A stretch of 32,210 bases of DNA. Source: Candidatus Micrarchaeota archaeon (lineage in GTDB: Archaea > Micrarchaeota > Micrarchaeia > Micrarchaeales > CABMGC01). Location of the stretch: assembly GCA_964462345.1 (NCBI GenBank), contig CAYWXC010000001.1, positions 1 to 32,210 of the forward strand. Direction: 5' to 3'. How positions within the stretch are numbered: the stretch's first letter is position 1; each line of letters starts with the position of its first letter. Shown here piece after piece: positions 1 through 32,210 of the stretch. The position numbers were made by a program, and so were the translations under genes. Under the pieces are notes generated by a model that made no database searches, was not told where the DNA came from, and worked only from the letters and a program-made list of their open reading frames with translations.

Positions 1-637
1 CAACTTCCAATTCATTATCTGTGACAGAGGCATACTCTAGATTTATTCCAAAATCCGTGTATATCTTGCTAAGCTTGCTCACCTTTGGGTGAACGACTGG
101 TTTTATACCAACCTCGTTTAATATGTGTATCAGCTCCTGTGATTTTCCTAAAGCATAAGCCCCAAAAAGAACTATTCCTTTCTCGCTTTTCGAAAGGACA
201 TACTTCTGGATATTTTCTATAGTCTCATCTTTATCATCAAATATGATCTCGGGAAATGGGTATGTCGAGTCTAAAATGGCTTTGTCTGCCTTTTTCGTCT
301 TGATCTTCTCAGCCACAGCCGATTCGTGCATCTGAAAATCACCACTGTATACTGCAGAATATCCATCACCCTGGATGAAGAGTTGCTTTGATCCTAAGAT
401 ATGTCCTGCGCTAAGCAGCTCCATTCCATCAGGAATGCAGCACGTCTTTATATCCATCTTTTTCCTTTCCTCTATCAGTTTTTTTGTAGGCTGGCTCATC
501 AGGGCTTCCTTTCCCTTCCTAACACCTGATATGTGGTCGAAATGCGCATGGGAAACAAATCTAAGATTCGAATCTTTTTCTCCAGAATCCAAGGCTATGC
601 TGTAGTTCCCAACCCTTAACTTCATCTGTGTCGCCAT
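1..637 (-). CDS. Metallo-beta-lactamase fold, beta-CASP-type nuclease (N-terminal ~212 codons; 3' end runs off the window)
   Basis: Hand translation of the minus strand from ATG at 637-635: MATQMKLRVGNYSIALDSGEKDSNLRFVSHAHFDHISG... It contains HxHxDH (HAHFDH), then ...AILDSTY... and ...VLFGAYALGKSQELIHIL..., as in beta-CASP RNA/DNA-processing MBL enzymes. It is absent from the ORF track because it has no stop inside the window. Confidence 0.7.
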   Translation of the reverse strand, partial: MATQMKLRVGNYSIALDSGEKDSNLRFVSHAHFDHISGVRKGKEALMSQPTKKLIEERKKMDIKTCCIPDGMELLSAGHILGSKQLFIQGDGYSAVYSGDFQMHESAVAEKIKTKKADKAILDSTYPFPEIIFDDKDETIENIQKYVLSKSEKGIVLFGAYALGKSQELIHILNEVGIKPVVHPKVSKLSKIYTDFGINLEYASVTDNELEV

Positions 638-738
638 CTAACCCCTTGATTTTAAAGCTTAAAATAATTCTAGCAAAAGGCACTACCCAAAAGTAATAAA
701 TAATTTCCACAAGTAAAAAGATATACTGGGTTGTCTTC

Positions 739-1671
739 ATGGTTGAAAAACTTTTGATAATAGGGGGAGGGCCGGCCGGCCTTTCTGCAGCAATATATGC
801 ATCAAGAGAAGGGTTTAATCCGTTAGTTATAGCTGGAATGAATGCCGGGGGCCAGCTGCTTCTCACCTCTGTAGTGGAAAACTTCCCAGGATTTCCTGAC
901 GGAGTAGACGGTCCTGTGATAATAGACTTAATGCGTAAGCAGGCAGAAAAATTCGGCACCAGATTCGTTGACCAAAATGTCACGAAAGTTGATTTCAGCA
1001 AGCACCCCTTTTGGGTATCAACAGAGGACGCAGAGTATGAAGCCGATTCTGTCATAATAGCTACCGGAGCAAATGCAAAGTGGCTTGGACTCAAATCAGA
1101 AAAGGGGCTTATAGGGAAGGGGGTCTCTAGTTGTGCTACATGCGATGGTCCATTCTTCAGGAATAAGGACGTTATTGTGGTCGGCGGTGGAGATACTGCC
1201 ATGGAAGACTCGCTATTCTTGACAAAGTTTGTAAATTCCGTAACAATAGTGCATAGGAGAGAGGGGCTTCGGGCGAGCAAGATAATGCAGGAGCGTGTCA
1301 GATCAAATCCAAAGATAAAATTCATATGGGACACGGTTGTCGATGAGGTCCTTGGCGAAGAAAAGGTCACTGGGGTCAAACTGAAGAATCTCAAGACTGG
1401 AGAGACCAATGAGATGAAGGCGGATGGCTTGTTTGTTGCGATAGGATATTCTCCAAATACCTCAATGTTCGAGGGTCAAGTAGCTCTTGATGAACAAGGC
1501 TATATTGAGGCAGACGAAGAAGTCAAAACAAATATTGAAGGCATCTTTGTTGCGGGAGATGTTGCTGATAAGGTCTTTAGGCAGGCCGCCACGGCGAGCG
1601 GGAGCGGTGTTAAAGCAGCGCTTCTTGCAAGAGAATATCTTCTAAATCTGGATTACAAAAACAAAGACTGA
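739..1671 (+). CDS. trxB: Thioredoxin-disulfide reductase
   Basis: 310 aa. FAD-binding GGGPAG near the N-terminus, redox-active CATCDG, a second dinucleotide fold VVGGGDTAMED, then HRRE...RAS and GIFVAGDV. These are classic low-Mr TrxR motifs. Confidence 0.92.
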   Translation: MVEKLLIIGGGPAGLSAAIYASREGFNPLVIAGMNAGGQLLLTSVVENFPGFPDGVDGPVIIDLMRKQAEKFGTRFVDQNVTKVDFSKHPFWVSTEDAEYEADSVIIATGANAKWLGLKSEKGLIGKGVSSCATCDGPFFRNKDVIVVGGGDTAMEDSLFLTKFVNSVTIVHRREGLRASKIMQERVRSNPKIKFIWDTVVDEVLGEEKVTGVKLKNLKTGETNEMKADGLFVAIGYSPNTSMFEGQVALDEQGYIEADEEVKTNIEGIFVAGDVADKVFRQAATASGSGVKAALLAREYLLNLDYKNKD

Positions 1672-1673
1672 AT

Positions 1674-2756
1674 CTAAGAAAATTCTGCTATGCTCTTCTG
1701 GCCTTTCTGCTTGAGGAGTCCTGAAACCCTAACCCCTATCTTCCTTACTTTCCTGCCTTTTTCTGCATTTTCCTCAAATAATTTTTCAGCAATGGAGACA
1801 ATCTCCTCAAAATTCTTTGTCTGCCTTACACTCTTCCCCTTAAGCCTCTCTGAAAAGTCTGGATACCTTATCTTTATCGTAACTGTCTTGAATGAAAAAC
1901 CCATTCTTGAAAGTTCGGAATAAACTTCCTCAGAAAGCTTTCTTATTGCGACATTGATCTCATTCTTGTCCGAAGTGTCTCTCTCGAAAGTTCTTTCTCT
2001 GCCTATGGATTTAATCTCGCTGTTCTCTATAACTTCACTCTCATCGATCCCATTTGCTGAATTGATAAGTTCTATCCCAAAGGATCCAAGCTCATCGCGA
2101 AGGAGCATTGGATTTGCATTCGCCAATTTTTCTACAGTATCATAACCTATCTTCTCAAGGCGTTCTTTTGTCTTTCTTCCAACTCCATATAACTTTCCAA
2201 CAGGCATATTTTTTAGGAAATCCTTGGTCTCTTCTGTCTTTACTACCTTTATCCCATCGGGCTTAGCCTTCTCACATGCCATCTTTGCCATAAGCTTGTT
2301 TGTGCTTATCCCAACGGAGCACGGAAGGCCTAGCCTTTCCTTTATCTTTTTCTTCAGTGCCTTGGCAATATCAAACGCTTCATCGTAGCTAGATGCTTTT
2401 TTTGATACGTCTACAAAAGCCTCATCTATGCTCACTTCTTCCATCTTTTCCGATACCTCTCGTATCAATGCCATTACTTTCTTTGACTCAGCCTCATAAT
2501 ACTCGAAATCTTCTGGCAAAAAAAGTGCGTCCTTCTTTAGGTTTTTTGCCTGTGATAATGGCATGCCGCTATGTATTCCGTACTTTCTTGCTTCGTAATT
2601 ACAAGTCATTACAACTCCACGCCCTTCTGCAGACCCCGTTCCAACTATCGTTGGCCTTAAGCGCGCTTCCTTGTTTCTAAGCTCTTCGCACGCTACAAAA
2701 AAATAATCCATATCTATAAGAAGTATGAGTCTCACAGCTACACCTTGGCAGATCAA
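1674..2756 (-). CDS. dinB: Y-family DNA polymerase IV (Dpo4/Dbh type)
   Basis: 360 aa. N-terminal LILLIDMDYFFVACEE, then SIDEAFVDVS and GVGRKTKERL (HhH). The track start at 2756 is TTG and overlaps the upstream stop (TTGA). A GTG at 2735 (VRLILLIDMDYFF) is an equally plausible start. Confidence 0.9.
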   Translation of the reverse strand: MICQGVAVRLILLIDMDYFFVACEELRNKEARLRPTIVGTGSAEGRGVVMTCNYEARKYGIHSGMPLSQAKNLKKDALFLPEDFEYYEAESKKVMALIREVSEKMEEVSIDEAFVDVSKKASSYDEAFDIAKALKKKIKERLGLPCSVGISTNKLMAKMACEKAKPDGIKVVKTEETKDFLKNMPVGKLYGVGRKTKERLEKIGYDTVEKLANANPMLLRDELGSFGIELINSANGIDESEVIENSEIKSIGRERTFERDTSDKNEINVAIRKLSEEVYSELSRMGFSFKTVTIKIRYPDFSERLKGKSVRQTKNFEEIVSIAEKLFEENAEKGRKVRKIGVRVSGLLKQKGQKSIAEFS

Positions 2757-3364
2757 TGACTGAGCTCTCTAACAAGCCCATGAGGGGCAGCTTCCTTGAA
2801 TGTCTGTGAATGGAATTTGTAGATAGCTACATCATGCGATTTCCAAAGGTGCTTCTCAAGTCCAGCCCCAACGCACAGCTCATTGAGCAATTCTTCTATT
2901 CCAAATCCCTTATCAATAGCTTCCATTGGCAGGATGACATTGCTATTGTAACCATATTTGAGCATGAGCCCATCCCTGCCTATCTTAATGGCCTTTTTAA
3001 TATCCTCAGCCTTTCCTGCTATCTTCATTGGTCTTGTCAGCAGGCTGACTTCAACAACCATCTCATCAAATTCTAGGTGGGATATCGGTACATGTTTAGG
3101 ATCTTCAGTAGATGCCGCTATTGCAGCTTCGGGAAGCATCCTCTTGATCTTCCCTATTGGCCTCAAGAATCCCATCCTTCCCCTCGGGCTTCCTGTAGGA
3201 TAATGCTCTATGCTTACAAAAATTCCTATCTCATCATCAAATTCGGAGAGCCTTCTCTCTATTAATCTGATATTGAATATTGGCGAAGATATGAATAACT
3301 CTATCGAATTCCTGGCTTCACGCACAAGCTTTTCGCCTTCTTCAACCGAGAACCTCCTCATCAT
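2753..3364 (-). CDS. AMMECR1-domain protein
   Basis: 203 aa. The GIFVSIEHYP...PRGRMGF, EDPKHVPIS, EVSLLT, GRDGLML and NVILPMEA...LCVGAGL pattern follows the AMMECR1 consensus (G.FVT...LRGCIG...DPRF.P...VSvLt...G.hGl...LLPqVa). The usual Cys of RGCIG is Arg here. Confidence 0.7.
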   Translation of the reverse strand: MMRRFSVEEGEKLVREARNSIELFISSPIFNIRLIERRLSEFDDEIGIFVSIEHYPTGSPRGRMGFLRPIGKIKRMLPEAAIAASTEDPKHVPISHLEFDEMVVEVSLLTRPMKIAGKAEDIKKAIKIGRDGLMLKYGYNSNVILPMEAIDKGFGIEELLNELCVGAGLEKHLWKSHDVAIYKFHSQTFKEAAPHGLVRELSH

Positions 3365-3398
3365 CTCACTATCCTAAACATTCAAAGGTATTTAATAT

Positions 3399-4694
3399 TT
3401 AGTGTGGATCGCCTTCCCTCTTTCCTCCAAGCAATATCTTGAAAAGGAAGATACAGAAGATCAGAAGGACTCCTGCAAGCATGAATGTTGGGCCGTATCC
3501 GAAGCTTATAGAGAGGTATCCTGAGGTAAGTGCGCCCATGAAGCTGCCGACAGAGACGAGGCTGCTGTAAACCCCAAGCGTCGAACCCTTCTTGCTTCCG
3601 CCTATAGCTTCAAAGAGCAATATGCTCGATGCTGTATAATAAACAGCGTATGAGAGCCCCGCAGCGATGGGATAAAGGATCAAGTTTGTCCCGAATATCA
3701 TGGAGCTGCCAGCCAGAAGAAACGTTACTCCTATCAATATATAACCAAGGCTTCTTCCTGCAAGGGAGAATGAGATGACGCTCTTTGTCTCCTTCTGGTC
3801 TACAATCTTGTCATAGTAAAAGAATGCCAGCACTTGGATTATCGTTCCAAGTAAGATTACTGCAAAGACTATCGACTCGCTTAAGCCTATCTCCTTTAGG
3901 CCTACTGGGTACTCTGTATTGAATACATTGGTTCCGAAATAGAAGAGAACGGCTATCATGTAAAGTATGAATAAATATCTGGATCTCCCATCAGCGCCAT
4001 AAACGGCAGAGAAAACCTTCTTGAAAGAGCTCTTTCTTGGAACTCTCAGGAATATCAGCGGGTGCATTATCAATCTCACTATAAAAGCATCTACATTCTG
4101 GACAAGAGATGATCTCTTTACCAAAGACTCTGGTTCCTTAAGCATCTTGAGCGTCAAGAAGGCAGCTCCGAAAGAAGCGAGAGCCAATATCAACGTGAGA
4201 TCAAGCAGGCCATTGATTCCAGCTACAAACGCAGTGATGATGAATGCTACCACAAGGCCAACTATCGTCCCAAGGCCAGAAAGCATCTGTAGCAAGGAAA
4301 AATTATGGCCCCATCTCTTCTCCTCTGCCGTTTCCATCACCAAAAGGCTTATCGGCGCCGCGCTTGCCGCTGTTATGAATGATTGCACCGCATATATTAG
4401 TATTACATCATCGATACTTCTGACCATGTATATTCCGAGAAGCGCTAGCCCAACTCCGAGATAGGATATGAAGATGAGGGGCTTCCTTCTCTCCAGATAA
4501 TCAGATATCTTTCCCCAGAGGATCAAAGAGGGTATGGAGACAAGTATTGATAGAGATATGGCGTAGGCAACATGCACAGCATTGCCTCCAAGCTGCAATA
4601 TGTAAAGAGCAACAAGCGTTCCAAGAGGGCCCATCGCTATATTGTATGGGAATTGTATGTACATCCATCTGTTGTTCGAGTCAATCCTTGCCAC
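3399..4694 (-). CDS. MFS-type transporter
   Basis: 431 aa, about 12 hydrophobic segments, and an MFS motif-A-like loop GKISDYLERRKPL after TM2. Confidence 0.75.
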   Translation of the reverse strand: MARIDSNNRWMYIQFPYNIAMGPLGTLVALYILQLGGNAVHVAYAISLSILVSIPSLILWGKISDYLERRKPLIFISYLGVGLALLGIYMVRSIDDVILIYAVQSFITAASAAPISLLVMETAEEKRWGHNFSLLQMLSGLGTIVGLVVAFIITAFVAGINGLLDLTLILALASFGAAFLTLKMLKEPESLVKRSSLVQNVDAFIVRLIMHPLIFLRVPRKSSFKKVFSAVYGADGRSRYLFILYMIAVLFYFGTNVFNTEYPVGLKEIGLSESIVFAVILLGTIIQVLAFFYYDKIVDQKETKSVISFSLAGRSLGYILIGVTFLLAGSSMIFGTNLILYPIAAGLSYAVYYTASSILLFEAIGGSKKGSTLGVYSSLVSVGSFMGALTSGYLSISFGYGPTFMLAGVLLIFCIFLFKILLGGKREGDPH

Positions 4695-5045
4695 ACTCTC
4701 TCCCCGATAGTATTGGCTGCTAAATTTATTAATATTGGTATCTTATCATGGGTCCTTTTGCTAGCGCCTTCTATACTTCCTATAAACCAAATATCCAAGA
4801 TTTCCTAGCAATAAAGAGATAAGGACCAGATATATAATTTCAGACATTGCAAAAGCAGCGTACAGCAACGAGAGGAGTACGCCATAAAGTATCTCTATTT
4901 ATTATTCGGGATGTTTTGGCTCCAATCAACATAACAAATGCAAAATAATAGTTGACCGAAGATATTGGGGCGATTAACTCTCCATGCGAAGCAGCATCTC
5001 TAGAAATAACAAAACTCAATGCGATGCTTACGAAAAGAATGAATG

Positions 5046-5154
5046 TGGGCCCGAGGAGATTTGAACTCCCGTCCTCCCGATTTCTGCCATTCGATTAAAC
5101 TTTCAAAAAAGTTTATATCAGTCGGGTGCTCCAACCAGGCTAAGCTACAAGCCC
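5046..5154 (-). tRNA. tRNA-Ile (anticodon GAU) with a ~34-nt intron at the canonical 37/38 position
   Basis: Minus-strand read: GGGCTTG TA GCTT AGCCTGGTTG GAGC A CCCGA CTGATA [TAAACTTTTTTGAAAGTTTAATCGAATGGCAGAA] A TCGGG AGGAC GGGAG TTCAAAT CTCCT CGGGCCC. The acceptor pairs with two G-U pairs. G18G19 and a T-loop TTCAAAT are present. The anticodon stem CCCGA/TCGGG only forms after removing the insert. No CCA is encoded. Confidence 0.75.
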
Positions 5155-5180
5155 ATTTTTGCATTAATATATGAAGAGCT

Positions 5181-6161
5181 TCATTTATATTCTTTGCTTT
5201 CGAAGATGTCCGGAAGCGCTTCCTTGAATTTTTTAAGATCCTCTTCAATTTTTGGTATCCTTGACTTTGACCTCAGCGCTGCCGCAGGATGGAATGTGAT
5301 CAAAAATTTCCTTCCATCTCTTTCTACTATCTTGCCGTGGTTTTTCTCAACGCTTCCATCTCCGAGCATTGTATTGCATGCAAGATTTCCAAGAAGTATT
5401 ATTCCTTCAGGATTGATTGTGCTTAATTGCATCATAAGGAAAGGCATGCACGCTGCAACCTCTTCTTTAGTCGGAAGCCTATTTTTTGGCGGGAAGAACT
5501 GGACAATACTAAGGACATATGCTTTCTCTCTCTTAATCCCTGCGTTTTTCAGCATCCTGTTAAGAAGCTCTCCACTCCTCCCAACAAATGGCCTCATCCT
5601 TTTATCTTCTTCGGCTCCAGGGGCCTGTCCAAGTATAACTACTTTGGCATTCAATGGGCCTTCTCCCGGCACGAGCTTCTCACTAAGTTCCCAATCTCCT
5701 CTTCTTGATGGCAAAGAACTATATCGCTCATTTATCCTGGATATCACTTCTACTCTCCTAATATAATCATAAGCATGTCCCAACAACTCTCTTGAATTCC
5801 TAAACCGAATCTTTGATAGCGCAGTCCCATAATCTGCCCATTCAAAGGCTTTGTGCTCTGCTGAGATCTTAACATTCTTCTCATCTGCTTCTGCAAGGAA
5901 GAACTTTGCCCATTTGTGTATCTTCTCGCCTTTTTCCTGGAAAAAATACTCAATAACTTCGGAGAATCCGCTGATAATCTTTGGTTCCAACGCACTTTCT
6001 TCTCGTATCTCTCTGAGGGCTGCGATCTCTGGAGTTTCTCCCTCTTCTATATGGCCTTTCGGAAACCCGTAATCGCCTTTATTGCTTATCAGGAGCAGAA
6101 AAAGAAGCCTCTCTCCTTCTCTTTTGTAAACGACTGCACCGGCAGAAAACTCAAACTTCAT
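5181..6161 (-). CDS. Fusion protein: N-terminal Nudix hydrolase plus C-terminal family-4-like uracil-DNA glycosylase
   Basis: 326 aa. Nudix box GFPKGHIEEGETPEIAALREIREESAL at residues ~32-58. The C-terminal half has VVILGQAPGAEEDKRMRPFVGRSGELL (UDG motif A), FFPPKNRLPTKEEV, and ITFHPAAAL (motif B). Confidence 0.8.
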   Translation of the reverse strand: MKFEFSAGAVVYKREGERLLFLLLISNKGDYGFPKGHIEEGETPEIAALREIREESALEPKIISGFSEVIEYFFQEKGEKIHKWAKFFLAEADEKNVKISAEHKAFEWADYGTALSKIRFRNSRELLGHAYDYIRRVEVISRINERYSSLPSRRGDWELSEKLVPGEGPLNAKVVILGQAPGAEEDKRMRPFVGRSGELLNRMLKNAGIKREKAYVLSIVQFFPPKNRLPTKEEVAACMPFLMMQLSTINPEGIILLGNLACNTMLGDGSVEKNHGKIVERDGRKFLITFHPAAALRSKSRIPKIEEDLKKFKEALPDIFESKEYK

Positions 6162-7657
6162 TCCCTTACCAATCTATTCGATATACAGTATGCTCCTTCT
6201 AATTTTCTCTGCTCAGAGGAATTGCTTATTCTTGACAGCAGATTGGATGCGGATGTATAAACGCCGTTGTAATAATTGGGGCATGTCACATTTGCTATAA
6301 TGCCTTCGCGCATCACTGTGTAAATGCTGATAACCGAAGAGCTATAGCTGCTCTCAGAATATGGGAATGAGCTCTGATATACAAAAAATTCTGTACCATT
6401 TGAAAGCAGGTCGTAAACCCTGCTAGTAACAGAATCATTATTGAAGAAAGTCGCATCTCCAAGAAGAGCGCCATTTGATAATAATTCTTTTGTTATGCTT
6501 GAATTCACGTTCGTTAGATAAATCACTATTGGGGATGAGCCTATACTCTTATTTGACAGTATGACAGCGGCTGAGTTGCCGTTTGTCGCAGTTAACGTTA
6601 TGAATCCAGATAGGTTTAATTGGGAATTCGATAATCTTGCCACGCTCTGGTTTGTGAACTTGAATGCAGATGCTGAAGAGAGGATTGAAGGACTAACATT
6701 CAGCGATGTGTAATAATTCATTGTAAATGCTAAGATCAGCAGAGAGGAGAACACTGATATAAATATGCCTGCCTTATGGTTTGTAGTAGCTTTGAATACC
6801 CTTCTCTTACTAAAACGGGGCATTTCCAATCCGTATTTCTTAGCAACAAATAGCATGACTACTATCGAAGCATAAAATAGCAGAATTCCAGCCACAACAT
6901 GTATAGAGAGAATTACACTACTTGGTCCGCCGAATAGCCATGCTGCAGCTATGCTTAACATCCTGACAAAATTGAGCAGTATGACCAGTATTACGCTTGA
7001 AGCCACCCAAATGGCCTTTTTCGAATTATTTCCATCATAAAAATAAGCAATTGGTATCATGAATAAGGCTATCGCAATCAGGGCTCCCACACCAACGCAA
7101 CTCTGCCCTATGCTTATGTTAATTCCATTGGCGCTTATTGTTGTTGGTGCAAGGTAACTTATCTTCGCAAAGATGCTCAATAAAAAGTAAACAAGCTTTG
7201 TATTTAGTGCAGCAAACCCTTGATTTAATCTGATTAAGGGAATTAGTAATATTGGAGAAGCAGCAAGCGGATAAATCATCAATGGCCTCATATTATTGAT
7301 ATTCTTCGTTCCGAAGAGAAGAATAACAAGAGAGCATGCAAATAGGGGAAACAAAAGCATCTCTATCTTGTAGCTAGTAAATGCGAAGGAGAATAATATG
7401 TTGAGATAAATAAGGGCAACTATGAAAATCGCCATTCCTAGTATCCCAAATGCTATATCCTCTTTTCTAACATTCGGGTGTATGCGCTTCTTCGCCATGA
7501 ATAATACTAATAATGGGAACATAAGCAAAGGTATTATGACGTATGTCGATGGATCCGTATCACTTATCGTGAATGACGTTGTCATAATTATATTTGCAAT
7601 AGCAAAAAGTATCGATATAAAGAGTATCGCAAATGCTATTCTGCTATCATATTTCAT
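6158..7657 (-). CDS. Exosortase/archaeosortase-family polytopic membrane protein with a ~200-aa Ser/Asn-rich C-terminal extracytoplasmic domain
   Basis: 499 aa. The N-terminal ~270 aa has about 8 TM segments. It carries the family triad in the expected order and spacing: IGQSCVGVGAL (Cys187), LNFVRML (Arg232), SIHVVAGILLF (His253). The C-terminal part has many N-x-S/T sequons. The stop overlaps the Nudix-UDG start by 4 nt. Confidence 0.5.
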   Translation of the reverse strand: MKYDSRIAFAILFISILFAIANIIMTTSFTISDTDPSTYVIIPLLMFPLLVLFMAKKRIHPNVRKEDIAFGILGMAIFIVALIYLNILFSFAFTSYKIEMLLFPLFACSLVILLFGTKNINNMRPLMIYPLAASPILLIPLIRLNQGFAALNTKLVYFLLSIFAKISYLAPTTISANGINISIGQSCVGVGALIAIALFMIPIAYFYDGNNSKKAIWVASSVILVILLNFVRMLSIAAAWLFGGPSSVILSIHVVAGILLFYASIVVMLFVAKKYGLEMPRFSKRRVFKATTNHKAGIFISVFSSLLILAFTMNYYTSLNVSPSILSSASAFKFTNQSVARLSNSQLNLSGFITLTATNGNSAAVILSNKSIGSSPIVIYLTNVNSSITKELLSNGALLGDATFFNNDSVTSRVYDLLSNGTEFFVYQSSFPYSESSYSSSVISIYTVMREGIIANVTCPNYYNGVYTSASNLLSRISNSSEQRKLEGAYCISNRLVRE

Positions 7658-7750
7658 AAATACACCTTTTAGTCCTCAGCCGATATAGGTTTCATCACTC
7701 TTCAGCAGTTACTCTTGTCTTCATAGGACAAAATATTATCTTTTGGCAGG

Positions 7751-7760
7751 TATATATAAT
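7751..7760 (+). promoter_or_regulatory. TATA box candidate for the archease gene (leaderless arrangement)
   Basis: TATATATAAT is centred ~27 nt upstream of the ATG at 7782. That is the usual archaeal TATA-to-TSS distance, so the transcript would start at or near the start codon. Confidence 0.4.
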
Positions 7761-7781
7761 TTTGCATTCAAATTGTGAAAT

Positions 7782-8222
7782 ATGGGACGGGAGAAATTCA
7801 GGTATCTGCCGCACACTGCAGACATCGCATACTTTTCTTATGGCTCTAGCAAGGAAGAAGCTATAGAAAACGCAGCACTAGGCCTTCTGAACATAATGCT
7901 CGATATCAAAAAAATAAGTGCATATGATTCTAAATCAAATAAGCTAAAAATAAGGGAGAAAGCTGAAAGCATAGAAGATCTTATCTGGTTTACTCTTCAG
8001 GATATCTTGTCAAACATAGATGCGAGAGCGTTAAAGGCGTACCGCTTTGAGATAAATTCCCTTAAAGAGACTAAATCAGGGTTAACTTTATCTGGCAGCC
8101 TCCTACACAAGAAGATGAGGGAGGACCTTTCATTGCTTGAGGTTAAGGCCGTGACTCCGCATGACTTGACAATATCAAAGAATAAAAAAGGTTATAAAAT
8201 ACATATTTTGGTTGATGTTTAA
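7782..8222 (+). CDS. Archease
   Basis: 146 aa. N-terminal FRYLPHTADIAYFSYG (the archease HTAD signature) and C-terminal VKAVTPHDL. Confidence 0.85.
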   Translation: MGREKFRYLPHTADIAYFSYGSSKEEAIENAALGLLNIMLDIKKISAYDSKSNKLKIREKAESIEDLIWFTLQDILSNIDARALKAYRFEINSLKETKSGLTLSGSLLHKKMREDLSLLEVKAVTPHDLTISKNKKGYKIHILVDV

Positions 8223-8282
8223 GGCAAATGTGAGATCCAGAAAGGATTATATTAATGTAATAAATAGCTCTATCAAGGTGAA

Positions 8283-9293
8283 ATGATCAACAGGAAAACA
8301 TCCATGCTTCTGCTTCTTTTTCTCTCATCTCTAATACTTCTTGCAGCATCTGTGTTGATGATACAACTTGTATCAGTTGCATATGGAGTCGGAGCGGGCG
8401 CATCTATACAGAGTGCAGCTGATCACTCCAACGTCACCAGCATATTGGAACCGTCAGCATCAAATCTTAATCCATTATACGCAACAATATTGTCGGAATA
8501 TATGGTATTTATTGTCGGAATAGGAATGCTAATTTCTTCAGTACTGATCTACAAAAACAAATCAAACATAGCAAATAGCGAAGCACGGGGATACATCTTC
8601 TTGAACGCATCTCTCACTCTGATATATACCTCACTGTTCTTCATTATTCCTATATTCTTTGTCAATATAATAAAAGCTCAGATAATATCTGTCAGCATGT
8701 ATTATTACATTGCAGTCTATTTTTCCATAATCGTCGCGTTATCGATAGATTCATACCTAATTCTATTAAAGTATATTAATCCAACATCATCGCGCAGGCG
8801 GAAGAGCCTAGCGATTGATCCATCAAAGCCTTACACCAACCTTCTCCGCATAAAGGATGAGATTTTTTCCCAATTGACTGGAAATGTTTTCATTGTCGAT
8901 AAGCACATGAATTCTGAAGGGATAGAAAACTTCTCCAGGCTCTTCATGGGCAATGAGAATGAGGTGCCTGAAGTAAAGATACTGACATCAAAAGAGATGC
9001 TTGATGCACGTTTCTCGAGGAACTATCTGGATTGCAAAGCCGAGGCCGAGAATTATGGCACTAAGATAAGCGTACTTGTCATGAACGACGAAGATGCAAT
9101 ATCTCAGCATGAGCGGTTCATATTCGATGACAAGAATGCGTACAAGGTTCCACCATTTAACATAATGCACAAGAAGAGCGAACATATCACACGGCTCAAT
9201 ATAAATGAGGCTAGAAGACGATTCAACGAGCTCCAGAAAAGGTCCATAAAATATGAGAACTTTGTATCAAAGAACGGCGCAAGGCCAAGATGA
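8283..9293 (+). CDS. Membrane protein of unknown function with a possible C-terminal PLD-like (MIT_C-type) domain
   Basis: 336 aa. Five or six TM segments in residues 1-165, then a soluble domain: FIVDKHMN...VKILTSKE...ISVLVMNDEDAISQHERFIFDDKNAYKV. This has an H-x-R-x4-D arrangement reminiscent of HxK(x)4D. The functional assignment is weak. Confidence 0.5.
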   Translation: MINRKTSMLLLLFLSSLILLAASVLMIQLVSVAYGVGAGASIQSAADHSNVTSILEPSASNLNPLYATILSEYMVFIVGIGMLISSVLIYKNKSNIANSEARGYIFLNASLTLIYTSLFFIIPIFFVNIIKAQIISVSMYYYIAVYFSIIVALSIDSYLILLKYINPTSSRRRKSLAIDPSKPYTNLLRIKDEIFSQLTGNVFIVDKHMNSEGIENFSRLFMGNENEVPEVKILTSKEMLDARFSRNYLDCKAEAENYGTKISVLVMNDEDAISQHERFIFDDKNAYKVPPFNIMHKKSEHITRLNINEARRRFNELQKRSIKYENFVSKNGARPR

Positions 9294-9296
9294 GCG

Positions 9297-9929
9297 CTAA
9301 ATTATCAGCGTTGAGATGAAGACAAACGCAGAATACGCAAGAAAGACTGCGGCCGCGTAGCTCTTATTTCTCTTAAATAGATTCTTTTTCGTGAACCCTA
9401 AGAATGAATCTGAATTTGCAAGATGGAATGCAGTTCCAACAATCAGAAAAGGAAGAACATATTTCGGTTTAAGCGCTGCAAGGCATGAAAGATAAAAGAG
9501 ATACTCTATCACAAAGGCCGCTCTTCCGTGCCTCCACAGTCCAAATCCCAGCTTTTTATCAGATCTTCCAAATCCAAGGACTTGCATGTCCTTGAAATGC
9601 ATGACTATATCAAGGATAAAGTGTGATATGGAGCCTATGATGAATATTAAAAGTATATTCCAGTCTGATAGCAAAAATGAGAGAAGCAGTCCGACAAATG
9701 CGCCTGTACCAATCATCATTGTGAATGAGTGCGAATATTGAAACGTTATGAATCTCATCCTATCCTGTAATGGGCTGTCTTTGTCAATCTTGGCTTTTTC
9801 AATTCCTGCAAAAATTAGCAATGGCCACATTAGGTCTGGAAAGCAGACTGCGAGAAGAATCGCCCAGATTGGAACACCTGGGAATAAGCCAAATAGAAGA
9901 AATGCAATCCCAAAATGTCCTATAAACAT
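9297..9929 (-). CDS. Membrane-bound metal-dependent hydrolase, YdjM/DUF457-like
   Basis: 210 aa, polytopic. N-terminal MFIGHFG, then FPDL, YSHSF and SHFILDIVMH, matching the His/Asp pattern of the YdjM family. Confidence 0.55.
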   Translation of the reverse strand: MFIGHFGIAFLLFGLFPGVPIWAILLAVCFPDLMWPLLIFAGIEKAKIDKDSPLQDRMRFITFQYSHSFTMMIGTGAFVGLLLSFLLSDWNILLIFIIGSISHFILDIVMHFKDMQVLGFGRSDKKLGFGLWRHGRAAFVIEYLFYLSCLAALKPKYVLPFLIVGTAFHLANSDSFLGFTKKNLFKRNKSYAAAVFLAYSAFVFISTLII

Positions 9930-9955
9930 CGATGCACCAAGATTCTTCTAAAGAA

Positions 9956-10026
9956 AGCCAGGAAAGGGAGTTGAACCCCTCTAAGCCGCTCTGCAGGCGG
10001 CTGCATAGCCGATCTGCCACCCTGGC
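9956..10026 (-). tRNA. tRNA-Cys (anticodon GCA)
   Basis: Minus-strand read: GCCAGGG TG GCAG ATCGGCT ATGC A GCCGC CTGCAGA GCGGC TTAG AGGGG TTCAACT CCCTT TCCTGGC T. The cloverleaf closes with a G13:A22 mismatch in the D stem. No intron and no encoded CCA. Confidence 0.8.
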
Positions 10027-10059
10027 AATAAAGGCATCTACTATTAGATAGTAATTCTC

Positions 10060-11073
10060 TTATAACCCTTTCTGTGAACTTTTCCTCATTTTAACATTTT
10101 CTGCGGTGCCTATGCACGAACGGAGCATCTCTATTGCTTCAAGGGGGAATTTACCTACAGATGTCTCATTGCTCAGCATAATCCCATACGCGTTATTTGA
10201 GACTGCATTGGCTATATCGCTTACCTCTGCCCTTGTTGGAACAGGCTTACTAACCATGCTTGCCAGAACTTCCGTAGCCATTATGAAAGGAGTCTCTCCC
10301 CTATTAGCAGCATCGATTATCAACGCTTGCGCTTCAGGTAGTTTCTCAAAACTAACATTTAGGGCGAGATCTCCCCTGGCAACCATTATCATATCAGACT
10401 CATTAACAATATCATCTATATTTTCCAAAGCATCCTTTCTCTCGATCTTTGATATTATCTTGGAATTAGTGACTGCCTCTCTTAGCTTCCTCACATTTTC
10501 CGCGTTTCTTACGAACGACTCAGCTATAATCTCACACTTGTTCTCAAGAGCAAAGCCAAGCAAGGAGATATCATCTTCTGTAGGTGGCTCAGCATCAACT
10601 TCTAAGTCTTCTAAGCTTATCCCTTTTCTGCTTCCTATTAAGCCATCAAAATAAGATCTGCATCGTATCTCCCTTTTTCCTATTCCTATTATCGCTAGCT
10701 TAAGCTCTCCGTCTCCAATATATATGGCGGCGCCTGGCTTGCAGTATTTAATAAGGTCATATTCTATAGGTATAGAGCCTGGAACTACCATATCTCCCTC
10801 AAAAGAGAAGACGACTTCTTCTCCCTTTTTGATCTTCTTTGCCTCATCCATTTTCGCTATTCTTATTTTTGGCCCAGGAAGATCTGCCATTATATCAGTA
10901 ACCTTTCCAAGTTTTTTAGATATGCTTCGCACGTTGCTTATTGCCTTTGACCACTCCTCCTCGCTTCCATGAGAAAAATTAATCCTTACTATATCTGCCA
11001 TGCTTACTGCTTTCTCCAATGTTTCGTAATCCTTTATCGCAGGGCCATAAGTGATTATTATCTTCGTTTTCAT
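10060..11073 (-). CDS. pyk: Pyruvate kinase, A+B domains only (no C-terminal domain)
   Basis: 337 aa. IITYGPA, NFSHG, DLPGPKIRI, SKIERKDAL, MVARGDLA, ATEVLASM, PTRAEVSDIANAV and MLSNETSVGKFP are all canonical PK motifs. The protein ends about 20 aa after the last A-domain motif. Confidence 0.8.
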   Translation of the reverse strand: MKTKIIITYGPAIKDYETLEKAVSMADIVRINFSHGSEEEWSKAISNVRSISKKLGKVTDIMADLPGPKIRIAKMDEAKKIKKGEEVVFSFEGDMVVPGSIPIEYDLIKYCKPGAAIYIGDGELKLAIIGIGKREIRCRSYFDGLIGSRKGISLEDLEVDAEPPTEDDISLLGFALENKCEIIAESFVRNAENVRKLREAVTNSKIISKIERKDALENIDDIVNESDMIMVARGDLALNVSFEKLPEAQALIIDAANRGETPFIMATEVLASMVSKPVPTRAEVSDIANAVSNNAYGIMLSNETSVGKFPLEAIEMLRSCIGTAENVKMRKSSQKGL

Positions 11074-11145
11074 CTGACTTCACCTTCTTAACAGATTATA
11101 ACTTCCCTTAGTAGGCATAGCTTAAGAATATATATTAAAATTATA

Positions 11146-12009
11146 TTGTATATAAATTATCATCTACTACTGGTTGCTTACATGATCAAGGTTGCTTTCC
11201 AAGGTGAATCTGGGGCTTACAGCGAAGAGGCAGCAATTAAATTTTTTGGAAAGAGGATAGAATCCGTTCCCTGCCAGACTTTTGCAGATATATTCGAATC
11301 TGTATCAAAAGGGAGTGACTTTGGGGTCGTACCGATAGAAAATTCAATAGAAGGAAACATCACACAGACATATGATCTTATCTTAAAATTCGGGTTTCCA
11401 ATAGTTGGGGAAGTAATACATAGAATATCACATTGCCTAATAGCCAACAAAGGAGTGAAGCTGAATTCCATAAAAAAAGTTTATTCACATCCGCAGGCTT
11501 TGGGCCAATGCAGAGATTATCTGGAGAAGATGAAATTTCCAGCCATACCCGAGTATGATACTGCAGGGAGTGTCAAACTGATAAAGGAAAAGAAAATAAC
11601 AGATGGCGCTGCAATAGCTGGACGAGGCGCTGCAGCAATTTATAATATGCAGATATTGGCTAGAGAGATAGAAACCAATAAGAAAAATTTTACGAGATTC
11701 TTTGTCATATCCAAAAACAGAAACAAACTCTTGGATAAACGTAACAAATTCAAGACCTCGATAGCATTTTCTGCAAAGCATACTCCTGGCGCGCTTTACA
11801 ATGCAATAGGCTGTTTCGCGAAAAACGGAATAAACCTCACGTATATACAATCAAGGCCTATACTGGGAAAGCCCTGGGAGTATAATTTTTATCTAGATTG
11901 CGAAGGATCTATTCATTCCCCAAATCTTAAAAAAGCTGTTTCAGAACTTGACGAGTTTGCTTCTTTTGTTAAGGTTCTTGGGTCTTATCAAAGAGCTAAA
12001 GCTGATTAA
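11146..12009 (+). CDS. pheA: Prephenate dehydratase (PDT plus ACT domains); likely true start is the ATG at 11182
   Basis: KVAFQGESGAYSEEAA, VPIENSIEGNI, SHPQALGQC and TRFFVI, followed by an ACT-like C-terminus (TSIAFSAKHTPGALYNAIGCFAKNGINLTYIQSRP). Confidence 0.9.
   Translation: MYINYHLLLVAYMIKVAFQGESGAYSEEAAIKFFGKRIESVPCQTFADIFESVSKGSDFGVVPIENSIEGNITQTYDLILKFGFPIVGEVIHRISHCLIANKGVKLNSIKKVYSHPQALGQCRDYLEKMKFPAIPEYDTAGSVKLIKEKKITDGAAIAGRGAAAIYNMQILAREIETNKKNFTRFFVISKNRNKLLDKRNKFKTSIAFSAKHTPGALYNAIGCFAKNGINLTYIQSRPILGKPWEYNFYLDCEGSIHSPNLKKAVSELDEFASFVKVLGSYQRAKAD
11149..11158 (+). promoter_or_regulatory. TATA box candidate for pheA
   Basis: TATATAAATT is centred ~29 nt upstream of the ATG at 11182 (MIKVAFQG...). 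This implies a leaderless mRNA and supports 11182 rather than the TTG at 11146 as the true start. Confidence 0.4.
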
Positions 12010-12314
12010 ATAAAGATTGCCCTACTGGGCGGTCAGGAAGGGGTGAATAGTTCTCCGAGTTTTAACTGGAAATGAATCTTGAAGCCTTTTTCGCAAAGAA
12101 AGCAAATTAATGGCAGAGCTTACAAGAAAAAGGATTTGACTACTCTCTCCTCGAAGATGGCTAGTCTAAAAAACACCATACCTTATAAAGAGGAGTGAAA
12201 AGTGAGACTTCCTGTAACTAACCTTGCTTGATAACATTTATAAAGCTCTAACTGAACTCTTTATCTGCGACCATGTAACAAAGGAATTCGGATTCCTTTG
12301 ACGAGGAGATCACC

Positions 12315-12554
12315 ATGCCATATGCAAACCTTGAAAGTGCCGTATTCTTTGGAATAATATCTATATTCCAATCTGGGATAGGCATAGTATTTCTGGCAGT
12401 CGCACTGGCAATCCTATCGATGCTTGGGATAATCATCACAAATAAAAAAGAGGATGAAAGGTTTGTTTATCTTATGCATCTCTTGATAGGGGTTAGCCTT
12501 GGGGTCTTCGGTGTTGCGATAGCTCTTCTAACTGATTATCTTGTATCTGCGTGA
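12315..12554 (+). CDS. Small two- or three-TM membrane protein, unknown function
   Basis: 79 aa with clear hydrophobic helices (FFGIISIFQSGIGIVFLAVALAILSMLGIIIT; LMHLLIGVSLGVFGVAIALLT). GAGGAG lies 6-12 nt upstream of the ATG. There is no recognisable family. Confidence 0.4.
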   Translation: MPYANLESAVFFGIISIFQSGIGIVFLAVALAILSMLGIIITNKKEDERFVYLMHLLIGVSLGVFGVAIALLTDYLVSA

Positions 12555-13307
12555 TTATTTCAGCCTTGCTCCTCCATCGACAGGTATAACTGCACCATTA
12601 ATCCATTCAGATTCCTCGCTAAGCAGCCAGGTTATGACTCTAGCAACATCTTCCGGAGGGCACTCGGCATCTCCCAATTTCCTGCTTCTTTTCCAATCTC
12701 TTTCTGGCTCGAAGTCATGCCTCATGGCTTTTGGAGCCACTGTGTTTACTCTTATATTTTTGTTCAGGAGTTCATATGCAAGAAGTTCGGTAGCCTTAGC
12801 AAGTCCTGCTTTTGATGATGCATACGCTATCTCATCAGAGCCATGTCCGTACGTTCCCTCTATGGATGATACTAAAACTATCGATGAATTCTTTTTAAGA
12901 TATGGTAACGCAGCCTTTACAGCATATATTGGGGCTTTGAGATTGGCTCCTATCATACTTTCCATCTTTTCCTCGCTCAGGCTCTCAAGAGGCGTATCGA
13001 TATAATTGCCAACAAGCACAGCTACGTGGTCTACTTTTCCAAGTTTTTTTAGCGATTGATCAACAGCTTTTTTGGCTCCAGAGACAGTTGAGAGGTCTGC
13101 AACAATGTAATCAACCTTCCCATACTTCGAGAGTTTTTCCTTAATCTTTTTTAGGTTCGATTCCTTTCTGGCAACAACAGCTATCTCTGCTCCCTCTTTC
13201 AATAGGAAGTACGAGGTCGCCGGTCCCAATCCTGATCCAACACCCATAACAATGACTTTTTTCCCATCAAGTCTCATCGAATCTCCAGACTTATACTCGA
13301 TCGGCAA
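12555..13307 (-). CDS. Short-chain dehydrogenase/reductase (SDR) family oxidoreductase
   Basis: 250 aa. An atypical Rossmann motif VMGVGSGLG, NxxG-like VLVGN, the catalytic S...YASSKAG, and PKAM. Confidence 0.88.
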   Translation of the reverse strand: MPIEYKSGDSMRLDGKKVIVMGVGSGLGPATSYFLLKEGAEIAVVARKESNLKKIKEKLSKYGKVDYIVADLSTVSGAKKAVDQSLKKLGKVDHVAVLVGNYIDTPLESLSEEKMESMIGANLKAPIYAVKAALPYLKKNSSIVLVSSIEGTYGHGSDEIAYASSKAGLAKATELLAYELLNKNIRVNTVAPKAMRHDFEPERDWKRSRKLGDAECPPEDVARVITWLLSEESEWINGAVIPVDGGARLK

Positions 13308-13336
13308 GCTTTTAGTTATTAGTCAAAAAAATTTTC

Positions 13337-15715
13337 TCACTTTATGATGTCTATCCGTATTCCCTCCGAAACCTCTGACGAAGCCTTACCTCTCTCTACC
13401 TTCTTTACCTTCATGCTCCCGCCAATATCTCGAAGGTCTCCTAGATCCAATTCGGAATCGACAATCACTGATTCAAGTTCTGCATTCAGCGCCATCTTGT
13501 TGTCATGCTTCCATTTTCTTATGAACTTTATTATAGCTACTATCGCCTTTCCTCTCTTAAGCCCCACAGCATCAATCCCAATGGCAGATGGCCATCTGCT
13601 TGTATGTATGGATATGCTCGTCTCGTCTGGGAAAGCTTCCACGAATGCATTGTTTGACAAGAATGCTGACCTGTATATCTCCTCCATTGCAAAGGGTATG
13701 AATGGGGCAAGCATCTTTATTATGTGTAAGAATGACTCAACAAACGATCTATATGCTGAATCATCTCCAGAATAAATTCTATATTTTATGAATTCCAAAT
13801 AATCATTTGCAAATTCCCAGAAGAATTCTTCAATGGTCTGCTTTGCTCCATGATAATTATATTCATCAAATCTTTTTGTTGCTATGTTTATTGTCTCATG
13901 CATTCTCCCAAGTATCCATTTGTCAACATAATTATCGCTTTTCTCCTTGCTTATAGATTTGCAGTTCATATCCATGAATCTTGCCACATTCCACATCTTG
14001 TTAATAAGCTTTGAGCAGGCTATCAGCTCCTTTTCCTGGAATGAACTATCCTCCCCCAATGATGCCGAACTGGCCCAGTATCTAACCGGATCTGCACCGT
14101 ATTTCTCAATGAATCCTTCTGGTTTTATCACGTTGCCAAGGTGTTTATGCATCGCTTCCCCTTTGGGATCAAGCCCATGTCCTGATATTATGATATCCTT
14201 CCATGGTATCGAGTTAGTATGCAGATATGATTTCACAACGGTTGTGAAAGCCCAGAAAGATATTATATCATGAGCTTGTGGTCTAAGGCTCATCGGGTAT
14301 ATCTTATCCATATACTTTCCATCTAGACCCCATCTAGCGTTGATGAGAGGGGTAAGTGATGATGTTGCCCATGTGTCCATAACATCACTCTCTGGTTCGA
14401 AATCGGAGGATCCGCATTTATCACAAGAGCCATTTGGCCTGTCCACAAATGGATTCACTGGAAGATCTTTCTCTTCAGCAAATTTGACTTCCTTACATTT
14501 GTTGCAATACCATACTGGGAAGTAAACCCCAAAGTATCTCTGCCTCGAGATCCCCCAGTCCCACTGAAGACCGCTAACCCAATTATCAAATCTAACTTTC
14601 ATATGCTGCGGATGCCATTTAATTTCAGCCCCAAGCTCGAGGAATTTATCCTTAAGATCAAGATAATGTATGTACCATTGGTTCTTCACAATAAATTCTA
14701 TCTCTGTATCGCATCTCTCATGGGTATTAACTGAGTGCTCAATCTTATTTTCCTTGAGAACAAGCCCATTTTCCCTAAGGTCTTCCACAACTTTTTCCCT
14801 AGCTTCTCTTATGCTTAGCCCTTTGAGGGAACTTTCCATTATCTTGCCATCAGGACTTATTATTATCTTCAGGTCTAAGCCATAGGCCTTGTACCATTCT
14901 ATGTCTGTTTGGTCCCCAAAGGTGGAGCACATGACAATTCCGCTGCCTTTATTCGGATCGACCCGCGAATCTCCTATTATTTTGACTTCCTGGCCAAAGA
15001 TTGGTACCTTTACTGTTCTTCCTATCAAACCTCTGTTCTTCTCATCTTCTGGGTTTACAAATATTGCAACGCATGCGGGTATCAGTTCTGGCCTTGTTGT
15101 GGCTATCACTACGCCTTCATCAAACTTGACAAATACCATCTTGCTAGGTAAAATCTTATCTGCAAGCTCCATCTGTGATACGGTGGTTTTGCATTTTGGA
15201 CAGTATAACACTGGAGCCTCTCTTTTGTATACCCTTCCCATCTTGTTAAGCTCGAGGAAGGATCTCTGTGATATCTTCTGAACATCCGAGCTTATTGTCT
15301 GGTATGTCAGAGACCAATCTACTGATAGCCCCAGTCTTTTCCACAATTCAACATATTTTTTATTGTACACCTCTATTTCGCTCCTGACTATCTCTGTGAA
15401 TTTCTCCCTCTCCATGCTTTCTGCTCTCTTGCCTATCTTCTTCTCTATGAGAAGTTCGGTTGGGAGGCCGTTGTTGTCAAGACCAAATGGATAGAATACC
15501 TCAAAGCCTCTCATCCTTTTGTATCTTGCAACGAACTCTGCTTGAGAATATGAAAACACGTGGCCCATATGGATGTCTCCTGAAACTGTGGGTGGTGGGG
15601 TGTCAATCGAGTAAACTTCTTTCTTACTCTCAGGATCGAAGGCAAAGACAGCATTGTCCTCCCAGAACCTTATTATCTTATATTCAACAGCCTTTGGGTC
15701 GTACTTTGGCTCCAT
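13337..15715 (-). CDS. valS: Valine--tRNA ligase
   Basis: 792 aa. PPPTVSGDIHMGH (HIGH region in the ValRS context), the CP1 editing motif ATTRPE, WGISRQRYFG, and DTWATSS. The KMSKS position reads AMHKHLGN. The size fits archaeal ValRS rather than IleRS or LeuRS. Confidence 0.88.
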   Translation of the reverse strand: MEPKYDPKAVEYKIIRFWEDNAVFAFDPESKKEVYSIDTPPPTVSGDIHMGHVFSYSQAEFVARYKRMRGFEVFYPFGLDNNGLPTELLIEKKIGKRAESMEREKFTEIVRSEIEVYNKKYVELWKRLGLSVDWSLTYQTISSDVQKISQRSFLELNKMGRVYKREAPVLYCPKCKTTVSQMELADKILPSKMVFVKFDEGVVIATTRPELIPACVAIFVNPEDEKNRGLIGRTVKVPIFGQEVKIIGDSRVDPNKGSGIVMCSTFGDQTDIEWYKAYGLDLKIIISPDGKIMESSLKGLSIREAREKVVEDLRENGLVLKENKIEHSVNTHERCDTEIEFIVKNQWYIHYLDLKDKFLELGAEIKWHPQHMKVRFDNWVSGLQWDWGISRQRYFGVYFPVWYCNKCKEVKFAEEKDLPVNPFVDRPNGSCDKCGSSDFEPESDVMDTWATSSLTPLINARWGLDGKYMDKIYPMSLRPQAHDIISFWAFTTVVKSYLHTNSIPWKDIIISGHGLDPKGEAMHKHLGNVIKPEGFIEKYGADPVRYWASSASLGEDSSFQEKELIACSKLINKMWNVARFMDMNCKSISKEKSDNYVDKWILGRMHETINIATKRFDEYNYHGAKQTIEEFFWEFANDYLEFIKYRIYSGDDSAYRSFVESFLHIIKMLAPFIPFAMEEIYRSAFLSNNAFVEAFPDETSISIHTSRWPSAIGIDAVGLKRGKAIVAIIKFIRKWKHDNKMALNAELESVIVDSELDLGDLRDIGGSMKVKKVERGKASSEVSEGIRIDIIK

Positions 15716-15884
15716 AATAATTACCAGTAAGCATAGAAAAGGGTTTTACCAATATCAAAATGGTTATAAATCTTCTTGATGAATACTATAAGCGTATTGA
15801 TAAATGCCAAGCATATATTAGATTAAAGGCAAAGAATATAAAGCTTGATTTACCAATATGTAATGCGGGCTTATTTTGTACCGT

Positions 15885-15893
15885 ATTTATAAT
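15885..15893 (+). promoter_or_regulatory. TATA box candidate for the S15-S3Ae operon
   Basis: ATTTATAAT is centred ~25 nt upstream of the ATG at 15914, a leaderless arrangement. Confidence 0.45.
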
Positions 15894-15913
15894 CGATAAA
15901 CCTTAGTGGTCAA

Positions 15914-16372
15914 ATGGCAAGAATGCATACAGGAAGACATGGAAAGTCAAAGTCAAGGAAGCCAAAGGCTGACCTTGCTACAATACCTGAAAACTTTAAC
16001 AAGGAAGAAGTGGAAGAGATAGTGGTAAATTATGCAAAGCAGGGAACGCCACAGACGATGATAGGTCAACTCCTTAAGGAGAAGCATAATGTTCCATATG
16101 TTAAACATGCACTAGGAAAGAGGCTGGGCGAAGTCCTCACCGAAAAAGGTGTAACTCAGGAATTCCCACAAGACCTAGTGGACTTGATGAGAAGGGCAAT
16201 AAGGATGAGGAAGCATATTGGAAGGAATCACAAGGACATTAGCAATAAGCGCATACTTAATAATACTGAATCAAAGATATGGAAGCTTACAAAGTATTAC
16301 AAGAGCAGGGGCGTTCTTCCAAAGGACTGGAAATATGAGCCCGAAAAGGTTGAACTTATTATAAAGAGCTGA
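15914..16372 (+). CDS. rps15: 30S ribosomal protein S15 (uS15, archaeal S15P/S13e type)
   Basis: 152 aa. MARMHTGRHGKSKSRKP at the N-terminus, and a C-terminal half with KDISNKRILNNTESKIWKLTKYY. Confidence 0.93.
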   Translation: MARMHTGRHGKSKSRKPKADLATIPENFNKEEVEEIVVNYAKQGTPQTMIGQLLKEKHNVPYVKHALGKRLGEVLTEKGVTQEFPQDLVDLMRRAIRMRKHIGRNHKDISNKRILNNTESKIWKLTKYYKSRGVLPKDWKYEPEKVELIIKS

Positions 16373-16377
16373 TATCG

Positions 16378-16959
16378 ATGGCATTGCAAAAGAGCGTAGA
16401 AAAGTGGAAGAGCAAGAATTGGTTTGACGTGTATGCGCCAAAGATATTCGGAGATATAGTTATAGGTGAGATACCTGCAGCAGATGAGAAAAAGATTCTC
16501 GGAAGAAGGATAAAGGTCAGCCTTTCTTGGATAACGCATAAGCCTGAGCATTCATTCCTTGTGATCGGATTAAAAGTGAATGATTCTAAAGGAAACGTTG
16601 CTCATACAACAATAAACTATCTCGAACAAACTTACAGCTATGTTCATTCTCTGGTTAAGAGACACGGCAGTGTAATTTACACTATCGACAATGTCAAGGA
16701 TAAGGATAACAACAATCTGGTTGTGAAGCTGATACTTGTTTCAAGAGATAAGATCACAACAACAAAGAAAACAGCAATAAGAAAGGAGATATCCTCTCTC
16801 CTCAAAGAGCTTGTTTCGGGAATGAGCAAGGAAGAGCTTATTACTGCAATAATTGAGAACAAGCTTCAGAACGAAAGCAGGAACAAGATCAAGAACATAG
16901 CCCTGATAAACAAACTCGAAGTTAAGAAGATAGAGTTTGATAATGAGAGCGGTTCTTAA
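16378..16959 (+). CDS. rps3ae: 30S ribosomal protein S3Ae (eS1)
   Basis: 193 aa. KWKSKNWFDVYAPKIFG...GRRIKVSL is the characteristic S3Ae N-terminus. It lies 5 nt downstream of S15. Confidence 0.9.
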   Translation: MALQKSVEKWKSKNWFDVYAPKIFGDIVIGEIPAADEKKILGRRIKVSLSWITHKPEHSFLVIGLKVNDSKGNVAHTTINYLEQTYSYVHSLVKRHGSVIYTIDNVKDKDNNNLVVKLILVSRDKITTTKKTAIRKEISSLLKELVSGMSKEELITAIIENKLQNESRNKIKNIALINKLEVKKIEFDNESGS

Positions 16960-17039
16960 TTTTCTAAGAAAGGCTCTGCCTTTCAATCACTAATCCTTTA
17001 TTTTGATATTTGGTTAGTGAAACTTTTAATTAAATAGGA

Positions 17040-17123
17040 AAAGGGGGTCCTCAGAAGGTGTGTGGGGATAATACGGTTGGATTGGGATATCGTATTTAAA
17101 ACAAGTCTTCCTCGGACCCCTTT
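17040..17123. other. 84-nt three-segment imperfect hairpin in an otherwise empty intergenic region (candidate structured RNA or protein-binding palindrome)
   Basis: Pairings read directly from the sequence: AAAGGGG(17040-46)/CCCCTTT(17117-23), TCC(17048-50)/GGA(17114-16), GAAG(17054-57)/CTTC(17107-10), AATACG(17070-75)/CGTATT(17091-96), with a 15-nt apical loop. Strand and function are unknown. Confidence 0.5.
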
Positions 17124-17236
17124 GAATTCTATTTGGATTCCCCTATATTTATATATAACCTCGATTCTGTTACACATTTTACGTAACAATATATCAAAAA
17201 TAGCATATATTTTAATATTTGTTCCAATAAAGGATA

Positions 17237-18373
17237 ATGATGCAGCGTAGTGACGAGGAAGAGAAGAAGATTTTGACTGTCTTGAGCATGAATAGCAGAG
17301 CATCTCTCAAGTTTATAGGAAACCAGATAGAGCTGAGCAAGCATCCAACATTCAGGAAAGTTAAAAAGATCGAAGCAAAATACAAGATCAAGCACCTTGC
17401 TGAGATAGACACAAAGCAGCTTGGCTTCTTCAGATTCCTGATTCTCGTAAGGTTCACTGGCAAAGCGCCTTCATCAAGTGATATCGAGGCTGCCGCTAAA
17501 AAGGAACCTAGAATACAGCTTTGCTTGGCATTGAACGGCGGTGAGTTCAACCTTCTTTTTTATGTATTGGCAGAAAACGATGAGATTATCAGCAAGATAA
17601 GGCTTAATCTCATAAGAGATCCTAAATTGATAGAGTATCCTGCAGAATGGTATGTTAGTCCATTCGATGAAACATACAATTTTGTACCACTTAGGGACGA
17701 GTTCATAGATGTGCTTAAGGAAAGGATAATGAAGAGGTCCGAAATAAGCAAGGCGCAAGAGCTTGCAGGTAAACGAAGCCAGATCTTGATGAGGGAATTC
17801 GCAGTTCTTAAGGAAATAAACAAGGATGCAAACATTGAGCTTAGTGCGATAGATAAAAAATACGGGTTCGATAAAGGAAGATCCCAATACTCCTACTATA
17901 AACTACTAGAAGAGGGACTTCTAAAGCGAACGACAATATCTATGCAGGGCCTTCCAATCAAATACGTTGGGCTCTTCATAGGAAAGATTATCAATTACAA
18001 AGAATTTGAGAAAAAGCGTCCGCAGCTTCTACATTACATAATAGATGACGCTTCTACTCCTAACAACAAATTTGCGCTTACAGGAGATATAACAACTCCA
18101 TTCAGCGCAATGTTATTTATGCCATCCATACGCAATGGAGATCTGGAAGAGATGGGTGAGAAGCTGAGAGAACTTCCAGGAATAGAGTTCACTACTCTCA
18201 TAATAACAAAGATAATACTCGGAAGTTTCTGCTATAGGAACTTTGATAATGCATATTCCTTACAGAAAGAGGTCCTGATAAGCCGTTATGGTGAAAAGAG
18301 GTCCAAAAAGACTGAGTACTCTGAGAAACATTTGGAAAAGAAAGAGTTCATAATCGAGCTTCCCAAAGCTTGA
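17237..18373 (+). CDS. Tandem (duplicated) Lrp/AsnC-like transcription regulator
   Basis: 378 aa. The first half has EEEKKILTVLSMNSRASLKFIGNQIELSKHPTFRKVKKIEAKYKI (wHTH) followed by an ACT-like region (FRFLILVRF...GEFNLLFYVLAENDEI). The second half repeats the layout (REFAVLKEINKDANIELSAIDKKYGFDKGRSQYSYYKLLEEGLL...YVGLFIGKI...). Confidence 0.55.
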   Translation: MMQRSDEEEKKILTVLSMNSRASLKFIGNQIELSKHPTFRKVKKIEAKYKIKHLAEIDTKQLGFFRFLILVRFTGKAPSSSDIEAAAKKEPRIQLCLALNGGEFNLLFYVLAENDEIISKIRLNLIRDPKLIEYPAEWYVSPFDETYNFVPLRDEFIDVLKERIMKRSEISKAQELAGKRSQILMREFAVLKEINKDANIELSAIDKKYGFDKGRSQYSYYKLLEEGLLKRTTISMQGLPIKYVGLFIGKIINYKEFEKKRPQLLHYIIDDASTPNNKFALTGDITTPFSAMLFMPSIRNGDLEEMGEKLRELPGIEFTTLIITKIILGSFCYRNFDNAYSLQKEVLISRYGEKRSKKTEYSEKHLEKKEFIIELPKA

Positions 18374-18506
18374 ATATGACAAATAAATAGAACCTTTACC
18401 GAATTCCATGCCCAATCAATAATTTCCTGTATACATACAAATCCCTATAAACTTTTAGCAAAGCAAGTATTAAAAATCCTTCTTCCAAATTAATTTATTG
18501 TAATTA

Positions 18507-19040
18507 ATGGGGAGGTTTATGGGAAGAATAAGAGTATTGAAAGAAAGGGATCTCGAGGCCATTAACAAGATATATGATGAAGGCTATGCTGAAGCAGGAA
18601 GGGATCCTCTGTTTGGAGATTACGTTAAACTGAAAAAGCCTACAAAAAAGGAAAAGGAAGAAGTAAGCCAAAGGATAATGTCTGATGTGCGCAAGAAAAA
18701 CTGCATCTTTATTGTCGCAGAAGAGGATGGTGGTGTGGTTGGTTTCGCATTTGTGAAGAAGCGCGATATGCCTGACTCTGAACTATCTCATGTTGGGGTG
18801 TTGGGAGTGCGCGTATCAAAGGACTGGAGGGGCAATGGGATAGGAACACAGCTAATAAAGGAAGCACTCAAACTATCTGAAAGAAAATTTGAGATAGTGG
18901 AAGCGTCTGTCCTGGGATTCAATGACGGGGCAAAACGCCTTTATAAGCGCTTTGGCTTTAAAAGATGGGGAACAGCTCCAAGGTTTATGAAACGCGGAAG
19001 AAGGCATGTGGATATGGAATACCTTTATCTTGATTTATGA
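18507..19040 (+). CDS. GNAT family N-acetyltransferase
   Basis: 177 aa. Acetyl-CoA motif A in VLGVRVSKDWRGNGIGTQLIKEAL, then the NDGAKRLYKRFGFK motif B. The ATG at 18537 is an alternative start. Confidence 0.85.
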   Translation: MGRFMGRIRVLKERDLEAINKIYDEGYAEAGRDPLFGDYVKLKKPTKKEKEEVSQRIMSDVRKKNCIFIVAEEDGGVVGFAFVKKRDMPDSELSHVGVLGVRVSKDWRGNGIGTQLIKEALKLSERKFEIVEASVLGFNDGAKRLYKRFGFKRWGTAPRFMKRGRRHVDMEYLYLDL

Positions 19041-19394
19041 CCCTTCTTTCAGTTTCTTTTCAACAACTTCCCTGAGGACAATTGCGTTGTTATGCTCTTC
19101 ATCATTAGATGAGTAAACAAAAGTAACATCCGACTCCTTAACTATATTGACAAGTTTCGTAAGAAGGCTGTTCGACTCAAGCTCTTTCTTATACTTTTTT
19201 TCAAACTCCGGCCATTTTTTGATATCGTGCGCAAACCACGTCCTCAGCTTGTCGCTTGGCGCTATCTCCTTCATCCAAATATCAATGTTTGCAGTGCTCC
19301 TCTTCACTCCCCGAGGCCAAAGCCTATCAACAAGAATCCTTCTACCATCTGTAATCTCTGTCCTATCATAAATCCTCTTAATGCCGAGGAGCAT
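19035..19394 (-). CDS. DUF488 family protein
   Basis: 119 aa. IKRIYD...ILVDRLWPRGV...WMKEIAPS..LR.WF is the hallmark DUF488 (YeaO-like) pattern. Confidence 0.8.
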   Translation of the reverse strand: MLLGIKRIYDRTEITDGRRILVDRLWPRGVKRSTANIDIWMKEIAPSDKLRTWFAHDIKKWPEFEKKYKKELESNSLLTKLVNIVKESDVTFVYSSNDEEHNNAIVLREVVEKKLKEGS

Positions 19395-19476
19395 AAAAGC
19401 ACCAATCTATCATATGCTGCATATCTTTAAAAAGTTTACCTCGAAAAATCCATAATTCTGGAAAAACACCCAAATA

Positions 19477-19884
19477 TTAGATGCCATCCCTCCTCATTGC
19501 TTCAAGATTCGCTCTGGCTACTGATGTCCCTGAACTCTCATAAATGCGTCTAACTTTTTCAAGAATGCGCCTTCCCTCTCTGTGTCCCATGCTTAACAGG
19601 AGCAATCCGCTGGATCGGTACCATATTGCCCCAAGAAGAGGAAATCCCTCTGTATCATTTTTCTTCCCTTCACGATACTCCAGGAATGCGGCAGAAAGGC
19701 GCAGTCTTCTTGCATCTCTGAGAAGGCCTAACTGATCCAATGTTACTGCTGCGTCAAGCATCTTAAACGCCGCCTCCCCAAACTTCCGATCTCTTCTTGC
19801 ATTGATAGCCAAATCCTGCAGAGCATTGGCCCTTCTTATCTTTATCTCGCGTTCAACGCCACCCATGCAATCACTCAAATGCAA
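19477..19884 (-). CDS. Arg-rich helical protein, unknown function
   Basis: 135 aa. The start overlaps the upstream pentapeptide-repeat gene by 14 nt, which suggests translational coupling. No motif recognised. Confidence 0.5.
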   Translation of the reverse strand: MHLSDCMGGVEREIKIRRANALQDLAINARRDRKFGEAAFKMLDAAVTLDQLGLLRDARRLRLSAAFLEYREGKKNDTEGFPLLGAIWYRSSGLLLLSMGHREGRRILEKVRRIYESSGTSVARANLEAMRRDGI

Positions 19885-20455
19885 GAGAACCCATTAACAT
19901 TAATCCTTTCATCACAACCACAGCCTGTCTTGGAGCTGCCTTAGTCTTGAAAAATACTGCAGACTCGACCCCAGAAAGACCTCTCATGTTGACCCCTCTG
20001 ATATCACTGAATGTGAATGTCGATCCTGCAATATTAGAGAAGGAAAGATCAGACCCTCTAAGAGAAATTCCTGCGAAGTCAAGATCTATCAATGGCATAA
20101 ATGTAAGGTCCAGATTCTCGAGATTGTCCTTCCTTGCGGCCCTTCTTAGAACTTCCTCAAAGCTTATCTTGCTGAGTGTATTTCTTTCATCAACCCATTT
20201 CTCATCAATCTCTAGTGCACGCTCTCTGTATGCACTCATCGCTGCCTTAATTTTTCTCTTCTGATCGCCTCTCGCAACTACCTTAAACAAGAAGGCATGC
20301 TCTGCTCCAATAAGCTCCTGATTTATTCCTCGAATATCTGAAAAAATAAGTTTAGATCCACTTAAACTCACGAAGCTATAGCTCTCCCCAGCAATTCTTG
20401 TTTCTAAACTTCCAGTTTTATCCGCGCTGACCTTCATTGCCTGCACCCGCAACAT
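19871..20455 (-). CDS. Pentapeptide-repeat protein
   Basis: 194 aa. C-terminal LDLTFMPLIDLDFAGISLRGSDLSFSNIAGSTFTFSDIRGVNMRGLSG fits A(D/N)LxX-type repeats. A shorter block lies near the N-terminus (FVSLSGSKLIFSDIRGIN). Confidence 0.6.
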   Translation of the reverse strand: MLRVQAMKVSADKTGSLETRIAGESYSFVSLSGSKLIFSDIRGINQELIGAEHAFLFKVVARGDQKRKIKAAMSAYRERALEIDEKWVDERNTLSKISFEEVLRRAARKDNLENLDLTFMPLIDLDFAGISLRGSDLSFSNIAGSTFTFSDIRGVNMRGLSGVESAVFFKTKAAPRQAVVVMKGLMLMGSLAFE

Positions 20456-20702
20456 GAATCAAGATTAAGCAGTTTTGGCATTATTTGAAGAATCATTTCA
20501 ATCTCTAAATGTTTTATCTTGACTTTCTGAGTCCCATAAAATCCCGATGGAAAGCGAAGACAAATATCTCCACCGCTCCTTTCAAGCTTATATTTTATCT
20601 GAGATTTCCATCTTTATTAACGCCAACAGATTATATCTATCCATCCTCTATCATTAATTATCTGCTTAAAAACTTTTATATCTTATGTTTAACTTACTAG
20701 TA

Positions 20703-21305
20703 TAGGGAGTTGACATCTACATTCAATCACCTCGTCAATACCAAAACTCTCACATCACGTATCTTATCACATATGCGAGAAGACAAGAAAATACATAGAT
20801 TGAAACCCTTTTCAGACCCACAAACCTGTTCTTTGCCATTCCAAAGACCTCTTTGAGTCTTGAGAAAATACGTTCTATTGCCCACCTCTTCCCGTAATCT
20901 GGATCTTTTGGCGTTTCTGATTTTCTCCACCGCCTTCCGTTTCTGGATATGAGAGGAACTATTCCGCATCCCCTACATTCTTCTTTTATGTCAGCAGAAT
21001 CATATGCAGAGTCTGCAAGATACTTTGCATGGTAGCTGAAAGCAAATGTCTCCCCAACATACCCAAAAATTTTTGCAAACAGTGTCTTGTTATGTTTGCA
21101 GGTTCTATAGAGAACCCTAAAGGTATTTCGTGCTCAACCTCTGCCATTATGTGTATCTTGTATCCGAATCCGAGGACCTTTGCCTTTTCCTTGAAATCTT
21201 CCTGTTCCCTTTTTGACGGTGTTCTGTGTTCTCACCTTGCGGTCATTGCCGCTAGGTCGGAGGAATTAACATAGTAGTTCTTATCTAAAAGGGCGTTATT
21301 TTCAA
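20703..21305 (-). mobile_element. 5'-truncated, decayed IS4/IS5-superfamily element (transposase relic plus one terminal repeat)
   Basis: Hand translation of the minus strand gives ...NSSDLAAMTAR*EHRTPSKREQ..KVLGFGYKIHIMAEVEHEIPLGFSIEPANI, then a frameshift, then DKTLFAKIFGYVGETFAFSYHAKYLADSAYDS...DYGKRWAIERIFSRLKEVFG...YVIRYVM*. It carries the Y-2-R-3-E-6-K signature. The terminal 36 nt (20703-20738) match the end of the element at 25904-26965 at 33/36 positions, in inverted orientation. Confidence 0.7.
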
Positions 21306-21365
21306 TGGGTTTTTAACCAAAAGATTTAAATATCTTATTCTTCACTTATTTATTGCTGGTTTTAG

Positions 21366-21384
21366 AAAACTTTATAAAAGTTTT
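21366..21384 (+). promoter_or_regulatory. Palindromic TATA region upstream of tfb
   Basis: AAAACTTTATAAAAGTTTT is a perfect 19-bp palindrome centred on the TATA-like TTTATAAAA, ~54 nt upstream of the ATG. A GGTGGT Shine-Dalgarno-like element lies at 21418-21423. Confidence 0.4.
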
Positions 21385-21428
21385 TACAGAAAAGCGCAAT
21401 CATATTTAAAATTCAATGGTGGTTAAGA

Positions 21429-22439
21429 ATGGCAGACAAGAAGATTAAAAAACATGCCAAGAGAGTTTTGGGCGAAGGTCAATTTGAGGAAGATCAGAGA
21501 GGCCAAAGAGGAGCACAGCCATCCCCAACAGAGAATGTAAGACGATGTCCTAGCTGTAAGAGCCTTGATATAATATTTGATAATGAAAGAGGAGAGTACA
21601 TATGCAACAGTTGTGGTCTTGTAATAGAAGAGAATATAGTAGATTCAGGACCAGAGTGGAGAGCATTTGATTCTGACCAGAGAAATGCAAGAGCAAGAAC
21701 TGGTGCTCCGATAAAATACACAAAGCCAAACAGAGGGCTTGTGACAGAAATTGATATGTATAACAAGGATATCAGAGGAACGAAGCTGCCATCGAAGAGG
21801 CAGGCACAGCTCTACAGAATGAGAAAATGGCACAAGAGAGCAAGCATAGCAAACTCCAGCGAGAGAAACTATCTTGTAGCATTGCCAGAATTGAACAGAG
21901 TAGCAAGTTATCTTGGTTTGCCAGACAATATCAGAGAACAGGCTGCGCTTCTTTATAGACAGTGTGTAAAGAATAACCTTATCAGAGGCAGACCTATCGA
22001 GACAGTAGTAAACGCTGCATTGTACGCAACATGCAGGAGTGCAGGAATGCCCAGAACACTTGATGAGATATCTTCAATATCAAACGTTCCGAAGAAAGAG
22101 GTTGGTAGGACATACAGAGTAATAACACACGAACTAGGACTGAAGATACCACTCACAGACCCATCAGCATATGTGCCAAGGTACATAGCTGCATTGAAGC
22201 TCAGCGGAGATGCGCAGGAAAAAGCGTCCGTGCTTCTTAAGCAGGCAATGAAGAAAGGCCTTGTAAGCGGAAGGAGTCCGACAGGAGTATCTGCTGCTGC
22301 AGTTTACATTGCAGGAGCCTTGGTTGGTGAGAGAAGAACCCAGAAAGAAGTGGCGGATGTGGCAGGAGTCACAGAAGTCACTATCAGAAATAGATATAGA
22401 GAGCTTAAGAAAGAACTTGAGCTTGACGTGAATCTCTGA
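21429..22439 (+). CDS. tfb: Transcription initiation factor IIB (TFB)
   Basis: 336 aa. Zn-ribbon CPSCKS...CNSCG, a B-reader/linker region (GPEWRAF...), and two cyclin-fold repeats. The C-terminal HTH reads QKEVADVAGVTEVTIRNRYREL. Confidence 0.93.
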   Translation: MADKKIKKHAKRVLGEGQFEEDQRGQRGAQPSPTENVRRCPSCKSLDIIFDNERGEYICNSCGLVIEENIVDSGPEWRAFDSDQRNARARTGAPIKYTKPNRGLVTEIDMYNKDIRGTKLPSKRQAQLYRMRKWHKRASIANSSERNYLVALPELNRVASYLGLPDNIREQAALLYRQCVKNNLIRGRPIETVVNAALYATCRSAGMPRTLDEISSISNVPKKEVGRTYRVITHELGLKIPLTDPSAYVPRYIAALKLSGDAQEKASVLLKQAMKKGLVSGRSPTGVSAAAVYIAGALVGERRTQKEVADVAGVTEVTIRNRYRELKKELELDVNL

Positions 22440-22452
22440 TTAGAGGGAGAAG

Positions 22453-22896
22453 ATGGATAAGAGGGTTTTTATCTCCCTTTTCTTCCTTATTTCTATTCCT
22501 TTTGCAGCGCATGCCATTAATTCTGGCATATCTGCGAACAACTATACATTCCATGATGCTAATTCAATAATAAATAGCACTGAGCAGTACATACACCAGA
22601 TTAACGAGAGCGGCTATCTATTTATCAATCCAGATTTAAGTTCTGCTTACAGTTATCTTGACAAGGCAAAGGCTATAGCCCACTATTCACCAGTAGCGGC
22701 AATATCCTATGCAAATCAGGCAGAAGATTCTGCTGCATCTGCATACGCATACATACGATCTTTTTATGAATACGCGCTATTAGGAATAACATTGTTTACT
22801 TTAGCCATGGCTGTGCTTCTTTACAGATTCATGAAGCCAGTAAATACCACTAAAGACATTAAACGAAGAAAGTCTGCTAAGAAGAAAACTAGATAA
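22453..22896 (+). CDS. Secreted, C-terminally membrane-anchored protein, unknown function
   Basis: 147 aa. An N-terminal signal peptide (FISLFFLISIPFAAHA), a C-terminal TM helix (ALLGITLFTLAMAVLLYRF), and a basic tail (KRRKSAKKKTR). Confidence 0.5.
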   Translation: MDKRVFISLFFLISIPFAAHAINSGISANNYTFHDANSIINSTEQYIHQINESGYLFINPDLSSAYSYLDKAKAIAHYSPVAAISYANQAEDSAASAYAYIRSFYEYALLGITLFTLAMAVLLYRFMKPVNTTKDIKRRKSAKKKTR

Positions 22897-23893
22897 CCGC
22901 ACTCTCGGTAAGCTCAAAGCTTTGTTCTGCCATGTTTGCAGATATCCTTGCATTTATACCATAAGGAATGGTAAACATTGGCGTTGTATGTCCGAAATCC
23001 ATACCTGAAATAATAGGGAAGTCATATCCTTTTGTTGCCTCTATTATTATTTTATCAAGAGGGTAATTTTGGTCATCTGTTTTATACTCAAGGTCATTTG
23101 TTCTTCCAACAATCATGCCTTTAATCTCATCCAAGATTCCAAGCATCTTCATTTGGTGCAGGGATCGGTCTGTCAGTGCCGTTGTGCTTTCTGTATCCTC
23201 CCAGAATAATATCTTATCTGAGAAATCTGGAAGATACTCAGTTCCTGCCAAATCAAGAAATGTAAATATGTGACCTCCGACAAGCTTCCCTTCTGCGCTG
23301 CCCTCCTTTAGAGTCTTCCAAGCAGTAGCATAGAGCTTATCTTCTGGAATCTCAAGCTCCCTTAGAAATGTGAATCTGCTTGAAGGCATTATTTTTAATC
23401 GGTCATTTTTCTCGGTGAGCACCTTATTGAAGTAGTTCAAAGTGTATCCAGGATCTTCTCCGGGAAGTGCAAATCGCGTATTGAGGTTCGGACCATAAAA
23501 TGTTGCCAGCCCTGTTTTTGTGTGTATTGCGCAATGGAGGAAAGTTATGTCACTGAAGCCGCAGAATATTTTGGGGTTCTTTCGGATTATGTTGTAATCT
23601 ATGGAATCGAGTAGCTCGTTTGAATTATAACCACCTCTGGCTGTTATTATGGCCTTGATTTCCTTGTTTTCAAACATCTCCATCAGATCAGCAAGGCGTT
23701 CTTCTGAAGTGCCAGCTTTATGCCCAAGGTCCTTGTTATAATTTCTGCCAAAATGTACCTTGTAACCCATCGATTCAAGCTGTCTAACTTTGAGATTTAC
23801 AAGATCTAATCTGTTCTTTGTTAGGGGAGAAGCTGGAGTTATGACACCTATTGTATCTCCTTTCTTCAGAGATTCTGGCTTGATAACCTCCAT
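22889..23893 (-). CDS. Peptidase S66 family (LD-carboxypeptidase LdcA / MccF-like)
   Basis: 334 aa. GDTIGVITPASP, ARGGYNSNELL, the nucleophile context CGFSDITFLH, the Glu context ILFWEDTES...DRSLHQM, and the His context MDFGHTTPMFTIPYG. Confidence 0.85.
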   Translation of the reverse strand: MEVIKPESLKKGDTIGVITPASPLTKNRLDLVNLKVRQLESMGYKVHFGRNYNKDLGHKAGTSEERLADLMEMFENKEIKAIITARGGYNSNELLDSIDYNIIRKNPKIFCGFSDITFLHCAIHTKTGLATFYGPNLNTRFALPGEDPGYTLNYFNKVLTEKNDRLKIMPSSRFTFLRELEIPEDKLYATAWKTLKEGSAEGKLVGGHIFTFLDLAGTEYLPDFSDKILFWEDTESTTALTDRSLHQMKMLGILDEIKGMIVGRTNDLEYKTDDQNYPLDKIIIEATKGYDFPIISGMDFGHTTPMFTIPYGINARISANMAEQSFELTESAVI

Positions 23894-23932
23894 ACAAGAT
23901 CAATTTTTACATTAGATGGAACATCTAAAATA

Positions 23933-25216
23933 CTACCTGCGGATTATATCTCCATATGTAGCTTTGAATAAGCTTGCAGAGATGTTTTGCATTGCTTCTT
24001 CTAGGCTCTCAGTCTTTGATGTTGAAGCTACTTCCACACCATTCCTGTAGTCTTTTGCTGGCACGTACAGTGACATAGCACGCCTTAAGCGTTCATCTTC
24101 AGTCATGGCGCTGATCTTTTGGGATGGAAATATCTGAGATAATATAGAATATAGTATCTCGCTTTCCCGTACGCTATGCCATGCATTATTAAGATCGAAA
24201 ATGGGCATCAATATTCCAAGCTCTCTTTTAAGCGCGTTTTCAAGACCTTGCGCTTCTTCGGGAAAATATTTCTCAGTAGCCCCATATCTCTGTGTGAAGA
24301 TTACCTTATCAGATAATGCCAACGTGAAGAGAGCTAAAGGATATCCATATCTTGGAGTTAGAGTTGCCCTTACCGAATTATTTATGATATCTTCAGGAGT
24401 AATTAGCGCTCCTCCGTTTTGCTGAAAGCCTCTTTCTGCCATGCTCTTCCTAAGCAATGTGCTTCTACCGGATGAATCTATCACACGTATCTCTGGCACA
24501 ATGTACCCGTTTGCTAATAACTCCTTTAACACATCGCTATATAGCCCATTTATTGAATTTCCACCGCTTTCAGATACGATATTCCTTGATATTGCCCTAT
24601 GAAAATCTACAAGAGAAATTCCATTGCTTGAAGGACCCCTTGCAAAACCTGAAGGTAGATCATTCTCAAAGACACGCTCTATTCTCGCCTTAAGTCCGGC
24701 CTGAATTGGCTGAAGATGTTGCAAAGCTATTTGTACTCCTTCTTGCGGCTTTCCTACCCCTATGCTAAATACTCTTTCACCATTTGGTACTACTATTGTA
24801 AAATAAGATGATTTCTCAACGCTCAGGCAAGTCATATCATCAATAGTGTATGTTGCTATTGCGGCTCTGGAGGAATAACCTTCTTTATTAAGCATCTCTG
24901 AAAGGACATTTCCCACAAGCTGGAAAACAACATTCTCAAATCTAGGAGTCGCTATCTGCCGGGCATACAATATGCTAGTCTCGCCTGGCTTGATTAAGCC
25001 ATGATCAGCGGCTATTTCTTCAATCCTGTTTATAGTTAGTGGTATATTGCTCTGCTCTAGAAATCTGTCTGAAACTTCTGCAACTGCTCCGCTCCTTTTC
25101 AGCCTCAAAAGTGCTGCCATCTCACCGAATTCAGAGTAAAAATGTCTAGCCGCATGAGATCCATCTTTGAAACTAGACCTGGCTGGCTCTCTATTCAATC
25201 GCACATTAGCTGCCAT
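23933..25216 (-). CDS. Hypothetical protein (427 aa), no recognisable motif
   Basis: A long uninterrupted ORF, co-directional and tightly spaced with its neighbours: 11 nt from the upstream gene and 39 nt to the S66 peptidase gene. No P-loop, Rossmann or metal-binding signature was seen by eye. Confidence 0.6.
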   Translation of the reverse strand: MAANVRLNREPARSSFKDGSHAARHFYSEFGEMAALLRLKRSGAVAEVSDRFLEQSNIPLTINRIEEIAADHGLIKPGETSILYARQIATPRFENVVFQLVGNVLSEMLNKEGYSSRAAIATYTIDDMTCLSVEKSSYFTIVVPNGERVFSIGVGKPQEGVQIALQHLQPIQAGLKARIERVFENDLPSGFARGPSSNGISLVDFHRAISRNIVSESGGNSINGLYSDVLKELLANGYIVPEIRVIDSSGRSTLLRKSMAERGFQQNGGALITPEDIINNSVRATLTPRYGYPLALFTLALSDKVIFTQRYGATEKYFPEEAQGLENALKRELGILMPIFDLNNAWHSVRESEILYSILSQIFPSQKISAMTEDERLRRAMSLYVPAKDYRNGVEVASTSKTESLEEAMQNISASLFKATYGDIIRR

Positions 25217-25227
25217 GCAATCACGTA

Positions 25228-25635
25228 TTAAAATGAAAGTTTAGAGCCTCTGGCAGTACTGCCAAATGCACGAACTTTATCTAATTCGGCAGAAACTGCC
25301 GCGTCAAGATCTTTAATGCTACTCCCACTGTTTAATGCATTTTCTGCAGCGCTATTTCTTGCTTGTGAAGCAGCAGCGTTTGCAGATTCTGCAACTGCAG
25401 GGATACCAACATTATAAGTTGCTAGGCGTTCATACCATCTCGCAGCAGTACCAAAGAATACTGCAGAATTAAAGAGTTGGCCTTCGGCTTGCGCTTTTAT
25501 GGCCTTTGATATATATGACTCGGCCCTGTCTGCGATATTATTGTCAGAAATTATCTGAAACCCATTTCTATCTACTTTTATATATTCTCTTTCTTGAGCC
25601 TTTGGCTCTTTTAAAATAATACCCATATAAATCAC
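25228..25635 (-). CDS. Hypothetical small helical protein with an Ala/Ser-rich C-terminal half
   Basis: 135 aa, first gene of the 25635-22889 minus-strand unit. An alternative start is the ATG three codons in (MGIILKE...). Confidence 0.5.
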   Translation of the reverse strand: MIYMGIILKEPKAQEREYIKVDRNGFQIISDNNIADRAESYISKAIKAQAEGQLFNSAVFFGTAARWYERLATYNVGIPAVAESANAAASQARNSAAENALNSGSSIKDLDAAVSAELDKVRAFGSTARGSKLSF

Positions 25636-25903
25636 TTTACAAACTTTAATCTGAATTAGAAAAACAAATCACAGCGGCAAACGCCGCATTTAGTTCCATT
25701 TTATAAAAAGAGTATTGTTGGGTCTATTGACCCAATATCTGAATAAGGATAAGATTAACATTACTAATGCAAGAATAAACATTATCTGCTTTGAATGAAA
25801 TCTGCATAATTTAATTATTTTATTACAGTTATTTAAAGCTTTTCTTCAAAGTGGGGTGTCCCACAACTCCTTAAAAACTTCCACTAATCCCGAAGGATTA
25901 TAA

Positions 25904-26965
25904 TAAGAACTTGACAAATTAATAATCTTATTGTTGAATATGTTCATTGGAGTTTTCTCTCTCTTTTCTGTCGTCGGAAATTGGTAGTGGAGAGTCTCCT
26001 GAGCAACAGATGCAACGAGCGCATCAGTCGCCTGCCAGGAGAAAGACAACATGGAAATATATGAGATAAAGACTAAAATAGTAGAGGTTTGGGCAGCTGC
26101 ACGGATGATCGTGCAGAAGTATGGACATATGAAGAAATTCGCGAAACATATAGTTGCACTTGTGATAAAACAGAACGAGAACTTAAGAGATATCAAACTC
26201 GCAGAGTTCTTGGAGAAGATTCGATTGGCAAAATCCTTGGTTATCGGAAGAAACCAGACACAACGACATTCTCCAAGGTTAGGGAACGTATGGATCCGCA
26301 GATGATGGAAGATCTGCAACTGTGGATTGTTTCAGATCTTCTGAAAGGAAGGCAGGCGAGGTTAATCGCGCAGGACAGTACCGATGTACCTACATATTCG
26401 CAGAAAGACAAGGAAACAAGATGGGGCATAGAACACCTTCTAGAACGGAACAACTACTGTATAAGTCGGATAAAGGCAAGGAGAAGAAATTCTTCTACGG
26501 GTACAAACCACACATGGTTGTTGATGTGGAAACAGATACGCCAATTGCGGTAATGGTAGTTCCAGCAAACATTAATGACAAAAAACTCTTCGAACCTTTG
26601 TATGAGAAAAAGAGGTAGATTGCAGTATTGCAATACCTCGCAAAGTTCCTTGCTGATGCACAGTACCACTCTTCAAAGATAAGGGCCAGACTCAGGAATG
26701 ATGGCGTAACTCATATCATTCCTTTCAATGGGAATCGGTGGCAGAAGACAGAAAAGCCAAATGATCCTGAATATGGGAAAAGATGGGCTGTTGAGCGCGT
26801 CTTCTCAAGGCTGAAGGGGATTTTCGGTCTTGGATTCAACAGGTTTTTTAGCTTCAGAAAGGCCAGGATCCATTCCCTTTCCTGCGTGATCGGATATCTC
26901 CTCAGATACAATATGTGAAGGTTTTGGATTTGACGAGGTGATTGAATGTAAATGTCAAGTTCCTA
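25904..26965 (+). mobile_element. IS4/IS5-superfamily insertion sequence, full length (~1.06 kb) but with a decayed transposase
   Basis: Terminal inverted repeats TAAGAACTTGACA (25904-25916) and TGTCAAGTTCCTA (26953-26965) match at 12/13. The internal transposase reading frames carry DDE and YREK motifs. No target duplication could be recognised. Confidence 0.75.
26051..26918 (+). pseudogene. DDE transposase (IS4/IS5 type) broken by at least two frameshifts and one in-frame TAG
   Basis: Frame 2: ...KLAEFLEK. It shifts at ~26220 to frame 1: ILGYRKKPDTTTFSKV...LIAQDSTDVPTYSQKDKETRWG. It shifts again in the G-run at ~26428 to frame 0: GHRTPS...FFYGYKPHMVVDVETDTPIAVMVVPANINDKK...KKR. TAG at 26616-26618 is followed by ...FLADAQYHS...YGKRWAVERVFSRLKGIFG. 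Confidence 0.75.
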
Positions 26966-27025
26966 CCTTTTAGAGCTCAAGAAAGCCTTTTAATAACAAA
27001 ACCCCAAGTACATTAGAGGGATTCT

Positions 27026-28009
27026 ATGACCTTCGAAAGTGAGAATGATTGGAGAGACGAGATTGCTGATGTCATAATAAAGATAGCGAATCTCATCTCA
27101 TACCTCATATTATTTGAGCTTGATATAGCTATCAAGAGCCAGGGCATACTTGCAAAGGTGTACATGAAGTTGGAGAGCCAGAAAGTAGAACGTGAAGTGG
27201 CTCCTTACATTGGTGCTGTGGTGTTTCTATCATTCAACGGTAAAGAAGTTACCAGAAATAATATAATACCTATAATCAAAGCTGTAGGAATTGAGCCTAG
27301 CGGCAATTACCTGGATTTTGTTTCGTCTCTCAACCTTAAGAATAATATAATCGCATACGCACCAGCAGTATACTTCCTTAAGGTTGTTAGGAAGGATGTG
27401 AATCTTGGAAATTTAATGAAGGTAATAAGTGCCATGGGGATATCTCCTGATGAGGAGATAGGAAGGTATGTTCTTGATGTATACTCCAACTCTGAGAAAC
27501 GGGCTGAAGAGCCTCCAATCACCAAGACCGAAGAGAAGTTCATGAAGATGACAAAATCTGCAGCCATACTGATGGGCAAAGTCATGATAACAGAGCTTGA
27601 CAGAACTTTTGAGCATAATGATATAGAAGAGCATATCAAAAATGGTTTCATACCTTATTTAGCTGCTGTTGGAACCTTGGTTTACGCTGGTAAAGACATC
27701 AATATAATAGGCAGCGAAAAGTTTAATGCGTACATAAGCAATATGATTTCGGCTGTGGGATTCACCATTGATAAGTCGATGCTTGAGTACATATCCTCGT
27801 TCAACTATGGGAACTCTGGATTCTCGTACATATCTGGAATATATTATCTTATAACCGTAGACAAAGAGTTGACCTTGGATAACCTTGTTACAGTTGTCAG
27901 GTCTCTTGGATTGCAGGCTGACGAAGCCCTTGCAGGGTACATACTTACTATCTATAAAGATTACACAAAGAATGAGTTTGGGACAAAAGTCAATAATAAC
28001 CATTCTTAA
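27026..28009 (+). CDS. Protein with four tandem modules resembling the N-terminal domain of archaeal ribosomal stalk protein P1 (L12); the last ~10 codons are IS-derived
   Basis: 327 aa. R1 (61-102) YIGAVVFLSFNGKEVTRNNIIPIIKAVGIEPSGNYLDFVSSL. R2 (111-152) YAPAVYFLKVVRKDVNLGNLMKVISAMGISPDEEIGRYVLDV. R3 (211-258) YLAAVGTLVYAGKDINIIGSEKFNAYISNMISAVGFTIDKSMLEYISS. R4 (268-310) YISGIYYLITVDKELTLDNLVTVVRSLGLQADEALAGYILTIY. Compare the archaeal P1 pattern Y.YAAL.L...GKEI.E.N....L.AAGVE.DE.R...LV.AL. There is no acidic C-terminal tail. Confidence 0.55.
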   Translation: MTFESENDWRDEIADVIIKIANLISYLILFELDIAIKSQGILAKVYMKLESQKVEREVAPYIGAVVFLSFNGKEVTRNNIIPIIKAVGIEPSGNYLDFVSSLNLKNNIIAYAPAVYFLKVVRKDVNLGNLMKVISAMGISPDEEIGRYVLDVYSNSEKRAEEPPITKTEEKFMKMTKSAAILMGKVMITELDRTFEHNDIEEHIKNGFIPYLAAVGTLVYAGKDINIIGSEKFNAYISNMISAVGFTIDKSMLEYISSFNYGNSGFSYISGIYYLITVDKELTLDNLVTVVRSLGLQADEALAGYILTIYKDYTKNEFGTKVNNNHS

Positions 28010-28912
28010 ATATGTTATGAAGCACAGCGATGTAGCTAATCGCGGTATCGATTCTTTCGTCTAGTTTTTGCCACAGTTTCAATCCAAATGCACGTTTATC
28101 AACAGAGAAACCACTCTCGGATCTCTCTCGTTGATAGTAATGAACAAGGTATTGCAATAGATATGACATCATTTGTCTGGATATATCCCTCCATTTAGAT
28201 GATCCATTCACCATCGTATTGCTTTTTGGTATGATGTACAGGATTGTTTCATCATCAAAGCACTTCGGGGTGGAGTGGTAACTGTAGTACCTGTCAAGTC
28301 GTGCGCTGTTAACTTTTATGCCTGACGCTTTTTCTACAGATTCAACATCTTTATTGCGTTATCGAACGCTTCTTTCTCCGAGCTTATCCCAGAATTGTAA
28401 CAGACGTACAATCCTGTTTTTATATCGATAAGCTTCGTCACTGTCAATCTGAAGTCAGCGCCGTCGCCATTCACATCAACTTTTCTACCACAGCTACGTT
28501 TTACTGAGAGAACTAACATATTGTGCATCACCATTCTAACAATGTCATCCTAATATAGCCTTTCAATTGTTTTATAGTAGATGTCGACTCCACAAAACGC
28601 ACCGAAAAGCGACATCAACCCTTCCACCTCGAAAATGGACTTCAAGAGGAGTGCTACTACCTTCTGTTGCAGAGAAAGTTTAGCGGGTCTTCCAAAACAA
28701 GATATATTTACATGTATTATATATACAGCTGATTTTGCAAGGGAATTCGGTTCCCTTGCTACGTATCTTATTTGTTCCGCGTATTCTTTCTCGTATCCCT
28801 TCCAATCCGTAAGATTCTTTGTCAACGTTTTACTGTAAATTTCCATAATGACCTTGAACTCTTTGAATAACCTTCGGAATTGTCTATTCGTTAACCTTTT
28901 GTGTTTTGCCAT
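27990..28912 (-). pseudogene. DDE transposase fragmented into at least three reading frames
   Basis: ORFs 28912-28550, 28534-28334 and 28214-27990, plus my read-through of 28330-28215 (...KASGIKVNSARLDRYYSYHSTPKCFDDETILYIIPKSNT MVNGSSKW...), line up as one gene. The C-terminus HYYQRERSESGFSVDKRAFG...AVLHNI carries Y-2-R-3-E-6-K. Confidence 0.6.
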
Positions 28913-28972
28913 CGCAAGACTATCGGATAGAAAGATATTTAAATATATATTTAATATATATTAAATGATACG

Positions 28973-29140
28973 ATGAAAAAGATAGCTCTCAATAAGAGAA
29001 CAGAATTAAAAGTTCACGGAATTGTCGGATTCATGATAAGAAAAGTAACACCGTTTGGGACTGGTGCAAAGGTAGACTGCCCAAAAGAATACATAGGAAA
29101 AGAAGTTTACCTAATCGTCACTAATAGAAAGATCGATTAA
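28973..29140 (+). CDS. Small IS-associated protein (55 aa), resembling the archaeal 'putative transposon-encoded protein' (DUF2080) family
   Basis: Hand translation: MKKIALNKRTELKVHGIVGFMIRKVTPFGTGAKVDCPKEYIGKEVYLIVTNRKID*. The VTPFG.GAKVD.PKEYIGK.VYLI core matches my recollection of DUF2080. It is too short for the supplied ORF track. Confidence 0.5.
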   Translation: MKKIALNKRTELKVHGIVGFMIRKVTPFGTGAKVDCPKEYIGKEVYLIVTNRKID

Positions 29141-30078
29141 CTACTTTTGTCCCAGAGTCAGGCTCTGTTCCAATCGGAGACTGGTGAAATAGACGACACA
29201 AACCGCTAATTGTTTCGTCGCCTCTTTTATCAAGAATTTCCATCTCTTTTTCTCGGTATTTGCATCAAGATAGTCCATGAGTCCTGCTTTCTCTGCAGGC
29301 GTCATCTTAATTGCAGAATGCCGTCGGATGAAGTTGTAGTAAATAAACAACAGACCAAATTGGACGGCCCTCGTTATTGGATTCTTGAACCCTCTTCTCT
29401 GATGGGTCTTGCTCCTTACAAAATTCTGCAGTCTCTCTGCAAGATTATTATATTTCTTGTCCTCGAAATTCTTACATCTGTGTGTATGGTCATAGTACCA
29501 CTGTACTCCGAATATTTTCTTCAGAACCGCAGGATATTGGAACGCGCCGTCGAAAACCATTAGCAGCGCATTCATGAACTGCCCGATCAACTTTTCTGCA
29601 TCCTTCTTGCGTCTTGTCGGAGAAAAATAGAAGAATGCAAATCTTGTCTCTGCATCAATCGCATCCCACAAATAGAAGAATCGGCCCATCATTTTGAAGA
29701 AAAGTTCATCTATGTTTATCTTCTGAATTATAGTTGGCAAAAGTTTGAAGGTGAATCTACAGAGAAGTTTGCAATATTCGAAAACCCACCTTAAAATACT
29801 GTTTTTTTGAGACGTCTTCGTATATTGCAATGGTTCTCAGACTTGCCCCTCCGCCGACGTAAAGTCCCATACATCTGATTATTAATTCGGGAGCCTTCTG
29901 CTTATGTTTAAATCCGTCGTCAAAACAGAATCTCCTGCCACATTTTCTGCATAGGAACTTCTGTACCTTTCCCCTTTCTTTGGTGGTTCTCGTACCATCC
30001 TTTATTATCTGTGTCGATTTACAATATATACAACTGGCCGTTGTATCGCCTTTGTAACCGGTCGTTACTTATTGGCAT
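29141..30078 (-). pseudogene. IS6-family DDE transposase, interrupted by frameshifts
   Basis: The C-terminal 229-aa frame has DELFFKMMGRFFYLWDAIDAETRF (D), MVFDGAFQYP (D), YNNLAERLQNFVR (E) and YNFIRRHSAI. The Zn-ribbon/HTH N-terminus (CIYCKSTQIIKDG...QKFLCRKCGRRF...LRTIAIYEDVSKK) lies in another frame. The junction is the A7 run at 29803-29809. The Zn-ribbon frame has no start codon, and the only upstream ATG (30078) is in a third frame. Confidence 0.7.
29153..29160. repeat. Left copy of the IS6 target site duplication (CAGAGTCA)
   Basis: Identical octamer directly abutting the IS6 left inverted repeat. Confidence 0.85.
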
Positions 30079-30123
30079 ACAACGATTCAGTCTAAATCAT
30101 CAGCCGTTATTTGGGACAGAGCC
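29161..30123 (-). mobile_element. IS6-family insertion sequence (963 bp) with intact ends and an 8-bp target site duplication
   Basis: The ends are GGCTCTGTTCCAAT... (29161->) and ...ATTTGGGACAGAGCC (->30123). Read inward they are GGCTCTGT(T/C)CCAA, close to the IS6/IS26 consensus GGCACTGTTGCAAA. The element is flanked by identical CAGAGTCA at 29153-29160 and 30124-30131. An 8-bp TSD is the IS6-family hallmark. Confidence 0.85.
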
Positions 30124-30131
30124 CAGAGTCA
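30124..30131. repeat. Right copy of the IS6 target site duplication (CAGAGTCA)
   Basis: Identical octamer directly abutting the IS6 right inverted repeat. Confidence 0.85.
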
Positions 30132-30174
30132 CCAATTACAATATGTTTATATATCAAGAAAAAGAAAATTATCC

Positions 30175-30969
30175 TTGATGAGTAGCATAACACAAAGGGC
30201 CACTACCAAGGCGGAACCTCTTATAAGTATTCAAAGAGTAGGTACAGATGGTAGGAGGTTTAGTGGCAATTTTGATCTCAGGAACATTGCCTACACCCAA
30301 GAGCTCATTAGGGAGGCCGTAGCTGCGTCATGGTCTAAAGCGCTTTCAGAACTGCCTAAAGATAAGGCTGATAGAATAATATCAAAGTTAAACGAGATGA
30401 GTCCAGGCACTGCTGAAAGGTCCAGGACCACATTTAAGGTAACTCCAACTGTCTATCTTATAGGTGGGATGGCAGTCGCATCATATGCACTAGCGACAAT
30501 TTCAGCCATTAATAATGTTGATTCAAATGCACAATTAATCAAAAGCGCAACCACAAGAGGGTCTGATGATCTTGATCTTGTCTGTTTACCTGATCTCTTA
30601 GGGAATGTAACTGTTCCAGGATATTCTTCTATTAAAACATATGAAAGGAATTTAGTAAGGCACATTCCTTCTGTTACTGTTATAGGGGCTCTTAGTTCTG
30701 AAAACGCTTCAATTCTCCCATATCTAGACATATACAGCCCGCATGGAAAGTCTAGGGCAAGATCCATGAATGGAGAGGTATTCCCAATATCTAGCATCAG
30801 ATATACCTTTTCGTTAACTTTTGGAGATGTTACAATCCAGGTAGCTCCAATTGAAGCACTGATGGCAATGAAGCGCATAGCATCTGCAGAAGGCTCTGGC
30901 AGAACCGATAAAGATAGAGAAAAGGACGCGCGCGATCTTACTGCCCTAACTGCGATACAGCGTAGATAA
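30175..30969 (+). CDS. Pol-beta-fold nucleotidyltransferase, AbiEii/DUF1814/MenT-like
   Basis: 264 aa. YLIGGMAVASYA...TRGSDDLDLVC (GG...R.S.DxD), a later YLDIYSPHG, and C-terminal APIEALMAMKRIASAEGSGRTDKDREKDARDLTAL (the K..A...R....KD..D pattern). The likely start is the ATG at 30178. The frame is open upstream to 30058, inside IS6. Confidence 0.5.
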   Translation: MMSSITQRATTKAEPLISIQRVGTDGRRFSGNFDLRNIAYTQELIREAVAASWSKALSELPKDKADRIISKLNEMSPGTAERSRTTFKVTPTVYLIGGMAVASYALATISAINNVDSNAQLIKSATTRGSDDLDLVCLPDLLGNVTVPGYSSIKTYERNLVRHIPSVTVIGALSSENASILPYLDIYSPHGKSRARSMNGEVFPISSIRYTFSLTFGDVTIQVAPIEALMAMKRIASAEGSGRTDKDREKDARDLTALTAIQRR

Positions 30970-30999
30970 TCAGATATTTAATACACAGAGAGGATAATC

Positions 31000-31587
31000 A
31001 TGGCCGAAATCAAGAGAGGAATTGCTTATTATTCAGTTGATGTAGAGACAGCTGGACCATCACCGCTAGTACATAGTATGCTTGCCCTAGGTGCAGTTTA
31101 TATTGATGACTTAGAAAAAAAAGAGTTTTATGTGGAACTAAAGCCCACATCAAACAAGTCTGATCCCAAAGCTTTGAAAGTCAATGGCTTTGATTTATCA
31201 AAACTTATGATTACCGGTCAGGAGCCTGAATCTGCCATGCTCTCATTTTCGGACTGGGTTAAAAAGACCTCTGGCGGTAAAAGGCCTGTTTTCGTTTCGT
31301 ACGGAACATTCGATTGGATGTTTGTGCAGGCTTATCTTTCAAAGTATACTGGAGAGATGCCATTTGGACCTAATGGACTGGACCTAAAATCTTTTGGCAT
31401 GGGCGTACTCAATCTTGAAACGTGGCGGGATACCACAGAGCAAAGGATAATGGATCTGGTAGGATTGAAGAGAGATCCTTTAAATATAGCGCATAATGCC
31501 TTACATGATGCAAGAGAACAAGCAAGACTATTCAATCTATTGCAAGATCTTAGGTCCAAACAACCGAGTACAAAATTAAGAGCATAA
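31000..31587 (+). CDS. DEDDh 3'-5' exonuclease (DnaQ/RNase T superfamily, Rv2179c-like by eye)
   Basis: 195 aa. ExoI YSVDVETAG, ExoII VSYGTFDWMFV, ExoIII HNALHDAREQARLF. Confidence 0.8.
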   Translation: MAEIKRGIAYYSVDVETAGPSPLVHSMLALGAVYIDDLEKKEFYVELKPTSNKSDPKALKVNGFDLSKLMITGQEPESAMLSFSDWVKKTSGGKRPVFVSYGTFDWMFVQAYLSKYTGEMPFGPNGLDLKSFGMGVLNLETWRDTTEQRIMDLVGLKRDPLNIAHNALHDAREQARLFNLLQDLRSKQPSTKLRA

Positions 31588-31639
31588 ATGACCTATTTGA
31601 CTACATGCATTCATGTTTCTATATTAATCAAGTGTGATT

Positions 31640-32210
31640 ATGGCGTCATTAAAAGATGAGGGTCGTGTACCATCTCCCGACAATGTCCTGAATGAAGATG
31701 TGCATTCGCATTACAGTAATTCGGTTCTAAATGAGATAAATACATTTATCTTATCGACAGTCATGGCTCTTGGAGATATTGTTGAACAGAAGATAGCTCC
31801 TTCCAAAATTTCCTTTGTGAGTTTAGAAAATAATTTAGAGGAAGATGCAAAATATGATCCTAATAGCAAAATGCTAATAATCAACCTCAATGCAATATTC
31901 AGGGAGGAAGAAGACAAAAGTATCTTCAATTCCTATCTTAAGATAGCCATATCCCACGAGCTAACACATTATATTACTGATGTTTTGCACGAAAAGGCCT
32001 TTGAGTGGAGGAATATAAGTAAGAATGGAGCCGGGCCAGAAACTTTATTATTTTACATAAGCGATGAAGGTGCTCGCTGTGAGTTCATTGCTGGATTATT
32101 GTCTGGAAGTATAAATACTAAGAAGGGTCTGCATAAATTGATTGAAGATGTCAGCGAGTTAGGGTACAATGAGCAGACAAAGGAAATCTTTGTAGATCTT
32201 TTCAGAATTC
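31640..32210 (+). CDS. HExxH-motif protein (putative zinc metallopeptidase), 5' part only; runs off the window
   Basis: Hand translation from ATG 31640: MASLKDEGRVPSPDNVLNEDVHSHYSNSVLNEINTFIL...NSYLKIAISHELTHYITDVLHEKAFEW...EGARCEFIAGLLSG... It is open to the window end (190 codons). It is absent from the ORF track because no stop lies in the window. Confidence 0.5.
   Translation, partial: MASLKDEGRVPSPDNVLNEDVHSHYSNSVLNEINTFILSTVMALGDIVEQKIAPSKISFVSLENNLEEDAKYDPNSKMLIINLNAIFREEEDKSIFNSYLKIAISHELTHYITDVLHEKAFEWRNISKNGAGPETLLFYISDEGARCEFIAGLLSGSINTKKGLHKLIEDVSELGYNEQTKEIFVDLFRI

What the first reader, a model, noticed from the sequence alone, without database searches (positions are those of the whole stretch)
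22889..25635. Three-gene operon: two orphan proteins (135 aa, 427 aa) followed by an S66 LD-carboxypeptidase/MccF-like peptidase in an archaeon
The three minus-strand genes are spaced by 11 and 39 nt. The last gene has the full S66 Ser/Glu/His context (GFSDITFLH, FWEDTES, FGHT).

Known S66 enzymes act on murein tetrapeptides (LdcA) or detoxify peptidyl-nucleotide antibiotics of the microcin C type (MccF). An archaeon has no murein, so an immunity or processing role with unknown partners is attractive.

I could not place either of the two upstream proteins in any family. I saw no P-loop, no E1/ThiF-like GxGxxG, and no obvious metal site.

Hand counts suggest somewhat higher G+C here: 47% at 24001-24100 versus 41% at 6301-6400. 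The unit also lies between two IS copies, which is compatible with acquisition by transfer.
Basis: partly seen in the sequence, partly recalled or inferred. Interest (0 to 1): 0.6.

Follow-up and report, generated by a model that had tools for sequence, protein, structure and literature searches.

The report
Peptidase operon with DPANN-specific partner protein
A tiny symbiotic archaeon (Micrarchaeota) carries a three-gene operon in which an MccF/LdcA-type serine peptidase follows a 427-aa protein from an undescribed family, and in salt-loving Nanohaloarchaeota that family sits directly in front of a different peptidase, so it probably works with peptide-trimming enzymes.

Summary
The three minus-strand genes, their 11- and 39-nt spacers and the S66 Ser/Glu/His peptidase are real. 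All three genes are under purifying selection in three species of one Micrarchaeota genus. G+C equals the genome mean (0.408). The "two IS copies" are two diverged IS relics that bracket a block also holding tfb, and they explain an inversion, not an acquisition. S66 genes are common in this lineage (23 of 61 relatives). No ThiF/MccB-type enzyme exists in the genus, so a microcin-C-type cluster is not supported.

The new result is that the 427-aa "orphan" belongs to a family with no Pfam or PDB match. It occurs in 1 of 155 Micrarchaeota genera and in 11 of 70 Nanohaloarchaeota genomes. In all 9 Nanohaloarchaeota genomes with a standard-length member, one copy is followed at once by a divergent M28-like metallopeptidase. 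Some loci add AstE/AspA-like, DapF or MR/MLE genes. These are the same enzyme families that recycle murein peptides in bacteria.

Best reading: a cytoplasmic module for trimming unusual small peptides, with the peptidase partner swapped between phyla. The biochemical role of the 427-aa protein is unknown, because both structure predictions failed. The 135-aa protein is genus-specific.

The parts
22889..23893 (-). S66 serine peptidase (334 aa), MccF-like subgroup. No signal peptide, so it is cytoplasmic. Catalytic Ser114, Glu232 and His302.
   Evidence: Pfam PF02016 and PF17676. Best PDB matches are 4e5s/BA_5613 at 2.2e-55 and Lmo1638 at 4e-51, at about 35-36% identity. dN/dS is 0.07.
23933..25216 (-). 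427-aa member of an undescribed DPANN-restricted family ('family X'). Invariant residues are R86, Q87, D126, E134, K135, Y138, H167, P241, Y292, K316 and D341.
   Evidence: dN/dS is 0.14-0.19 with no indels in three species. Homologues occur in Nanohaloarchaeota and are aligned in A10. There is no Pfam or PDB hit for any member or for the profile. AF2 gave pLDDT 33 and 35.
25228..25635 (-). 135-aa (132 aa from the ATG at 25626) genus-specific protein, predicted soluble, with an Ala-rich helical C-terminal half.
   Evidence: dN/dS is 0.17-0.22. It was found only in the same genus and is absent from 70 Nanohaloarchaeota genomes. It matches no family.
25674..25709 (-). Proximal promoter region. 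It holds a TATA-like TTTTTATAAAA (25699-25709), then the GC hairpin/palindrome GCGGCGTTTGCCGC (25674-25687) followed by a T-run.
   Evidence: Sequence read. Terminator-like hit. The elements are conserved in three species.
25718..25735 (-). Perfect 18-nt palindrome TTGGGTCAATAGACCCAA just upstream of the proximal TATA. It is operator-like or an RNA hairpin.
   Evidence: One compensatory change (U-A to C-G) keeps the pairing in the G001-like species.
25724..25807 (-). Candidate 27-codon small ORF (MQISFKADNVYSCISNVNLILIQILGQ). A TATA-like TTTAAATA lies at 25830-25837, which is -30 to -23 of its ATG. Coding status is unproven.
   Evidence: The 213 nt upstream of the 135-aa gene are 96% (G002) and 92% (G001) identical, against 72-77% identity at third codon positions of the three genes.
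26089..26965 (+). Degraded IS4/IS5-type element (DDE_Tnp_1, frame-shifted) abutting the promoter side of the unit.
   Evidence: Pfam match. Self-comparison.
20703..21228 (-). Second, more decayed relic of a related IS in inverted orientation. Together with 26089-26965 it brackets the block tfb / 147-aa gene / S66 / 427 / 135.
   Evidence: tblastn gives 42-48% amino-acid identity and blastn 70% over 231 nt. The block is inverted relative to G002.

Best explanation
The unit is a native, chromosomal, cytoplasmic operon of one Micrarchaeota (DPANN) genus. Its order is conserved 5' control region, 135-aa protein, 427-aa protein, S66 peptidase.

The 427-aa protein belongs to an undescribed DPANN family (X) whose members are habitually encoded immediately upstream of an exopeptidase. 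That exopeptidase is a divergent M28-like metallopeptidase in Nanohaloarchaeota and an MccF/LdcA-type S66 serine peptidase here.

I infer that X and the peptidase act on the same small peptide-like substrate. This would be a salvage or turnover step for unusual peptides (D-amino-acid-containing, gamma-linked or acidic, as in murein stem peptides). X would carry out a step before or after removal of the terminal residue by the peptidase.

Shown: gene reality, linkage, family membership of the S66 protein, the phyletic pattern, and the swap of peptidase partner.

Inferred: joint function, substrate class, and that X is an enzyme. The last rests only on its invariant polar residues. The 135-aa protein is a genus-specific accessory of unknown role.
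For: - Purifying selection acts on all three genes and there are no indels.
- The trio keeps its order in three species while the neighbours differ. The amidohydrolase lies on either side or is absent, and the block is inverted in the window.
- The 5' region is more conserved than the coding third positions.
- X occurs in 11 of 70 Nanohaloarchaeota genomes.
- In all 9 genomes with a standard-length member, one copy is followed by the M28-like gene, with a 9-70-nt gap or a 4-nt overlap.
- The partner keeps all M28 metal ligands and the catalytic Glu.
- Further neighbours are AstE/AspA-like (three genomes), a GCS2-like ligase, and DapF plus an MR/MLE enzyme.
- By established knowledge, LdcA (S66), MpaA (M14/AstE-like fold), YcjG (MR/MLE) and PepD (clan MH) recycle murein peptides in E. 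coli.
- S66 genes are common in relatives and in other DPANN, where murein-peptide scavenging has been proposed (PMC11537232).
Against: - No structure or family assignment for X was obtained, so its chemistry is unknown.
- Only about four independent gene contexts exist. Synteny inside Nanohaloarchaeota clades is partly inherited.
- One paralogue (G441b) has no peptidase neighbour.
- The Micrarchaeota genus lacks DapF, MR/MLE and the M28-like partner, so a full murein-peptide pathway is not present here.
- The S66 protein lacks the aromatic loop of its closest solved relatives, so its substrate may differ.
Confidence: 0.5

Rival explanations
1. Immunity or detoxification: the S66 enzyme is an MccF-type hydrolase that inactivates aminoacyl-nucleotide antibiotics, and the two upstream proteins are sensors or accessories.
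For: The closest solved relatives are MccF-like proteins and true MccF (2e-55 to 1e-43), ahead of LdcA (1e-23 to 3e-19). Stand-alone MccF homologues are common in bacteria (PMC4010828, PMC12250964).
Against: The genus has no ThiF/MccB. The unit holds no exporter. The candidate small ORF ends in Gln, not Asn. The 'TWSDDxW' loop of the MccF-like structures is replaced by 'SRFTFLREL'. In Nanohaloarchaeota, family X pairs with an M28-like metallopeptidase, which has no known role in such immunity.
Confidence: 0.12
2. X is not an enzyme. It is a non-catalytic partner of exopeptidases, such as a scaffold, chaperone, inhibitor or substrate-delivery protein, or it is itself the processed substrate.
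For: The same family pairs with two mechanistically unrelated peptidases, which a generic adaptor would tolerate. No catalytic motif is recognisable.
Against: Eleven residues, nine of them charged, polar or aromatic, stay invariant at 16-26% identity. This looks more like an active or binding site than a scaffold. An adaptor would have to bind two unrelated folds.
Confidence: 0.23
3. The link is coincidental. X and the 135-aa protein have a function unrelated to the peptidase, and they are adjacent only because these genomes are compact.
For: In the loci examined, S66 genes of other Micrarchaeota have unrelated neighbours. Housekeeping genes (pgk, Trp/TyrRS, KaiC-like) also flank X in Nanohaloarchaeota. 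One X paralogue has no peptidase nearby.
Against: A peptidase directly downstream recurs in two phyla with different peptidase families. The spacing is tight or overlapping. The trio survives local rearrangements.
Confidence: 0.15

Closest known systems
MccF-like S66 peptidases (B. anthracis BA_5613, PDB 4e5s/5fd8; L. monocytogenes Lmo1638, 4h1h; MccF 3gjz/3tla)
   Same: Same two-domain S66 fold and full-length collinear alignment. The Ser-Glu-His triad is in register. Both are cytoplasmic.
   Different: Identity is only about 35%. The Trp-rich 'TWSDDxW' loop is absent. The protein is archaeal, sits in an operon with two proteins that have no bacterial counterpart, and has no mcc genes in the genome.
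LdcA, murein tetrapeptide LD-carboxypeptidase (E. coli; P. aeruginosa PA5198, 1zl0)
   Same: Same S66 family and catalytic triad. A role in trimming scavenged murein peptides has been proposed for DPANN homologues (PMC11537232).
   Different: The match is far below the NCBIfam equivalog cut-off (144.6 against 378 bits) and more distant than to MccF-like proteins. The organism makes no murein.
Bacterial murein-peptide recycling set (LdcA, MpaA, YcjG, PepD)
   Same: Across the DPANN loci, the neighbours of family X come from the same enzyme families: S66, AstE/AspA-like, MR/MLE, a clan MH-type M28-like peptidase, and DapF.
   Different: The genes are spread over different lineages and never occur all together. 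The Micrarchaeota genus has only the S66 member. No bacterial pathway contains a family X protein.
Peptidase family M28 (aminopeptidases and glutamate carboxypeptidases), as partner of family X in Nanohaloarchaeota
   Same: The order of H-x-D, D, E-E, D and H ligands is invariant in the partner family. Pfam PF04389 is hit in 3 of 7 members.
   Different: Scores lie at or just below the Pfam cut-off (20.9 against 21.3 bits for the first member). A profile search of PDB finds nothing. This partner is absent from the window's genus.

Membership tests
Peptidase S66 (MEROPS S66; Pfam PF02016 and PF17676) | Both the N-terminal and the C-terminal S66 domains score above the curated cut-offs. | tested here: met
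   138.8 bits against a cut-off of 25, and 106.5 against 23.7.
Peptidase S66 | The Ser-Glu-His catalytic triad aligns with solved members. | tested here: met
   Ser114 in GFSD, Glu232 in FWED and His302 in FGHT align with the corresponding motifs of 4e5s and 4h1h. Ser114 and His302 are invariant in seven Micrarchaeota S66 proteins.
LdcA (muramoyltetrapeptide carboxypeptidase equivalog NF008424) | The score reaches the equivalog cut-off. | tested here: not met
   144.6 bits against a cut-off of 378.
MccF (microcin C immunity peptidase) | Closer to MccF or MccF-like structures than to LdcA. | tested here: met
   2e-55 to 1e-43 for MccF-like proteins, against 1e-23 to 3e-19 for LdcA.
MccF (microcin C immunity peptidase) | The Trp-bearing substrate loop that covers the nucleotide. 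My recollection of the MccF structure papers is a lead only. What was tested is the motif in the aligned solved relatives. | tested here: not met
   BA_5613 has 'SETWSDDSWY' and Lmo1638 has 'SATWSDDEWY'. The window protein has 'SSRFTFLREL'.
MccF (microcin C immunity peptidase) | Hydrolysis of aminoacyl-(sulfamoyl)adenylates or processed microcin C. | not testable with these tools
   This needs an enzyme assay.
Microcin C-type biosynthetic cluster | A ThiF/E1-like MccB adenylyltransferase. | tested here: not met
   PF00899 is absent from G000, G001 and G002 (G002 is 93% complete). The positive controls were detected.
Microcin C-type biosynthetic cluster | A precursor peptide ending in Asn, and an exporter gene in the cluster. 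| tested here: not met
   The only candidate small ORF ends in Gly-Gln. The unit holds no transporter.
Family X (new; alignment A10) | Full-length collinear alignment with the Nanohaloarchaeota members, with shared invariant residues. | tested here: met
   BLASTP gives 2e-13 over about 400 aa. Profile hits range from 1e-175 to 1e-8. Thirteen columns are invariant.
Horizontally acquired island or composite transposon | Atypical composition, flanking copies of the same IS, and absence from close relatives. | tested here: not met
   G+C is at the 46th percentile. The IS relics are only 70% identical and enclose tfb. The unit is present without IS in G001 and G002.

The most novel reading that the evidence does not exclude
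Family X is a new kind of enzyme (an amidase, peptidase or ligase with an unrecognised fold). It would supply the DPANN-specific step of a pathway that lets host-dependent archaea use murein-type or other D-/gamma-linked peptides from bacteria or hosts as an amino-acid source. The terminal-residue peptidase would be interchangeable: S66 in Micrarchaeota, M28-like in Nanohaloarchaeota.
Probability: 0.25. Interest if true: 0.7.

Novelty: new variant of a known kind. Interest (0 to 1): 0.5.

Why it matters
DPANN archaea cannot make most amino acids and must live off other cells, but how they process what they scavenge is largely unknown. Family X is conserved and lineage-restricted, and it travels with interchangeable exopeptidases. 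In some genomes it also travels with DAP-epimerase, dipeptide-epimerase-type and MpaA-like genes. That makes it a concrete and testable candidate for such a pathway. It also removes one "orphan" from the dark proteome of two phyla. The finding as first framed (an odd S66 gene on an acquired island) is ordinary. The cross-phylum pairing is the part worth following.

Tried and rejected
- Structure prediction of the 427-aa protein failed twice. The alignment had 2 sequences the first time and 3 the second, and pLDDT was 33 and 35. No fold search was therefore run.
- A phmmer search of 1.8 billion representatives gave only P0002 and P0004, plus a spurious hit to a eukaryotic repeat protein, P0003.
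- Word-based searches added nothing. Two metagenome scans found nothing.
- Weak hits to the pyruvate-kinase C domain (Pfam E 0.016) turned out to be genuine pyruvate kinases in other genomes. This is a short local resemblance and was rejected.
- A weak BeeR/actin-like hit (E 0.16) was not reproduced and was rejected.
- The designer-PPR PDB hits to the A10 profile are repeat artefacts.
- hhalign found no relation between X and the S66 proteins or the M28-like partner.
- hhalign found no relation between the 135-aa protein and the 152-aa upstream protein of Nanohaloarchaeota.
- Rfam matched nothing in the 5' region.
- The neighbours of S66 genes in six other Micrarchaeota genomes share nothing with this operon. 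The 416-aa co-directional neighbour in G018 looks, on inspection, like an unrelated Asn/Thr-rich repeat protein.
- The MccF structure papers were not held in the library.
Full report
**Observation**

The window holds three minus-strand ORFs exactly where stated. They are 25228-25635 (135 aa from GTG, or 132 aa from the ATG at 25626 that public gene calls use), 23933-25216 (427 aa) and 22889-23893 (334 aa). The spacers are 11 and 39 nt.

The third protein carries both S66 domains well above cut-off. It aligns over its whole length with solved MccF-like proteins, with Ser114, Glu232 and His302 in register. None of the three proteins has a signal peptide or a membrane segment on inspection, so all should be cytoplasmic.

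**Organism**

The genome is 0.78 Mb and 72% complete. The two closest genomes are MAGs labelled Candidatus Micrarchaeota (LSA5.bin73) and, probably wrongly, Marsarchaeota (FK_Sedi_A_Bin.208). This is a DPANN archaeon.

**Are the genes real and linked?**

- Against the two congeneric genomes, all three genes have identical lengths and no indels.
- dN/dS is 0.17-0.22 for the 135-aa gene, 0.14-0.19 for the 427-aa gene and 0.07 for the S66 gene, at dS up to 0.5.
- One low-coverage contig has a TAG at codon 91 of the small gene. Other assemblies of that species give the intact 132-aa protein.
- The trio keeps its order in all three species while its surroundings change. A 237-aa amidohydrolase lies upstream in G002, downstream in G001, and is not found in the window's (72% complete) genome.
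- The block small gene / 427 / S66 / 147-aa gene / tfb is inverted in the window relative to G002.
- The 213 nt upstream of the small gene are 96% and 92% identical between species. Third codon positions of the three genes are only 72-77% identical to G001.
- This region contains, in order on the minus strand:
  - a TATA-like TTTAAATA placed -30 to -23 of a 27-codon ORF;
  - an 18-nt perfect palindrome that keeps its pairing through a compensatory change;
  - a second TATA-like TTTTTATAAAA;
  - a GC hairpin followed by a T-run.
- Rfam has nothing there. Whether the small ORF is translated, or the region is purely regulatory, is open.

- G+C of the unit is 0.4084 against a genome mean of 0.4081 (46th percentile), and codon usage is unremarkable.
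- There are two IS4/IS5-type relics, at 20703-21228 and 26089-26965, in inverted orientation. They share only 70% nucleotide identity over 231 nt and 42-48% amino-acid identity.
- They enclose the housekeeping tfb gene as well as the operon.
- Because the enclosed block is inverted relative to G002, and relatives have the operon without the IS relics, the IS pair explains an inversion rather than an import.

**S66 in context**

- S66 genes occur in 23 of 61 related genomes (19 of 45 genera), and twice in this genome. The paralogue is 36% identical.
- Their abundance in other DPANN has been noted, with the suggestion that they release alanine from scavenged murein peptides (PMC11537232).
- The window's protein is about 35% identical to BA_5613 and Lmo1638 and 29-39% identical to other Micrarchaeota S66 proteins.
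- It is far below the LdcA equivalog cut-off and lacks the 'TWSDDxW' loop of its closest solved relatives.
- The genus has no ThiF/MccB-type enzyme. A microcin-C-type cluster is therefore not supported.

**The 427-aa protein**

- Single-sequence searches found only the same genus, plus one 431-aa acidic protein (P0004; 23% identity over about 400 aa, BLASTP 2e-13). Public records assign it to Candidatus Nanohalobium / Nanohaloarchaea.
- A profile search then found the family in 11 of 70 Nanohaloarchaeota genomes.
- In Micrarchaeota it occurs in only 1 of 155 genera, even with the deeper profile.
- The 11-sequence alignment keeps R86, Q87, D126, E134, K135, Y138, H167, P241, Y292, K316 and D341 invariant at 16-26% identity.
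- No member and no profile matches Pfam or PDB.
- A tree gives three deep clades with a long Micrarchaeota branch. The Micrarchaeota proteins are near-neutral (pI 6.6) and the Nanohaloarchaeota ones acidic (pI 4.1-4.3). Any transfer between the phyla is therefore old, and its direction is unresolved.

**Gene contexts of the family**

- Clade A of Nanohaloarchaeota: X is followed after 48-70 nt by a 307-316-aa protein.
- Clade B: the order is pgk, X, then the same partner at 9 nt or with a 4-nt overlap.
- The partner family keeps H167, D169, D177, E205-E206, D239 and H285 invariant, which is the M28 ligand pattern. It hits Pfam M28 at 2e-4 to 3e-4, at the cut-off.
- In three clade-B genomes an AstE/AspA-like gene follows, with a GCS2-like ligase in between in one of them.
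- In a long (494-aa) variant, X is followed by DapF (2e-51) and an MR/MLE enolase-superfamily enzyme (5e-42).
- One paralogue has no peptidase neighbour.
- By established knowledge, S66 LdcA, the MpaA amidase, the YcjG dipeptide epimerase (MR/MLE) and the clan-MH dipeptidase PepD are the E. coli murein-peptide recycling enzymes. DapF interconverts the DAP isomers.
- The resemblance is at the level of enzyme families only. The Micrarchaeota genus itself lacks DapF, MR/MLE and the M28-like partner.

**Interpretation**

The most economical reading is that X works with an exopeptidase on a small, unusual peptide, and that the peptidase partner was replaced non-orthologously between the phyla. What X does chemically is unknown.

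The 135-aa protein has no relative outside the genus and no similarity to the 152-aa upstream protein of Nanohaloarchaeota.

The rivals remain open: MccF-type immunity, a non-catalytic adaptor, and coincidental adjacency. They are weighed in their own sections.

**Verdict**

The acquisition and microcin arguments are not. The S66 gene by itself is ordinary for DPANN. The worthwhile result is a new DPANN protein family coupled across two phyla to interchangeable peptidases.

Noticed in passing
window 25636-25848 (minus strand): The 213-nt 5' region of the operon is more conserved between species (92-96%) than the coding third positions (72-77%). It holds two TATA-like boxes, a palindrome with a compensatory change, a GC hairpin with a T-run, and a possible leaderless 27-codon ORF.
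   Followed up: partly
window 20456-27025 compared with L020 (G002): The block tfb / 147-aa gene / S66 / 427 / 135 is inverted relative to the sister species and is bracketed by two diverged IS relics in inverted orientation. The amidohydrolase gene that neighbours the unit in G001 and G002 is not found in this assembly.
   Followed up: yes
window 22453-22896 (+): A 147-aa protein with an N-terminal signal-like segment and a C-terminal membrane anchor overlaps the 3' end of the S66 gene by 8 nt, in convergent orientation. It is conserved next to tfb in G002 but not in G001.
   Followed up: no
L021 (G001) 3135-3137: An in-frame TAG replaces the Gln91 codon of the 135-aa gene in a contig of 1.9x coverage, and the downstream frame stays conserved. 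Other assemblies of the species have the intact gene. It is probably an assembly error or a strain-level nonsense change.
   Followed up: partly
L040-L044 (Nanohaloarchaeota G442, G453, G443, G433): Nanohaloarchaeota carry compact co-directional runs. One is X, M28-like, (GCS2-like), AstE/AspA-like, Trp/TyrRS. The other is X, DapF, MR/MLE. These may form an undescribed amino-acid or peptide salvage operon in that phylum.
   Followed up: partly
L022/L023 (Nanohaloarchaea GCA_042218325.1 and a Logan contig): In two assemblies the family X gene is split into two overlapping ORFs (192 aa plus 268 or 241 aa). This is either a frameshift or a sequencing error.
   Followed up: no
window residues 359-389 of the 427-aa protein: There is a short local resemblance to the pyruvate-kinase C-terminal domain motif (KISAMTEDERLRRAMSLYVPAK against IAITESEVLRRSMCMYYGIK). 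It was judged to be convergent or chance similarity of a beta-alpha-beta unit.
   Followed up: partly

What the first reader, a model, noticed from the sequence alone, without database searches (positions are those of the whole stretch)
27026..32210. IS-split four-gene cluster: stalk-P1-like repeat protein, AbiEii/MenT-like nucleotidyltransferase, DEDDh exonuclease and HExxH protein (candidate undescribed conflict system)
Four same-strand ORFs (27026-28009, 30175-30969, 31000-31587, and 31640 to the window end) become contiguous once the two abutting IS insertions at 27979-30131 are removed. The remaining gaps are then only 30 and 52 nt.

Components read from the translations:
- (i) Four tandem ~42-aa modules resembling the dimerisation domain of archaeal ribosomal stalk protein P1.
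- (ii) A Pol-beta-fold nucleotidyltransferase with the GG...R.S.DLDL and C-terminal K..A...R...KD..D pattern of AbiEii/DUF1814/MenT toxins.
- (iii) A DEDDh exonuclease.
- (iv) An HExxH protein.

AbiEii/MenT enzymes are established toxins. MenT-type members block tRNA aminoacylation by nucleotidylating tRNA acceptor stems. They are normally paired with an AbiEi/MenA-type antitoxin, and I see none here.

I know of no described system with this composition. The setting, between three different IS families, is typical of defence/conflict islands. The cluster may continue beyond the window.
Basis: partly seen in the sequence, partly recalled or inferred. Interest (0 to 1): 0.8.

Follow-up and report, generated by a model that had tools for sequence, protein, structure and literature searches.

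The report
Cap18-like exonuclease operon in Micrarchaeota
A tiny archaeon (Micrarchaeota) carries a three-gene operon joining a Cap18-type exonuclease, known from bacterial CBASS antiviral systems, to two orphan proteins, one with nucleotidyltransferase-like motifs; it may be a "write-and-erase" nucleotide module, but the proposed four-gene defence system is not supported as such.

Summary
The sequence-level observation holds. There are four same-strand ORFs, gaps of 30 and 52 nt, and two IS elements (27973-29160 and 29161-30123) between genes 1 and 2.

- Gene 3 is a DEDDh exonuclease of the Cap18/CBASS "Exo" family (PDB 7T2S E=4e-32; PADLOC PDLC00753 E=6e-49).
- Gene 1 does contain four ribosomal-stalk P1 N-terminal-domain-like modules (module profile vs 3A1Y, E=2e-7). 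It lacks the P1 tail. Its two homologues sit next to unrelated genes, and it is truncated in the sister lineage. Its DNA divergence from that lineage also differs from that of genes 2-4 (90% vs 77% identity). It is a neighbour, not a component.
- Gene 2 is an orphan. An exhaustive HMMER search of 1.84 billion representatives found only its own cluster. Its AbiEii-like motifs are colinear but not statistically supported, and AlphaFold2 failed on it.
- Gene 4 has an HExxH motif and no family match.
- The surroundings are housekeeping genes, not a defence island.

In 80 other genomes, Cap18-like exonucleases usually sit beside nucleotidyltransferases or candidates: CBASS in 24 loci, an unannotated ~440-aa protein in 26, and AbiEii in 3.

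Best reading (confidence about 0.4): a lineage-specific NTase-like/exonuclease/HExxH operon that works as a writer-eraser pair.

The parts
30148..30155 (+). TATA-like element (TTTATATA), 23 nt before the ATG at 30178. Candidate promoter of a leaderless genes 2-4 transcript.
   Evidence: Read from the sequence. The block 'tacaatatgtttatatatca' is the first stretch shared by all three lineages upstream of gene 2. Promoter function is inferred from the usual archaeal TATA position near -26. It was not tested.
30175..30969 (+). Gene 2: orphan 263/264-aa protein with AbiEii/DUF1814-like motifs. These are IGG97-98, R128-x-S-x-D132-L-D134-L, YLD185IY, K233-x-x-A, and K250-D-x-x-D254.
   Evidence: ORF. 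Word-index search found only 3 clusters. Exhaustive HMMER against 1.84 billion representatives found only its own cluster. Pfam AbiEii E=0.0047, below the gathering score. PADLOC gave no hit. hhalign aligns the motifs at P=0.15. dN/dS against the relative is 0.36.
31000..31587 (+). Gene 3: Cap18-family DEDDh 3'-5' exonuclease, 195 aa. Catalytic residues D14, E16, D105, H165, D170. GAGG Shine-Dalgarno-like sequence 6-9 nt upstream.
   Evidence: PDB 7T2S E=4.3e-32 over residues 10-188. PADLOC PDLC00753 E=6.4e-49, profile positions 7-182 of 184. Pfam RNase_T and Rv2179c-like score above their cut-offs. The catalytic residues are invariant in the 17-sequence alignment. Upstream sequence.
31640..32210 (+). 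Gene 4, first 190 of 357 codons. It has an HExxH motif (HELTH, aa 106-110, nt 31955-31969). The C-terminal ~80 aa, beyond the window, are Lys/Arg/Glu-rich.
   Evidence: Translations. The orthologue is 68% identical and keeps HELTH. No match in Pfam, PADLOC, NCBIfam, PHROGs or PDB sequences. dN/dS 0.24.
27026..28009 (+). Gene 1, a neighbour and not part of the operon. It is a 327-aa all-helical protein built as 2 x (long helix + two P1-N-terminal-domain-like modules). The modules are at aa 58-107, 108-157, 207-265 and 266-316. There is no acidic or hydrophobic P1 tail. The last ~11 codons come from the IS.
   Evidence: TIGR03685 E=1e-8 (35 bits against a cut-off of 100). A 12-module profile hits P. 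horikoshii P1 (3A1Y) at E=2.3e-7. AlphaFold2 pLDDT 78.6, pTM 0.79. Homologues P0004 and P0005 lie in other contexts.
27973..29160 (.). Decayed IS with 18-nt terminal inverted repeats, a DUF2080 accessory gene (28973-29140, + strand) and a transposase broken into three ORFs on the minus strand.
   Evidence: (repeat pair I1).
29161..30123 (-). IS6-family element. Its inverted repeats are GGCTCTGTTCCAAT... and ...ATTTGGGACAGAGCC. The 8-bp target duplication CAGAGTCA lies at 29153-29160 and 30124-30131.
   Evidence: Sequence. PF13610. NF033587 E=7e-16.

Best explanation
Genes 2-4 form one lineage-specific operon of a Micrarchaeota (DPANN) clade, probably transcribed from a TATA-like element just upstream of gene 2.

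The operon pairs a very divergent protein carrying Pol-beta/DUF1814-like nucleotidyltransferase motifs (the "writer") with a Cap18-family DEDDh exonuclease (the "eraser").
- The writer would add nucleotides, either to RNA 3' ends as MenT/AbiEii toxins do, or to form a short oligonucleotide.
- The exonuclease would remove or degrade that product. This would keep the activity below a harmful or signalling threshold.
- The HExxH protein would be a third, regulatory or effector, component.

Gene 1, the tail-less tandem P1-like protein, is an independently evolving neighbour. The IS elements are recent insertions that do not disrupt any of the three operon genes.

Shown: gene order, the identity of the exonuclease, the IS structure, the separate history of gene 1, and purifying selection on all three operon genes.
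Inferred: co-transcription, the nucleotidyltransferase activity of gene 2, the writer-eraser relationship, and any role in conflict.
For: 1. Same strand, gaps of 30 and 52 nt, a Shine-Dalgarno-like GAGG before gene 3, and TTTATATA 23 nt before the gene 2 ATG.
2. The trio is kept in order in two further lineages at 68-74% aa identity. dN/dS is 0.24-0.36, so these are real genes that evolve faster than housekeeping neighbours (0.03-0.04).
3. The exonuclease belongs to the Cap18 family.
4. Among 80 genomes with such an exonuclease:
   - 24 have it in type III-like CBASS next to a CD-NTase.
   - 26 have it next to a conserved ~440-aa protein with a GS-x10-DxD signature.
   - 3 have canonical AbiEii genes within 2 kb. 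One of these is an overlapping AbiEi-AbiEii-exonuclease operon.
   A nucleotidyltransferase neighbour is therefore the commonest context for this exonuclease family.
5. Gene 2 carries the four DUF1814 motifs in the right order. HMMER and hhalign place them on the matching AbiEii positions.
6. There is precedent for an exonuclease undoing a DUF1814 toxin. RNase PH overexpression suppresses MenT3 toxicity, and deleting rph increases it (PMC7450476).
7. There is precedent for Cap18-type enzymes controlling an NTase through its product. CBASS Exo degrades the 2'-5' linear intermediate of bacterial cGAS (bioRxiv 10.1101/2025.03.04.641389).
Against: - Gene 2 has no statistically supported homology to any NTase. 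Evidence: Pfam below threshold; no PADLOC AbiEii model; orthologues without any Pfam hit; hhalign P=0.15; AlphaFold2 pLDDT 31.
- A second AbiEii-like string, RRFSGNFDL at aa 27-35, is not conserved. This shows that such motif matches can arise by chance.
- The trio is conserved only among close relatives in which flanking genes are syntenic too, so conserved order says little about function.
- In the nearest outgroup Micrarchaeota (L021, exonuclease 49% identical) the exonuclease stands between a thioesterase and an unrelated 351-aa protein.
- 27 of the 80 loci show none of the three scored contexts (CBASS, N440, AbiEii).
- Short intergenic gaps are expected in compact DPANN genomes (this point rests on general knowledge).
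- The surroundings are housekeeping genes.
- The NTase nature of the ~440-aa family is also only motif-level.
Confidence: 0.4

Rival explanations
1. Unrelated neighbours. The exonuclease is a stand-alone housekeeping or repair 3'-5' exonuclease of Micrarchaeota. It happens to be flanked by two fast-evolving lineage-specific orphan genes. There is no system, and the tight spacing reflects a compact genome.
For: - The sister-clade exonuclease in L021 is solitary.
- 27 of 80 Cap18-like loci show none of the three scored contexts (CBASS, N440, AbiEii).
- Genes 2 and 4 have no detectable homologues or family assignment.
- The window consists of housekeeping genes.
- Borgs of Methanoperedens also carry a Cap18-like gene without other CBASS parts (PMC11208441).
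Against: - 53 of 80 loci place this exonuclease family next to an NTase or NTase-like partner.
- Gene 2 shows colinear AbiEii-type motifs.
- All three genes are retained under purifying selection in three lineages, while IS activity and a deletion remodelled the sequence immediately upstream.
Confidence: 0.38
2. A four-gene conflict system in which the P1-like repeat protein, an AbiEii/MenT toxin, the DEDDh exonuclease and the HExxH protein act together, for example by targeting or mimicking the ribosomal stalk and tRNA.
For: - Gene 1 was ancestrally only about 42 nt upstream of gene 2.
- Gene 1 is P1-like, and MenT-type toxins act on translation.
Against: - Both other known homologues of gene 1 have unrelated neighbours. 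P0004 is followed by a convergent 328-aa gene, then NFACT-R_1 and pyrophosphatase. P0005 is followed by two KaiC-like ATPases.
- The sister lineage keeps genes 2-4 but only a 78-aa stub of gene 1.
- The gene 1 5' end shares the 90-94% identity of the block upstream. Genes 2-4 and downstream genes are 74-78% identical, so a recombination boundary lies between genes 1 and 2.
- No AbiEi/MenA antitoxin is present. No PADLOC system component other than the exonuclease was found.
Confidence: 0.07
3. A degenerate CBASS-like signalling module. Gene 2 is an extremely divergent CD-NTase-type signal synthase. The Cap18-like exonuclease sets its activation threshold by cleaving a 2'-5'-linked intermediate. 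The HExxH protein is the effector or a CapP-like protease regulator.
For: - The only biochemistry reported for the Cap18 clade is cleavage of 2'-5' linkages made by cGAS-like enzymes.
- 24 of 80 loci are CBASS.
- A 2H-phosphoesterase (CPDase) gene lies three genes (about 1 kb) downstream in all lineages.
Against: - No SMODS/CD-NTase, SAVED, HORMA, TRIP13 or Cap17 signal was found in gene 2, gene 4 or the neighbours.
- The motifs of gene 2 resemble DUF1814 (R-x-S-x-D-x-D, K...[KR]DxxD) rather than CD-NTases.
- The window exonuclease branches outside the CBASS clades.
Confidence: 0.12

Closest known systems
Cap18 / CBASS-associated "Exo" (E. coli upec-117 Cap18, PDB 7T2S)
   Same: - Same family by sequence: E=4e-32 to 7T2S, about 40% identity over 179 residues, and a full-length match to the PADLOC exonuclease model PDLC00753.
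- All DEDDh residues are present and the size is similar.
   Different: - There is no CD-NTase, HORMA/TRIP13, Cap17 or other CBASS gene nearby.
- It is archaeal (Micrarchaeota) and branches in its own clade apart from the CBASS-linked enzymes.
- Substrate specificity is unknown.
AbiE / MenAT type IV-VII toxin-antitoxin systems (AbiEii, MenT1-4; DUF1814 NTases)
   Same: - Gene 2 has a similar size (263 aa).
- It shows the four motif positions in order: GG, R-x-S-x-D-L-D-L, an acidic strand, and K-x-x-A...KDxxD.
- A bacterial AbiEi-AbiEii-Cap18-like operon exists (L049).
- A 3'-exoribonuclease can counteract MenT3.
   Different: - No significant profile match was found.
- There is a ~20-aa insertion between GG and the DxD, and a ~90-aa N-terminal extension.
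- No AbiEi/MenA-type antitoxin gene is present.
- The fold is not confirmed.
Archaeal ribosomal stalk protein P1 (aP1/L12P; P. horikoshii P1 N-terminal domain in 3A1Y)
   Same: Each of the four modules of gene 1 aligns with the P1 N-terminal dimerisation domain (Y-x-x-A-x-x-L...GKE[IV]...[AV]GhE). The module profile gives E=2.3e-7.
   Different: - There are four modules in one chain, each pair preceded by a long helix.
- There is no hinge and no conserved C-terminal factor-binding tail.
- It scores far below the TIGR03685 cut-off (35 against 100 bits).
- Only three family members were found.
Exonuclease + ~440-aa partner two-gene module (unannotated; seen here in 26 genomes)
   Same: A Cap18-like exonuclease lies directly adjacent to, and often overlaps, a gene for a protein with a GS...DxD signature and no database annotation.
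   Different: The ~440-aa partner shows no similarity to gene 2 or gene 4 of the window. It usually lies downstream of the exonuclease rather than upstream.

Membership tests
AbiEii / DUF1814 / MenT nucleotidyltransferase toxins | Significant match to the family profile (PF08843 at or above its gathering score, or the PADLOC AbiEii models) | tested here: not met
   - PF08843 gives 17.3 bits against a cut-off of 22.5, E=0.0047, covering aa 203-258 only.
- None of the PADLOC AbiEii models hits at E<=1. A canonical AbiEii from L049 hits 29 of them.
- Orthologues P0002 and P0003 give no Pfam hit at E<=10.
AbiEii / DUF1814 / MenT nucleotidyltransferase toxins | Four conserved motifs: Pol-beta motifs I and II, then the C-terminal motifs III and IV (motif IV is unique to DUF1814) (PMC7450476) | tested here: inconclusive
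   - Candidate motifs are present, colinear and conserved in the three orthologues.
AbiEii / DUF1814 / MenT nucleotidyltransferase toxins | Pol-beta nucleotidyltransferase fold | tested here: inconclusive
   AlphaFold2 with the only three available sequences gave pLDDT 31 and pTM 0.23, which is unusable.
AbiEii / DUF1814 / MenT nucleotidyltransferase toxins | Adjacent cognate antitoxin (AbiEi/MenA type) | tested here: not met
   No AbiEi-like gene was found. Upstream lie the P1-like gene and the IS elements; downstream lies the exonuclease.
AbiEii / DUF1814 / MenT nucleotidyltransferase toxins | Growth inhibition that depends on the DxD aspartates; NTP transfer to tRNA 3' ends | not testable with these tools
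   Needs expression and biochemistry.
Cap18 / CBASS Exo clade of DEDDh exonucleases | Full-length sequence similarity to Cap18 that is clearly stronger than to other DEDDh enzymes | tested here: met
   - 7T2S gives E=4.3e-32, against RNase T at E=1.6e-3 and PolC exo at E=4.8e-3.
- PDLC00753 gives E=6.4e-49, against the generic DEDDh model at E=8e-10.
Cap18 / CBASS Exo clade of DEDDh exonucleases | Intact DEDDh catalytic residues | tested here: met
   D14, E16, D105, H165 and D170 are invariant across 17 homologues. They align with the corresponding motifs of 7T2S.
Cap18 / CBASS Exo clade of DEDDh exonucleases | Preference for 2'-5' phosphodiester linkages (bioRxiv 10.1101/2025.03.04.641389) | not testable with these tools
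   Needs enzymology. The window enzyme branches outside the CBASS-linked clades in a rough NJ tree.
CBASS | CD-NTase (SMODS) cyclase plus a cyclic-nucleotide-activated effector in the same operon | tested here: not met
   No SMODS, SAVED, HORMA, TRIP13, Cap17 or E1/E2/JAB signal was found in the four proteins or in the precomputed Pfam calls for neighbours. True CBASS homologue loci do show them.
Archaeal ribosomal stalk protein P1 | N-terminal dimerisation domain | tested here: met
   There are four copies. The module profile hits 3A1Y at E=2.3e-7. TIGR03685 gives E=1e-8 summed over the repeats.
Archaeal ribosomal stalk protein P1 | Single domain, then a flexible hinge and a conserved C-terminal tail that recruits translation GTPases; equivalog score | tested here: not met
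   - Homologues end at ...TIYKDYxK with no tail.
- It has 327 aa and four modules.
- It scores 35 bits against the 100-bit cut-off.
Zincin (HExxH) metallopeptidases | HExxH motif | tested here: met
   HELTH at aa 106-110 is conserved in the 68%-identical orthologue. With only two sequences, this conservation is weak evidence.
Zincin (HExxH) metallopeptidases | Match to any peptidase family profile or structure | tested here: not met
   No hit in Pfam, NCBIfam, PADLOC or PHROGs, and no PDB sequence hit.

The most novel reading that the evidence does not exclude
The trio would be a self-contained "writer-eraser" toxin-antidote module of DPANN archaea.
- An ultra-divergent DUF1814-type nucleotidyltransferase would block translation by extending RNA/tRNA 3' ends.
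- A Cap18-family exonuclease, rather than an AbiEi/MenA protein, would act as the antidote by enzymatically trimming the added nucleotides.
- The HExxH protein would control the balance between the two.

More broadly, Cap18-type exonucleases would be general partners of several unrelated NTase families (CD-NTase, AbiEii, the ~440-aa family and this orphan). That would define a class of product-erasing regulators.
Probability: 0.12. Interest if true: 0.75.

Novelty: new variant of a known kind. Interest (0 to 1): 0.42.

Why it matters
If the pairing is functional, it extends the Cap18 "product-erasing" exonuclease beyond bacterial CBASS. It would then operate in DPANN archaea, next to a nucleotidyltransferase-like protein that no current profile recognises. 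That would suggest an enzymatic-antidote route for controlling NTase toxins or signal synthases.

The survey also shows that most Cap18-like exonucleases outside CBASS sit beside an unannotated ~440-aa protein. This pair is a more widespread and more easily testable lead than the window cluster itself.

The tail-less tandem P1-like protein is a separate curiosity for ribosome-stalk biology.

If the genes are merely neighbours, the locus is ordinary: a solitary exonuclease with two orphan genes and recent IS traffic.

Tried and rejected
- **Structure of gene 2.** AlphaFold2 with all available homologues (3 sequences) gave pLDDT 31. No fold search was attempted on it.
- **Remote homologues of gene 2.** The word-index search found 3 clusters. 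The exhaustive HMMER profile search of 1.84 billion representatives found only its own cluster. It therefore cannot be placed by sequence.
- **hhalign of the gene 2 profile.** Against one canonical AbiEii, five canonical AbiEii and the ~440-aa family, nothing was significant.
- **Foldseek of the gene 1 model against PDB.** No match at E<0.001. The top hits were unrelated helical membrane proteins, so this was uninformative.
- **Gene 2, gene 4 and gene 1 profiles against neighbours of 80 Cap18-like loci.** Only the known relative was hit.
- **Scans for gene 1 and gene 2 relatives.** Nothing was found for either in IMG/VR viral contigs. Nothing was found for gene 1 in JGI metagenome contigs. A viral or mobile-element origin is therefore not indicated.
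- **Defence-island idea.** PADLOC and Pfam on 27 other window ORFs returned housekeeping functions and one weak candidate hit.
- **Literature search for an AbiEii-DEDDh association.** The single paper found mentions the two terms in unrelated contexts.
- **Possible ancestral in-frame fusion of genes 1 and 2.** Rejected. The relatives show a TAG stop directly before the shared 'TACAATATG' block. Homologues also end soon after KDYxK.

Full report
**Observation**

- Gene 1 is 27026-28009 (327 aa).
- Gene 2 is 30175-30969.
- Gene 3 is 31000-31587 (195 aa).
- Gene 4 starts at 31640 and runs off the window.

Seven public contigs carry the identical exonuclease gene in the same arrangement. They show that gene 4 is 357 aa. 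It is followed by a convergent sugar-nucleotidyltransferase gene, so the same-strand run ends there. The gaps are 30 and 52 nt.

The stretch between genes 1 and 2 consists of two insertion sequences.
- A decayed element spans 27973-29160. It has 18-nt terminal inverted repeats (pair I1), a DUF2080 transposase-associated gene and a transposase broken into three ORFs.
- An IS6-family element spans 29161-30123. Its 8-bp target duplication, CAGAGTCA, is the outer end of the first element.
- A third, IS5-like element lies at about 25852-26967.

**Organism and relatives**

The closest relatives are contigs L008-L012, with gene 2 at 74% aa identity. One of them is the GTDB representative titled "Candidatus Micrarchaeota archaeon LSA5.bin73". 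The window is therefore from a DPANN archaeon of that group.

These relatives have no IS at this site. There the first 74 codons of gene 1 (93% identical) are followed by a short unrelated tail and a TAG stop. The gene 2 start comes 42 nt later. The sister lineage, however, has lost three quarters of gene 1 while keeping genes 2-4 intact.

**Gene 1**

Gene 1 really is P1-like.
- NCBIfam's archaeal P1 model matches at E=1e-8, but at 35 bits against a cut-off of 100.
- A profile of the 12 modules from the three known family members hits the N-terminal domain of Pyrococcus P1 (3A1Y) at E=2.3e-7. That is by far the top PDB hit.
- AlphaFold2 gives a confident all-helical model: pLDDT 78.6, pTM 0.79. 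Each half is a long helix followed by two four-helix modules.
- The whole model has no significant Foldseek match in PDB.

The family ends just after ...TIYKDYxK, with no hinge or factor-binding tail. It is therefore not a stalk protein. The IS replaces only the last few residues in the window copy.

Four observations separate gene 1 from genes 2-4.
1. Its only other homologues have unrelated neighbours. P0004 (76% identity) is followed by a convergent 328-aa gene, then NFACT-R_1 and pyrophosphatase. P0005 (54%) is followed by two KaiC-like ATPases.
2. It is truncated in the sister lineage.
3. Its 5' end is 90% identical in DNA to that lineage, like the 94%-identical block upstream. Genes 2-4 and everything downstream are 74-78% identical, so a recombination boundary falls between genes 1 and 2.
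4. TTTATATA lies 23 nt before the gene 2 ATG. It sits inside the first block shared by all three lineages upstream of gene 2. This is the expected position for an archaeal TATA box of a leaderless transcript. That reading is an inference from general knowledge of archaeal promoters.

**Gene 3**

Gene 3 is a Cap18-family exonuclease.
[quoted passage not shown] RNase T scores only E=1.6e-3.
- It matches the PADLOC model PDLC00753 ("Effector; Exonuclease") end to end at E=6e-49.
- The DEDDh residues are invariant.

What is reported about Cap18:
- Cap18 was named as an accessory gene of a type III CBASS (bioRxiv 10.1101/2022.01.04.474952).
- A 2025-26 preprint reports that CBASS "Exo" enzymes, including the E. 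coli one, cleave the 2'-5'-linked linear intermediate of bacterial cGAS and 2'-5' oligoadenylate. This sets an activation threshold (10.1101/2025.03.04.641389).
- A Cap18-like protein without other CBASS parts has also been noted as a core gene of Borgs (PMC11208441).

**Gene 2**

This gene is the crux, and it stays unresolved.
- It is an orphan. The word-index search found three clusters at 72% identity or more.
- An exhaustive HMMER profile search of 1.84 billion representatives found only its own cluster.
- Pfam AbiEii hits the C-terminal 56 residues at E=0.0047, below the gathering score.
- The two orthologues give no Pfam hit.
- No PADLOC AbiEii model responds, whereas a genuine AbiEii from L049 hits 29 of them.
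- AlphaFold2 on the three sequences failed with pLDDT 31.

By eye, and in forced alignments, the four DUF1814 motif positions described in PMC7450476 are present in order. They are VYLIGGMAVA, TRGSDDLDLV, YLDIY and PIEALMAMKRIA...KDARD. They fall on the corresponding AbiEii columns, but the statistics are not significant. A second AbiEii-like string at residues 27-35 is not conserved in the orthologues. This is a warning that such matches can arise by chance. I put the probability that gene 2 is a Pol-beta-fold NTase at roughly one half.

**Gene 4**

Gene 4 has HELTH at residues 106-110, kept in the 68%-identical orthologue. Its C-terminus is strongly charged. It matches nothing in Pfam, NCBIfam, PADLOC, PHROGs or PDB sequences.

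**Are genes 2-4 a unit?**

They are retained in order in the related lineages. Their dN/dS values are 0.36, 0.27 and 0.24. That indicates purifying selection, but roughly ten-fold more relaxed than for TFIIB and the NTP-transferase next door. Because flanking synteny is also conserved among these close relatives, this does not prove functional linkage.

The more informative test was a survey of 80 genomes with a Cap18-like exonuclease.
- 24 loci are CBASS: SMODS/HORMA/TRIP13, 20 of them with Cap17 directly upstream.
- 26 loci have an adjacent, often overlapping, gene for a conserved ~440-aa protein. It has no annotation anywhere and carries an "ALALSGS-AQSK-Q--PGD-D-F" (GS-x10-DxD) signature.
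- 3 loci have canonical AbiEii genes within 2 kb. One, L049, is an overlapping AbiEi-AbiEii-exonuclease operon. In a rough NJ tree the exonucleases of these three loci fall in one small clade.
- 27 loci show none of these three contexts. They include L021, the nearest outgroup Micrarchaeota.

The window enzyme, its relative and L021 form their own clade. A nucleotidyltransferase or NTase-like neighbour is therefore the commonest context for this exonuclease family. This raises the prior that gene 2 is its partner.

**Mechanism**

The reading I commit to, at about 0.4, is a writer-eraser pair. The gene 2 protein would add nucleotides, and the exonuclease would remove the product. Two published precedents make this plausible.
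- Overexpressed RNase PH, a 3' exoribonuclease, suppresses the toxicity of the DUF1814 toxin MenT3. Deleting rph aggravates it (PMC7450476).
- CBASS Exo restrains cGAS by destroying its intermediate.

Whether the product here is an extended RNA 3' end or a short oligonucleotide cannot be decided. The role of the HExxH protein is a guess.

The main rival, at about 0.38, is that these are simply adjacent genes in a compact genome. Supporting points are the solitary exonucleases elsewhere and the housekeeping character of the window: an aminoacyl-tRNA synthetase, pyruvate kinase, prephenate dehydratase, ribosomal protein S3Ae, UDG, archease and TFIIB. PADLOC gave only one weak candidate hit among 27 other ORFs. 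No relatives of gene 1 or gene 2 were found on viral contigs.

**Verdict**

- The four-gene "system" shrinks to a possible three-gene operon.
- The toxin assignment is unproven, and the defence-island setting is not there.

As a system it would be a new variant of a known theme, an NTase plus a Cap18-type exonuclease. Interest is moderate. The widespread exonuclease/~440-aa pair found along the way may be the better lead.

Noticed in passing
L016:5001-6933, L018:5001-6919, L098:3828-5941 and 23 further loci among L022-L099: A conserved two-gene module occurs in 26 of 80 genomes, mostly Chloroflexota and Actinomycetota plus one Methanosarcinales MAG. It pairs a Cap18-like exonuclease with an adjacent, often overlapping, gene for a ~440-aa protein. 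That protein has no hit in Pfam, NCBIfam or PADLOC, and representatives checked have none in PHROGs or PDB sequences. Its invariant blocks include ALALSGS.AQSK.Q..PGD.D.F (a Pol-beta-like GS...DxD signature), PGWCKLDWV, NASN..DVTWE.PDG and NYGK.AKRMYN.FRL.
   Followed up: partly
L049:2844-6065: In a bacterial MAG, AbiEi (2844-3434), AbiEii (3431-4198) and a Cap18-like exonuclease (4182-4715) overlap one another as a single operon. A second AbiEi/AbiEii pair converges on it. This is the only clear case of a canonical AbiE pair with an added exonuclease gene. L030 and L067 have AbiEii genes within 2 kb of related exonucleases.
   Followed up: partly
window 27026-28009; L013:464-1429; L014:2-955: A three-member protein family is built as 2 x (long helix + two ribosomal-stalk P1 N-terminal-domain-like modules), without the factor-binding tail. 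AlphaFold2 is confident (pTM 0.79). One member is followed by two KaiC-like ATPase genes. The layout invites the idea of an internal mimic of a P0-helix:(P1)2 unit, which was not tested.
   Followed up: partly
window 21286-25851 and 26968-27246, compared with L008: Divergence from the sister lineage is mosaic. A 4.6-kb block (TFIIB, a 147-aa protein, peptidase S66, and 427-aa and 132-aa unknowns) is 94% identical in DNA, and the 5' end of gene 1 is 90% identical. Everything else is 74-78%. The block is inverted in the window between an IS5-like element (25852-26967) and an IS remnant (20703-20941). This suggests recent exchange followed by IS-mediated inversion.
   Followed up: partly
L004:3776-4321; L008:14459-14992 (beyond the window end): A 2H-phosphoesterase/CPDase-family gene (PF07823, weak 2_5_RNA_ligase2) lies three genes (about 1 kb) downstream of the trio in all lineages. 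It follows the convergent NTP_transferase gene and a 298-304-aa unknown. This could be relevant if 2'-5' linkages are involved, or it could be coincidence.
   Followed up: no
window 5046-5154 (minus strand): Rfam finds a 109-nt tRNA (51 bits) that ARAGORN does not report. It is probably an intron-containing archaeal tRNA. ARAGORN reports only tRNA-Cys at 9956-10026.
   Followed up: no
L015:1-152: In a third lineage, the gene 2 orthologue (72% identical) is also preceded by the end of a DUF2080-carrying IS. The junction lies a few bases from the point where homology resumes in the window and in L008 ('tacaatatgtttatatatca'). The spot just upstream of gene 2 has therefore been hit or remodelled independently in all three lineages.
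   Followed up: partly
window 23933-25635 (minus strand): A pair of unannotated genes (427 aa and 132-135 aa, no Pfam hit) lies inside the 94%-identical block. They are conserved together in all relatives.
   Followed up: no

What the first reader, a model, noticed from the sequence alone, without database searches (positions are those of the whole stretch)
27026..28009. Protein made of four tandem ribosomal-stalk P1 N-terminal-domain-like modules without the acidic factor-binding tail
The four internal repeats (residues 61-102, 111-152, 211-258, 268-310) share the pattern Y-x-(A/G)-(A/I)-x-x-x-L-...-(G/R/D)K(E/D)(V/I/L)-...-N(I/L)-...-(I/V)-x-(A/S)-(V/M/L)G(I/F/L)-x-x-(D/S)-...-(Y/F)(V/I)L.

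That pattern is very close to archaeal P1/L12 N-termini (Y.YAAL.LH.AGKEI.EEN....L.AAGVE.DE.R...LV.AL). The modules come as two pairs (R1-R2, a ~58-aa linker, R3-R4), which would mimic two P1 dimers.

The conserved acidic/hydrophobic C-terminal tail that recruits translational GTPases is missing. Speculatively, such a protein could occupy P0 spine sites or bind free P1 and so modulate or block factor recruitment.

The repeats themselves are directly visible. The P1 relationship is my by-eye judgement.
Basis: partly seen in the sequence, partly recalled or inferred. Interest (0 to 1): 0.7.

Follow-up and report, generated by a model that had tools for sequence, protein, structure and literature searches.

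The report
Tail-less tandem ribosomal-stalk P1-like protein
This gene from a tiny symbiotic archaeon (Micrarchaeota) encodes a protein built from four copies of the domain that normally anchors the ribosome's factor-recruiting stalk protein P1, but without the recruiting tail; it belongs to a previously undescribed family of unknown function found so far only in that lineage.

Summary
ORF 27026-28009 (+, 327 aa) contains four repeats at the stated positions. They are homologous to the N-terminal dimerisation domain of archaeal stalk protein P1: a profile of 90 modules hits P. horikoshii P1 (3a1y_A) at E=2.9e-11, and the top 8 PDB hits are all P1/P2. In the model, one module superposes on P1/P2 domains at target-normalised TM 0.57-0.68. 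None of 150 family sequences has the hinge or the factor-binding tail.

The anatomy needs one correction. The repeat unit is about 158 aa: a conserved 30-35-residue amphipathic helix followed by two P1-like modules, present twice.

The family has 149 clusters at 50% identity, in a half-size (~160 aa) and a double (~320 aa) form. Nearly every named member is from Micrarchaeota. Genomes carry several paralogs, with no conserved operon. Close orthologs give dN/dS of about 0.1.

It is not a stalk protein in the functional sense. It scores below the curated cut-offs, has no tail, is not in the stalk operon, and helix 4 appears absent. The most likely reading is a self-contained scaffold derived from the stalk domain.

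The parts
27026..28009 (+). Complete coding sequence, 327 aa (36.7 kDa, pI 5.1), stop codon included. All-helical, with no signal peptide or transmembrane segment.
   Evidence: ORF list. Physicochemical values. AF2 model pLDDT 78.6, pTM 0.79. Orthologs L001/L003/L004 give dN/dS ~0.10; window versus these gives pN 0.15 and pS 0.79.
27026..27499 (+). Unit 1 (residues 1-158): leading helix + module A (R1) + module B (R2).
   Evidence: HMM built from half-size relatives hits residues 9-158, E=3.7e-30. Unit model pLDDT 90.1, pTM 0.77.
27500..27979 (+). Unit 2 (residues 159-318): leading helix + module A (R3) + module B (R4).
   Evidence: The same HMM hits residues 158-315, E=1.1e-32. Unit-1 and unit-2 types are distinct in all 47 double-size proteins tested.
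27047..27139 (+). Leading amphipathic helix of unit 1 (residues 8-38), carrying the family 'EL.R'-type motif (FELDIA here). It is followed by short helices up to residue ~57.
   Evidence: DSSP H6-38 in the unit model. Conserved hydrophobic stripe and motif. Helix-only hhalign of unit 1 against unit 2, E=8e-12. No PDB or P0 similarity.
27197..27346 (+). R1: P1-NTD-like module A of unit 1 (residues 58-107), with helices at 60-70, 77-86 and 93-100.
   Evidence: Module profile domain E=4e-17. Aligns to Pho P1 residues 1-43 at z=11.9. HMMER alignment to 3a1y_A residues 3-35.
27347..27499 (+). R2: P1-NTD-like module B of unit 1 (residues 108-158), with helices at 108-120, 127-136 and 143-159.
   Evidence: Module profile domain E=1.2e-16. 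z=10.1 against Pho P1.
27524..27640 (+). Leading helix region of unit 2 (residues 167-205; motif TELDRT).
   Evidence: DSSP H167-194 and H197-205. Profile homology to the unit-1 helix region.
27647..27817 (+). R3: module A of unit 2 (residues 208-264). It carries a 7-residue insertion (IIGSEKF) between helices 1 and 2 that is conserved in the orthologs.
   Evidence: Module profile domain E=3.8e-11. Insertion seen in the alignments. Weakest match to Pho P1 (z=2.7).
27818..27973 (+). R4: module B of unit 2 (residues 265-316).
   Evidence: Module profile domain E=1.1e-15. z=9.3 against Pho P1 and z=17.6 against R2.
26988..27020 (+). Possible expression signals, read by eye only: a TATA-like TTTTAATAA at 26988-26996 (~34 nt upstream of the ATG) and GAGGG at 27016-27020 (5 nt upstream of the ATG).
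   Evidence: Sequence read directly. Not tested; no archaeal promoter tool was available.

Best explanation
This is an intact, selected gene of a Micrarchaeota (DPANN) archaeon. It encodes a soluble, all-helical protein that arose by re-use of the ribosomal stalk protein P1 dimerisation domain.

Shown:
- The protein is two tandem copies of a ~158-aa unit.
- Each unit is a conserved 30-35-residue amphipathic helix followed by two three-helix modules that are homologous to helices 1-3 of the aP1 N-terminal domain.
- The hinge and the C-terminal factor-binding tail are absent throughout the family.
- The family exists in a single-unit and a double-unit form, has several paralogs per genome and has no fixed gene neighbourhood.

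Inferred:
- Within a unit the two modules pair with each other the way two aP1 N-terminal domains pair, through an alpha1/alpha1' core.
- The unit's own leading helix packs onto that pair. It would supply what helix 4 and/or the P0 spine helix supply in the real stalk, so each unit is a closed, single-chain 'helix plus pseudo-dimer' body.
- The double-size protein is the covalent equivalent of a dimer of half-size proteins.

Because it has no tail it cannot recruit EF1A, EF2 or aIF5B. It most likely acts as a stalk-derived protein-protein scaffold or adaptor, not as a working stalk component. Whether it still touches the ribosome is open.
For: Gene reality: intact ORF; dN/dS ~0.10 among close orthologs and pN 0.15 against pS 0.79 for more distant ones; 149 representative clusters at E<=1e-3 in an exhaustive HMMER search.

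Unit architecture: 54 of 55 double-size proteins contain exactly two hits to an HMM built from half-size members only; the window protein is hit at residues 9-158 and 158-315. Helix regions are homologous on their own, E=8e-12. Modules A and B are homologous, E=2.3e-15.

P1 origin: 3a1y_A at E=2.9e-11 and 8.4e-11, with every top hit a P1/P2 protein. TIGR03685 hits the protein at 1e-8 and 18 of 90 single modules. Best Foldseek probability and TM go to P1/P2 NTDs, 0.57-0.68.

No tail in 0 of 150 members.

Compact single body: unit model pLDDT 90.1 / pTM 0.77, with the leading helix at pLDDT 82-94; full-length pTM 0.79.

alpha1-centred packing: in the real stalk, the P0 helix residues at -5, -2, +2 and +5 contact alpha1/alpha1' of the dimer (PMC3616719). 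alpha1 is the best conserved part of the modules. The leading helix has a conserved 3-4 spaced hydrophobic stripe. MI-APC couplings are enriched for A-alpha1/B-alpha1 and helix/alpha1 pairs (weak).

Lineage restriction and paralogy.
Against:
- The covariation signal is dominated by one hub column and is confounded by subfamily structure.
- The leading helix has no detectable similarity to P0 spine helices or to anything in the PDB.
- Foldseek E-values for the P1 matches are themselves non-significant (2-5). The structural argument rests on rank, probability and TM-score together with the sequence profile.
- The 'scaffold/adaptor' function has no positive evidence. There is no conserved partner gene; three KaiC-type ATPases follow the gene in only one lineage.
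- I could not show that the same genomes retain a canonical tailed P1 and P0.
Confidence: 0.6

Rival explanations
1. Stalk competitor or cap. The module pairs keep the P1 ability to clamp a P0 spine helix, or to heterodimerise with free P1. By occupying stalk sites with tail-less dimers, the protein lowers the number of factor-recruiting tails per ribosome and so tunes or silences translation.
For: - The modules are derived from exactly the domain that dimerises and binds the P0 spine.
- alpha1, which is the P0-contacting and dimerising helix (PMC3616719), is their best conserved segment.
- The tail is absent in all members.
- The two-pair layout is reminiscent of adjacent dimers on P0.
- In eukaryotes, free and ribosome-bound P1/P2 exchange (PMC3794596), so an exchangeable pool is a known concept.
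Against: - Each pair has its own conserved amphipathic helix, confidently modelled in the same compact domain. That helix would be expected to occupy the hydrophobic alpha1/alpha1' surface.
- Helix 4 of the canonical dimer interface is missing.
- Modules are only ~25-35% identical to aP1.
- The family is multi-copy, variable in context and lies outside ribosomal operons.
- One copy is truncated in a sister MAG, which argues against a core translational role.
- No binding data exist.
Confidence: 0.2
2. It is a genuine ribosomal stalk protein, as the IMG automatic name 'ribosomal protein L12E/L44/L45/RPP1/RPP2' given to relatives implies.
For: JGI/IMG gives that name to P0002 and P0159. There is a weak TIGR03685 hit.
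Against: - It scores 35.4 bits against a curated cut-off of 100 for TIGR03685, and 13.1 against 28.1 for Pfam Ribosomal_60s.
- It has four modules instead of one.
- It has no hinge and no C-terminal LF-type tail, which is the element that binds EF1A, EF2 and aIF5B.
- It is not next to L11/L1/P0 genes.
- NCBI annotates members as hypothetical proteins.
Confidence: 0.03
3. The repeats belong to a different helical family, for example EF-hand / S100 / calmodulin-like pairs, and the P1 resemblance is convergent helical-repeat similarity.
For: - Foldseek's lowest E-values for the unit model are calmodulin, troponin C and centrin (E 1.3-1.6).
- There are weak sub-threshold PDB sequence hits to S100-A2, caltubin and calmodulin (E 0.08-0.6).
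- One of 90 modules touches an EF-hand Pfam model (E=0.004).
Against: - Those fold hits have TM ~0.2, probability <=0.14 and rmsd 13-15 A, whereas the P1/P2 hits have TM 0.57-0.68 and probability up to 0.90.
- The sequence profile E-value to aP1 is about 10 orders of magnitude better than to any EF-hand protein.
- The loop consensus G-(K/R)-(D/E)-(I/P) has no DxDxDG calcium-binding pattern.
Confidence: 0.03
4. Not a functional gene: a decaying or chance ORF in an IS-rich, rearranged region.
For: The ORF is flanked by transposase fragments on both sides. The neighbourhood is inverted relative to a sister MAG, and that MAG's copy is truncated after about residue 74.
Against: - The 327-codon frame is intact, with full-length orthologs at 74-75% and 53% identity.
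- Strong purifying selection is seen.
- The AF2 models are confident.
- The invariant columns fall in the module cores.
Confidence: 0.02

Closest known systems
Archaeal ribosomal stalk protein aP1 (L12P), N-terminal dimerisation domain; structure 3A1Y (P. horikoshii P0-(P1)2(P1)2(P1)2); NCBIfam TIGR03685
   Same: Each of the four modules is homologous to helices 1-3 of the aP1 NTD. The shared signature is Y-x-x-A-A-x-x-L...G-K-E-I...N-I...A-x-G-(I/V)-x-P-D. Profile E=2.9e-11. One module of the model superposes on 3a1y_A at TM 0.67.
   Different: - Four modules per chain instead of one.
- Helix 4 is not evident.
- Each pair of modules is preceded by a family-specific long helix.
- There is no Ala/Pro/Glu hinge and no C-terminal factor-binding tail (0 of 150 members).
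- It scores below the curated cut-off (35 against 100 bits).
- It is not in a ribosomal operon.
- It is multi-paralog and lineage-restricted.
Eukaryotic P1/P2 heterodimer N-terminal domains (2LBF, 4BEH, 4V6I, 4V7E; Pfam PF00428 Ribosomal_60s)
   Same: Same fold and more distant homology (P2 E=1.6e-4 to 2.8e-3; TM 0.57-0.68). As with P1 and P2, two diverged copies of the domain (module A and module B) sit side by side. This is reminiscent of an asymmetric heterodimer.
   Different: Here the two copies are fused in one chain. The SDDDMGFGLFD-type tail is absent. Pfam Ribosomal_60s does not recognise the protein (E=0.14).
P0 (uL10) C-terminal spine helices that carry the P1 dimers
   Same: By analogy only. 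The leading helix of each unit is long and amphipathic, with hydrophobic positions spaced 3-4 residues apart. This resembles the -5/-2/+2/+5 pattern of P0 helices that contacts alpha1/alpha1' (PMC3616719).
   Different: No sequence similarity was detectable. Neither the unit profile nor the helix-only profile hits any P0 chain in the PDB. The pattern is generic for amphipathic helices.

Membership tests
Archaeal stalk protein P1 (TIGR03685 / COG2058 / PF00428) | N-terminal helical dimerisation domain homologous to the P1/P2 NTD | tested here: met
   Met at domain level. Module profile against 3a1y_A gives E=2.9e-11, and the top 8 PDB hits are all P1/P2. 18 of 90 single modules hit TIGR03685. 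Foldseek TM is 0.57-0.68 to P1/P2 NTDs.
Archaeal stalk protein P1 (TIGR03685 / COG2058 / PF00428) | Score above the curated family cut-off | tested here: not met
   TIGR03685: 35.4 bits against a cut-off of 100. PF00428: 13.1 bits against 28.1, E=0.14. 0 of 90 modules hit PF00428.
Archaeal stalk protein P1 (TIGR03685 / COG2058 / PF00428) | Four-helix NTD in which helices 1, 2 and 4 form the dimer interface (PMC3794596, PMC4379515) | tested here: inconclusive
   Helices 1-3 are present in every module. After helix 3 of module A the chain runs straight into helix 1 of module B, and module B ends after its third helix (DSSP). Helix 4 therefore seems absent, but the coordinates could not be inspected.
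Archaeal stalk protein P1 (TIGR03685 / COG2058 / PF00428) | Flexible hinge plus conserved C-terminal tail (LF motif) that binds EF1A, EF2 and aIF5B | tested here: not met
   A regex and acidic-run scan found 0 of 150 family sequences with a tail-like C-terminus. The proteins end right after the last module helix.
Archaeal stalk protein P1 (TIGR03685 / COG2058 / PF00428) | Single-domain protein of ~100-110 aa, encoded with L11/L1/P0 (general knowledge of archaeal ribosomal gene order) | tested here: not met
   327 aa with four modules. The neighbours are IS fragments, TFIIB and an LD-carboxypeptidase. The S15 and S3Ae genes in the window lie ~10 kb away and are not stalk genes.
Archaeal stalk protein P1 (TIGR03685 / COG2058 / PF00428) | Binds P0 spine helices as a dimer and sits on the 50S subunit | not testable with these tools
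   This needs binding assays or multimer modelling. No complex prediction was available.
P0 spine helix (tested for the leading helix of each unit) | Sequence similarity to the P0 C-terminal helices | tested here: not met
   The unit profile and the helix-only profile give no P0 hit at E<=10.
EF-hand / S100 / calmodulin-like | Helix-loop-helix with a DxDxDG-type calcium-binding loop; significant profile or fold match | tested here: not met
   Only sub-threshold hits (E 0.08-0.6; TM ~0.2). The loop consensus G-(K/R)-(D/E)-(I/P) lacks the calcium ligands.
Known anti-phage defence proteins (PADLOC) | Match to a defence-system model | tested here: not met
   No hit for the window protein.

The most novel reading that the evidence does not exclude
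A lineage-specific, tail-less 'stalk mimic'. In Micrarchaeota, an expanded family derived from P1 docks on P0 spine helices or sequesters P1. This changes the number of factor-recruiting tails per ribosome, and would be a previously unknown way of regulating or silencing translation at the level of the stalk in a genome-reduced symbiont.
Probability: 0.17. Interest if true: 0.8.

Novelty: new variant of a known kind. Interest (0 to 1): 0.55.

Why it matters
The P1/P2 N-terminal domain is, to my knowledge, known only as the anchor of the ribosomal stalk. I found no paper describing a non-stalk use of it or this family.

This family has about 150 clusters at 50% identity. In it the domain has been duplicated, fused, given its own helix and stripped of its functional tail.

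If the proteins are closed scaffolds, they are a clean example of a ribosomal domain recruited to a new job in DPANN archaea. They would also serve as a natural single-chain model of the P1 dimer.

If they still bind P0 or P1, they would be the first candidate regulators acting on stalk composition in archaea.

Practically, the IMG name 'ribosomal protein L12E/.../RPP1/RPP2' for these genes is misleading. It could inflate ribosomal-protein counts in Micrarchaeota genome-completeness or marker analyses.

Tried and rejected
1. Whole-chain Foldseek against PDB gave only noise (E>0.2, TM<0.2, mostly membrane proteins). This is uninformative for a multi-module chain.
2. Foldseek of the unit model against the viral BFVD library gave nothing.
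3. Pfam on the whole protein and on 90 single modules: Ribosomal_60s was not detected.
4. BLASTP self-comparison found no off-diagonal hits. It was replaced by shuffle statistics and profiles.
5. The idea that the leading helix derives from the P0 spine has no sequence support. I keep it only as a structural analogy.
6. The idea that the double-size protein is a fusion of two pre-existing half-size paralog types is not supported. 58 of 67 half-size proteins are neither unit-1-like nor unit-2-like. A single old tandem duplication fits better.
7. A conserved operon or partner was not found. Contexts differ between lineages. The KaiC-type ATPase trio follows the gene only in the L002/L005 lineage.
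8. There is no defence-system link (PADLOC) and no relatives in viral contigs. A3 was too divergent for that scan.
9. Word-indexed protein searches with the unit profile and the module profile recovered only 6 proteins and 1 protein. I therefore could not retrieve canonical P1 proteins of Micrarchaeota for comparison.
10. The Naganuma 2010 paper (PMC2836080) is not held. Interface details were taken from PMC3616719, PMC3794596 and PMC4379515.
11. MI-APC covariation gave only a weak, hub-dominated signal.
Full report
**1. The observation**

The window is archaeal: it encodes TFIIB/TFB, S15, S3Ae, archease and a class-I aminoacyl-tRNA synthetase. The relatives of the ORF in reference genomes are almost all labelled Candidatus Micrarchaeota or Micrarchaeia. 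One 11.5-kb contig is labelled Marsarchaeota, but its copy is 96-99% identical in protein to Micrarchaeota copies, so it is probably mis-binned.

A single-module profile gives domains at residues 60-107, 109-156, 209-263 and 267-313 (corrected for a 3-residue offset). Within this protein alone, five of six module pairs exceed all 2000 shuffles (z 6.5-17.6); R3-R4 does not (z 1.4). The two halves of the protein align at z=21. BLASTP self-comparison misses the repeats.

**2. Corrected anatomy**

An exhaustive HMMER search with the three closest full-length sequences found 149 representative clusters (50% identity level) at E<=1e-3. They fall into two size classes, about 150-170 aa and about 300-350 aa.

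An HMM built only from the half-size class hits the window protein twice, at residues 9-158 (E=3.7e-30) and 158-315 (E=1.1e-32). It hits 54 of 55 double-size proteins exactly twice. The repeat unit is therefore about 158 aa: a long leading helix, then module A, then module B.

- Modules A and B are homologous (hhalign 98.5%, E=2.3e-15).
- The leading-helix regions of unit 1, unit 2 and the half-size proteins are homologous on their own (97.5%, E about 1e-11, also after independent re-alignment). In the window protein alone they are not significantly similar (z=0.5).
It has a hydrophobic stripe and an 'EL.R' motif.
- Unit-1 and unit-2 sequences form distinct types in all 47 double-size proteins tested, while 58 of 67 half-size proteins are neither type. 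This fits one old tandem duplication.

**3. Relationship to P1**

- A profile of 90 non-redundant modules searched against all PDB sequences returns P. horikoshii aP1 NTD (3a1y_A) at E=2.9e-11. Eukaryotic P2 follows at 1.6e-4 to 2.8e-3 and P1 at 0.03-0.1. The first eight hits are all stalk proteins.
- The whole-unit profile gives 8.4e-11.
- In the reverse direction, NCBIfam TIGR03685 (archaeal P1) hits the protein at E=1e-8 in three stretches, and hits 18 of 90 isolated modules.
- R1, R2 and R4 align directly to P. horikoshii P1 residues 1-43 at z=9-12.
- An AF2 model of unit 1 built on 69 sequences has pLDDT 90.1 and pTM 0.77. In Foldseek against PDB, no E-value is significant for so short a domain. 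The highest probabilities and target-normalised TM-scores nevertheless belong to 3a1y_A (0.90 / 0.67), wheat P1 (0.87 / 0.68, rmsd 1.8 A), human 4v6x_Cs (0.61) and 2lbf_A (0.57). The calmodulin-type hits that rank first by E-value have TM about 0.2.

I take the homology to the P1/P2 N-terminal domain as established.

**4. What it lacks**

- No member of the family (0 of 150) has a hinge or a C-terminal tail resembling the factor-binding motif. The chains end just after the last module helix.
- The protein is far below the curated cut-offs (35.4 against 100 bits for TIGR03685; 13.1 against 28.1 for Pfam Ribosomal_60s).
- The canonical domain has four helices, with helices 1, 2 and 4 forming the dimer interface (PMC3794596; PMC4379515). 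In the model each module shows only three helices.
- The gene is not in a stalk operon.

On these defining features it is not a stalk protein P1, despite the IMG name given to some relatives.

**5. Gene status and context**

- Close orthologs (L001, L003, L004) give dN/dS about 0.10. The window copy against these gives pN 0.15 with saturated pS 0.79. The gene is under purifying selection.
- A TATA-like TTTTAATAA lies about 34 nt upstream of the ATG and a GAGGG lies 5 nt upstream (read by eye, untested).
- The copy in the window is flanked by decayed IS elements.
- A sister MAG contig (L006) is collinear but rearranged. Window 21286-25851 is inverted there, and the gene breaks off after about residue 74, joining DNA that matches window 30136 onward. 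The same MAG keeps a full-length paralog (L003).
- Other genomes also hold several copies: two divergent double-size genes in L004, one double and one half-size gene in L005, and two tandem half-size genes in L013.
- Neighbourhoods differ between lineages. Three KaiC-type ATPases follow the gene only in the L002/L005 lineage.
- No defence-system match, no viral relatives, and no literature on the family.

**6. How it most likely works**

Shown: a soluble (no TM segment, pI 5.1), compact, all-helical protein (full-length pTM 0.79) made of two [helix + two P1-like modules] units and lacking the recruiting tail.

Inferred: modules A and B of a unit pair like two aP1 N-terminal domains. The unit's own helix lies on the alpha1/alpha1' surface, which in the real stalk contacts the P0 spine residues at -5, -2, +2 and +5 (PMC3616719). 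It may also stand in for the missing helix 4.

Support for this inference is indirect:
- alpha1 is the best conserved segment.
- The leading helix is conserved, amphipathic and confidently placed.
- Covariation weakly favours A-alpha1/B-alpha1 and helix/alpha1 couplings.

The helix has no sequence similarity to P0. I could not inspect the coordinates.

If this inference is right, each unit is a closed single-chain analogue of 'spine helix plus P1 dimer', and the protein is a scaffold derived from the stalk domain rather than an open clamp. I give it about 0.2.

**7. Verdict**

This is a new variant of a known kind: a known domain in a new, uncharacterised, lineage-restricted architecture. Interest is moderate to fairly high for ribosome and DPANN specialists. 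It is limited by the lack of any functional evidence.

Noticed in passing
window 25904-26965: Decayed IS element. A DDE_Tnp_1-type transposase is split over three reading frames (26089-26553, 26322-26618, 26628-26918). Related copies lie next to the paralog in L003 (57-325) and in L006 (1518-2004, 2337-2548).
   Followed up: partly
window 28550-29830 (-): IS240/IS6-type DDE transposase ORF (229 aa) with a separate 120-aa ORF upstream of it. Together with the element on the other side, it brackets the P1-like gene.
   Followed up: partly
window 21286-25851 versus L006 5379-9943; L006 10001-10250: The block carrying TFIIB, an LD-carboxypeptidase and a 427-aa unknown protein is inverted relative to a sister Micrarchaeota MAG (93.7% nucleotide identity). 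In that MAG the P1-like gene is cut off after about residue 74 and joins DNA matching window 30136 onward. This looks like an IS-associated rearrangement or deletion.
   Followed up: partly
window 5046-5154 (-): An Rfam tRNA match (51 bits) covers the full model but spans 109 nt, so it is probably an intron-containing archaeal tRNA. ARAGORN did not call it; it found only tRNA-Cys at 9956-10026.
   Followed up: no
window 5181-6161 (-): A single 326-aa ORF combining an N-terminal NUDIX domain with a C-terminal uracil-DNA-glycosylase-superfamily domain.
   Followed up: no
window 10060-11073 (-): A pyruvate kinase of only 337 aa that matches the barrel domain alone. No C-terminal domain hit was found.
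   Followed up: no
L005 10952-13201 (also L002 980-2507): Three tightly spaced single-domain KaiC-type ATPase genes directly follow the double-size P1-like gene in this lineage, and are followed by a sugar epimerase/dehydratase gene. The arrangement is not seen in the other lineages examined.
   Followed up: partly
L004 (4576-5520 -, 6056-7048 +); L013 (7902-8495 +, 8512-9042 +); L005 18605-19093: Several paralogs of the family occur per genome: a divergent pair of double-size genes, a tandem pair of half-size genes, and a half-size copy 8 kb from a double-size copy.
   Followed up: partly
L004 (JAMCSO010000002.1): The contig is labelled Candidatus Marsarchaeota, but its P1-like protein is 96-99% identical to copies from Micrarchaeota MAGs and metagenomes. 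It is probably a mis-binned contig.
   Followed up: no
window 8283-9293 (+), 17237-18373 (+), 23933-25216 (-), 30175-30969 (+): Sizeable ORFs (336, 378, 427 and 264 aa) with no Pfam match at E<=0.001.
   Followed up: no
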